From contig NC_073387.1 in the NCBI RefSeq assembly GCF_028641065.1, positions 21,638,001 through 21,702,000 on the forward strand: a stretch of 64,000 nucleotides of DNA, given 5' to 3'. A program made the translations under genes and the position numbers. Position 1 is the first letter of the stretch. Every line of letters begins with the position of its first letter. The stretch comes from Leucoraja erinacea. Its lineage: Eukaryota. Shown in pieces: positions 1 to 64,000 of this stretch. The notes below the pieces were generated by a model. The model had not been told where the DNA came from. It did no database searches and worked only from the letters and a program-made list of their open reading frames with translations.

Positions 1-157
1 ACATGATATTCATTTTTTTTTAAAATTTAAGAACTTTCTGAATTTGCACTGGTAACAAAAGCAACATCCTGTCATTATCTGAAACAAATGTTTAGATCGA
101 CATTGCTGCTCTGATGAAGAATCTTCACTGAAAATACTAGCTTTTTTTTCTCTGCAC

Positions 158-392
158 AGATTCCACAGGCGGTGAATCTGTGGAATTATTAGTCACAGAA
201 TGCTGTGGAGACCAAGTCAGTGGATATTTTTAAGGCAGAGTTAGTAGATTTTTGATGAGTACGGGTGTCAGGGGTTATGGGGAGAATGCGGGAGGGGTTA
301 GGAGGGAGAGATAGATCAGCCATGATCGAATGATGGAATAGATTTGATCGGCTGAATGGCCTAATTCTGCTCCCATCACATCACCGTATGAC
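158..392 (+). mobile_element. CR1-type LINE 3' fragment
   Basis: GGTGAATCTGTGGAATT...GGTTATGGGGAGAA...GATCAGCCATGAT...GGCCTAATTCTGCTCC, same 3' end as 1598-1825. Confidence 0.75.
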
Positions 393-1314
393 ATGATACT
401 GCCTGAATTGCTGAGTTTTCCTCATATTTTCTGTTCTAGTTTTTCAACATCTTTGTTTAGGATTTTCTCCATTACATATTTCATTTCCAAATTGAAGTCA
501 AATTCCAACACTCCGTCATTTTGAATTGGAGTAATGTATAAAGTTTGATCCTTTTATGCGTAGATGATCCGTCTGCTCATCACAACTACTGCATTGTTCA
601 TATCGGTAACATTACCCATTTCCACCCTCTCCCTCATCATTTAATTGCAGACACACATTCAGACTTATCTTAGCTCAAGGCTGGTATATGCCAATATAAT
701 TCTATTGGGCTTCCATCTCTTGTCTTCAATTAGTTCCTCATCAAAAACCCCATTGATAACCCAACTGTCACCAGATATGTGAAAGTGTATTTATAGCTGT
801 GCATGAATATTTAACAATCTTGGACCACAGAACAAGAATTAAACAACGTTGATCTTCCACTTTGTGCTAAAATTTAATTAATGTGTGGGTTGCATGATTG
901 CTCACTCTCTGCACATCCAAACATTACTGTGTGAAGTTTCCTTCTCGGTGCATAAAGAAAGATATGCTATCACGCAGTCACTGCAGCGTAGAAAAACTGA
1001 TTGCTGGGGTGATATGATGGACATCAATAGTGGCAGAGGAGAGCTTACCCAAACCAAGGGGAGTTAGGGTGATCAAGAACTAGCTCGAGGGAGATACTTA
1101 ACCTCGATTGAAAAATACGAGTTTGCTTCAGGATGTTGCTTCAGGATGTTATTTTACTAAACGACTTGCCGTTGCCACGACCCATGGTTTAGCGAGATAA
1201 GCAATTTCATTCAACGTCGTTGGACTTCACATAAAGTCCGAAATGCTGAGAATCCGCAAATGCAAAATGAAGAGTCAGTTAAAACAGGGGTTTGCGAGTG
1301 CCGATTACACTCTT

Positions 1315-1825
1315 CTGAATAGAACGGGTGGCAATGGAACGGGAAGGTTTACGAGAATGATCCAAGGAATGATTTGGCTAACATAAGATAAGCATTTGAT
1401 GGCACTGGGCCTATACTCACTGGAGTTTAGGAATATGAGAGGTGAACCGCATTGAAACCGTGAAAATTCTGTATAGTGTGGATGTGGAGAGGATGTTTCC
1501 ACTAGTGGGAGAGTCTAGGACTAGAGGCCATGGCCTCAGAAGGAAAGAAAGTACTGTTAGTAAGGAGATCAGGAGGAATTTCTTTCATCAGAGTGTGGTG
1601 AATCTGTGGAATTCATTGCTGCAGACTGCTGTGGAGGCCGTCATTGGGTATTTTTACGTTACAGATTGACAGATTCTTGATTAGTAAGGATGTCAAGGGT
1701 TATGGGGAGAAGGCAGGAGAATGGGATTGAGAGGAAATGATAGTTCAGCCATGATTGAATGGTGGCGTAGATTTGTTGGGCAGAATGGCCTAATTCTGCT
1801 CATATAACTTACGAACCTATGAGCA
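1315..1825 (+). mobile_element. CR1-type LINE 3' fragment (end of ORF2 plus 3'UTR)
   Basis: Translates to VDVERMFPLVGESRTRGH...RNFFHQSVVNLWNSL, the CR1 ORF2 C-terminus. Confidence 0.85.
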
Positions 1826-1834
1826 TATATGATT

Positions 1835-2210
1835 TGAGTACTGCATTGGGAAAGCATCTAACATGATCAGGGACCATTTTCACTCCTGTCCTCCATCCTT
1901 TCCCCTCTCTAATCGAACATAAAATACAAAAGCTTGAAAGCACGTATAACCAGATTCATCCCCACTGCATCCCCGCTGCTAACTAGTCCTTCCATCACTA
2001 GGGTGCAGTTTCGGTCTTCCAACCAACCTCATTGCAGACCTTGAACTTTTTCTTTGTAATTCTAATGCTATACTCAGAACTGGTATTTTTCTCTCTCTTT
2101 CAACTTACTATTGTACTTGTGTATGGCTTAATGTAATGTACTGCATGATTTGATTTTACTGCATTGTACCAAAACAAAAGTTATTCATTTTATCTCTGTA
2201 ACTATGACAA
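1835..2210 (+). mobile_element. Degenerate Rex1/Babar-like LINE 3' fragment
   Basis: Loosely parallels 7840-8196 (AAAGCA...ATCA.GGAC...CAC.CCTG; ends TTCATTTTATCTCTGTAACTATGACAA). Confidence 0.4.
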
Positions 2211-2299
2211 ATATAATAAATCATGTCACACCAAACAACAGTTAATGATGAGCATCGGGGAATGCTGTTGAAGTGGGAAACATAGGGTTATAAGCCCAT

Positions 2300-3390
2300 G
2301 TTTCCATGATGGTTATAAGGTGACAAGGTGGCAAAGGAGGTGTTTAGCACACTTGCCTTCATCGGTCAGGAGAGTGAGTGGAAGAGTTGGGATGTTATCT
2401 TATAGTTGCACAATATGTTGTTGAGAAAGTATTTGGAGTGTTGTGTGCAATTCTGGTTTTCTAGATATAGGAAGGATACTACTAATCTAGGAAAGGGTGC
2501 AGAAAAGATTCACAAGTGTATTGTTAGGACTGGAGGGCAGAAGTTATAAGAAGAGACTGGATAATATTTTATTCGCCCTGGAGCATGGGAGGCTGAAGGT
2601 TATATAAACCTATGAGTGGATAGATAGGCAATGGCCACAGTTTACTCCCCCCGGGATTGAAGCGCCGAAACTAGGAGAGCATAGGCTTAAGATGAGAGGG
2701 GAACTATCTAAAATTGACTTGAGGAACATAATTTACACACTGGGTGGTAGAGGTTTTGAATGAGTTGGCAACGGAAATAATCGAAGCGGGTGCAATGACA
2801 AAATGTATTCAAAAAAATATTATGACAGGTACATGGATAAGAAGGGTTGAGAGGGAGATGCAGCAAAAGTAGGCATTGAGTCATATTCATTGTCACACTG
2901 CAGGAAACAGGTCACTGTGTCCATCTCGCCATGTTCCCCAAGATGCCCCATCTAAACGTGTCCCATTTGCCTCATCTAAATGTTCCCATTGGCCTTATCT
3001 AAACATGGCCCACGTGCCTGTCTTTGGCCCATATACCTCTAAACCTTTCCTATGTATCAACTTCCAAATAATGTGGAAAATTGGACTGGCTGAGTTAGGC
3101 AGCTTGGTCAGGATGGATGAGTTGGGCCAAACGGCCTGTTTCAGAGCCATGTAACAATGTCTCTACATTTCTATTTTGAAAATGAATGAAGGGAATTGGG
3201 CCACTCAGCCCCACAAGCCCATCCTGTTTTGTTCAGGATGATATTGGTTGAGGGGCGGGGGATTTATGGGGAGAACGTTCTAGAATGGGGTTGAGAAGGG
3301 AAAATAGATAAGCCATCATTAAATGGTGGTGTGGACATGATGAATCGAATGGCCTAATTATCTTCCCATGAATTATGCCATTATGATTTC
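2300..3390 (+). mobile_element. Cluster of decayed CR1-type LINE fragments
   Basis: TTGGAGTGTTGTGTGCAATTCTGG, GGAAAGGGTGCAGAAAAGATTCACAAG and CR1 3'UTR pieces; one inverted piece at about 2885-3055. Confidence 0.7.
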
Positions 3391-3698
3391 TCATGTACCA
3401 GTCCCCACTTCCATCAATTCCTTGATCAGTTTTACAATCAATTCTGATAAACAATCCACATTGCTCTAGTCCCACAGCCCTGGTGTAGAGACTTCCAATA
3501 ATTTACCACCATTCACAGTTTGTATTTGCTATGCACCACATAATTAAATGGCCACCTTGTAAATACGTCCCCTCGTTCCAGTGTTGAGTGGTGCATCAGT
3601 TAACACAAATGAGCTTGACTTCAGACATTAAATAAACGCTAACAATGTCTAGATTCAAGAATATATGGTTGGTGTAGGTTCTTATTAGCTGCACTCAC

Positions 3699-6140
3699 CT
3701 CATTGGAAGTGCGAGGGCTTTGTTTCGTCCGGGGTTTGTACTCTGAGAAAAACACTTCAGGATCACTTATATTGCGTATGCGCGTTATTGAACCGGAAGG
3801 CGACTGGAATACACAGACGGTGCTTTGCTGTTTGGTTGCTGGACGAACCTTATAGCAGCGTGTTTGAGATCGAGACCCTTCCTCACTTACTTTCATTACA
3901 TTTGGCATGAGTTGAACACCTGTGTCTATTTGACGATGCGCATTGGGCTTCTGTGCGTGGTTGGTAATTTCCGGTCCAGGGCAATAATTATTCAAGGAAC
4001 AATCCTGGTCGGATTCATTGCTATTGAGACAAATGGTTGTGACAAGGAAAATGATTATCACCAGAAGTATGAACGAGATTGACCCTAATGATATAATAAT
4101 GTACATGGCCAAATCTGAGGACTGTTCGATGGTTTGAGACAGATTATGGAAATCAGAAGTAATTTTATTCGGCTCGTCTACCAATAACACAGTGACTGTG
4201 ACCGTGCTAGACAGGGGGGGATGTCCACTGTCTTTCACCAAGATGACAAAAACCTGAGTGGTAGTATCACCATTTTCAATGAAACGTTTAGTTTTGACTT
4301 CTCCAGAAGTTGGCGTTATGGTGAAAAGCTTCAGGCTAGTAGCTTGGATTAATCGGTAAAACAGCCTTGCATTCTGTCCAGAATCAGCATCAGTTGCCAT
4401 CACCTTTGTCACAAGGTACCCCGGATGCGCAGATCGAGGCACACTCAACTGGGTTTCATTTCCCTTCACAGCAGAAACAATTAATGGGGAATTGTCGTTC
4501 TGGTCGAGAATTACAATGTTTACAATCGCACTGCTCGTGAGGGATGGGATCCCTGCATCCCGAGCTTGAACGTAGATTTGAAAGTTTTTATGTTGTTCGT
4601 AGTCGAATGAACGCTGTGAGAAAATTATACCATTTTCTGAATTAATCGATGCAAACGATGTGGCTGACAGTCCTTGGGTCTGACTCTCCACAATGGAATA
4701 GGAAACAACAGAATTTTGACCGCGATCCGAATCAAATGCGGTAACGGAGCAGATTGATGCACCGGGTGTATTATTTTCGATTATGTACGCAGTGTATGAC
4801 GTCGTCGTGAAGCGCGGTGCGTTGTCATTAATGTCTGAAATGTCCACCAGTATAACTTTATTGACGAAAAGTTGAGGTGATCCACCATCCAGGCAAGTGA
4901 CGTTAACTTTGTAGTGGGAAACAGTTTCTCTGTCCAATGGGCCAGCGGTGACCAACATGTAAGTGTTCTTGAAATCTGATTTCAGTTCGAACGGGAGCTC
5001 TTTCGGAATAATACAACGAATGGCGCCGTTCGCACCAGATTCGGGGTCTGTTACACTCAGTATGGCTATCATTGTCCCAACTGTTGCATTTTCAGGTAAT
5101 GCTTGAGGGAAGGACATCAACGTTATCTCAGGATGCATATCATTCACGTCCACGATCTCCACAACAACTTTACAATATACAGGTAAAAAATTAGGGCTTT
5201 TGTCCCGAGCTTCGATATTCACCTCGTAGATGCTGCTTTCCTCATAATCCAGCTTCCCTTTTACCCTAACCTCCCCAGTGTGCGTCGCAACGCTAAACAA
5301 TTCACGTATTCTCTGTGGAGTGTGGGTGCTGAAAGAGTAGATGATATCAGCATTAGTGCCTTCGTCCAAGTCCGTGGCATTCAGGTTGATAACTAAAGTA
5401 TTGGTGGCTACATTTTCAACCAATTTCACTCGATATACCGCCTGATCAAATACAGGCACATTGTCATTGACGTCGAGTATGCTGACGATAATGTGGGTGC
5501 TAGCTGATCGCACTGGCAACCCACCATCTACGGCAGTAAGAAGCAAATTATGAATTACTTGCTTTTCTCTATCCAAGTAGTCATCAAGTACCAAATATAC
5601 AGTTTTAGTTCCATCGCTGATGTTCTGGATGTCCAATTTGAAATGGTCATTCGGGCTGAGCATATAGGTGTTGACAGAATTTGTACCCACATCGAGGTCT
5701 TGCGCACTCTGTAGTGGTGAGCGAATCCCCGGAGGACTTGACTCAACAATATCCAACCGTAACTGGCTTTGCTTAAAAGTGGGGGGGTTGTCATTGATAT
5801 CCGTTATTTCCACCTCGGCACGGTACAGTTTCAAAGGATTTTCTACAATGATCTCGAGATTCTGAAAACAGGTCAGACTTTGACCACAGAGCTCCTCTCT
5901 GTCAATTTTGTCATGAACAAATAAAACGCCATCGTCAGAATTTACGTCGAAATACCGCTTCTTTGCAGCAGACATGATCCGGAATCTGCGCCGTGACAAC
6001 TCTCTCACATCTAATCCAACATCTTTAGCGATATTGCCAACCATGGCGCCCTTTTCTAGTTCTTCTGGAATAGAGTAACGAATCTGGCCAGATACAAATT
6101 CGCAGGCATAAAGCAGGGCAATGATAAACCACGTTTGCAT
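3699..6140 (-). CDS. Pcdh: Clustered protocadherin variable exon 1 (signal peptide, EC1-6, TM, variable cytoplasmic domain)
   Basis: ORF 3639..6140 with QIRYSIPEE mature N-terminus, EC1 C-X5-C (CGQSLTC), DRE/DxNDN cadherin motifs and TM YIIISLGSISFILLVIIIFLV. Exon end placed at phase-0 donor GAG|GTGAGT (3699/3698); 814 codons. Confidence 0.95.
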
Positions 6141-6407
6141 TATCTATATAAAGACGTCCTTTCATTGATAATGCCGTCTAAAGAAAGGAAGGCACGTTCA
6201 AGCCACCTGGCTCGATGAAAAATCCACAGGAAAACGCTGTATATACATCACAAACTCCCAAGGCTGAATGTCTCTTCGTAAAAAAGAATAAAGATGGTCG
6301 AGAGGCGACTGCAGTCTGTATGATTGCTTTCCCTTGTCTTTCTTCTTCACCGTGTATACGGTGCTGGAGGTGGGTGATGGATCGCTTTTCATTATTCATC
6401 TCCTCAA

Positions 6408-6447
6408 TGGTAGATAGCGACACAAAGAGTCTAATCCAAAAACTACA
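6408..6447 (-). promoter_or_regulatory. CSE (conserved sequence element, CGCT core; CTCF-type site) of exon 1 promoter
   Basis: Sense strand TGTAGTT-N9-GACTCTTTGTGTCGCTATCTACCA, 268 bp upstream of the ATG; same motif precedes all six exons. Confidence 0.88.
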
Positions 6448-6794
6448 CATACCACTTTTTAAAGGTATACGTATATCAGTGAAATGTAAATGACTATACA
6501 GTGAAAAGGTTATGGAAATAACCCATTTCACAAAAGTAGAGGTCAAAACTTGAACATCCCCAATATACATAATTTAACGTGTATATGCAGAAGGAACACA
6601 CAGAATGGCCGTACCCTCACGTCTTTCGACTGTTTAAAAAATGGTATCTACTCTGAAAAAAAGGACAAGCACCCTTTTGCCAGACTGAAACGCAGTCGTT
6701 TGAAGTAGCTTACTGCATGTGAACTGATTGCAAGTCACAATGACACTATTACAGCAGTAATAAACAGCATATGGTGGAAATCGTCGATCAAATT

Positions 6795-6975
6795 GTGAAA
6801 TGCTGAAAATACTCAGCAGGCCCGAACACACCGGAGGCGCAGAAACAGGGTTCACACTTGAGGGCTGATTAAATTTCAGTAGAACTTAGAGCCGCGATGA
6901 AAGGTCTTCCATTTGAAACGTTACTGTGTTTCTGTCTCCACCTGCTGAATATTTCTTGCATCTTCTGTTTTCTTC
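6795..6975. mobile_element. Decayed inverted pair of Penelope-derived short repeats
   Basis: AAATGCTGAAAATACTCAGCAGG ... GATGAAAGGTC...TGAAACGTT...CCTGCTGAATATTTCTTGCAT. Confidence 0.5.
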
Positions 6976-7675
6976 GACATACCAACAGCTAACATTAGGT
7001 AAATGATGATTATGGCAGTTCCTGTCAATATGTTGCTTTGAGTCTAAAAGTTACATCCGGCTAAATGGTTAACCCTTGCAGAGATCGGGATACTATGATT
7101 GAAGAAAATATATACGTTTTTATTTACTTTTGCTGGTTCTGTTCGGATATTACCTAGTCAGAAGCAAGGGAACTATTCCTTACTTATTCAAAAACTGCTT
7201 AACTGCAGTCAGTAGTGCAGCCCCCAGATCCCCCCCCCCCCCCCCCCCCCTTCACATTGTAGCGAACAAGTACGAATCTTGCAAATTTAATAATTAATTT
7301 ATTTCTTGAACCACTTTGCACCATCTTTTCATTATCGAGATTTCAAACCCAATAGTCAAGAGATTTATGATACCATCGCAATCGTAACGCCTCAGATAAG
7401 TTTAGTTTGGTTCGACGCATTGCTGCATCCCAGATGCAATAGCGCATTGACGGTAACAAGAGCTGCATTAGCACCAACCAGATCTCCGAACTCTATACAT
7501 ATGCACACAATGGTCTCATCATACTTCTCCCACGTCTTCATTTAATTGTGTACCAGCTCATGAGTACTCATTTCACACAGAAAGAATGCAAGCATTTTGA
7601 CTCATAATTATTATTTTGAATTATAAAAAATGCTCGGAAAAGAACGAAAGAAAGAAAGAAAGGAGGAAAGGAGGA

Positions 7676-8196
7676 ACCGCTGCACCACAGAGAGCATATT
7701 AACGTATGGCATCTCTGTGTGGTATCTCAGCTGCACGGAGGCGTAGAGGAGAGCTCTTCAGTGTGTCGTCCACAAAGCACAGAGGATTATTGGGACACAG
7801 CTACCAGCCTTGGAGGGCATCTACCACACACGGTGCCTCAGGAAGGCCGTCAGCAATCATAAAGACTCCTCACACCCTTGTAATGGACTGTTCAAACTAC
7901 CTCCCTCCGGCAGACGTTACAAGGCCTACGCCCGAACCCCCAAACTCAGGAACAGCTACAGCGGCTCTGAACCGGCCCTGCTGAGTGACCCCCCCCCCCC
8001 CCCCCCCCTCCCTGGACTGTCTCCCTCGAATGGTCACGTCACACAGACACATCTGCACTTTAGTCTGTTGAACTGTTTTGACTGTTTTACTGGTATTTTT
8101 ACAATCCATGTTCTCGGGATATCTAAATCCAAATTGTATTAGTTATTTATGTTATGACATCGGTTGGAAGCTGCATTCCAAATCTCGTTGCGCACA
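7676..8196 (+). mobile_element. Rex1/Babar-like LINE 3' fragment
   Basis: Translates to RCTTESILTYGISVWYLSCT and LEGIYHTRCLRKA...DSSHPCNGLFKLPPSGRRY, typical of the Rex1/Babar RT C-terminal region. Confidence 0.7.
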
Positions 8197-9080
8197 NNNN
8201 NNNNNNNNNNNNNNNNNNNNNNNNNNNNNNNNNNNNNNNNNNNNNNNNNNNNNNNNNNNNNNNNNNNNNNNNNNNNNNNNNNNNNNNNNNNNNNNNNNNN
8301 NNNNNNNNNNNNNNNNNNNNNNNNNNNNNNNNNNNNNNNNNNNNNNNNNNNNNNNNNNNNNNNNNNNNNNNNNNNNNNNNNNNNNNNNNNNNNNNNNNNN
8401 NNNNNNNNNNNNNNNNNNNNNNNNNNNNNNNNNNNNNNNNNNNNNNNNNNNNNNNNNNNNNNNNNNNNNNNNNNNNNNNNNNNNNNNNNNNNNNNNNNNN
8501 NNNNNNNNNNNNNNNNNNNNNNNNNNNNNNNNNNNNNNNNNNNNNNNNNNNNNNNNNNNNNNNNNNNNNNNNNNNNNNNNNNNNNNNNNNNNNNNNNNNN
8601 NNNNNNNNNNNNNNNNNNNNNNNNNNNNNNNNNNNNNNNNNNNNNNNNNNNNNNNNNNNNNNNNNNNNNNNNNNNNNNNNNNNNNNNNNNNNNNNNNNNN
8701 NNNNNNNNNNNNNNNNNNNNNNNNNNNNNNNNNNNNNNNNNNNNNNNNNNNNNNNNNNNNNNNNNNNNNNNNNNNNNNNNNNNNNNNNNNNNNNNNNNNN
8801 NNNNNNNNNNNNNNNNNNNNNNNNNNNNNNNNNNNNNNNNNNNNNNNNNNNNNNNNNNNNNNNNNNNNNNNNNNNNNNNNNNNNNNNNNNNNNNNNNNNN
8901 NNNNNNNNNNNNNNNNNNNNNNNNNNNNNNNNNNNNNNNNNNNNNNNNNNNNNNNNNNNNNNNNNNNNNNNNNNNNNNNNNNNNNNNNNNNNNNNNNNNN
9001 NNNNNNNNNNNNNNNNNNNNNNNNNNNNNNNNNNNNNNNNNNNNNNNNNNNNNNNNNNNNNNNNNNNNNNNNNNNNNNNT
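8197..9080. other. Assembly gap (N run)
   Basis: 884 N. Confidence 0.99.
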
Positions 9081-9119
9081 TACAAAAAAAATGATGACAG
9101 TTGCTGTTATAATGTAGAA

Positions 9120-9404
9120 ATAAAGAAAGGACAGAAAGAAAGAAATAATGAAAAGGAGGAACGGAGGAGGAAGAAGGAAGGAAGGAAGGAAGGAAGGAAG
9201 GAAGGGGGGGAGGGGGGGAGAGGGGAGGGGGTGGGGGGGAAAGGGAAGGAAATTCCCATATGTAGAGAAAGGGGAAAGGTAGGAAGGAAGGAAGGAAGGA
9301 AGGAAGGAAGGAAGAGGAAAGGAAGGAAGCAGGAAGGAAGGAAGGAAGGAAGGAAGGAGGGGAGGAAAGGAGTGAGGGTGGGAGGGAAAGGGAAGGAAAT
9401 TCCC
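9120..9404 (+). repeat. (GGAA)n purine-rich low-complexity repeat
   Basis: GGAA arrays with two copies of GGGAAAGGGAAGGAAATTCCC; followed by N gap 9405-9555. Confidence 0.9.
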
Positions 9405-9794
9405 NNNNNNNNNNNNNNNNNNNNNNNNNNNNNNNNNNNNNNNNNNNNNNNNNNNNNNNNNNNNNNNNNNNNNNNNNNNNNNNNNNNNNNNNNNNNNNNN
9501 NNNNNNNNNNNNNNNNNNNNNNNNNNNNNNNNNNNNNNNNNNNNNNNNNNNNNNNAAAAAAAGGATGACAGTTGCTGTTGTAATGTAGAAAAGGCCACAA
9601 ACAACACATAGAGAGCAAAGGCCCTTAATAGCATTTTGTTAAGGAACATGCAAAACAATGTATATATATTTTTCTACATTGAGAGATATATTGGCCCAAG
9701 CATTGGGAAGACTTCACAGAATGCTGTGATAAGTTTCATTGCGATTCTGGTGAGGGCAAGTTGATTTAAATGTGCAGCATGTTTGCCATAGGAA

Positions 9795-10170
9795 TTATGA
9801 CGGAAAGAGTACAGGAGAGATTTATGAGTATGTTGCCAGGACATGAGGGCCTGAGCTATCGGGAGAGTTTGGATAGAATAGGACTTTATTCTTTTGGGCA
9901 CAGGAGGTGGGCCGTTGATCTTATAGAGTTGTATATAGTTCACACCGAGGTTGGTGGGTATATGGAACGAGCTGACAGAGGAGGTAGTTGAGGCTGTTAC
10001 TATGACATAATTTAAAAGACATTTAGTCACGTAAGTGGATTGGAAATTTTTAGAAAATTTCCGCCAAACCTGAGCATGAAGGACTAGCATAGATGTGTAT
10101 TCCTGGTCTGCACAGGCAAGTGGACCAAAGGACCTCTGTCCATATTGTAAGATGATAGGACTTTAATGGA
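9795..10170 (+). mobile_element. Decayed CR1-type LINE fragment
   Basis: ERVQERFMSMLPGHEGLSYRESLDRIGLYS in ORF 9770..9991. Confidence 0.8.
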
Positions 10171-10319
10171 TGCTAAGAATTAATATCCAAAATATTCGAA
10201 TGGATTGTAACATCGTAACATTTCCCATTTATTTAGAACTGCCTGGAAGCGTCACTCAAATAAAATGGTCTAAGCTGTGATTGTGGCTTGAATTGAATGC
10301 AGTCTAATTTAAACGTGTA

Positions 10320-10830
10320 TTGCTATTTCCTATATTATCTCTACTTCCCTTCTTGAGCAAAGGAACAATATTGGCTATTCTCCAGTCCTCCGGGATCTCA
10401 CCTGTGGCTTGTGAAGATACAAGGATTTTTGCCAAGGCCCTTGTTATCTCCTCTCCAGCATCTCTCAATAACTGGAGAAGAATCCCATCTGCCTATGGGG
10501 ATTTATCAAATTTAGAGCTCTTCAACACCCCAATAACTCCCCCATCTTGGTCTCTAACTGCCCTTTCATATTAATAGTATTCTCACTGTCCTTCATGTTC
10601 TTCTCCCTGGTGAATGCAGATGTAAAGTACTCGATGAGCACCTCACCTACCTCCTGTGCCTTCAAGCACAAATGCCCTGCTTATCCTTGAGCCTAGTTAC
10701 CATCTTGTTTTTAGTGCATGTATAAAGAGCCTGGGATTTTACTTGAATTTGATTTGTCAATTACATTTCATGGCATCTTTTTGGCCTTCTAAGTGTCTGC
10801 ATGAGTTATTTCCAGCTATCTTTAGAAACC
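10320..10830 (-). mobile_element. Decayed CR1-type LINE ORF2 fragment
   Basis: Minus strand reads like GEIPEDWRIANIVPLLKKG (plus: CCCTTCTTGAGCAAAGGAACAATATTGGCTATTCTCCAGTCCTCCGGGATCTCACC). Confidence 0.75.
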
Positions 10831-11269
10831 ACTCAACGAGTTGTTAATAATGTTATGAATTAGTGCGAAGCTGAAGTGTAACAGATCTATTTTAATGTGA
10901 ATAAATAGCATTCACAACACCTTACAAAATACAACCGCTATCAACTATTACATTTCAAAGTTAAATGATTGCATTTTCTTTTGTCAGCTGAGGTCCAGCT
11001 GCTGGATTGTTGACCAAATTCTGAGATATGTCGATGATAAAAATGAAATGAATAATATTTGGACACGTCTTGGTTACTTAAATCTAGAAATTAATGAATG
11101 CTGGTTTCAGGACCTAATGGTAATTTCCATGGGTTCTAACCTATGGCTAAACAGAATGTCATGGATTATAATGACAATGGGCTTAACAATATAAAATACT
11201 TAAGGTTGAAACGGGTAATATTATACTTAAATATTTTTTCACAACACGGATAACAATGTACAAGTTACT

Positions 11270-12050
11270 TCATATATTGCTGATGATACTAAAATGGTTG
11301 GTATGGTAGATGGGGAAGATGGTTATCATACATTGCACCAGGATCTTGGTCAGCTGGGCAAGTTCACTGAGGAATGGTTAATGGAGTTTAATGCAGATAA
11401 GTATGAGGTGGTGCATTTTGACAAGTCAATCCTGGGTGGGTCATTCAGAGGGAATGGCAGGACTCTGGAGAGTTTGTAGAATAGAGGGATCTACGAGTGC
11501 AGGTACATAGTTCCCTGAAAATGGTGTCACATGTGGATAGGATGGCAATATGTTTTTTTGGTTCATTGGCCTTCATGAGTCAGCTTATAGAGTATAGAAT
11601 ATGCCATGTTGCGTTATGATTGTACATGACGCTGATGAGGCTTCATTTGGAGTATCCTCCTCCGTTTTGGTCAGGCTGAGGGGTGATACTATGGAGATGG
11701 ATAAAATCATGATGGGGTAGGTGGAGTGAATGCACAATATATTTTACCTCGAGTTGGGAATAAAGAACCAGAGGGCATAGGTTTGAGGAGAGAGGAGAAA
11801 GATAGGAACCCAAGGAACAACTTTTTTCATACAAATGGTAGAGGGAATATGGACCAAGCTGCCAGATGGGGTAGTTGATGTAGTTAACTTATTGTCATTT
11901 AAAAGACATTTGGACAGCTACAATGATAGGAAATGTTTAGATATGGGCCAAACGTGGACAGATAGGACTGGCATAATTGGGGAATCTTGGTCGGTATAGG
12001 GATGGTGGCCGAAGGGGGTATGTCCGTGCTGTATGACTCTATGCCGCTAT
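11270..12050 (+). mobile_element. Decayed CR1-type LINE fragment (RT to 3' end)
   Basis: GCTGATGATACTAAA (ADDTK), QDLGQL...WLMEFNADKYEVVHF, then 3'UTR ending CGTGCTGTATGACTCTATG. Confidence 0.85.
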
Positions 12051-12818
12051 GGCACCAATTTGTTCATATTTCATCACCACTGAGTTAAAGTCACGTTGCT
12101 TTTACTCTGGTATATAGTTTCTGTGGTGGCTGATATTGTCAACCAAGGGCACACATGAACTGCTGCAGGTGGCGTTTGGGCGGAAAGGTTGGGTGTCTGG
12201 TTTGGTAAGTGGATCTCCTCTACGGTACACTGTATACTTGCCTTCGAAGTGTTCCAAACGAATGGATTCGAAGTAGTCTGATACACTAAAAGTTATGGCA
12301 AGTTGGGAGGATCATTTTAAATAATTCTGAAATGAACTTAATTTACTGGCTAGACTGAATACCAACTAAATGCGCATTCACAGCTCCCTGGATTTCTAAC
12401 ATTTGCGTCCCAGGAAATAGTACTGACTCAGCACAATTATTGGTAGATACGAGCAAACCAAAGCCTGGTCTTACGAAAGAAGCAAGTGGCTTGCCTAACC
12501 ACTTGTTTGACATGTTTCATTTCAGACTGTTGTTATGTTTGAGCTAACATAAACTTGCTACAAGTGTGCGCCCTACAAGCACAGTGAACCCGAGTGTTTT
12601 GTATGACAAATAACTTAAAATGAAAGTACAAATATATTGAATTTCACAAAAAAAAGTACTATTTGGTTAACGAAGATAACTTTCATGAGTAGCACATCGG
12701 CATCAGAGAGGCGCACAATCCAAAACATTTCGGTTATGCTGGCGATGCGATGACCGGCTGTGGATTTCGATATAGAAAAATATTATACTGTACTTTAACT
12801 AAATAATGAAATACTCAC

Positions 12819-15299
12819 TTCGCCTGCGGATAGCCAGTTATTCTTTCGGCACGTATTTACTTCTGACGCACAGTTTCCAATGCTCTTCGTGAGAGATCTA
12901 GAAATTATTGGACTGACTGTAGAAAAATACATTAATTCCATTTTTTCTGCCTCTGGCGCAGATCTAACTTTATGACGATACGTATCTGAAAGGGATCCAT
13001 TTCCCCGGATTTCAAGGACATTGGCAAATAATTTGGAGTCCGGCACTAGCTGTAGATTGACATGCGCGTTATGCCTTCCAACATTGGAATCTAATTCATT
13101 GATACCGCAACATTTTGCAAGATAGCAACTCGCAGTACGATGTGGCTGTTTGTGTGCTGGGCAAATAACAATAATTAGGACTATTATAATAACGAGGAGT
13201 AAGAATGTTACTGCTCCCAGAGAAATTATTATGTAAAATGCCAAGTCAGAAGACTCTTGCAAATCTCCATGGCGATCACCAAACTCTGACTGAAATAGCT
13301 CGGTTTGTTCAATTAAAGCGATGGCAATTGTGCCAGTGGCAGAGAGCGCAGGGTGTCCGTTATCCTTCACCAAAACGACTAGCTTTTGTGTGACGGCGTC
13401 TCCGTCCTTAAATCGGCGAACGCTCTTTACTTCTCCTGACCTATGCGATATTGTGAAAATACTTGGGTCAGTGGCATGTAAGAGCTGATAGGAAAGGCGT
13501 GCATTTTGTCCAGAATCGGCATCTGTAGCCAACACCCTGGTAACCAGAAAACCTGGATGGGCAGATCGAGGCACAGTTGCATTGTTGTGATGCTTGCTGC
13601 TAGCTGATATCACAGGAGGATTGTCATTCTGGTCAAGGATAATCACATTTACAGTAACGTTGCCAGTAAACACTAGAAATCCAGCATCCCGAGCTTGCAC
13701 TTGGATCTTAAAACTCTTTAGCAACTCGTAATCGAACGACCGCTGCGAATAGATCACGCCATTGTCAGAGCTGATTGAAACATAGGAAGTCACTGGGTCA
13801 CCCTGAACGCTGCCCTCCACAATTCTGTAAGAAATTTGGGAATTTCCTTCTGCATCTGGATCGAAGGCTGTCACAGATCCAATTGAACTGCCGGGCGAAT
13901 TATTCTCAGTCACATAGATGGTGTGTGTAGGCTGTGAGAATTTGGGAGCATTATCATTTATATCTGAAACATATACAATCATCGTTCTATTTGTAGATAG
14001 TGGAGGTGTTCCTTGATCTTTGCATGTCACAGTCAGCGCGTACTCATAAATTATTTCCCGATCAAGCGTATCACTTACGATTAGTTTATATGAATTTTCA
14101 AGCGAGCGCTTCAATTCGAAAGGTGCGGTTGGTGAGACCTGGCAATCAGTAATGCCATTCCTATTGGAATCTCGGTCTGTAGCGCTGACTAAAGCAATCG
14201 GTGTTCCAACAGGCGTGTCCTCACTGACTGTACTCGAAGCTGATTTCATAACCACTTCAGGCGCATTATCATTAACATCTTCGACATTCACCCGAACAAT
14301 ACAGTACGCGGACAATGACTGTGCCCCCATGTCCTTAGCTTCGACGTGAATTTCATAGACACTGGTTTCTTCAAAATCTAATTTTCTCTTTACTCTAATC
14401 TCTCCCGATTTCGGATTAATGCTAAACATTTCCAGTGCACTGTCTTCATTATAGCTGCCCAAAGAATAGCTTATGTCACTGTTGGATCCTTCATCCAAAT
14501 CAGTAGCATTAACTTTAATTACCAAGGTACCTGGTGCAACGTCTTCCATTAAGCTAACAGAGTCCAATGGCATTTGAAAAATGGGCGCATTATCATTCGT
14601 GTCAGTAACAACGATAAATATCTGAGAAGTACCTGACCTCTCGGGTATCCCACCATCAACAGCAGTAAGCAGTAAAGAGTGCATGGAGTACCTTTCACGG
14701 TCGAGCGACTGTTTCACCACTAATTCTGGTAATTTCCAATTGCCAAGAGTCTGTATATCTAAAGCAAAGTGATTATTTTGAGTTAGCTGGTACGTCCGAA
14801 CCGCATTATTTCCAATATCAGCGTCCTGTGCAGCCTTTAAAATGTAGTGAGTTCCAGGTGACACAGACTCTGCAATTTCCAAACGGATTTCTGTGTTCAA
14901 GAAATTGGGAGAATTGTCGTTTACGTCCAGAATTTCGACCTCCACTCGATAATGTTCCACGGGATTTTCTATTTCCAGTTCCAAGGGCAGTATACAAGAA
15001 AGACTCTTGCCGCAGATGAGCTCTCGGTCTATTCTCTTATTCACAAATAAAACTCCATTCTGAAGATTTATATCCAAAACTTGCGACGGTACCTGAGAAA
15101 CGATCCTTAATTTCCGACTTGATAGTTCCTCCAGAAATAGTCCCAAATCCTTAGCGATTTCGCCGACCAATGTACCGTGCTTCAATTCTTCTGGAATGGA
15201 GTAACGAATCTGCCCGGAAACCATGTTCCAGGCACAAAGCATCAAAATGGACGGTACCGCTTTCTCTCTCAACCAGAACATTCCGACTGTATGTGCCAT
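12819..15299 (-). CDS. Pcdh: Clustered protocadherin variable exon 2
   Basis: ORF 12795..15299; signal peptide MAHTVG...VSG|QIRYS, six EC repeats, TM, LEIRGNGSLSDTYRHKVR cytoplasmic motif. Phase-0 donor GAA|GTGAGT at 12819/12818. Confidence 0.95.
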
Positions 15300-15511
15300 T
15301 TCGTCTACAGGGATGTTAATTTCAACACACGATTTTCTGTGTGTTCCAATATTAATTATTACTTCTTGGACAAGTCGTGTAATTTAGGTAAGAGGACGAA
15401 AACCGTAGATACCTACTCAGGAGATAAATCTCGGTCACAAAAATAGCCAGGCTTCATACCTCGTTGTTAGAGGATGGGTGGTGAATCTCCAGATATATTT
15501 CTCTCCCATAT

Positions 15512-15551
15512 TGGTAGACAGCGACACAAAGAGTCCTTGTCTATAATTACA
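15512..15551 (-). promoter_or_regulatory. CSE of exon 2 promoter
   Basis: Sense TGTAATT-N9-GACTCTTTGTGTCGCTGTCTACCA(AT), 213 bp upstream of the ATG. Confidence 0.9.
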
Positions 15552-16974
15552 GTGGGTTTATGATATAGCTAGGCTCTAAATCACGAGAGTTTCAGCTTCA
15601 TAGCTATTTAGAAAGTAATTTAAAAGTGTACCTGATCGAAACAAAGTCCGGTGATCAGTCAGTCCTATTTGAAATTTAAACGAATGCAAATTATATTGTT
15701 TCAGCACTTTATATATGCCCCATCATTTTTTTACATTAGATAACTTAGTTGTGTGTTCTCATTAAAGGCTGTTTCATGATGTCTGTTATGTCTATGTTAA
15801 AACAGGTACGACATTTTCTTGACCTTTCCACGTTCGAGCAAATAATAATATATTCACAACAATGAGCAGGGTATTACTTTCGATAATATGCTTATATATC
15901 CATATAGCAATAAATAAATCTATCAATCCTCAAACTACAACTTGATTGTGATATAAATATAGTCATCTAATATAAACATTAACAACTATATTAACTTTCA
16001 TTTACATAGTGTCTTTCAATGTTGCAACCAACCTAGTATTAGCTCACCAATATTTACATGACATTTGTCCATCCAGTGTTCGGAATGCATCCACTTATGG
16101 ACAGACAACTCTATCGCAATGGGAGGATAGGGTATGGGTATGTGGAGGAAGATGGCAGACCTCATGTACAAAACAATTATTATCGCCCTCAAGCATTTCG
16201 TCAGATTTATCATTTTACTTTGCCAAAGGCATGCTTTTCATTATACAGCCCGGCCATATCAAGCTGTAGATCCTGCCTCGTGTCTAGTATACAGTTATGG
16301 CATGGATCCAAATAAATAATGAGTGTAATTATCGTAATCATTCTTTTAAAAGGAACACAGAAACCCATCGAAGAACAGTTATAAACTATAACTGATGTTT
16401 TCACAGGGAAACAATAGATTAAAGAGGCATTGATCAGTTTTTGGTTACCAACAAATACACACTGAATCACGAGGGGCCAACTCTTCGTCTCAAGCATACG
16501 GCTATATATAGGTTGAAGAACAGAAAATATGTTTAACGAGTGAGTTCATGTTATGCGCTGAGCGTACTGTAAAGGAAGAGTGTCAGAACTAACATAACAT
16601 CCAATCTTCATTTAATTTTCAACATAGAACAGGTAGTATTGGTTAACTAGTAATATAAATGAGGTCACTTTTAATGTCATTGGAAACCTTACAATATGGG
16701 ACATTGGAACACATAAACAAATTTACATAATTACTCACCGGGTAACGGGATGGTTCGCCTAAGGTACTGGTGAATTTAGCAAACTGTACGACTGCCTCAA
16801 CTTCTTTAACTGAAACATACGTAATATTTACGATATGGTATTGGGAAATGATAACCTAATGCACCTTTCTTGTCCAATGAACGTAGCAGTTATGAAGATT
16901 ATGCAAACCCATAGAGCCAGAGAGCTCTACAGCAAGGAAACAGATCCAACTCGTTCCATGCTAACCAAGATGCT

Positions 16975-17400
16975 TATTTTAGGTAGACTGAGTCTTGTTT
17001 TCCATGGAAGTGAAGAGGCAGTGGGGTGACCCATTCGAGGTTTGATTAAGATACCTTGATAGGGGTGGTTAATCAGATTTTCTCCATATTAGAGATGGCG
17101 AAAGCCAAAGAGCTTAGGTATAAAATTAAAGGTTATAAGTTCAAAGTGGAACTTCATAAATTTACCTTTTTACCCAGAAGGCAGATCCAATTTGGAAGAC
17201 TGCCTGAGAATGGGCTGGAGGAAGGTACTCACATATAATATTTTAAAAGTATTTGGTCAAGCACTTGAATCACCAAGGCATAGAAGGCTACGTACTAGTA
17301 TTCGTAAGTGGGATTGGTATTGTTACGTAGTTGATCATCAGATCGGACATGGTGGAGCGAACGACTGGTTTCACTGCTGCGTGCTGCTATGAATTCATAG
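16975..17400 (+). mobile_element. Highly decayed CR1-type LINE fragment
   Basis: Residual similarity to the CR1 ORF2 end/3'UTR seen elsewhere in the window. Confidence 0.5.
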
Positions 17401-17661
17401 TGCATGGAGTTGTTATCGATTTATTCTCATGGGCAGAGAAGGAGTGTAAAAGCAGCAGAGAATAGAATGTTGGATCAGATGGATCACACTCTGAAACCAA
17501 TGGTGCATGTCAGAAATTTGCATTGGAGCATAAGCTATGTGCAATCTACTTTCATGGTGTTTATGAATGGGCATGGTTTGCTGGGTAGACTAAATGTACT
17601 AATATATGTAGGTCAACTAATTTAGAGTACTGCAAACAGAGATGTCAAATAGATTATGAGT

Positions 17662-17880
17662 GCAGGCCCATACGAAGCTTTTCAAAAAGGGGGTTACAAA
17701 AATAATATGTGAATGAATGTGCGTGCAGAGCATATCACGAGCACGAAGCGCGAATCCCTCGCAGCTGGGGTCCAGGGTCCACTTAAGGTCCCTGGAAGCT
17801 CTGAGGTTTGAGATGCTCTGGTGCATTCTGAGCCTTATTTTGGAGCAATTTGCACCAAATTTATGACCAATATTTCAGAA
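17662..17880. mobile_element. Probable non-autonomous DNA transposon fragment
   Basis: GCGCGAATCCCTCGCAGCTGGGGTCCAGGG...CCCTGGAAGCTCT...GATGCTCTGGTGCATTCTGAGCC resembles interspersed repeats of aquatic animals; family not determined. Confidence 0.35.
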
Positions 17881-18474
17881 ATAACTTTGGTTGAGTCAAG
17901 AGTAATAAGTGGCTGGAATGGGATGATTGGGATCATTGTTGTATACATTTTTAAAAATCAAGAATTGAAGTTGTCCTTGTTTTAATAATCAAGTTGTACT
18001 GTTGTAAAATGCTATGTAAAATGTTATAAAGGAGCATGCAGAAACTGCAAATAAAGTACTGTGAGTTTTTTGCAGTAAAGAAAACCTTATATTAGAAAAT
18101 ATTTTGTGTTTTGATTTGATTACCTGTTACTGGTAGACTGTGTTAGTGTGTGCATTGCACTGTTAAGGTCCTCCTGACCTAACAACTTCACATCACATCA
18201 ATTTCAACATGGAATAGTGATGCGAATACAACATTCAGTTCGACTTCAATTTCCATCATGAAAATTGAAGTCAAACTAAATGGTGCATTTACATTACTAT
18301 GATCGCGTTCAAACTAACCTATTTTACTGTCATACTATTATAACAAATTCTAGCTCCATGATGACATAAACAAGATCACTAAACACATTTTGATTTCTGA
18401 AACACAATGGGATTGTAAGTAATTGCAAGCTGCCAAATTTCACCGAGCATTGCCGTATTTTGACGGCGTACTGA

Positions 18475-18566
18475 TTGGGGATGATCAGCCATGATCACAT
18501 TGAGTGATGGTGCTGGCTCTAAGGGCCAAATGACCTACTCCAGCATCTATTGTCTATTGTCTATTG
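18475..18566 (+). mobile_element. CR1-type LINE/SINE 3' terminus with (CTATTGT)n tail
   Basis: GATCAGCCATGATCACATTGA...CCTACTCC...CTATTGTCTATTGTCTATT. Confidence 0.7.
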
Positions 18567-18617
18567 AATACTGAAAATCAGTACTACTGAATTGTGAAAC
18601 CATTTTTGAAATGTAAA

Positions 18618-19450
18618 TTTATAATTATTGATTTTGATTGATCTTGTATGTGGATGTGTGTGTGGATATTCACATCTTATCTTAATGACGCGCTAATTGT
18701 AAAATGTTTACATATTCCGGTAGAGATTGTTTCCGTGGAGTTCGAAATCACCTTATCTGAAAAGGTTGTGCTTTATTTCTCGGGTTATTAATGAAAGGTC
18801 AAAAATCTGAAATATCTTTGAAAAAACCACAACTCTTTCGCTGATGACAGCACAATGGATCTGTGTGACAGCCATCTGCATGCCTGCGTGCCTTCCACGC
18901 ACAGCAAGTGACCCCCCCACCCCCCCCCCCCCCACCTCTCCCTCCTTCCCCCGTTATTCAAAAGACGCAGCCCCTCCTCTCCCAGACATTCTCCCCCCCC
19001 CCCCCGCTCTCTTCCCCCCCCCCTCTCTCTCTCCCCCCTGGCCTCTCCTCCACCACCACCACCCCCTCTCTTCCATCTCACCCACCCCCCGGCCTCTTTT
19101 CCGCACCCGACTCCTCTCCCCCCCCCCCCCTCCCTCCTCTCCCCGTCCCCTCCTTCCCTCTCCACTTCTCTCTCCCCCATCTCCTCACCCTGTCCCCCCA
19201 CTCCGCCATTCCCCCCCCCCTCTCCTCCCCCAATCTCTCCACCCCTCTCTCTACCGCCCACCTCTCGCTCTGCCTTCTCCCCCTCCCTCACCCCCCCCCC
19301 CCCCCCCCTCTCCACACCCTCTCGCGTCTGCGAGTTGGGAGCCATGTGTGAATGGATAGAGCAGGGATGGGGTAAAAGGGGCAGATTAATAATATTAATA
19401 TAATATCAAGGGGTGGTTATTGTGTCTGTGTGTGTGGGTGTGTTTAGTGT

Positions 19451-19481
<31 letters not shown>

Positions 19482-19568
19482 GGGGTTAGTATGTGTGATA
19501 GCAGGCATCCCCTCCCCCCCACCCCCCGCGTTGTGGAGACGCGACCCAACGGGTTCCACTTGGTCTAG
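18618..19568 (+). mobile_element. Helitron-like non-autonomous element 1
   Basis: 3' hairpin GACCC-AAC-GGGTT (19543-19555) followed after 9 nt by CTAG|T. First ~220 bp are homologous to the start of the next element; interior is C-rich low complexity. 5' boundary approximate. Confidence 0.6.
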
Positions 19569-19914
19569 TAACTATTAAAAGTCTGATCTTGGATATGTGT
19601 GTGTGAGTTTCTTCGTGTGTGTTTCTTCGTGTGTGTTCGTTGTGTATAATCACATCTTCTAAAAAAAAACGCGGCGCTAACGTAAACGGTAAAATATGTA
19701 TATATTCCGTTAAAGATTTTCACCTGTTGTCCACAAGCACCTTATCTGAAAATGTCATGCATTATTTCTCGAATTATTAATGAAAACCTTAAAAAATCAG
19801 ACAATCTTTGAAGTCTGCGCCGTCTTACTCGCGCTGCAAGTGTCGTCACCCACCTCACCCCTCCCTCCTCCTTTGGTTGACGCTCGCTCCCCGCTGCTCC
19901 CCCCCCACTCCTCC

Positions 19915-19954
<40 letters not shown>

Positions 19955-20358
19955 TCCCTGCCCCCCCACCCCCTCCCCCCCCCCCCCCCCCCCCCCACTC
20001 TCCCCCTCCTCCCTCCTCCCCCCCCCCCCCCCCCCCTCCAGTCGGCATGCCAGCAGCATCACAAGGTGCACAAGTAACCATGCCAGCAGCGGCTTGAGAA
20101 GCAGCAGCACGTCGCCCCAAGGAGCCGCTCAAGCGGCGGATTGGTGAAGGCGGATTGCGGCGCTCGCACTCCGACCTCAGCTGCCGCTTCTCCTGAACCT
20201 ACTCGGGATTGGAGTTTCTTCGAGTACTGCGAACTGGAGCTCTCGAGAAGGTGCCAGATCGAGAACCTGGCCAGACTCGAACCTGGCCTTGTCCTCAAGT
20301 TTCGCAGCGTGAGCTGGCCAGACGCGAACAGCAGCAGCGTTAGCGGCAACCAGCCGCT

Positions 20359-20403
<45 letters not shown>

Positions 20404-20606
20404 GGACCAAGCACCCGCCCTCTGCCAGGGTCATCCAGTGGCTGTACAGCTGCAAGGGGGCCAAGGAACCCAAAGGCAATACTCCCTCTGTCCTGGTGTG
20501 GAATAAAAAAATATCGCGTCCCAATTTCTTTTTACTCTGCATCCATCGCCCCCCCCCCCCCCCCCCCCCCGGACGGCCATGATCAGCGGTGGCAAACAAA
20601 GTTTAG
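19569..20606 (+). mobile_element. Helitron-like non-autonomous element 2 (head-to-tail with element 1)
   Basis: Starts ACTATTAAAAGTCTGATCTTG; shares TCACATCTT...ATATTCCG...CACCTTATCTGAAAA...ATTTCTCG..TTATTAATGAAA with element 1; ends with hairpin GCCAT...GTGGC then TTAG|T. Confidence 0.5.
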
Positions 20607-22994
20607 TAGCAAGTAATTAGGATAGCTAATGGAATATTGATCGCCTTAATTACAAGTGGCGTAAAGCAAGGAAATATAATGCAATGGTCTAACACCGCGG
20701 TGACCAGCACCAGAGGATAGTACGCATCACGTGCCACATTTAAGGAAGGCTACGATTACATTTGCTGCAGCACAGAGAGATTCAGAATGATGCAGAGAGA
20801 GAGGTTCCACGTTGATTCTTGGAATAAGTGCTTGACATACGAATAAAAGTCGAGCAAGATGGCTCTGTACTCTTTACCAGATGAAATACATGAAATATTA
20901 TCTTACAGACAGGCAGATAAGACTGTGAACAGGATTCACAATTGGCTACTCAGAGGATGTTACTCGTATTTGTATTATCTAAAACACGCGGTTGGATATT
21001 GTTCCAGAGTAAATGGCCATCGATTTAAGAAAGCCACTGAAAGATGTTCTATCTGTTCTGTTGAATATTCTAGCAGAGAGCGCAGCAGGCGCAGTCACTG
21101 GTAATGTTCAAAACGACGAGTGACATACATTTGAAAGGTAAGGTGGTCAAAGGTTTCAGGAGGAATGTGCTTTTGAGATCAAGATTGTATCACCATGAAC
21201 TTATTGAGTCAAGTACTGGGCTCCAGGAGTGGAGAAGGTTGGTATCATAATGAAATCAGTTTTGCTGCCTAATTTTCACCATTATGCTAAAGATTGTAAG
21301 CTAGCTTCATGAGTAATGATAGCCGCACAATTCTACATTAAACTGAAAAAGATGTTTTACTCATTATGGAGCCACTAATATAGGATTATCCTCTCACCAG
21401 CACAGCAATTTCACATCCTTCCTAGTTCTGCAGCAGTTATGGTAAAAGTACCACAGAACCTTGGTTCAAAGTAAATTTCAGTAATATCTCCCTTCAGTAA
21501 TATCTCCCTCCACCTGTTGGACTACGACCTGTTGAGACCTGACTGTCTGCGCATGTGCATACGAGCATTCCGTGTGATTTCCAACTTAATTAGTGCAATG
21601 TTTAATGATTTTCTATCATAACATTTGCCTTAAATATGTTGAAAAGTTAATGATAAAAGTTTCAAGAAGTGTAATGTTCCATATTACTCCAAATACCATT
21701 TTTGATTGTGCACAGTACTAGTTAATCCTCTAATCCAAAATCACAATAACAATATACTGGCAATTCTATCAAGATCCCTAGTAATGTTTGAATTAAAAGC
21801 GACAGTTCTCCTTATCTCCACTCCTTCCCAATAACCGCTTTAGATCTCGTCCCGCTTTGGTCCGTCTGATGGAGGATATAGACTTTTTTTTCATATCACT
21901 ACGACCCTCATAATATTCATCACTCAATTCATCTTCGCTTCCGTTACAATGTAATCGTTTCCAGTTTCTCCAAATGTTCCAGTCCTAGAAAAGTCATTTG
22001 TTCTCTGCAATCTGCTAACGCTATGCACGAACTCTGACTTATCGGGTATTTGGCAAACTTTGATGTAACTCAGTTGCAATTCAATCCAAGCTCTACCAGC
22101 TCGATTACAACTCTGACATTTACAAGACATTTCATAAAACGAGCATACTGAGATAGTTTTCCAAAATATCGTGAAAATGCATTGAAGGTAAGGAGAAATT
22201 ACGATTTCCGTCCAAACGCTATAAGGGATCCGAAAATCTGCGTCTAAAAGAATGGACAAGGAAACTCTCATCATCTTTAAAACCTAGTTGGACGTGTACT
22301 TGAGGCGCCGCTGCTCGCAAGGCTGCGGACCTCGTTCTGGAAGGAAGAATAGGCTGGGGTGTACTATTTTGTGAACACTGCCTCCTTCAGGCAAATAGCT
22401 TCCATCGGTATCCTAAATGTAATACCTTTCTCTGTTTGCTGGACCACGCGAAAGGCAACGCCTAAAGTCACTTTCAATGCTTCAACCATAAAATGGTTCA
22501 TTTTCCTTGGCGCAATACAATACAATACAAGCAATAAGACAACCATTGCGGAAATACATTGTCCTATGGTTTAAAAATGTATAGGCAATTGGTGGACACA
22601 TAATACGTTTTCCCATTATTTCTGATGCGAGGTATGACAAAATGTAAATGTTTTGGGCTTTCCTCAGTCTTATTATTCTCATCAATTATTGCATTATGCA
22701 GCAGCTACCGCTCCAGCATCAATTTTACAAATATCGGCTTATAACATATACATAAACAAGATGGAAACAAAAATCCGGTGGGATCATCTCCCAACGATTT
22801 GTCTTATTATGCTCATGAATGTCATGAAACTTTAATTTAAATTGTGGGTAATTTTAATCAAAAAAATCGATAAAAATGGAAAATTATTAACACATGAAAC
22901 AGATACACGAGGAATTGGACCTGCATGAAGCATCTAATTTCATGGAGCTTTTTATTATACCAGTGACAAGTTATATGTGCTCTACAACACTCAC

Positions 22995-25448
22995 CATGTT
23001 CGTCGAACAGCTCCTTGGCTTTGTACTGTCCGTTGGCGCATATTTAGCGTACTTTTCAATGGTCCCGTGCATCTGTGGACTGAATGGAGTGAAATATATA
23101 TCCCGTGGTTCGGGCGCCGATCGAATTTTATAACGGTATGTTTCTGAAAGGGATCCATTTCCATGAACCTCAAGTAGACTGGGAAGGAAGTGAGAATCCG
23201 GCACGATTTGCAAGTTCACATTCGAATGCCTATATTCCAACTCTCTTCTGCAGCAACTGTCTGCTAAAGTGCAGGCATTCCCAGATGCAGAATGGCTGCC
23301 CATTGGGCAAATAACTACAACAAGTACAATTATAACCACCAAAAGAACAAACGAGGTTGCTCCTAGTGTAATTATTATATATAATGATAAGTTCTGCGTG
23401 TCTTCTAGGTCGTCACGCGCTTCATTGAAGTCCAGCAAACCCTCCGTATGTTCCTTCACTATTGTCAAAGTAAAGGTGGTGGTAGCGGAGAGAGCGGGAT
23501 AACCGGTATCTTTCACCTGGATAATCAGCCTTTGTGTGGTGGCGTCGCTATCTTTAATGCGCCGAGCAGTTCTTACCTCTCCTGAGTTATATGAAACTAT
23601 AAAGAGACCCGGGTCACTGGATTGCATGAGTTGATAAGACAGTTGTGCATTCTTACCGGAATCTGCGTCGGAAGCAAGGACCTTTGTTACCATATATCCC
23701 GGGTCTGCAGAACGAGGCACAGGCAGACTGCTGTTGCTTTTTATTGCATTTGCTGTTATCATGGGTGGATTATCGTTCTGATCCAAGACAATCACTTTCA
23801 CAGCAACGTCACTGGAAAGTGATGTTAATCCGGCATCTTGAGCCCGAACACGAAACTGAAAACCTTTAAGTCGTTCATAATCGAAAGGAGTTTTCGAGTA
23901 GATGCTGCCATTATTTGAGTTGATAAAGAGGTAGAAAGACACAGGCACTGACTGTATCTGGTTCTCCAAAATAGAGTAAGAAAGCTGTGAATTTCGGTCA
24001 ATATCAAGATCCAAGGCTGTTACTGATCCAATGTAGCTGCCTGGTTCATTATTTTCCGCCACATAGGCCGTGTACGAAGGCTGCGTAAAGCGCGGCGCGT
24101 TATCATTAATATCTGAGATATTTACTACAATCGTCCGGCTGGTAGATAAAGGTGGGATACCACGGTCTTTGCAAGTTACTGTAATCTTATGATGAGGGGC
24201 GCTTTCTCGATCGAGTGCTGCATTTGTAACTAGTCTGTAGGAATTTGCGAAGGAAGATTTAAGATTAAAGTGTATATTGGGTGAGATAGAACAGTCGATG
24301 AGTCCATTTTGATTGGAATCCCTGTCTGTCACACTGATCAATGCGATCAACGTTCCACTTGGATCATTTTCACTGACTGTACCGGAAACAGAATTCAGAG
24401 TTATATCAGGAGCGTTGTCATTCACATCTGTGATATCCACCCGCACATTGCAGAGTGTGGATAACGATTGCACACTTTTGTCCTTAGCTTGTACATAAAT
24501 CTGATAAATATTGGTTTCTTCAAAATCCATAATTCCTTTGGTACGTATCTCCCCGGATTTGTGGTTAATCGTAAACATTTCAGTTATCCTTTGTTCATTG
24601 TAACTGCTGAAAGAATAAACGATTTCGCCATTTGTGCCCTCGTCCAGGTCAGTCGCGTTAAGTTTAATCACCAAGGAATTTCGTGATACGTTCTCCTTTA
24701 GGCTAACAGTATACGCCGATTTCTCGAAAACCGGTGTGTTATCATTAACGTCCAAAACAACAATAGTTACATGAGCCGTACCTGACCTCCCTGGAGTACC
24801 GCCATCAAGAGCGGTCAGTAATAAACTGTACACTGGTTGTTTTTCTCGGTCGAGAATATTCTGCAGCACCAGTTCTGGTAACTTCAATTTCCCAAAATTC
24901 TGCACGTCCAACGTAAAATGATCATTAGCAGCGAGCTGGTAGTTACGAACAGAATTATTTCTCCCGTCCATATCGTGAGCGCCTTCTAACAGATAACGCG
25001 CTCCTGGCACCGTGGTTTCTGAAATTTCCAACCGAATTTCACTTTTCGGAAAATTCGGAGAATTATCGTTTATATCCAATATCTCAACTTCCACACGGTA
25101 CTGCTCCACAGGACTTTCAACCACCGATTCCACGAGCAATACACAGTTATCACTCTGACCACACAGTTGTTCCCTGTCGATTCTTGCACTTACAAATAAA
25201 ATTCCATTCTTATTATTTACATCCAAATATTGTTTTGATGCAGCTGATATAATTCTGAACTTACGGCTTGATAGCTCCTCTATGCTCAAACCCAAATCTT
25301 TTCCGATTGCTCCGACGAAGGCACCTTGTTCCAGTTCTTCTGGAATGGAGTAGCGAATCTGCCCGGAAACCAGATTCCACACACAAAGCAGAAAGATGGA
25401 TGATATCGCCGACTTTCCATGCACGCGGAAAATGTTCATTTGTGCCAT
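22995..25448 (-). CDS. Pcdh: Clustered protocadherin variable exon 3 (triplication copy A)
   Basis: ORF 22971..25646; likely start ATG 25448 (MAQMNIF...VSG|QIRYS, same leader length as exons 2 and 6). Phase-0 donor ATG|GTGAGT at 22995/22994; 818 codons. Confidence 0.93.
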
Positions 25449-25668
25449 TACTTCTGTGGGGTGGATCACAAATACCTTAACAATGTTTCTTCTTGAAAGC
25501 ATCCCGGCCCACATCCGAACCAATTCCTTCAATGTGTTGAATAAGTTGAAGTGTGATCGGATGAAGAGATGGTCCGCTGCGTTCGTACACACGCCGCCAT
25601 TATTCAGCTTCCTCTCTCGTATATTGGGGGATGGGCGGTGGATCACTAGGTGGTTTTCACCTCCTTAT

Positions 25669-25708
25669 TGGTAGACAGCGACACAAAGAGTCTCAGCCTA
25701 TAATTGCA
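25669..25708 (-). promoter_or_regulatory. CSE of exon 3 promoter
   Basis: Sense TGCAATT-N9-GACTCTTTGTGTCGCTGTCTACCA(AT), 221 bp upstream of ATG 25448. Confidence 0.9.
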
Positions 25709-27187
25709 CTGAGAATGTGGATAAGCTAAATTCCAGTTAAAATGTTAAAATAACAACATTTTTTTTTGCGAGATCGGACAAATAGTTTGAAAGGCAATTA
25801 ACCGGAAGCATTGAAATACTGGTATTCGAATTACACCAGCATTTATCTAAGGGAGAAGTAAAAAAAAAAACGAATTCTGCCGTATAGATATGTGTGGGTA
25901 TATGATTAAAGTTAATTGTCCATTGGAACGTAGAAGTTAAATCCTCAATTCGATTTTTACAAGAAACATGTTGAAAATGTCGTGAAATATCCAAACAAAC
26001 CAAGAAAATTTTTCCATATAATTATTGTGAAATATATAGCATTTATTAAACAATGATCACAATCGCCCATATTCATATCAACGTTGTTCTTCACATTTGA
26101 TGAAGCTGAACTTATATTTTCTGTACCTTGGAGACCCATTAAATTTTACTGATTTTTTCGACGCTTTGTTTCTTATTGGGTTTGTCGAAACATGTTCATG
26201 CAGCTGGCAGTCAATGTGTAAGCAAACGTTTTTGAGGTGTGGAACGCACGAGATAAATAAAGGGTCATGGGTAGGTTCGTATTTATGAATATGCTCTCCA
26301 TTCTGAAAGAGATCATTTTTGTAAAGATGTTATATATTTTTTAATCTGTTGCCATTGGTAATGCAGGAGGAATTCGATAATCCAGAATCTCGCTCACTTC
26401 TAGATTTTTCAACATGCCATATAATTGGGTATTTAACTGAATATAGTAAAACTAAACGTTTAACTAAAATACGAGCAAATTGTACAACTTTGAAGTAGGT
26501 TGCATTATTGTACATGCTGCAACTGTCCTTCAAGTAAATGTTTAATGTAATCCCACATTTTGAGTCGAAAACCAGGACGAATCAAACAGTTGTGTATTAT
26601 AATTTAACGAGTTGAGAATAGTAATAGGATAATACATTAGATTGGACAGAAATCACCAAGGCACAGTGGTGATTTCTGAAAATCTCAAATAACACGTGGA
26701 AGTATTTGACGTTTTATTTTCCGAGAAAGAGATATGATATTGCAATACAACTTGAGCTCTAATTCGACATGGATGGGGTACTTCGCAATTATTCAGACAG
26801 CTAAGTAGAAAATGGGAGCAATCAACAAATTGATTAAATGCACAAGTAGTAAGATGATGGCGAGGGTAGTGTTGGGTTTAAGTGAAGGATACAGGCAAGC
26901 AGAGGCACTTGAATCGGTATAGCAGAACCACGACCAAGAGCCATTGGCAGAAAATAATGGCACAAGACGAAGTGCTGGTGATAAAGCAAATCTGTAATCA
27001 ATATGAAAAGAATGGAAATCATTGTAAAAATCATCAGGTCATTCATTCTTTTTGAGCATTAAAACTCTCATATTTCCAGATCGATTATTTTTTCAGCGCT
27101 GAGATTTTACATCAATTTTTTATGTAAAGTTACTCAGCTCTGAATTAAAATTGGCTGTAAAGATTTGAATCCGGAAACAGTGAATCA

Positions 27188-27285
27188 GTTTGAAGAAGAG
27201 TCTCGATCCGAAACGTCACCCATTCCTTCTCTCCAGATATACTGCCTGGCCTGCTAAATTACTCCAGCACTCTGTGTCTATCTGT
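27188..27285 (+). mobile_element. Penelope-derived short repeat (copy A)
   Basis: TGAAGAAGAGTCTCGATCCGAAACGTCACCCATTCCTTCTCTCCAGA...TTACTCCAGCAC; paralogues at 36518 and 45222. Confidence 0.6.
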
Positions 27286-28235
27286 AGCTAAAACAATAGT
27301 GCACGAATGATGGTTATGATCATCGGCCTTTCAATAATGGGAGAGATCAACATTCGTGTCGAAGCACAGACTAATGCTTTTGCCGCCCATTCAGTCTCCT
27401 TGATTGTTTCATCACGTGGATATCCATCATGACTGAAAGCATCCTCCGTGGTCGCAGTAATTTGTTGAATTGGCTGAAAGGAAGAAACATTGCTGCCTCC
27501 AAAATATTCCAGGTATAACGCTGAATGTCTGTGCTTTTGAACAAGTCACACCTCCAGTTTAACATTTGTTGCTTCACACTCGAGCAAGCAGTATAATATT
27601 CGACGAGCATCTCCAACTTTCGAGGGCATTTTACCCTTTTCATTTCTATCTTAAGAGGAATTTACGCTCTGTGATATCAACGTGCCATTGTATGCAATTG
27701 ATGAAGAAAAAACATATTGACAGTCAATTTTCTGAGTACAGGGCTGAAGGATCGTGTTGCAGAACTAAATCTATTGAATCTAGTCGAACATGACCAGAAA
27801 ATCGTATTCATTGAGAACTGAAATATTGTCGCGGTGCGTTGTATTTTAAACAATGGCGTGCTGAAATATTTTGCTCAATGCCACTCCAGCGGTTAGTGTT
27901 CAATCATGGTTAACAGCCTAATTCAGCACTAACTTCATAATAAATTTCAGGCCGATTCTGACTTTACATTAAGTTAACGTCACTCAATTTTAGACTGAGT
28001 TACTACAATGGTCCAAAAGTTGTTGCGAGGTTTATAGTTTCAGAATTGCCCTTGACTCCGTGATTGAATTTGGTCAAGAATGACTGAAAGACATATCAGC
28101 AAAATGCATGGTCGAATAGAACCAGAGGGAAGCTTTCCATTGACATTAAGTATGGAATGTTGGACCTGTTCGACCACATTCGCTTTATTCCAGGTATTTG
28201 TTGCTCGACATTCCCAGTTAATGCCCTATGTAGTT

Positions 28236-28440
28236 AAACATAAAATGCTGGAGTAACTCTGCGGGACAGGCAGCATTTCTGAACAGAAGCAATTGGTTAC
28301 GTTTAAGGTCGAGACGCTTCTTCAGACTTCAGTCCAGCCCAAACTTCAGTCTCGACCAGAAAAGGCACCCATTCCTTCTCTCCAGAGATGCTGCTTGGCC
28401 CGTTGAGTTACTGCAGCATTTTGCGTCTATATTCAGTTTA
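28236..28440. mobile_element. Inverted (hairpin) pair of Penelope-derived repeats, copy A
   Basis: ATGCTGGAGTAACTCTGCGGGACAGGCAGCAT ... ATGCTGCTTGGCCCGTTGAGTTACTGCAGCAT; left arm deleted in copy B. Confidence 0.65.
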
Positions 28441-29111
28441 AGCACGTATCTGCAGTTCCTTCATCCACAATGCCATATGCAGTTAAGTTTAACTCTCTCC
28501 CCGTTACGCTTTCCTTCAGATTTGACGCTATTGGCTTACACTTGCGCACTGCACGACCCCATTCACTACACAATAGAATATCTAACTTGATTAAGATTGG
28601 TCACACTCAGCGGCAATAGACTTTTTTTACACACAGAATTAACAGTGACACTGCCTAATAGGCGGCTAATAAATATTTCAGACTGCATACGTCTAACCAT
28701 CGGCCACTGAGCACATATTTAATATTATTGTCATGGTCGTTGACTATTCTCAATTAGAATACTGATGCACCTGCCACATACATTGTCGACCACATTGTTG
28801 ACCCCACCTACAATATATAAATTCGAATCCTTCAGCACGATAGCCGCTACTGCCATCAATGACAACTTTTTCAATTAATACAATTTAAAGATTATCACAA
28901 AATTATAAGATACGATTTTCATTTACCTAAGCTAACAGAAAGAAAGTAATTTGTGAAAAACACATATAATTAATCATAAAGAACATAAACTGCCCTCGCA
29001 TCACAGGTCAGCAACAACATCCAACAACATTTAAATAGACAATGCAAAACAGAGTAGGTGAATGTAAAGTTTATTTGCGCACCAGAGTTCAAAGATTGTG
29101 CTTGCTCAGAG

Positions 29112-29268
29112 NNNNNNNNNNNNNNNNNNNNNNNNNNNNNNNNNNNNNNNNNNNNNNNNNNNNNNNNNNNNNNNNNNNNNNNNNNNNNNNNNNNNNNNNN
29201 NNNNNNNNNNNNNNNNNNNNNNNNNNNNNNNNNNNNNNNNNNNNNNNNNNNNNNNNNNNNNNNNNNNN
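29112..29268. other. N gap (paralogous gaps at 37953-38127 and 47140-47314)
   Basis: 157, 175 and 175 N at the same position of each triplication unit. Confidence 0.99.
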
Positions 29269-29284
29269 CTTAATTAATATTTAA

Positions 29285-29530
29285 CATAGAAACATAGAAC
29301 ATAGAAACATAGAAATTAGGTGCAGGAGTAGGCCATTCGGCCCTTCGAGCCTGCACCGCCATTCAATATGATCATGGCTGATCATCCAACTCAGTATCCC
29401 GTACCTGCCTTCTCTCCATACCCCCTGATCCCCTTAGCCACAAGGGCCACATCTAACTCCCTCTTAAATATAGCCAATGAACTGGCCTCGTCTACCCTCT
29501 GTGGCAGAGAGTTCCAGAGATTCACCACTC
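29285..29530 (-). mobile_element. Young CR1-type LINE 3' insertion private to copy A, with TSD
   Basis: (ACATAGAA)n tail, RVVNLWNSLPQR ORF end; flanked by 7-bp direct repeat TATTTAA (29278-29284, 29531-29537); empty site in copies B and C. Confidence 0.9.
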
Positions 29531-30834
29531 TATTTAATATTGATGATGTTGAAGATCTTTCATCAGAATAGTGCAGGTTTGATAAGATTGTCAGTGAATG
29601 GTTACATACACTTGTGTAACTCACTGTTCAATCTTGCGAATCATAAAATGCCTAGTGAAAAGATGATAAAGTATTCTTCAAATTACTTTAGATTTTCTTT
29701 TCCAGGGTGTAAGGGACCAACGAAAGAGTGGTCAGAATGTGGCTGATATTAAAATTAAAGTGGCAAGCAAATGGCAGCATAGCAGAATAATCTACAATAT
29801 CTACAAAGCCGATTCTGAATTTAATGTGTTTCTCCATTGTGGAATGGATCCTATTGCGCACGCAGCATGAAGATTGCTATATTGGAAGGAGTGAGTGTAA
29901 GTTGCCCTATTAGCTGAAATGACCATTTGTACCTGTTGATATTGGCATGTGTAGAATGCATGCGGTCATAGGTGATAGGAGCATAATTAGGCCATTCGGT
30001 CCATCAATTATACTCCGCCATTCAATCATGGCTGATCTATCTCTCCTCCTTAACCCCATTCTCTTGCCTTCTCCCCATAACCCCATGACACCCGTACTAA
30101 TAAAGAGTTAGACTGGAAGACGTTACATCTCCAACGATCGCAAATGAATGTGCCATTCAAAGAGTGATGCGTGCTAAGGGAGATGTATTGTGACGTAAGC
30201 AATTACCGACTGAGTAATTTCTTGGTGAGCCTGTGTAGACGTGTCTGGTTGTAACGTCATGCGCAATGAGACAGAGGTAATGGAGAATAATCCATTGACT
30301 GTAGAGGATGTTGCGACAAACAGGAGACAATGGCAAAATTATTATCAGAGCAGATAAGATGGAGTAAGAGATACTTGGAACACGGAATGGTGTTCTTGTC
30401 GGAAGAAATATGGGAGGAGATGTGGACAAGATCGTGTGAGCATGCATAGGACAGCAACGGACATTATGGTTGTCCACTGGAATCATTGCTGAGACCATCA
30501 GCCGGAATCAAGGTAGATTGTGTCAGAACATGGTAGTCAGCTCAACGCCCCATTTGCTATTCATGTCAATTCTCGCGGGAACAGCTGAAGAGATGCAAGT
30601 ACGTTTTGGGTAATTATGGTGATAAGGACAAATCAACGTCGATGGTGAATAACGCTTCTGGTTTATAGTCCTTCGAATCAATCATGCCAGATCAACAATG
30701 GAATAACTCCACATGTGTGTGTTAATGCAATCCCACCATTATTTCAAAAGCATGATAATATGAAGGAAACCGAATTTAATTAACATCTAACATATTAACT
30801 TAAATTACCACTTTCTTAACCAAGAAGAAATGTG

Positions 30835-31217
30835 CAGAGAATTGTGTTGTGTTCCATGTTGGGAACATAGGCAGGACCTACACGGTGAATGGTAGGACTC
30901 TGGGTAGTGTTGCAGAGCAGAGGGATCTAGGAATGCAGATGCATGATTCCTTGAAGGTGAAGTCGCAAGTAGATCGCGTCGTCAAAACGGGTTTTCGCAG
31001 ATCGGCCTTCATCAGCCAGAGTATTGAGTATAGAAGTTGGGAGGTAATTTTGCAATTGTATACGACGTTGGCGAGGCCGCATTCAGAGTATTATCGTCAG
31101 TTCTGGACACCGTGTTATGAGAAAGATGTTGTCAAGCTGGAAAGGGTGCAGAAAAGATTTACGAGGATGTTCCCATGAATAGAGGGTCTGAGCTATAGGC
31201 AGAGGTTGAGTAGGCTG
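30835..31217 (+). mobile_element. CR1-type LINE fragment truncated at the A/B junction
   Basis: EQRDLGMQMHDSLKV...KLERVQKRFTRM; ends abruptly at GTAGGCTG. Confidence 0.85.
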
Positions 31218-32628
31218 ATTTTCTGTCATAACATTTGCCTTAAATATGTTTAAAAATGAATGGTACAAGTTTCAAGAAGTGTAATGTTCCATAATACTTC
31301 AAACACAATTATTGATTGTGCACAGTACTAGTCAACCCGCATAATCCAAAATCACAATAAGAATATACTGAAAAGTCTATCAAGATCCCTTATGATGTTT
31401 GAATAAAAATCAACATTTCCCCTTATCTCCACTCCATTTCCCAATAACCGCTTTAGATCTCTGTCCCGCTGTTTGGTCCGTCTGATGGAGTATATGGACT
31501 TTTTTTCATATCACTACGACCCTCATAATATTCGTCACTCAATTCATCTTCGCTTCCGTTACAATGTAATCGTTTCCAGTTTCTCCAAATGTTCCAGTCC
31601 TAGAAAAGACATATGTTCTCTGCAATCTGTTAACCAAAGCTATACGCTATGCACGAACTCTGGCTTATCGGGTACTTGGCAAACTTTCATGTTGCTCAGT
31701 TGCAATTACATCCAAGCTCTACCAGCTCGATTACAACACTGACAATTACACGACATATCATAAAACGGGCATACTGAGATAGTTTTCCAAAATTATCGTG
31801 AACATGCTGTGAAGATAAGATGAAATTACGCTTTCTGTCCAAACCCTATAAGGGATCTGAAAATCTGCGTCGAAAAGAATGGACAAGAAGGAAACTCTCA
31901 TCACCTTTAAAACCTAGTGGGATATGTACTTGAGGCGCCACTGCTCGCAAGGCTGCGGACCTCGTGCTGGAAGGAAGAATAGGCTTGGGTGTCATATTTT
32001 GTGAACACTGCCTCCTTCAGGCAAATAGCTTCCATCGGTATCCTACATGTACTACCTTTCTCTGTTTGCTGGACCACGCGAAAGGCAACGCCTAAAGTCA
32101 CTTTAATTGCTTCAACCATAAAGGGTTCATTTTCCTTGGCGCAATACAATACAATACAAGAAATAAGACAACCATTGCGCAAATACATTGTGCTATGGTT
32201 TAAAAATGTATAGGCAATTGGTGGACACATTACATGTTTCCCCGTTATTTCTGATATGACAAAATGCAAATTTTGGGGCTTTCCTCAGTCCCATGATTCT
32301 CATCAATTATTGTATTATGCACCAGCTACCGCTCCAGCATCAATTTTGCAAATATCGGCTTCTAACAAATGCATAAACAAGATGGAAATAAAAATCCAGT
32401 GGCATCATCTCCCAACGATTCATCCTCATTCTGCTCATGAATGTCATGAAACTTTAACATAAATTGTGGAGTAATTTTAATCAAAAAATCCGATTAAAAT
32501 GGCAAATTATTAACACACGAAACAAATACACGGGGAATTGGACCTGCATGAATTAAAGTTGGTACATCCAATTTCATTGAGCTTTTTATTATACCAGTGA
32601 CCAGTTATACGTGCTCTACAACACTCAC

Positions 32629-35082
32629 CACGTTCGACGAACTGCTCCTTGTCTTTGTACTGTCCGTTGGCGCATATTTAGCGTACTTTTCAATGGTCCC
32701 GTGAATCTGTGGACTGAATGGGGTGAAATATATATCCCGTGGTTCGGGCGCCGATCGAATTTTATAACGGTATGTTTCTGAAAGGGATCCATTTCCATGA
32801 ACCTCAAGTAGACTGGGAAGGAAGTGAGAATCCGGCACGATTTGCAAGTTCACATTCGAATGGCTATATTCCAACTCTCTTCTGCAGCAGCTATCTGCTA
32901 AAGTGCAGGCATTCCCAGATGCAGAATGGCTGCCCATTGGGCAAATGACTACAACAAGTACAATTATAACCACCAAAAGAACAAACGAGGTTGCTCCTAG
33001 TGTAATTATTATATATAATGATAGGTTCTGCGTGTCTTCTAGGTCGTTACGCGCTTCATTGAAGTCCAGCAAACCCTCCGTGTGTTCCTCAACTATTGTC
33101 AAAGTAAAGGTGGTGGTAGCGGAGAGAGCGGGATAACCGTTATCTTTCACCTGGATAATCAGCCTTTGTGTGGTGGCGTCGCTATCTTTAATGCGCCGAG
33201 CAGTTCTTACCTCTCCTGAGTTATATGAAACTATAAAGAGACCCGGGTCACTGGATTGCATGAGTTGATAAGACAGTTGTGCATTCTTACCGGAATCTGC
33301 GTCGGAAGCAAGGACCTTTGTTACCATATATCCCGGGTCTGCAGAACGAGGCACAGGCAGACTGCTGTTGCTTTTTATTGCATTTGCTGTTATCATGGGT
33401 GGATTATCGTTCTGATCCAAGACAATCACTTTCACAACAACGTCACTGGAAAGTGATGTTAATCCGGCATCTTGAGCCCGAACGTGAAACTGAAAACCTT
33501 TAAGTCGTTCATAATCGAAAGGAGTTTTCGAGTAGATGCTGCCATTATTTGAGTTGATAAAGAGGTAGAAAGACACAGGCACTGACTGTATCTGGTTCTC
33601 CAAAATAGAGTAAGAAAGCTGTGAATTTCGGTCGCTATCAAGATCCAAAGCTGTTACTGATCCAATGTAGCTGCCGGGTTCATTATTTTCCGCCACATAG
33701 GCCGTGTAGGAAGGCTGCGTAAAGCGCGGCGCGTTATCATTAATATCTGAGATATTTAACACAATCGTCCGGCTGGTAGATAAAAGTGGGATACCACGGT
33801 CTTTGCAAGTTACTGTAATCTTATGATGAGGGGCGCTTTCTCGATCGAGTGCTGCATTTGTAACTAGTCTGTAGGAATTTGTGAAGGAAGATTTAAGATT
33901 AAAGAGTAGATTGGGTGAGATAGAACAGTCGATGAGTCCATTTTGATTGGAATCCCTGTCTGTCACACTGATCAATGCGATCAACGTTCCACTTGGATCA
34001 TTTTCACTGACTGTACCGGAAACAGAATTCAAAGTTATATCAGGAGCGTTGTCATTCACATCTGTGATATCCACCCGCACATTGCAGAGTGTGGATAACG
34101 ATTGCACACTTTTGTCCTTAGCTTGTACATAAATCTGATAAATATTGGTTTCTTCAAAATCCATAATTCCTTTGGTACGTATCTCCCCGGATTTGTGGTT
34201 AATCGTAAACATTTCAGTTATCCTTTGTTCATTGTAACTGCTGAAAGAATAAACGATTTCGCCATTTGTGCCCTCGTCCAGGTCAGTCGCGTTAAGTTTA
34301 ATCACCAAGGAATTTCGTGATACGTTCTCCTTCAGGCTAACAGTATACGCCGATTGCTCGAAAACCGGTGTATTATCATTAATGTCCAAAACAACAATAG
34401 TTACATGAGCCGTACCTGACCTCCCTGGAGTACCGCCATCAAGAGCGGTCAGTAATAAACTGTACACTGGTTGTTTTTCTCGGTCGAGAATATTCTGCAG
34501 CACCAGTTCTGGTAACTTCAATTTCCCAAAATTCTGCACATCCAACGTAAAATGATCATTAGCAGCGATCTGGTAGTTACGAACAGAATTATTTCTCCCG
34601 TCCATATCGTACGCGCCCTCTAGCAGAAAACGCGATCCTGGCATCCTGCTTTCTGAAATTTCCAAACGAATTTCGCTTTTCGGAAAAATTGGAGAATTGT
34701 CGTTTATATCCAATATCTCAACTTCCACACGGTACTGCTCCACAGGGTTTTCAACCACCGCTTCCACGAGCAATACACAGTTATCACTCTGACCACACAG
34801 CTGTTCCCTGTCGATTCTTGCATTTACAAATAAAATTCCATTCATATTATTTACATCAAGGTATTGTTTTGATGCGGCAGACTTAATTCTGAATTTACGG
34901 TTTGATAGCTCCTCTATGCTCAAACCCAAATCTTTTCCGACTGCTCCGACGAAGGCACCTTGTTCCAGTTCTTCTGGAATGGAGTAGCGAATCTGCCCGG
35001 AAACCAGATTCCACACACAAAGCAGAAAGATGGATGATATCACCGACTTTCCATGCACGCGGAAAATGCTCCTTTGTGCCAT
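32629..35082 (-). CDS. Pcdh: Clustered protocadherin variable exon 4 (triplication copy B)
   Basis: ORF 32605..35280; likely start ATG 35082 (MAQRSIF...). Donor GTG|GTGAGT at 32629/32628; 818 codons; near-identical to exon 3. Confidence 0.93.
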
Positions 35083-35302
35083 TATTTCTGTGGGGTAGAT
35101 CACAAATACCTTAGCAATGTTTCTTCTTGAAAGCATCCCGGACCACATCCGAACCAATTCCTTCAATGTGTTGAATAAATTGAAGTGTGATCGGTTGAAT
35201 AGATGGTCCGCTGCGCTCGTACACACGCCGCCATTATTCAGCTTCCTTTCTCGTATATTGGGGGATGGGCGGTGGATCACTAGGTGGTTTTCACCTCCTT
35301 AT

Positions 35303-35342
35303 TGGTAGACAGCGACACAAAGAGTCTCAGCCTATAATTGCA
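35303..35342 (-). promoter_or_regulatory. CSE of exon 4 promoter
   Basis: Identical motif to the exon 3 CSE, 221 bp upstream of ATG 35082. Confidence 0.9.
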
Positions 35343-36517
35343 CTGAGAATGTGGATAAGCTAAATTCCAGTTAACATATTAAAACACAACGTTTGTTTTT
35401 TTGCGAGATCGGCCAAATAGTTTGAAAGGCAATTAACCGAAATTATTGAAACACTAAGGAAGAATCTTAAGTTTAATAAAACAACGAATTCTGCCGTATA
35501 GATATGTGTGGGCGAGTGAATACAGTTATTTGTCCATTGGAATGTGGAAGTTAAATCCTCTAGGCGATTTTTACAAGAAACAAGTTGAAAATGTCGTGAG
35601 ATTTCCAAAGAAACCAAGAAAATATTTCCATATAATTACTGGGAAATATATAGCATTTTTTAAACAATTATCACAATCGCCCATATTCATATCAACGTAA
35701 TTCTTCCCAATTGATGAGGTTGAACTTATATTTTCTTTATCTTTGAGACCCATTCAATTTTACTGAAATTTTCGACGCTTTGTTTCTTATTGGGTTTGTC
35801 GAAACATGTTCATGCAGCTGGCAGTCAATGTGTAAACAAACTTTTTTTGAGATATGCAACGCTTAAGATAAATAAAGGGTTATGGGTAGGTTCGCATTTA
35901 TGAAAATGCTCTCCATTCTGAAAGAGATCATTTTTGTAAAGTTGTTATCTAATGTTTTATTTGTTGCCATTGGTAATGCAGAAGGAATTCGATAATCCAG
36001 AATCTCGCTCATTTCTAGATTTTTCAACATGCCATATTATTTGGTATTTAACTGAATATAGTAAAACTTAAACTATAGTAAAACTAAAAGCTCTAATTAG
36101 ACATGGATGGGGTACTTCGCAATTATTCAGACAGCTAAGTAGAAAATGGCAGCAAATCAACAAATTGATTAAATGCACAAGCAGTAAGATGATGGCGAGG
36201 GTAGTGTCGGGTTTAAGTGAAGGGTACATGCAAGCAAGCACACTTGAATGGGTATATCAGAACCACGACCAAGAGCCATTGGCAGAAATTAATGGCATAA
36301 GACGCTGGTGATAAAGCAAATCTGTAATCAATATCAAAAGAATGGAAATCATTGTAAAAATCACCAGGTCATTCATTCTTTTTGAGCATTAAAACTCTCA
36401 TATTTCGAGAACGATAATTTTTACAGCGCTGAGATATCGCATCGTTTTTTTATGTGAAGTTGCTCAGCTCTGCATTAAAATTGGCAGCAAAGATTTGAAT
36501 CCGGAAACAGTGAATCA

Positions 36518-36612
36518 ATCTGAAGAAGGGTCTCGACCCGAAACGTCACCCATTTCTTCTCTCCAGAGATACTGCCTGTCCCGCTTAATTACTCCAGCGC
36601 TCTGTGTCTATC
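36518..36612 (+). mobile_element. Penelope-derived short repeat (copy B) with intact hammerhead-like core
   Basis: CTGAAGAAGGGTCTCGACCCGAAACGTC at 36520-36547. Confidence 0.65.
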
Positions 36613-39489
36613 TGTAGCTAAAACAATAGTGCACGAATTACGGTTATGAACATGGGCCTTTCAATTATGGGAGAGATCAACATTCGTGTCGAAGCACAGA
36701 CTAATGCTTTTGTCGCCAATCAGTCTACTTGATTGTTTCATCACGTGGATATCCATCATGACTGAAAGCATCCTCGTGATAGCAATAATTTGTTGAATGG
36801 GTTGAAAAGAAGAAACTTTGTTGCCTCCTAGATATTCCAATTACAACGCTGAATGTCTGTGCTTTTGAACAATACACATCTCCAGTCAAACATTTATTGC
36901 TTCACACTCGAACCAGCAGTATAATATTCGACGAGCACCTCCAACTTTCGAGGGAATTTTACCTTTTATTTTCTGTCTTAAGTTAAATTTACATTCCTTG
37001 ATATCAACGTGCCATTGTAGCCAAATGATGGAGAAAACAATTATTGACAGACAATTTTCTGAGTACAGGGCTGAAGGATAGTGTTGCATAATTAAATCTA
37101 TTGAATCTAGTCGAACATGACCATAACATCCTATTAATTGAGAACTGAAATATTGTCGAGGTGCGTTGTATTTTAAACAATGACGTGCTGCAATATTTTG
37201 CTCAATGCCACTCAAGCGAAACTTCACCCATTCCTTCTGTCCAGAGATGCCGCTTGGCCCGCTGAGTTACTCCAGCATTTTGCGTCTATCTTCAGTTTAA
37301 GCCAATATCAACAGCTCCTTCATCCACAATGCCATATGTAGTTAAGTTTAACTCTCTCCCCGTTACGCTTTCCATCAGATTTGACGCTATTGGCTTACAC
37401 CTGCGCACTACAGGACCCCATTCACTGCACAATATAACATCTAATTTGATTAAGACTGGTCACACTCAGCGGCAATAGACTTTTTTTTACACAATCAAGT
37501 AACAGTGGCGCAGCTAATAAATATTTCAGACGGCAGACGTCTAATCACCGGCCACTGACCACCTATTTAGTATTATTGGCATGGTGGTTGGCTATTCTCA
37601 ATTAGAATACTGATGCACCTGCCACATACATAGTCGACCACATTGTTGACCCAACCTACAATATATAAATTCTAATCCTTCAGCACGATAGTCGCTACTG
37701 CCACCACTGACGACTTTTTCAATGAATAAAAATTAAAGACTATTACAAATATGGTACGATTTTTACTTACCTAAACTAACAGAAAAATAGTAATTAGTGA
37801 AAAACACACAATTAATCATAAAGGACATAAACTGCCCTCGCATCACAGGTCAGCAACAACATCCAACAACATTCAAATAGACAATGCAAAACAGAGGAGT
37901 TGAATGTAAAGTTCATTTGCGCACCAGAGTTCAAAGATTGGGCTTGCTCGGANNNNNNNNNNNNNNNNNNNNNNNNNNNNNNNNNNNNNNNNNNNNNNNN
38001 NNNNNNNNNNNNNNNNNNNNNNNNNNNNNNNNNNNNNNNNNNNNNNNNNNNNNNNNNNNNNNNNNNNNNNNNNNNNNNNNNNNNNNNNNNNNNNNNNNNN
38101 NNNNNNNNNNNNNNNNNNNNNNNNNNNTTAATTAATATTTAATATCGATGCTGATGGTGATCTTTCATCAGAATAGTGCAGGTTTGATAGGACCGTCAGT
38201 GAATGGTTATATATACTTGTGTAACCCACTGTTCAATCTTGCGAATCATAAAATGCCTAATCAAAAGATGATAAAATATTCTTCAAGTTACTTTAGATTT
38301 TCTTTTCCAGGGTGAAAGGGACCAACTAGAGAGTGGTCAGAGAATGGCTGACATTAAAATTACAGAGGCAAGCAAATGGCAGCATAGCAGAATAATCTAC
38401 CATATCTACAAAGTCGATTCTCAATTTAACGTTTTTCTCCATTGTGGAATGGATCCTATTGCGCACGGAGCATGAAGATTGCTATATTGGAAGGAGTGAG
38501 TGTAAGTTGCCCTATTAGCTGAAATGACCATTTGTACATGTTGATATTGGCATGTGTAGAATTCATACGGTCAAAGGTGATAGGAACATAATTAGGCCAT
38601 TCGGTCCATCAATTCTACTCCGCCATTCAATCATGGCTGATCTATCTCTCCTCCCTAACCCCATTCTCTTGCCTTCTCCCTATAAACACTGACACCCGTA
38701 CTAATAAAGAGTTAGACTGGAAGACGTTACATCTCCAACGATCGCAAATGAATGTGCCATTCAAAGAGGGATGCGTGCTAAGGGAGATGTATTGTGACGT
38801 AAGCAATTACCGACTGAGTAATTTCTTTGTGAGCCTGTGTAGACGTGTCTGGTTGTAACGTCATGCGCAATGAGACAGAGGTAATGGAGAATAATCCATT
38901 GACTGTAGAGGATGTTGTGACAAAGAGGAGACAATTGCAAAATTATTATCAGAACAGATAAGATGGAGTAAGAGATACTTGGAACACGGAATGGTGTTCT
39001 TGTCGGAAGAAATATGGGAGGAGATGTGGATAAGATTGTGTGAGCATGCATAGGACTGCAACGGACATTATGGTTCTCCACTGGAATCATTGATGAGACC
39101 ATCAGCCGGAATCAAGGTAGATTGTGTCAGAACATGGTAGCCAGCTCGTCGCCCCATTTGCTATTCAAAGCGTTGATATATATGCCTGATGCGTACGGGG
39201 AGGTTGATGTCAATTCTCACGGGAGCTGCTGAAGAGATGCAAGTACGTTTTGGGTTATTATGGTGATAAGGACAAATCAGCGTCGATGGTGAATGACGCT
39301 TCTGATGTATAGTCCTTCGAAGCATCTTAAATCAATCATGCCAGATCAACAATGGAATAACTCCACGGGTGTGTGTGAATGTAATCCCACCATTATTCCA
39401 AATCATGATAATATTAAGGAAACCAAATTTAATGAACATCTAAAATATCAACTTAAATTACCCCTTTCTTTACGAAGAAGAAATGTGCA

Positions 39490-39814
39490 GAGAAATGTGA
39501 GGTGTTCCATGTTGGGAACATTGGGATTGGTAGGGTTCTGGGTAGTGTTGCAGAGCAGAGGGATCCTAGATCGCGTCGTCAAATAGGGTTTTCGCAGATC
39601 GGCCTTCATCAGCCAGAGTAATGAGTATAGAAGTTGGGAGGTAATTTTGCAATTGTATACGACGTTGGCGAGGCCGCATTTACAGCATTGTTGTCAGTTC
39701 TGGGCACCGTGTTATGGAAAAGATGTTGTCAAGCTGGAAAGGGTCCAGGAAAGATTTACGAGGATGTTGCCAGGAATAGAGGGTCTGAGCTATTGGCAGA
39801 GGTTGAGTAGGCTG
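39490..39814 (+). mobile_element. CR1-type LINE fragment truncated at the B/C junction
   Basis: Paralogue of 30835-31217; ends at the same GTAGGCTG. Confidence 0.85.
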
Positions 39815-41029
39815 ATTTTTTGTCATAACATTTGCCTTAAATATGTTGAAAAGTTAATGGTACAAGTTTCAAGAAGTGTAATGTTCCATATTACTTAAAA
39901 CACCTTTTTTGATTGTGCACAGTACTAGTCAATCCTCTATAATCCAAAATCACAATAAGAATAAACTGAAAAGTCTATCAAGATCCCTTATAATGCTTGA
40001 ATAAAAATCGACATTTCTCCTTATCTCCATTTCCCAATAACCGCTTTTGATCTCGTCCCGCTTTGGTCCGTCTGATGGAGGATATATACTTTTTTTCATA
40101 TCCCTACGACCCTCATAATATTCTTCACTCAATTCATCTTCGCTTCCGTTACAATGTAATCGTTTCCAATTTCTCCAAATGTTCCAGTCCTAGAAAGTAA
40201 TTTGTTCTCTGCAATCTGCTAACCAAAGCTATAGGCTATGCACGGACTCTGGCTTATCGGGTATTTGGCAAACTTTGATGTTGCTCAGTTGCAATTCTAC
40301 CAGCTCGTTAACAACACTGACATTTACGCGACATTTCATAAAACGAGCATACTGAGATAGTTTTCCAAAATATCGTGAAAATGCAGTGAAGATAAGGAGA
40401 AATTACGATTTCCGTCCAAACACTATAAGGGATCTGAAAATATGCGTCTAAAAGAATGGACCAGAAGGAAACTTTCATCATCTTTAAAACCTAGTTGGAT
40501 GTGTACTTGAAGCCCCGCTGCTCGCAAGGCTGCGGACCTCGTGCTGGAAGGAATAATAGGCTGGGGTGTAATATTTTGTAAACACTGCCTCCTTCAGGCA
40601 AATAGCTTCCATCGGTATCCTAAATGTACTATCTTTCTCTGTTTGCTGGACCACGCGAAAGGCAACGCCTAAAGTCACTTTCAATGCTTCAACCATACAA
40701 GGGTTCATTTTCCTTGGCGCAGTACAATATTACAAATTTTAATTTTAAAAATATCGGCTTCTAACATAGATAGATGTTATAGCATAAACAAGATGGAAAT
40801 AAAAATTCGGTGGGATCCATCCCAACGATTCATCTCATTCTGCTCATGAATGTCACGAATCTTTAACTTAAATTGTGGAGTCATTTTAATCCAAAAATCC
40901 GATTAAATGGCAAACACACGAAACAAATACACGAGGAATTGGACTTGCATCAAGATAGGTTGGTACATCCAATTTCATGGAGCTTTTTATTATAGCAGTG
41001 ACCAGTTATATGTGCTCTACAACACTCAC

Positions 41030-43483
41030 CACGTTCGCCGAACTGCTCCTTGTCTTTGTACTGTCGGTTGGCGCATATTTAGCGTACTTTTCAATGGTCC
41101 CGTGCATCTGTGGACTGAATGGAGTGAAATATATATCTCGTGGTTCGGGCGCCGATCGAATTTTATAACGGTATGTTTCTGAAAGGGATCCATTTCCATG
41201 AACCTCAAGTAGACTGGGAAGGAAGTGAGAATCCGGCACGATTTGCAAGTTCACATTCGAATGCCTATATTCCAACTCTCTTCTGCAGCAACTGTCTGCT
41301 AAAGTGCAGGCATGCCCAGATGCAGAATGACTGCCCATTGGGCAAATGACTACAACAAGTACAATTATAACCACCAAAAGAACAAACGAGGTTGCTCCTA
41401 GTGTAATTATTATATATAATGATAAGTTCTGCGTGTCTTCTAAGTCGTCCCGCGCTTCATTGAAGTCCAGCAAACCCTCCGTGTGTTCCTCAACTATTGT
41501 CAAAGTAAAGGTGGTGGTAGCAGAGAGAGCGGGATAGCCGTTATCTTTCACCTGGATAATCAGCCTTTGTGTGGTGGCGTCGCTATCTTTAATGCGCCGA
41601 GCAGTTCTTACCTCTCCTGAGTTATATGAAACTATAAAGAGACCCGGGTCACTGGATTGCATCAGTTGATAAGACAGTTGTGCATTCTTACCGGAATCTG
41701 CGTCGGAGGCAAGGACCTTTGTTACCATATATCCCGGGTCTGCAGAACGAGGCACAGGCAGACTGCTGTTGCTTTTTATTGCATTTGCTGTTATCATGGG
41801 TGGATTGTCGTTCTGATCCAAGACAATCACTTTCACAGCAACGTCACTGGAAAGTGATGTTAATCCGGCATCTTGAGCCCGAACGTGAAACTGAAAACCT
41901 TTAAGTCGTTCATAATCGAAAGGAGTTTTCGAGTAGATGCTGCCATTATTTGAGTTGATAAAGAGGTAGAAAGACACAGGCACTGACTGTATCTGGTTCT
42001 CCAAAATAGAGTAAGAAAGCTGTGAATTTCGGTCGATATCACGATCCAAAGCTGTTACTGATCCAATGTAGCTGCCTGGCTCATTATTTTCTGCCACATA
42101 GGTCGTGTACGAAGGCTGCGTAAAGCGCGGCGCGTTATCATTTATATCTGAGATATTTACCACAATTGTCCGGGTGGTAGATAACGGGGGGATACCACGG
42201 TCTTTGCAAGTTACTGTAATCTTATGTTGAGGGGTGCTTTCTCGGTCGAGTGCCGCATTTGTAACTAGTCTGTATGAATTACTGAAGGAAGATTTAAGGT
42301 CAAATGGTAGGTTGTGTGAAATGGAACAGTCGATGTGTCCATTTTCATTGGAATCCCGGTCTGTCACGCCGATGAAGGCTATTAAAGTTCCCGTCGGAAC
42401 ATTCTCACTGATTGTACCGGAAACAGAATTTAGAGTTAAATCAGGAGCGTTGTCATTCACATCTCTGATCCCCACTCGCACGCTGCAGTGTGTGGATAGC
42501 GACTGCACACTTTTGTCCTTAGCTTCCACATGAATCTGATAAACACTGGTTTCTTCAAAATCCATTATTCCTTTTGTACGGATCTCTCCTGATGTTGGTA
42601 TAATCGTAAATATTTCAGTTATTCTTGGTTCGTTGTAACTGCTGAAAGAATAAATGATCTCGCCATTTCTACCTTCGTCTAAATCAGTCGCGTTCAGGTT
42701 AATCACTAAGGAATTCAATGGCATGTTCTCGCTTAGACTAACACTATACACTGATTTCCCGAAAATCGGTGTATTATCATTCACATCCAGGATAACAATG
42801 TTTACGTGAGCTGTACCTGACCTTTCAGGAATACCGCCGTCAAGAGCGGTCAGTAATAAATTGTACACTGGTTGTTTTTCTCGGTCGAGAATATTCTGCA
42901 ACACCACTTCGGGTAACTTCCACTTGCCAACATTCTGAACTTCTAACGTAAAATGATAATTTGCAGCGAGCTGGTAAATACGAACAGAATTATTTCTCCC
43001 GTCCATATCGTGGGCGCCTTCTAACAGAAAACGTGCTCCTGGCATCGCGGTTTCTGAAATTTCCAAACGAATTTCACTTTTCGGAAAATTCGGAGAATTA
43101 TCGTTTATATCCAATATATCAACTTGCACAAGGTACTGCTCCACAGGATTTTCAACCACCGCTTCCACGAGCAATACACAGTTATCACTCTGACCACACA
43201 GCTGTTCCCTGTCGATTCTTGCACTTACAAATAAAATTCCATTCTTATTATTTACATCCAAATATTGTTTTGATGCAGCTGATATCATTCTGAATTTACG
43301 ACTTGATAGGTCCTCTATGCTCAAACCCAAATCTTTGCCGACTGCTCCGACGAAGGCACCTTGTTCCAGTTCTTCTGGTATGGAGTAGCGAATCTGCCCG
43401 GAAACCAGATTCCACACACAAAGCAGAAAGATGGATGATATCACCGACTTTCCATGCACGCGGAAAATGCTCCTTTGTGCCAT
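41030..43483 (-). CDS. Pcdh: Clustered protocadherin variable exon 5 (triplication copy C)
   Basis: ORF 41006..43681; likely start ATG 43483. Donor GTG|GTGAGT at 41030/41029; 818 codons. Confidence 0.93.
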
Positions 43484-43703
43484 TACTTCTGTGGGGTAGA
43501 TCACAAATACCTTAACAATGTTTTTTCTTGAAAGCATCCCGGCCCACATCCGAACCAATTCCTTCAATGTGTTGAATAAGTTGAAGTGTGATCGATTGAA
43601 GAGATTGTCCGCTGCGTTCGTACACACGCCGCCATTATTCAGCTTCCTTTCTCGTAAATTGGGGGATGGGCGGTGGATCACTAGGTGGTTTTCATCTCCT
43701 TAT

Positions 43704-43743
43704 TGGTAGACAGCGACACAAAGAGTCTCAGCCTATAATTGCA
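43704..43743 (-). promoter_or_regulatory. CSE of exon 5 promoter
   Basis: Identical motif to the exon 3 CSE, 221 bp upstream of ATG 43483. Confidence 0.9.
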
Positions 43744-45221
43744 CTGAGAATGTGGATAAGCTAAATTCCAGTTAAAATGTTAAAATAACAACATTTTTTT
43801 GCGAGATCGGCCACATTGTTTGAAAGGCAATTAACCGGAAGAATTGAAATACTGGTATTCGAATGACACCAGCATTTATCTAAGGAAGAATCTTAAGTAA
43901 AACAAAAACGAATTCTGCCGTATAGATATGTGTGGGCATATGATTAAAGTTAATTGTCCATTGGAACGTAGAAGTTAAATCCTCTATGCGATTTTTACAA
44001 GAAACATGTTGAAAATGTCGTGAAATATTCAAATAAACCAAGAAAAATTTTACGTATAATTATTGGGAAATATATAGAATTTATTAAACAATGATCACAA
44101 TCGACCATATTCATATCAACGTTGTTCTTCACATTTGATGAGGCTGAACTTATATTTTCTTTATTTTGGAGACCCATTCAATTTTACTGAATTTTTCGAC
44201 GCTTTGTTTCTTATTGGGTTTGTCGAAACATTTTCATGCAGCCGGCAGTCAACGTGTAAGCAAACATTTTTGAGGTGTGGAACGCATAGGGTAAATAAAA
44301 GGTCATGGGTAGGTTCGTATTTATGAATATGCTCTCCATTCTGAAAGAGATTATTTTTGTAAAGTTGTTATCTATTCTTTAATCTGTTGCCATTGGTAAT
44401 GCAGGAGGAATTACCATAACCCAGAATCTCGCTCACTTCTAGATTTTTCAACATGCCATATAATTGGGTATTTAACTGAATATAGTAAAACTAAAAGTTT
44501 AACTAAAATACGAGCAAATTGTACAACTTTGAAGTAGGTTGCATTATTGTACATGCTGCAACTGTCCTTCAAGTAAATGTTTAATGTAATCCCACATTTT
44601 GAGTCGAAAACCAGGACGAATCAAACAGTTGTGTATTGTAATTTAACGAATTGAGAATAGTAATAGAATACATTAGATTGGACAGAAATCACCAAGGCAC
44701 AGTTGTGATTTCTGGAAATCTCAAATAACACGTGAAAGTATTTGACGTTTTATTTTCCGAGAAAGAGATATGACATTTCAATACAACTTGAGCTCTAATT
44801 AGACATGGATGGGGTACTTCGCAATTATTCAGACAGCTAAGTAGAAAATGGCAGCAATCAACAAATTGATTATATGCACAAGTAGTAGGATGATGGCGAG
44901 GGTAGTGTTGGGTTTAAGTGAAGGATGCAGGCAAGCACGGACACTTGAATGGGTATAGCAGAACCACGACCAAGAGCCATCGCAGAAAATAATGGCATGA
45001 GACGAAGTGCTGGTGATAAAGCAAATCTGAAATCAATATGAAAAGAATGGAAATCATTGTAAAAATCATCAGGTCATTCATTCTTTTTGAGCATTAAAAA
45101 TCTCATATTTCCAGATCGATTATTTTTTCAGCGCTGAGATTTTACATCGATTTTTATGTGAAGTTGCTCAGCTCTGAATTAACAATGGCAGTAAAAATTT
45201 GAATCCGGAAACAGTGAATCA

Positions 45222-45320
45222 GTCTGAAGAAGGGTCTCGACCCGAAACGTCATCCATTCCTTCTCTCCAGAGATACTACCTGTCCCGCTGAATTACTCCA
45301 GCACTCTGTGTCTATCTGTA
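45222..45320 (+). mobile_element. Penelope-derived short repeat (copy C) with intact hammerhead-like core
   Basis: CTGAAGAAGGGTCTCGACCCGAAACGTC at 45224-45251. Confidence 0.65.
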
Positions 45321-46258
45321 GCTGAAACAATAGTGCACGAATGCTGGTTATGGTCATCGGCCTTTCAATAATGGGAGAGATCAACATTCGTGTCGAAGCA
45401 CAGACTAATGCTTTTGCCGCCCATTCAGTCTACTTGATTGTTTCATCACGTGGATATCCACGTAGATGACTGAAAGCATCCTCCGTTGTCGCAATAATTT
45501 GTTGAATGGATTGAAAGGAAGAAACATTGCTGCCTCCAAAATATTCTAGGTATAACGCTGAATGTCTGTGCTTTTGAACAAGTCACACCTCCAGTGTAAC
45601 AATTATTGCTTCACACTCGAGAAAGCAGTATAATATTCGACGAGCATCTCCAACCTTCGAGGGCATTTTACCCTTTTCATTTCTATCAAAGTGAAATTTA
45701 CACTCTCTGATACCAACGTATGCAATTGTATGCAATTGACGAAGACATAATATTGACATAACATTTTCTGAGTACAGGGCTGAAGGATTGTGTTGCAGAA
45801 CTAAATCTAATCGAACATAACCACAAAATCGTATTCATTGAGAACTGAAATATTGTCGAGGTGCGTTGTATTTTAAACAATGACGTGCTGCAATATTTTG
45901 CTCAATGCCACTCCAGCGGTTAGTGTTCACTCATGGTTAACTGCTTAATTCAGCACTAACTTCATAATAACTTTCAGGCCGATGCCTACTTTGCATTGCG
46001 CTAAAGTCACTCACGTTTAGGCTGAGTTACTACAATGGCCCAAACGTTGATGCGAGGTTTCTAGTTTCAAAACTGCCATTGACCGTGATTGAATTTGATC
46101 AAGAATGATTGAAATACATATCAGCAAAATGCATGGTCGAATAGAACCTGAGCGAAGTTTTCCATTAACATTAAGTATGGAATGTTGGACCTGTTCGACC
46201 ACATTCGCCCTATTCCAGGTATTTGTTGCTCGACATTCCCAGTTAATGCCCCATGTAG

Positions 46259-46462
46259 TTAGACATAAATATGCTGGAGTAACTCTGCGGGACAGGCAGC
46301 ATTTCTGAACAGAAGCAATGGGTGACGTTTCGGGTCGAGACGCTTCTTCAGACTTCAGTCCAGCCAAACATCAGTCTCGACCAGAAAAGTCACCCATTCC
46401 TTCTCTCCAGAAATGCTGCTTGGCCCGCTGAGTTACTCCAGCATTTTGCGTCTATCTTCAGT
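46259..46462. mobile_element. Inverted (hairpin) pair of Penelope-derived repeats, copy C
   Basis: Paralogue of 28236-28440; minus-strand core GACGTTTCGGGTCGAGACGCTTCTTCAG at 46324-46351. Confidence 0.65.
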
Positions 46463-48584
46463 TTAAGCAAGTATCTGCAGCTCGTTCCTCCACAATGCCA
46501 TATGCTGTTAAGTTTAACCCTCTCCCCGTTACGCTTTCCTTCAGATTGGCTTACACTTGCGCACTGCAGGACCCTTCCTGTTCACTACACAATAGAATAT
46601 CTAATTTGATTAAGACTGGTCACACTCAGCGGCAATATACTTTTTTGTTTTACACAATCAAGTAACAGTGGCGCTGCCTAATAGGAAACTAATAAATATT
46701 TCAGACTGCAGACGTCTAATCACCGGCCACTGTCCACCTATTTAATATTATTGGCATGGTGGTTGACTATTCTCAATTAGAATACTGATGCACCTGCCAC
46801 ATACATTGTCGACCACATTGTTGACCCAACCTACAATATATACATTCTAATCCTTCAGCACGATAGTCGCTACTGCCATCAATGACGACGTTTTCAATTT
46901 ATACAATTTAAAGATTATTAAAAAATTATGATACGATTTCTACTTACCTAAACTAACAGAAACAAAGTAATTCGTGAAAAAGACATATAATTAATCATAA
47001 AGAACATAAACTGCCCTGGCATCACAGGTCAGCAACAACGTCCAACAGCATTCAAATAGACAATGCAAAACAGAGTAGTTGAATGTAAAGTTCATTTGCG
47101 CACCAGAGTTCAAAGATTGTGCTTGCACAGTGAGCTTGANNNNNNNNNNNNNNNNNNNNNNNNNNNNNNNNNNNNNNNNNNNNNNNNNNNNNNNNNNNNN
47201 NNNNNNNNNNNNNNNNNNNNNNNNNNNNNNNNNNNNNNNNNNNNNNNNNNNNNNNNNNNNNNNNNNNNNNNNNNNNNNNNNNNNNNNNNNNNNNNNNNNN
47301 NNNNNNNNNNNNNNAATTAATATTTAATATTGATGATGTTGAAGATCTTTCATCAGAATAGTGCAGGTTTGATAAGACAGTGAATGGTTACAGACAGACT
47401 CACTGTTCAATCTTGCGAACAGCCTACAGACAGACAGAAAGACTTCAAATTACAGACAGACCAACGATAGATAGGTCAGATGTGGCTGATAGATAGATAG
47501 GAAATAGCATATAGCAGAATAATCTATATCTACAAAGCCGATCTGATTTAGTTTCTCCATAGATCCTATTGCGCACGCAGATGAAGATAGATAGATAGAT
47601 AGATAGATAGATTAGTTGAAATGACAATTTGTGCCTGTTGATATTGGCATGTGTAGAATGCATGCGGTCATAGATGATAGGAGCATAATTAGGCCATTCG
47701 GTCCATCAATTCTACTACGCCATTCAATCATGGCTGATATATCTCTCCTCCTTAACCCATTCTCTTTCCTTCTCCCCATAACCCCTGACACCCGTACTAA
47801 TAAAGAGTTAGGGTGGAAGACGTTACATCTCCAACGCTCGCAAAAGAATGTGCCATTCAAAGAGTGATGCCTGCTAAGGGAGATGTATAGTGACGTAGGC
47901 AATTACCGACTGAGCAATTTCTTGGTGAGCCTGTGTAGACGTGGCTGGTTGTAACGTCATGCGCAATGAGACAGAGGTAATGGAGAATAATCCATTGATT
48001 GTAGAGGATGTTGCGACAAACAGGAGACAATTGCAAAATTATTATCAGAACAGATAAGATGGAGTAAGAGATACTTGGAACACGGAATGGTTTTCTTGTC
48101 GGAAGAAATATGGGAGGAGATGTGGACAAGATTGTGTGAGCATAGGACAGCAACTGACATGATGGTTCTCCACTGGAATCATTGCTGAGACCATCAGCCG
48201 GAATCAAGGTAGTATGTGTCAGTACATGGTAGCCAACTCGACGCCCCATTTGCTATTCAAAGCGTTGATATATATGGCTGCAGCGTACGGGGAGGTTGAT
48301 GTCAATTCTCGCGGGAACTGCTGAAGAGATGCAAGTACGTTTTGGGTAATTGTGGTGATAAGGACAAATCAGCGTCGATGGTGAATGACGCTTCTGATTT
48401 ATTTTCCTTCGAAGCATCTTAAATCAATCAAGCCAGATCAACAATGGAATAACTCCACTGGTGTGTGTTAATGCAATCCCACCATTATTCCAAAAGCATG
48501 ATAATATTAAGGAAAACAAATTTAATTAACATCTAACATATCGCCTTAAATTACCCATTTATTAACGAAGAAGAAATGTGCAAA

Positions 48585-49580
48585 GAAATGTGAGGTGTTC
48601 CATGATGGGAATATAGGCAGGTGAATGGTAGGGCTCTGGGTAGTGTTGCAGAGCAGAGGGATCAAGGAATGCAGGTACAATTTATATAATACAATACAAT
48701 ACAATACTATACCGTTTATTTGTCATTTGAACCTCACATGAAGTTCAAACGAAATTTGGTTTCTACAGTCATACAACAGGAAAAGAACCAAGACACACAC
48801 CAACACAATTCACACAAACATCCATCACAGTGGATCTCCTCCTCACTGTGATGGAAGGCCAAATTTTGTCTCTCCCCTGCTCTCAATTCTTCTCCCGAAG
48901 TCAAAGTCATGATTCCTTGAAGGTGGAGTAGCAAGTAGATCGCGTCGTCAAAAAGGGTTTTCGCAGATCGGCCTACGTCAGCCAGAGTATTGAGTATAGA
49001 AGTTGGGAGGTAATGTTGCAGTTGTATACGTCGTTGGCGAGGCCGCATTTAGAGTATTGCTGTCAGTTCTGGGCACCGTATTATGGGAAAGATGTTGTAA
49101 AGCTGGAAAGGGTGCAGAATAGATTTACGAGGGTGTTGCCAGGAATAGAGGGTCTGAGCTATAGGCAGAGTAGGCTGGGACGCTATTCCTTGGAGCCTAG
49201 GAGGATGAGGGGTGATCTTATAGAGGTATATAAGATCATGAGAGGAATAGATCCGCTAGATGTACAGAATAACTTGTCCAGAGTAGGGGAATCGAGGACC
49301 AGCGGACATAGGTTTAAGGTGAAGGGGAAAAGATTTAATTGGAATGTGAGGGGTAACCTTTTCACATAGAGGTGGTTGCATGGAACAAGCTGTCATAGGA
49401 GGTAGTCGAGGCAAGGACTATCCTAACGTTCCAGGAACAGTTAAACAGGTACATGGATACGACAGGTTTAGAGGGATATGGACAAAATGCGGGCAGGTGG
49501 GACCAGTGCAGCTGGGATATGTTGGCCGGTGCAGGCAAGTTGGGCCGATGGGCACTGTATCACTCTATGACTCTATGACT
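48585..49580 (+). mobile_element. CR1-type LINE fragment, uninterrupted to its 3' end, with nested insertion at about 48678-48907
   Basis: ORF 49013..49369 (RPHLEYCCQFWAP...RMRGDLIEVYKIMRG) and tail CTCTATGACTCTATGACT. Confidence 0.88.
48678..48907 (-). mobile_element. Short retroposon 3' fragment private to copy C
   Basis: (ATACA)n tail followed by TTTATTTGTCA; interrupts GGAATGCAG.T.|CATGATTCC, which is contiguous in copy A. Confidence 0.65.
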
Positions 49581-49977
49581 ATCACTAAATGCTGTAGCCA
49601 ATACCAATAACAAAATAAATGCACCGTAGCAATTAGGGCTTCATGTACCTCGAAAATCCAAGCGCAGTCGACAAATGCAGGAAACGCATAGTAGCGACAC
49701 CATTAGAATGTTTTCACGCAATTTACTCTTCTTTCTGATTTGAATTATACCATCTATCATTGAGCTTTTCGATCAAACTACAGCAACGTTTATTCGCAGT
49801 ACAATGCGAATAAACCTCACTGACCGTGCTACCAAACATGGATTATCCCCACATTGCAACAAAAATCTAGTAATAAACGTTAGCATTCCCGATGGGGCCA
49901 GATTACATTTAAAAAAAAGTCGTTTATTGTGTCTCGTCAGTAGAAAAACCACTTAATATGAATACCTAATCCACTGG

Positions 49978-50925
49978 AAGGTACACAAAAATGCTGGAGA
50001 AACTCAGCGGGTGCAGCAGCATCTATGAAGCGAAGGAAATGGGCGACGTTTCGGGCCGAACCCCTTCTTCATTCTGATATTCAGGCGACGAAGGGTTTCG
50101 GGCCCGAAAACCCTTCTTCAGACTGAAGATTTTTGTGTACCTTCGGGGTTCGCATCTGCCCGAAATACTGATTATTACAGACTTCTTTTGATTTACGAAT
50201 CACAATCAATTCACACAAACAATTTAGACGAGCGCTTGAATCGCGTAAAAGCACTTAAATGGAAATGGGATTTATCAACACGCTCCTCCGAAAGAATTGT
50301 ATAGAAAGGAAATGCAGACGACTTGTTTAAACTTCCGAAGAAATACAAACAAAAATGCTTGGAGTCAAACTCAGCGGGACAGGTAGCATCGCTGGAGAGA
50401 AGGAATGGGTCGAGACCCTTCTTCAGACTGACTTGTCACCCAATCCTTCGCTCCAGAGATGCTGCCTGTCCCGCTGAGTTACTCCAGCATGTTGTGTCAC
50501 TCCTAAGAATTAATTACAACCCCTTTCAAGGTAGCTTTGCCAACTTACTTATTTATCTTATCACTTTAAGTTCCTGATGACTTTCAAAATTATCAGTTGC
50601 GATGCACTGCCGGAAATTACTTCCGGGATGTTTAAATTTACCTCAAGTGAACATGGAATATTTAGCAGAGCAAATCACAGTAATAGCCCTCTCAAGATTC
50701 TGCAAAATTCTATAAATTCAATACTATCAGCTTTGGCCAATGTATAATATAATAAGCTAATTGATAACATTTGTATGTTTTGGCCTCCACGGAACGCGTC
50801 CAATATGTATCTGACATGAGAGGCTGTCTGAAAATGTGTCTCGACCCGAAACGTCACACATTCCTTCTCTCCAGAGATGCTGCCTGGCCCACTGAGTTAC
50901 CCCATCATTTTGTGTTTATCTTCGG
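49978..50925. mobile_element. Three further Penelope-derived repeats (about 49978-50145, 50350-50500, 50826-50925)
   Basis: AATGCTGGAGAAACTCAGCGGG, CGTTTCGGGCCGAA, CCCTTCTTCAGAC, TCTCGACCCGAAACGTCAC and CCAGAGATGCTGCCTG motifs. Confidence 0.6.
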
Positions 50926-51477
50926 GTTTTCCATTAGATAGGGCACACTGATTCTTCTCTACCCCATTGCGGATATTGGACTTTTCCTCTGGACTTGATA
51001 CTCTACAATGCTGAGAACTATATTCCACACTCTTTATCATTCTCTTCGCGCTACCTATTGTATTTGGATTTGTCTTGGATATATTTATGTATATATTATC
51101 TCCTTTGATTGGATAAAATGCAAATCCTCGCTTTTCACCTCGGTACTCGTTGTACAAATAAACCTTAATCTACACAATCGAAATAATGCCGAATGCATGA
51201 GAATGGTGGAAACAGGTTCAACGTTCAGCCGTTCACTTAGTTTTCATCATCCAGTTAATTAAAGAGCAACAAATTAGACAACAACGCAATGAGTAAACAC
51301 GCAAATCAGCGACTCTGACCACAGATTCGCTAAAGAAATATGGTGGTACAAAGAGAAGGGTAAAATGCAGGAAATGGGCATCATTGCAATAGAAGGTCGG
51401 CATTTGAAATCTAAACCTGTCTTATTCTGAGATGTAGATGTAAAATCTGCGCGTTACATTTTCGTCACATGACTCAC

Positions 51478-53928
51478 CTCATTTGACCAGGTCTTCTGCG
51501 GCTTTGCATACTGCAACGTATATCGGCCGTCCATTCCGGTAATTCCTGATATGTGCGGACTGAATGGTGTGAAAAACATTTCCTCTGGCTCCGGTGCTGA
51601 CCGAATTTTGTAACGGTAGGATTCTGAAAGAGACCCATTGCCGCGCACCTCAAGTATACCGGGAAGGAGGTGGGAATCCCTAGTAAGTTGAAGGTTGACA
51701 TTTGCATTCTGATATTCCAATTTTCTGGTGCAGCAACAGTTATCGAAGAGGCAAACGCTGCAGGAAGCGGCACTGTGGCCTCGTGGGCAAGTTACGACTA
51801 CAAGTGCAATGATAACCACCAGCAGAATTAAAGACGTCGCTCCCAAAGTTATTATTATGTAAAGACTTAACTGTTGCGTGCCTTTGAAATCCGGACGCGA
51901 TTCAATAAATTCCGGCTGATAGGTTATAGGTCCCTCAATTACCGTCAGGCTTAAAGTGGTCGTAGCTGAAAGAGCCGGGTAACCGTTGTCTTTCACTTGG
52001 ATAATTAGTTTTTGTGTGGTGACGTCGCTATCTTTGAGCTGCCGAACACTCCTTACTTCTCCGGAACTATGTAAAACCGTGAAAAGACCCGGGACACTGG
52101 CCTGTTTCAGATGATAGGACAGCTGGGCATTTTTACCCGAATCTGCGTCGGAAGCAATAATTTGTGTCACCAAATATCCTGGATCTGCAGAGCGGCTCAC
52201 ATGAAAATTGGTATTGCGTTTTGTTCCAGGTGTTAGTATGATAGGTGGATTGTCGTTTTGATCCAGAACAACCACCTGCACAGCCACCTCGCTGAAAAGT
52301 GATGGTAATCCGGCATCCTCAGCTCGAACCTGAAACTGAAACGTCTTAAATTGCTCGTAATCAAATGATCTTTTAGAGTAAATGCTGCCATTATTGGGGT
52401 TGATATAGACATAGGATGACACTGGCACTGACTGAACCTGGTAGTCCAAAATAGTGTAAGACAGCCGTGAATTTCGGTCAGTATCAGGATCTAAAGCAGT
52501 CACTGATCTGATGTAACTCTCCGGTGCATTGTTTTCGGTCACGTACACCGTGTAGGAACGTTGCGTAAATTGCGGCGCATTGTCATTCACGTCGGAAACG
52601 TCGACAATAATCGTGGTATTGGTAAATAGTGGAGGGGACCCACGGTCTTTACACGTCACAGTAATTATATATTGAAAAGCGCTTTCTCGGTCCAGTAATG
52701 CACTTGTGACAAGTCTGTAAGAATTGACAAAGGAAGATTTCAGATCAAACGGGAGGTTTGGAGAAACACGGCAATCAATGTTTCCATTTTGATTGGAATC
52801 CCGATCTGTTACACTGACAAACGCAATCAAAGTTCCAGTCGGAGCATCTTCTCTGATGCTATCGGAAATGGAATTTAGTGTCATCTCTGGAGCATTGTCA
52901 TTGACATCTGTAATCTCCACCCGTACATTACAGTGCTCCGAAAGCGGTTGTGTGCCTCTGTCGTTAGCCTCCACGTGAATGAGAAAAACATTCGATTTTT
53001 CAAAATCCAAAATTCCTTTTGTATGAATTTCCCCTGAGAACGGATTAATGGTAAATACTTCAGTTATTTTGGGCTCATTGTTGCTGCTAAATGAATAAAC
53101 GATCTCACCATTGGTACCCTGGTCTAAATCAGTCGCGTTAAGCCTGATCACTAAAGAATTAGGAGGCACATTCTCCCTCAGACTAACACTATAAAACGAT
53201 TTCTGGAAAACAGGAGGATTATCATTTACATCTAGGATATTGATAGTTATGTGAGCGGTACCTGACCTTTCTGGAGTGCCGCCGTCAATAGCCGTCAGTA
53301 ATAAAGTATACACTGATTGTTTTTCTCGGTCGAGAATGTTCTCCAGTACTAACGCAGGCAATTTCCACTTTCCTGTGTTCTGTACATCTAACGTAAAATA
53401 TTTGTTCGCATTGAGCTGATATGTGCGAACCGAATTATTTTTCCCGTCCAGATCATGTGCGCGCTCTAATGGAAAGCGGGTCCCGGGCATTACTGACTCT
53501 GGAATCTTCAAATCAATTGCCCTGTTCGGAAAAGTCGGAGAGTTATCATTTAAATCCAGAACCTTAACTTCCACACGGTACTGCTCCACTGGATTTTCCA
53601 CCACCGCTTCCATGAGTAGTACGCAGTTATCACTCTGACCACATAGTTGTTCCCTGTCAATTCTTGCATTCACAAATAACATTCCATTCACGCGGTTCAC
53701 ATCCAAATATTGTATTGACGCGACAGATATTATTCTGAATTTACGACTTGATAGCTCTTCCGTGCTCAAACCCAAATCCTTTCCGATATTCCCGACGAAT
53801 GCTCCGTGTTCCAGTTCTTCGGGAATGGAGTAACGAATCTGCCCGGAAATTAGATTCCACAGACAAAGCAGAAAGATGGATGATATCCCCGACTTTATAC
53901 GCACACGCAGAACGCCCATTTGTGTCAT
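51478..53928 (-). CDS. Pcdh: Clustered protocadherin variable exon 6
   Basis: ORF 51454..53964 (track start is TTG); first ATG 53928 (MTQMGVLR...ISG|QIRYS). LEVRGNGSLSESYRYKIR motif; donor GAG|GTGAGT at 51478/51477. Confidence 0.94.
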
Positions 53929-54149
53929 TTCTTCAGCAGGGTAATTTGGCCAAACCTTAAACAAATGTTTTTGCGGTTGATCGTATTCTGTTCAATAACC
54001 GGCGCAATCCATTCAATGTGGAAAATAACTATATAAGCGTGGTCGGCTGCAGAGAAGGTTCGCTTTGTTCCAGGCCGCCATTTTTCTGCTTCCTTTCTCA
54101 AGGATTGGGGGATGGGTGGTGGATCACAAGCTGCATTTCACCACCTTAT

Positions 54150-54189
54150 TGGTAGACAGCGACACAAAGAGTCTCAGCCTATAACTGCA
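54150..54189 (-). promoter_or_regulatory. CSE of exon 6 promoter
   Basis: Sense TGCAGTT-N9-GACTCTTTGTGTCGCTGTCTACCA(AT), 222 bp upstream of ATG 53928. Confidence 0.9.
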
Positions 54190-54478
54190 CTGAGAATATT
54201 AATAACGTTGAACTCTGGTGAAAAGTAAACGTTTAACTATTTTAAGATAAAGCATTGTAAGATTTTGAAATGAATTTGCTATAACGTACAATCAAATTGG
54301 TATTCCAACTATTATCTGAACATAAGACAGGAACATCAAAAGCTACGTTGCAACGAAACGCAGGCAAGGTTTGGAAATATTTTTGCCGATTTGATGAAAT
54401 AACAAATTCAATACGCGTTTTTCCCCCATATTTCAATGCAATGCAAGAATGTGTTGCATTGTAAATTCCGGACTGAAA

Positions 54479-56735
54479 TATAACAATTACAGCACGGAAA
54501 CAGGCCATCTCGGCCGTTCCATTCCGTGCCGGACACTTACTCTCACGTCCCATCTACCTGCACTCAGACCATAACCCTCCATTCCTTTCCCGTCCATACA
54601 CCTATCCAATTTATTTTTAAATGATAAAAACGAACCTGCCTTCAACACTTCCTCTGGAAGCTCATTTCACACAGCAACCACTCTCTGAGTAAAGAAGTTC
54701 CCCCTCATGATGCCCCTAAACCTTTGTCCCGTAATTCGCAAACCATGGCCTCTTGTTTGAATCTCCCCTACTCTTAATGGAAACGATTATCCACGTCAAC
54801 TATCCCTCTCATAATTTTAAAGACCTCTATCAAGTCCCCCCTTAAATTTCTGCGCTCCAAAGAATAAAGACCTATTTTGTTAAATCTTTCTCTGTAACTT
54901 AGGTGCAGAAACGTAGGCAGCATTCCAATAAATCTCACCTGTACTCTCTCTATATTGTTGACATATTTCATATAATTTGGCGACCAGAATTGTATACCAT
55001 ATACCAGAATTGGCCTCACCAATGCCTTGTACAATTTTAACATTACATCCCAACTTCTATACTCAATGCTCGGTCGTGTACGTCATATTTGGATTTGTCC
55101 TGCCAAGATGTAGCGCCTCACACTTATCAGCATTAATCTCCATCTGCCATCTTTCAGCCCACTCTTCCAAATGGCCAAAATCTCTCTGTAGATTTTGAAA
55201 ATCTACTTTATTATCCAGAACACCACCTATCCTAGTATCATCTGCATACTTACTAATCCAATTTACCACACCATCATCCAGATCATTGATGTATATGACA
55301 AACAACAGTGGACCCAACACAGACCCCTGATGCACCCCACTAGACCACGGCTTCCAACCTGACAAACAGTTGTCCACCATTGCTCTCTGGTATCTCCCAT
55401 TCAGCCACTATTGAATCCATCTTGCTACTCCACTATTAATACCCAATAACTGAACCTTCTTAACCAACCTTCCACGCGGAACCTTGTCAAAGGCCTTATT
55501 GAAGTCCATATAGACAACATCCACCGCTTTACCCTCATCAATTTACCTAGTAACCTCTTCAAAAAATTCAAGAAGATTAGTCAAACATGACCTTCCAGGC
55601 ACAAATCCATGTTGACTGTTCCTAATCAGACCCTGTTTATCCAGATGCTTATATATACTATCTCTAAGTATCCTTTCCATTAATTTGCCCACCACTGACG
55701 TCAAACTAACAGGTCTATAATTGCTAGGTTTACTCTTAGAACCCTTTTAAAACAATGGAACAACATGCGCAGTATGCCAATCCTCTGGCACTATTCCCGT
55801 TTCTAATGACATTTGAAATATTTTTCATGTCATAGCCCCTGATATTTCTACACTAACTTCCCTCACTGTCCTAGGGTATATCCTGTCAGGACCTGGAGAC
55901 TTATCCACTTTTATATTTTTCAAAAGCGTCAGTACTTCCTCTTCTTTGATCCCCTGTTTCCATAGCTATTTTACTTCTTTCCGTTACCTCACATAATTCA
56001 ATATCCTTCTCCTTGGTGAATGCCGAAGAAAAGACATTGTTCAATATCTCCCCAATCTCTTTTGGCTCTGTAGATAGCTGTCCACTCTGACTCTCTGATG
56101 GACCAATTTTATCCCTCGTTATCCTTTTGCTATTAATATAGCTGTAGAAACCCTTTGGATTTACTTTCACCTTACTTGCCAAAGCAACCTCATATCTTCT
56201 TTTAGCTTTTGTAATATATTTCTTAAGATTCCTTTTATATTCTTTATACTCCTCAAGCACCTCAGTTACTCCATACCGTCTATAATTATTGATGATCTCT
56301 CTCTTTTTCTGAACAGTGTCCACTTTTCCTTGAAAACCATAGCTCTTTCAATTATTACTCTTTCCTTTCAACCGAACAGAGACATAAAGATTACGTACTC
56401 TTAAAATGTCACCTTTAAATGTCCTCCATTTCTCTACTACATTCTTCCCATAAAACAAAATGTCCCAATTCACTCCTTTTAAATCATTTCGCATCTCCTC
56501 AAAGTTAGCCTTTCTCCAATCAAAAATCTCAACTGTTGGTCCAGTTCTGACCTTCTCCATAATTATATTGAAACTACTGGTCTTGTGATCACTGGACCTG
56601 AAGTGTTCCCTAACACATACTGACCTGTCTCATTTCCTAACAGGAGGTCCAGCACTGCCCGTTCTCTAGTAGGTATCTCTATGTATTGCTGCAAAAAACT
56701 ATTCTGCACACATTTTACAAACTCCAAACCATCGA
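54479..56735 (-). mobile_element. 5'-truncated CR1-type LINE (ORF2 RT, frameshifted)
   Basis: ORFs with GVHQGSVLGPLLFVIYINDLD...KYADDT and DWRKANFEEMR; 3' end matches the reverse complement of 59995-60032. Confidence 0.92.
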
Positions 56736-58139
56736 AACGTTTAAAAATATTCTTAAAAAGTATATTCTGATTTTGCTGAAAATACCATTATAAAATTAGT
56801 TGTATTATCAATGTCATTAAAGCACCTCGAGCGATATAGCCATTCTATATTCTATTCAGGATGGATGTGGAGTGGAGAATTACAGGGCTAATTTTATAGG
56901 TAGACAATCAATAAACCTGAAATCAGAGCAAAGTTGTTAAATATCTAGACCAGAAGTTGCAGTCATTTTTAATGACGTCCGTTGAAATCGCAACTTTATG
57001 GTTGATGTTAGATTGAAGCTATCCTGAACTGTTCTTTGTGTTTTATTATATTGCCGAAATATAGACGGGTTGCCTCCATGGGTGTATGCAACTGCTATAT
57101 TCGCCCTTCAACTGCGGTGCACACCAATGTTTCTGTTACATGGCATTCCTGAGAAAAGTAACGATCCACAATGAATCCCTCAGTTTCTAGAAAAATTGTC
57201 CGAAACAAAATCAGGTTTTGCATTCGGAGTTAATTTTGTTAATTCAAAACTGTTGTCATACATTACTATCTGCCACCATTGGTAACGAAGCAGTGATTCA
57301 GCTGAACCAGTTAATCATTATCTTCCGATCCTACAATTGCAATTTAATTGAATATGGTAAAAACAATCATTTTATTTTCTAACATATGGACAGGTTATAT
57401 TACATTAAAAAAATAGTTGCACAACTGTACTTTCAATTATATTTATATAGACAACAATAGAACAACATCCCGTTCGAGGGATGCATAATTATTGAGCCTA
57501 AACGATGAAGAAGCGTCCAGTGGCTGAAATAAAATTCCGAGTATGGTGCTAAGGATTTCCATTCCAGAGATAGTCATGGTCTATTCAAGTTCCTCCACTG
57601 TGACAATAAAGATATTCACTTGACAATGTGGAATCTGAGCATGTATGTCAGTTTCAATCGTCAGGCTTGGCCATCTTCCGTCACTTTCTGTTCCGAGTGC
57701 CTATTCTCCATCTTCAAAAATGTTGTCAGAAGCTGGTATTGGAGCACAAAGAACTCACATGTCAAGGTTTTTAGACTATGACAGCATCAGTCCGTTTCAG
57801 AGTGCGTTACATTCTTAGTCCAAACGATAAAGATGATGTTCGGAACATAGATGCACGTGACCGGCCTTGACATCCATGCTGCATTTAACCCTCGATTGTA
57901 TAAAGGAAATTAATCCAAATGTTAATATTAGAAGTGTTCACTGACATGTAAGGCCAGCATCGCTGATAATGTTTGATGTTTGATGCTTGGGAATCATCGT
58001 ATCCCGGGACATTATTTCCTCCGTTTCACAGTCAAGTTAAATTCCTGTCTCATTGACAGCACTACCATTAGGGTCATGTTTTCTATTGCCTACACTTCAC
58101 AATCCGACTCCACGAGGTAACCAACGATAAGGCGAGATG

Positions 58140-60960
58140 TTGAAGCATAAAGGCAAGCAGGCAAATGTAAGGAAGCTTGGCTGACGAGGGATATAGAGGC
58201 ATTGGTTAAGAATAAAAAGGACGCATGGGACAGATATAGACATCTGAGATCAAATGCATCCCTGGAGGAGTTTCGGGAACTAAGGAGCAAACTAAGAAAG
58301 GAGATCAGAAGGGCAAAGAGGGGCCAAGAGATAGCTCTGGCGGGTAGCATAAAAGACAATATTAAAATATTTTACAAATACATTAGGGTGGAAAGGATAA
58401 CTAGAGAGAGAGTGGGACCTCGCAGGAATAAAAGCGGTCACATTTGTGTTGAGCCACAGGAGATGGGCAAAGTCCTCAAATAGTATTTTTCATCTGTATT
58501 TACAGAGGAGAAAAAGAATTGGGGGGAGGAAATTGGAGCAGTCACTGGAAGTGTCTTGAGAGCAGTCAGGGTTACCGTCGAGGAAGTACTGAGGTACTGT
58601 CGTGTTTGAAGGTAGACAAATCTCCGGGGCCAGATGTATCCGAGGACATTGCGGGAAACTAGAGAGGAAATTGCTGGAGACCTGGTTGAAATTTATGAGT
58701 CGTCTTTAAATACAGGAGAGGTGCCAGAGGATTGGAGGGTGGCAAATGGAGTGCTTCTTTTCAAGAAGGGCTGCAGGGAAAATGCTTGGAACTATAGGGC
58801 GGGGAGATTAACATCTGTAGTTTGGTAAGTTACTGGAGAGTATTCTGAGGGATAAGATATATAGGCATTTGGATGGACAATGGCTAATTATGGAGAGAGA
58901 ACATGGTTTTGTACATGAGAGGTCGTGCCTCACTAATCTGATTGTTTTTTTGTGAAGAGGTGAGCAAAAAGCTTGATGAAGGCCGAGATGTAGATGTTGT
59001 GTACATGGACGTTAGTAAGGCGTTCGACAAGGTGCCGCATGGTAGGCTCCTCCGGAAGGTTGGATCTCAGGGGATCCCAGGAGAGATAGCTGAATGGATA
59101 GCAAATTGGCTCCATGGAAGGAAGCAGAGGGAGATGGTGGAAGGTTGCTTCTTAGAATGGAAGCCTGTGGCTAGTGGTGTGCCACAGGGTTCGGTGCTGG
59201 GTCCGTTACTGTTTGTCAATCTGCCAAGGTGTAGCACCTGATAAATGTGAGGTGCTACGCCTTGGCAGGACAAATCAAAATAGGACGTACATGGTAAATG
59301 GTAGGGAATTGAAGAATACAGTTGAACAGAGGGATCTGGGAATAACCGTGCATAGTTCCTTGAAGGTGGAATCTCATATAGATAGGGTGGTAAAGAAAGC
59401 TTTTGGTATGCTAGCCTATATAAATCAGAGGATTGAGTATAGAAACTGGGATGTAATGTTAAAATTGTACAAGGCATTGATGAGACAAAATCTGGAGTAT
59501 GGTGTACAATTTTGGTCGCCCAATTATAGGAAGGATGTCAACAAAATAGAGAGAGTACAGAGGAGATTTACTAGAATGTTGCCTGGGTTTCAACAACTAA
59601 GTTACAGAGATAGGTTGAATAAGTTAGGTATTTATTCTCTGGAGCGCAGAAGGTTAAGGGGGGACTTGATAGAGGTCTTTAAAATGATGAGAGGGATAGA
59701 CAGAGTTGATGTGGACAAGCTTTTCCCTTTGAGAATAGGGAAGATTCAAACAAGAGGACATGACTTCAGAATTAAGGGACAGACGTTTAGGGGTAACATG
59801 AGGGGGAACTTCTTTACTCAGAGAGTGGTAGCGGTGTGGAATGAGCTTCCAGTGGAAGTGGTGGAGGCAGGTTCGTTGGTATCATTTAAAAATAAATTGG
59901 ATAGGCATATGTATGAGAAGGGAATGGAGGGTTATGGTATGAGTGCAGGCAGGTGGGACTAAGGGAAAAAAGTTGTGGCGGCACGGACTTGTAGGGCCGA
60001 GATGGCCTGTTTCCGTGCTGTAATTGTTATATGGTTATATGGTTATATGGTTAATCTACATCAATGATTTGGATGAGAACATGCAGGGCAAGATAGCAAG
60101 TTTGCTGATGATACAAAAGTCTGTGGTTTTGGTGATGTTTGTGAACGATTGTGGCAGGATCTGGAGCGATTGGACAGGTGGGCGGAGGAATGGTTGATGG
60201 AACTTAATACAGAGAGGTGTGAAGTGTTGCATTGTGGGATGTCGAACAAGGGCAGGACCTACACAATACATGGTAGGCCTCTGGGTAGTGTTGGAGAGCA
60301 GAGGGATCTAGGAGTACATGTGCATGGTACCATGAAGGTCCAGGCGTAGGTAGATAACGTGGTCAAAAAAGCTTTTGGCACTTTGGCCTTCATCAGTCAG
60401 AGTATTGAATAAAGAAGTTGGGAGGTCATGTTGGAGTTGTATAAGACGTTGGTGAGACCGCATTTACAGTATCGTGTTCAGTTCTGGGCAGCATGTTATA
60501 GGAAAGACATTGTCAAGCTTGAAATGGTTAAGAAAAGATTTACGAGGATATTGCCAGGACTAGAGTGTGTGAGCTATAGGGAGAGGTTGAGTAGGTTGGG
60601 TTTCTATTCCATGGAGTGTCAGAGAATGAGGGGAGATCTTATAGAGGTATGCAAAATCATGAGAGGAATAGATCGGGTAGATGCACAGTCTTTTACCCAG
60701 ACAAGTGAAATCGAGGACCATCGAGGAAGGTGAAGGAGAAAAGATCAAATAGGAATCTGAGGGGTAACTTTTTAACACGGGTGTACGGGACTATCCCATC
60801 GTTTAAGAAATAGTTGAACGGGTACTTGGATAGGACAGGTTTGGAGGATTATGGATCAAGCGCAGGTAAGTGGGAAAAGGGTGGTTAGGACAATGTTGGC
60901 CGGTGTGGGCGAGTTGCGCCCAAGGGCCTGTTTCTACACTGTATTAATCTATGACTCTGT
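58140..60960 (+). mobile_element. Older CR1-type LINE (58140-59222 and 60053-60960) interrupted by a younger CR1
   Basis: VPEDWRVAN, YMDVSKAFDKVPH, GVPQGSVLGPLLFV | YINDLD...FADDTK; tail CTCTATGACTCTGTGACT. Confidence 0.9.
59223..60052 (+). mobile_element. Young nested CR1-type LINE 3' fragment
   Basis: Open ORF2 C-terminus (ORF 59174..59962), (ATATGGTT)n tail, flanked by AATCT direct repeat. Confidence 0.9.
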
Positions 60961-61139
60961 GACTAAGTTGGAAGTACATTAAGCGGTGATTAAGCGGTAC
61001 ATTAAGTGGTGATTGAATGTATGCTGGTGAAGCCAAAGGGACGACACTGATCTGGTGTCAAAGGGCTGTCAAAACTTTTCGAAATCTCTGGTAATTTGTT
61101 AAAATTTATGTCATGTTTTGTTTATTTCAGGAGTATAAA

Positions 61140-61340
61140 AATAAAGTGCTGCTGTAACTCAGTGGAAGGAAGCGCACATGGAGGGTCAGGGGGGGTGACG
61201 TTTTAAGTCGCGAACCCTTCAGACCTCTGAAGAAGGGTCTGGACTTGAAACGTCCTGTATTCATTCCCGCAACAGATGCCTCCCACCTTCAGCACCTTGT
61301 TTTAATTTTGCTCAAGATTCCACCCGCTGCATTTTCTTGG
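61140..61340. mobile_element. Decayed inverted pair of Penelope-derived repeats
   Basis: GTGACGTTTT...CCCTTCAGAC-CT-CTGAAGAAGGGTCTGGACTTGAAACGTC. Confidence 0.55.
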
Positions 61341-62463
61341 TCTTACTATTTATTTCCGGATCATTGCAAAAGTAATCAACAGACGAATTGTACGTAAACT
61401 ATTACAAACTGTTTGAAGGAAAGTAACAAGGAAGATAAGGATAAAAGCACCCGCAACAATCGTTTATACAAAGGTCTGCAACACTATTCAAAAGTCCTGT
61501 GCCGAACTGAGGGGTCAGATGTGAACGACAATCGTCCCACCTTTTAGGAGCTTGTACTTCTTGAAAAAGCCAAATAAAGTACTTACTGCTTCCAATGATA
61601 GCTGAAAAATTCTAAATAGCGTGAAAAAAAAAGATTATATTAGAGATGGAAGACCTTTTATCAAAATTGCGAAACGTTAAAAAGTTAGAACAGGTTAGTA
61701 TTGCAGAAAATATGGAAGATTTGAGAGTACCGTGGGCATGTTTGCAGTAGACTGCAGAGCATGAGAGAAAGAATTATGTCAATTATAGTGGTGGTGGAGT
61801 AGGGACGCTGGTGAAATTTTACGGAAGATTATTTTGGCAAGAAAGGTGAAATTAGCCGAATAGACGGAGAGGGTAGGGGTGCGTTTATAGGAGATAAGAG
61901 ACTGGAGGGAATGAGTTAAGTGAAAATGGAAAGAGACGGAGTAAGAATGATAAACTGCCAGATGTAATACGCTGCAAGGGGTGAATTTAAAAAACAAAAC
62001 AAATTCTGGGATAGGCTGCACATCACGCATCAAAATACGAATAAAGAAAGCCCTACATTGATGTTGCAAGTTGAAGACATTTCAAACTTTGGTTATCTGA
62101 ACTTCATTTCATTAAGTGTATTTCTGGTTATCAATAGCCGGTGCAGTAGATCACATGCTTAAAGCCACGCTAAATAGATACGAGTTGGAGTGGGCTGGGA
62201 AATTAAAGGCAGGGACCATAAGATCCATTTCATAGACAGAAAGGAGAGAGACAGTAAATCAATCCCTCAGTATGAATTTGCTCCTACAGTGCAGTCATTA
62301 TACGGGAAGCAGTTAATGGAATTGAAAAAGTGAAAATAAAGTGATAATTTAACTAAATAAATATTTGAGCGCCTTGGTGCCAACGTGAAACAGTTTAAGG
62401 GAAAATGTTATATCTCTCCAGTTACATATTAAGATATTCAGGCGTGAAGGGATGGTATTTGGT

Positions 62464-62549
<86 letters not shown>
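62464..62549 (+). repeat. Poly-G homopolymer (~86 nt)
   Basis: Pure G run; similar G/C runs at 20361-20402, 19916-20036 and 7230-7250. Confidence 0.95.
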
Positions 62550-64000
62550 CTTCCACATGGATATTGACATTAAGAGGACCCCTATTCTTTCTTTCAACAA
62601 TAATATGGGGGACAACATCATTTGACTCAAAATGCAGACATTTCATGCCATTTGTCAAGTGTTGTTTAAACCAGAACAGTTAAAGATAATGCGAAAGATG
62701 TTTAAAGAATGGAATAGGTATTTGCAGGCAAGATCACGGCAGGATTTGTGGTCAGGCTTGTTGGAAGCATGCGTCGACTGCAATCGACTGTGCACTGGTT
62801 GACTGGAGACAATGTTGAGTTGGTTAGGTGAGATTTAGGTCAGATGTGCTGAACGGTGACCTCCAACTGGTGACTGCATTGTGCTATCCAATATGTAGGC
62901 AGAGAATTATAAAAAGCGGTTGGCTTGAGAGAATATGATTGACCACATTTCCCCCGTACCGGCCAGTCAGGAGTAGATACTATTAAAACGTGTCCAAGAG
63001 GACAATCAACATTTTCGTAGAGTGATTCATTTGGCAATTCAAGAAAAGTCTGACGTATGAAAAGAACACACGTTGGAACTGAGATATAGTACGTGCGAAG
63101 ATTCATGCAGCACCAACAATTCGTCACATGCCTGATGCATCAATTAAATCATATTCCTACATTAGTATCCAACACTTCGCTTTCACATTTTGTTTCCTGC
63201 AGGCCTGACGCAGAGCGAGTATCATCCGTCAGAATCACCGCAATTACTGGTTCGGGCTTCACGTGCCCCAAAATACTTTGCGGAGGACAAGTGGCGAGCG
63301 CGTCGCAGGAATCAAATAGCACTATTTGTATGTTTGATCAAGAAAATGGATCAACAAATTATCCCAAATATATCAACAACTGAAAATACTAAATAGACCT
63401 GTGCGTAAACTCCCAATGTTTCTCCCTTTATATGATTGGATCATCAGAGTCTGCAACGCAATATGATGACATGGTTTACATTAATCACCATTAATGCTAA
63501 TTGCAGCTCCCTTTTTTTTCTCCGCCTTGATATTTGAGACTTTTATTTTACGGTACGAAATGAAAATGATTTCAAAAGGCGAAGCAAAACCTTGTTACCA
63601 ATACACCCTCATTATATCTGATAGCGATTTTTTTTGCCCACTAAAAGCCATTAACTATGTATTTCTACAATAAATAAATATTATTATGCATTTTATGAGT
63701 ATTTATAAAATAATCAGTTATTAAGTGATCGAATGCTATCCCAGGATGTTCTGAGTTGCCTCTAATATAATTTAGATAACCCTGGAAACAAGTGGAAATG
63801 ATTGCACTTTCAGCGAAAATTGTGAATTTTCTGTATGATCAAACATACAGATTTGGCTGGTTCAATTCCTTCTGAATTTCCTCTTCTATGCAAGAAAGTG
63901 AACCATTAATATTTATTTTGCATTGCCAAGATAGTTTATAATATTTTTCTGCACTGTTCCAGTATTAAAATGACATCATCACTTCAAAGGCGCACCAGAG

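What the first reader, a model, noticed from the sequence alone, without database searches (positions are those of the whole stretch)
42150..42990. Inverted divergence: an old EC2-EC4 'specificity cassette' inside a young duplicate (exon 5)
Seen: over a 150-nt EC2/EC3 stretch I count 33 differences between copy A (24631-24780) and copy C (42666-42815), many synonymous, but only 4 between A and B (34265-34414). A non-coding 120-nt stretch (26461-26580 vs from 44500) is identical between A and C, and EC5-EC6/TM/cytoplasmic regions are nearly identical in all three. In this block exon 5 shares residues with exon 6 (GKWKLP, PERSGT, IHVEA, PTGTLIAF, NLPFDLKSSF) yet still differs from it at about 35/150 nt. 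Established: EC1-EC4, especially EC2-EC3, form the antiparallel trans-homophilic recognition interface of clustered Pcdhs; gene conversion sparing EC2-3 is known in mammals and teleosts, while elephant shark was reported to show very little conversion. Inference: either the recognition block was swapped in from another paralogue, or conversion homogenised a whole 9-kb unit including intergenic DNA while sparing the specificity domains. Both would create new self-recognition codes by cassette exchange in a chondrichthyan.
Basis: partly seen in the sequence, partly recalled or inferred. Interest (0 to 1): 0.75.

Follow-up and report, generated by a model that had tools for sequence, protein, structure and literature searches.

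The report
Old recognition block in young protocadherin
In a skate's array of neuronal self-recognition (protocadherin) genes, one of three tandem 9-kb copies that differ by about 7% carries a 0.8-kb recognition-domain block about four times more diverged at silent sites, likely moved by gene conversion and predicted to give a distinct recognition code, a variant of a process already known in fish and mammals.

Summary
Real, not an assembly artefact, but less extreme than first read. Three Pcdh-mu variable exons (A, B, C; minus strand) sit in tandem 8.6-9.6 kb units. In C, 42167-42978 (EC2 residue ~140 to the end of EC4) differs from A/B at 24-25% of fourfold sites (p 1e-9, 2e-6), under purifying selection. 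A and B differ there at only 1.7%, less than their units do, so the same block was also copied between A and B later. Exon D is not the donor; both block types descend from one batoid gene and split early in the skate line. Both types occur in runs of three labelled organisms, about 1:2. Best reading: block transplant by conversion from a since-lost sister gene (0.5); rival: long-term conversion sparing a selected block (0.3). A changed specificity is inferred, not tested. A new variant of known regional conversion in Pcdh clusters.

The parts
42167..42978 (-). Divergent block of exon C, mature codons ~140-410 (3' two thirds of EC2, EC3, most of EC4)
   Evidence: Two-breakpoint likelihood fit: 117 C-specific sites in 812 nt inside, 26 in 1576 outside; 5' edge codons 133-145, 3' edge codons 375-441 within 3 lnL
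41030..43483 (-).
   Evidence: Open frame; this ATG gives the protein held in the collection as P0121; Pfam Cadherin_2, Cadherin, Cadherin_C_2; donor at 41029
24132..24943 (-). Same block in exon A (AB type)
   Evidence: 11 differences to B in 812 nt; fourfold 2/118, lower than non-coding, p 0.011
33766..34577 (-). Same block in exon B (AB type)
   Evidence: As for A
22995..25448 (-). Variable exon A; closer to C in promoter-EC2a, closer to B in the block
   Evidence: Odd-one-out counts A/B/C: proximal upstream 41/106/47, SP-EC2a 11/21/10, block 3/6/117; donor 22994
32629..35082 (-). Variable exon B
   Evidence: Open frame; donor 32628
21606..31215 (.). Tandem unit A (exon, about 5.5 kb upstream, 1.4 kb downstream); holds an N gap at 29112-29268
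   Evidence: Self-BLAST; N runs
31216..39812 (.). Tandem unit B; N gap at 37953-38127
39813..49180 (.). Tandem unit C; N gap at 47140-47314; its outer end runs on into the uncut repeat fragment
31170..31270 (.). Duplication junction A/B (repeat fragment joined to unique DNA, 2-base microhomology); the same junction stands at 39812/39813
   Evidence: Junction view; unit edges 7-9.5% diverged, like the interior
43702..43719 (-). Conserved promoter element with a CGCT core upstream of C; copies at 25667, 35301, 54148, 15510 and 6406
   Evidence: Motif scan; the name CSE is recalled and appears in PMC4978886 passages
51478..53928 (-).
   Evidence: dS to A, B, C 0.6-1.5; groups with Mobula P0049 and Narcine P0065

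Best explanation
Exon C is an intact skate protocadherin-mu variable exon in a tandem unit about 7% diverged from its two neighbours, and its EC2(3' part)-EC4 block, about four times more diverged at silent sites, was likely exchanged by gene conversion with an older sister gene that has since been lost, which would give C a different homophilic binding code from A and B. Steps: (1) shown by trees: the C-type and AB-type blocks descend from one batoid gene and split early on the skate line; (2) shown by sequence: a 9.6-kb single-gene unit was tandemly duplicated through one non-homologous junction and reached three copies, now 6-8% diverged right up to their edges; (3) inferred: at about that time one unit took the other block type from the old sister gene, which became redundant and was deleted; which unit was the recipient is not determined; (4) shown as a younger tract, direction unknown: the AB-type block was later copied between A and B, with the same 5' edge, while EC1-EC2a of A and B stayed 6.5% apart; (5) inferred from mouse work: the block pairs an old EC3/EC4 with a different EC1 and EC2 N-part in the antiparallel EC1:EC4, EC2:EC3 dimer, so C (84-85% identical to A/B over EC1-4) is predicted not to bind A or B, and selection for a distinct code keeps the block from being overwritten.
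For: Block fourfold divergence 0.25/0.23 (JC 0.31/0.28) against 0.062-0.077 non-coding and 0.05-0.07 in coding flanks, which do not differ from non-coding (p 0.19-1). No 200-column non-coding window exceeds 10% (A-C) or 14.5% (B-C) among 23 windows per pair, so no old relic outside the block. Unit edges are 7-9.5% diverged and the junction is crisp and shared. dN/dS 0.16-0.24 in EC2-EC4, and D sides with C at 49 and with A/B at 39 of the C-specific sites, so both lineages changed. Tree depth: in the block the A,B,C stem is 0.035 with about 0.10-0.11 to the tips, in the flanks 0.089 with about 0.02; A-C distance is 0.73-0.89 of the C-to-ray-orthologue distance in the block and 0.14-0.15 in the flanks (p about 1e-8, 3 of 3 orthologues). 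C-type contigs (4/695, 2/265, 10/449, 8/343, 11/435 other letters) in runs X1, X6, X12 at about the depth of long single-paralogue contigs, AB-type contigs at 1.4-1.8 times that, so both types predate those splits and C-type is single. Conversion is active in this array: A-B block younger than the unit (p 0.011), odd-one-out pattern heterogeneous within contigs (p 0.001 by region; 109 of 5000 permutations by kb). [quoted passage not shown]
Against: No donor was found: no relic in the window, none among 24 listed contig pieces of 190, and no whole genome was available. A lost donor is an extra, unobserved event. Human opsins show that conversion can hold flanking introns alike while a selected exon diverges (PMC3924837, passages), which needs no donor. 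The 3' edge of the block is diffuse (codons 375-441), as a divergence peak would be. No listed contig bridges the 5' edge; one C-type contig (X12 record 9) bridges the fitted 3' edge. No GC3 difference between block and flanks (0.41 vs 0.41-0.43). In the one RNA run laid (X24, about 5% read) all 8-15 reads at each listed block site carried the A/B letter, so expression of C was not seen. No binding test exists.
Confidence: 0.5

Rival explanations
1. Old tandem duplicate under long-term concerted evolution: C-type and AB-type genes have sat side by side since the early skate line, conversion kept the whole unit alike until about the 7% stage, and selection on binding specificity spared EC2-EC4 (divergence-peak model, as in opsins and RHD/RHCE; the usual Pcdh pattern).
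For: Needs no lost donor (none found). Conversion tracts are evident in coding and non-coding parts. A weaker echo of the pattern between D and A/B/C: fourfold 38-42/106 in EC1+EC5-6 against 44-52/88-92 in the block, p 0.02-0.06. Precedent in Pcdh clusters (PMC4978886, PMC1852091, passages) and opsins (PMC3924837).
Against: Divergence is flat at 6-8% over about 4.8 kb of aligned non-coding DNA, in the coding flanks and at the outermost 235-300 bases, with no old patch; escape from conversion would be expected to be patchy and edges older (inference). Silent sites of EC5-tail are no more alike than intergenic DNA, unlike the >99% tracts in fugu.
Confidence: 0.3
2. Allele capture: the two block types were long-lived alleles of one gene, kept by balancing selection while recombination mixed their flanks; a tandem duplication followed by allelic recombination fixed both on one chromosome.
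For: Explains a young unit, an old block, no donor and descent of both types from one batoid gene. In EC2b-EC3 Narcine matches A/B at 18 and C at 10 of 35 diagnostic residues while Hypanus and Mobula match C at 15 and A/B at 9-10; an A,B+Narcine clade is not rejected (p-AU 0.25).
Against: Needs a polymorphism held to dS 0.3-0.5 over 0.8 kb; the best tree keeps A, B, C together (82/90 and 91/90, unstarred); all three other organisms laid carry both types at fixed-looking ratios; no such Pcdh alleles appeared in my searches.
Confidence: 0.07
3. Local acceleration: positive selection or a mutation hotspot drove the block apart after a young triplication.
For: 51-55 amino-acid changes in 279 codons; EC2-EC3 are reported targets of diversifying selection (PMC1852091 passage).
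Against: Silent sites carry the signal (dN/dS about 0.2); changes fall on both lineages; C-type orthologues in other organisms differ by only 0.6-2.5% in the block, so it is not fast-evolving.
Confidence: 0.03
4. Assembly artefact: an old paralogue's block was joined to or polished with A/B-like flanks.
For: N gaps at the same position in each unit put A, B and C on different contigs; no listed contig bridges the 5' edge.
Against: C's flanks differ from both A and B by 6-8% over kilobases; exon C lies inside one gap-free stretch, 38128-47139; in X12 a C-type contig runs from the block to 42119, into sequence shared with A/B; in X1 the C-type and AB-type contigs have the same ends, both in shared 31-mer islands.
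Confidence: 0.03

Closest known systems
Regional gene conversion in clustered protocadherins of zebrafish, fugu and mammals (Noonan 2004, seen second-hand; Yu 2007, PMC1852091, passages)
   Same: Domain-wise contrast in dS with EC2-EC3 most diverged and a fairly sharp boundary inside the variable exon; high/low dS ratio across ectodomains 6-10 here.
   Different: Here the low-divergence part includes 5-7 kb of non-coding DNA per unit and is no younger in coding than in non-coding DNA; the diverged block is internal (both flanks young); and between A and B the pattern is reversed, EC2b-EC4 homogenised while EC1-EC2a stay apart. No GC3 rise.
Elephant shark Pcdh cluster, mu subcluster (Yu 2008; not held, seen only through PMC2764143 and PMC4978886 passages)
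   Same: Same subcluster by constant region; same exon and promoter anatomy.
   Different: Elephant shark ratios of 1.8-2.3 were read as little conversion (PMC2764143); this skate trio gives 6-10, by a different, pairwise calculation.
Divergence peak under conversion: human red/green opsins, RHD/RHCE (PMC3924837, passages)
   Same: A functionally important block stays diverged between tandem copies whose flanking non-coding DNA is alike.
   Different: There conversion is ongoing; here the flanks are uniformly about 7% diverged with large indels, and a 0.8-kb block rather than a few sites is affected.

Membership tests
Clustered protocadherin variable exon | One large exon with signal peptide, six cadherin repeats, TM and variable tail | tested here: met
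   Open frame, five DxNDNxP linkers, Pfam hits; best solved relatives are Pcdh10 and clustered Pcdhs
Clustered protocadherin variable exon | Tandem array, each exon with its own conserved promoter element and a splice donor | tested here: met
   CGCT-core element before 6 of 6 exons and GTGAGT donor at the end of 6 of 6
Clustered protocadherin variable exon | Spliced to shared constant exons and expressed | tested here: inconclusive
   Constant exons lie outside the window; C letters not seen among 8-15 reads per listed block site in run X24
Clustered protocadherin variable exon | Strict homophilic trans binding through EC1-4 | not testable with these tools
   Inferred from mouse data (PMC8901172, PMC5106212, passages)
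Chondrichthyan Pcdh-mu subcluster | mu-type constant region downstream | tested here: met
   The record P0126 that holds A, B, E2 and E1 ends in a constant region matching Callorhinchus Pcdh mu5 (P0105); it is a predicted fused model, not a cDNA
Classical Pcdh regional conversion (3' homogenisation sparing EC2-3) | dS far lower in EC1/EC5-EC6 than in EC2-EC3 | tested here: met
   C vs A/B: 0.05-0.16 against 0.36-0.51
Classical Pcdh regional conversion (3' homogenisation sparing EC2-3) | Homogenised coding tract younger than the surrounding DNA | tested here: not met
   Flank fourfold sites equal non-coding divergence for A-C and B-C (p 0.67, 1)
Classical Pcdh regional conversion (3' homogenisation sparing EC2-3) | Raised GC3 in converted tracts | tested here: not met
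   0.41 in the block, 0.41-0.43 in all flanks, 0.44-0.45 in EC5-6
Classical Pcdh regional conversion (3' homogenisation sparing EC2-3) | Paralogues closer than orthologues in converted tracts across species | tested here: inconclusive
   No skate orthologue sequences of A, B or C were retrieved; one search gives only summaries from contigs that merge similar copies
Segment transplant from a paralogue | An identifiable donor closer to the block than the sister copies are | tested here: not met
   D rejected; no relic in the window; none among listed contigs; rest of the genome not searchable

The most novel reading that the evidence does not exclude
The two EC2-EC4 block types are ancient balanced alleles of one neuronal self-recognition gene, in the manner of MHC or self-incompatibility alleles, captured side by side by a tandem duplication and since shuffled between copies as a cassette.
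Probability: 0.07. Interest if true: 0.85.

Novelty: new variant of a known kind. Interest (0 to 1): 0.45.

Why it matters
Known Pcdh conversion homogenises the non-specific domains and spares EC2-EC3. Here the recognition block itself appears to move between copies, at least once demonstrably (A/B), in a lineage thought from the elephant shark to have little conversion. That offers a route by which a fresh duplicate gets a new code at once instead of by slow substitution, and a natural set of chimeras (A, B, C) to test how EC1/EC2a and EC2b-EC4 combine to set specificity. It also warns that EC2-EC3 trees, the standard for Pcdh orthology, would misdate these units. It remains one gene trio in one fish group with no functional data.

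Tried and rejected
Whole-genome search for a donor: no genome is held. Three protein searches and two cluster look-ups found ray and shark orthologues but no skate orthologue of A, B or C; the first was crowded by long multi-repeat proteins. D as donor: rejected. Donor relic in the window: none by tblastn or blastn. GC-biased conversion signal: none. My first non-coding counts (and the Fisher tests built on them) wrongly counted about 150 N-against-N columns; one search repeats them without, and also drops columns within 5 of a gap and 95 poorly aligned columns. The apparent switch to 'C odd' beyond 47.1 kb was set aside because it lies across N gaps. A history with C as the middle product of an unequal crossover (order D-B-C-A) fits the 5' side but not the downstream DNA (odd counts 37/37/31). 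Contig depth hints that A and B are about 1% apart in the block in X12 while orthologues differ by 2.4%, suggesting repeated A-B conversion; too rough to count. Site 41907 (all window copies C, listed X12 contigs T) is a CpG and was not counted. No complex prediction was run: clustered Pcdh dimers resemble solved structures and a score would not tell specificity. Earlier findings of the scan: none. Yu 2008 could not be read.

Full report
Setting. The window holds six protocadherin variable exons on the minus strand, in transcription order D, C, B, A, E2, E1. Each has a conserved promoter element with a CGCT core and ends at a GTGAGT donor (6 of 6). A database record named Leucoraja erinacea (P0126) contains exons A and B letter for letter, so the window is most likely from the little skate; that record ends in a constant region matching Callorhinchus Pcdh mu5. 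A, B and C lie in tandem units 21606-31215, 31216-39812 and 39813-about 49180. The two internal joints are the same junction, a cut repeat fragment joined to unique DNA with two bases of microhomology, so one non-homologous duplication was followed by a further copy (the order of events is inferred). Each unit has an N gap at the same place, so A, B and C are on three contigs and the order of B and C is not proven.

Observation. But over 4759 aligned non-coding columns the units differ by 6.2% (A-C), 7.5% (A-B) and 7.7% (B-C), and fourfold sites in the coding flanks by 15/220, 11/221 and 16/220, not different from non-coding. An identical run of 120 arose in 590 of 5000 simulations at this rate. 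The duplicate is young but not fresh. The block stands out all the same: a two-breakpoint fit places it at 42167-42978, with the 5' edge at codons 133-145 and a looser 3' edge at codons 375-441. Fourfold divergence there is 26/102 (A-C) and 23/98 (B-C), p 1e-9 and 1.7e-6 against non-coding; NG86 dS is 0.36-0.51 with dN/dS 0.16-0.24.

Not an artefact. C's flanks are 6-8% from both neighbours, which cross-polishing would not give. Laying contigs of runs X1, X6 and X12 (three different organism labels, three studies) at 80% likeness showed C-type pieces with 4/695, 2/265, 10/449, 8/343 and 11/435 other letters, and AB-type pieces with 96/695 and 40/349 where the window's A gives 104 and 41. C-type depth matched long single-paralogue contigs (11.3 vs 11.4; 43-46 vs 42.5; 54-62 vs 47-49) and AB-type depth was 1.4-1.8 times higher, a rough 1:2. 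Limits: only 24 of 190 pieces, 40 of 553 variant rows and 24 of 90 loose ends were shown; the tool warns that depth is no copy number; one C-type piece bridges the 3' edge, none listed bridges the 5' edge; I do not know which label is the window's species.

Origin of the block. D is not the donor: C differs from D at 204 of 812 block bases, A at 215, B at 217, and a C+D clade is rejected (p-AU 0.003). Several of the residues C shares with D are also in ray orthologues, so they are retained ancestral states. Protein trees (LG+G4; 23 of 40 aligned units picked by hand, 17; three proteins not parsed by my pattern were left out) put A, B and C with one gene each from Narcine, Hypanus and Mobula; in the last two the predicted models place it directly before the E2 orthologue. 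In the block the A/B-C split is deep (stem 0.035, tips about 0.10-0.11; support 91/90, unstarred); in the flanks it is shallow (stem 0.089, tips about 0.02). The A-C distance is 0.73-0.89 of the C-to-orthologue distance in the block and 0.14-0.15 in the flanks. Differences fall on both lineages. No relic of a donor is in the window.

A second, younger move. A and B differ at only 11 of 812 block bases and 2 of 118 fourfold sites, below their non-coding divergence (p 0.011), while A is closer to C in the proximal upstream DNA (odd-one-out A/B/C 41/106/47) and in SP-EC2a (11/21/10). The A-B tract starts at about codon 130-150, the same edge as C's block. So the block was also copied between A and B, and the usual Pcdh pattern is reversed for this pair: EC2b-EC4 alike, EC1-EC2a 6.5% apart. 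This makes it uncertain that C was the recipient of the first move.

Mechanism. Flat 6-8% divergence across non-coding DNA, coding flanks and the outermost 235-300 bases, with no old patch in 23 windows per pair, fits a discrete unit duplication better than conversion that kept 9 kb alike to the breakpoints and then stopped everywhere. I therefore favour a transplant of the block from an old sister gene, later lost (0.5). Long-term conversion sparing a selected block needs no donor and has precedent in opsins (PMC3924837, passages), so it stays strong (0.3). Allele capture (0.07), local acceleration (0.03) and artefact (0.03) follow; the rest is for mixed histories. All three leading readings use recombination between copies and selection on specificity.

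Function, inferred. In mouse, EC1 binds EC4 and EC2 binds EC3 in an antiparallel dimer (10.1101/493106, PMC5106212, passages), and beta6/beta8 at 92% identity do not cross-bind (PMC8901172, passages). C is 85% and 84% identical to A and B over EC1-4, A and B 95%. The block is not a matched interface: EC1 and EC2 residues 101-139 lie outside it, including residue 116, which by the numbering corresponds roughly to the interface residues gamma-A8 I116 and beta6 S117; A, B and C read TTV, SRM and TAM at 116-118. A transplant would thus make a new combination rather than restore the donor's code. Against a current role for C: in RNA run X24 (about 5% read) every one of 8-15 reads at the listed block sites carried the A/B letter; one tissue, low depth.

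Literature. Conversion sparing EC2-EC3 is well described (PMC4978886, PMC1852091, PMC2764143; passages only). The elephant-shark ratio of highest to lowest ectodomain dS, 1.8-2.3, comes second-hand from PMC2764143; the skate pairs give about 6, 10 and 10, by a different calculation. Six searches listed no paper on skate or ray Pcdh clusters or on transfer of an EC2-EC4 block; the library lacks most subscription papers, Yu 2008 and Noonan 2004 were not read, and no supplements were opened, so genome-paper supplements could hold a description.

Verdict. A real mosaic gene trio; a new variant of known Pcdh conversion, interest 0.45.

Noticed in passing
29112-29268, 37953-38127, 47140-47314: N gaps at the same position in all three units; swapping the B and C contigs would make A and C the closest pair over most upstream DNA, so the assembled order may be wrong or further copies may be hidden.
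   Followed up: partly
43118-43131 (exon C, EC1 residues 89-93): Three C-specific amino-acid changes within 14 bases (R89L, E91Q, E93D); contigs of X6 and X12 show the A/B letter at 43118 and 43126, so they look recent: micro-conversion, compensation for the foreign EC4, or decay.
   Followed up: no
A 25000-25060 and homologues in B and C (EC2 residues 103-129): A and B differ at 7 of 39 residues in the N-terminal part of EC2, around positions that set specificity in mouse, while their EC3 differs at 1 of 108.
   Followed up: partly
P0052 (Pristis pectinata): EC2b-EC3 group with Mobula P0001, but EC4-EC5 are closer to skate C (16/105, 17/110) than to Mobula P0001_0 (19, 27): a possible older domain exchange in another batoid; the EC4 and EC5 trees were unresolved.
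   Followed up: partly
51478-53928 (D) against A, B, C: Silent sites in EC1 and EC5-6 are somewhat more alike than in the block (p 0.02-0.06), perhaps an older round of the same process.
   Followed up: partly
43625-43751 and 54071-54197: 127 bases around the promoter element are 88% identical between C and D although the rest of their upstream DNA does not align.
   Followed up: no
59156-59959 and 60244-60956: Repeat fragment with a 268-codon open frame that looks like the C-terminal part of a CR1-type LINE (name recalled; no Pfam hit); a related fragment is cut by the unit breakpoint.
   Followed up: partly
P0126: The public gene model fuses five variable exons into one 4394-residue protein, which hides A and B from ordinary protein searches.
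   Followed up: yes
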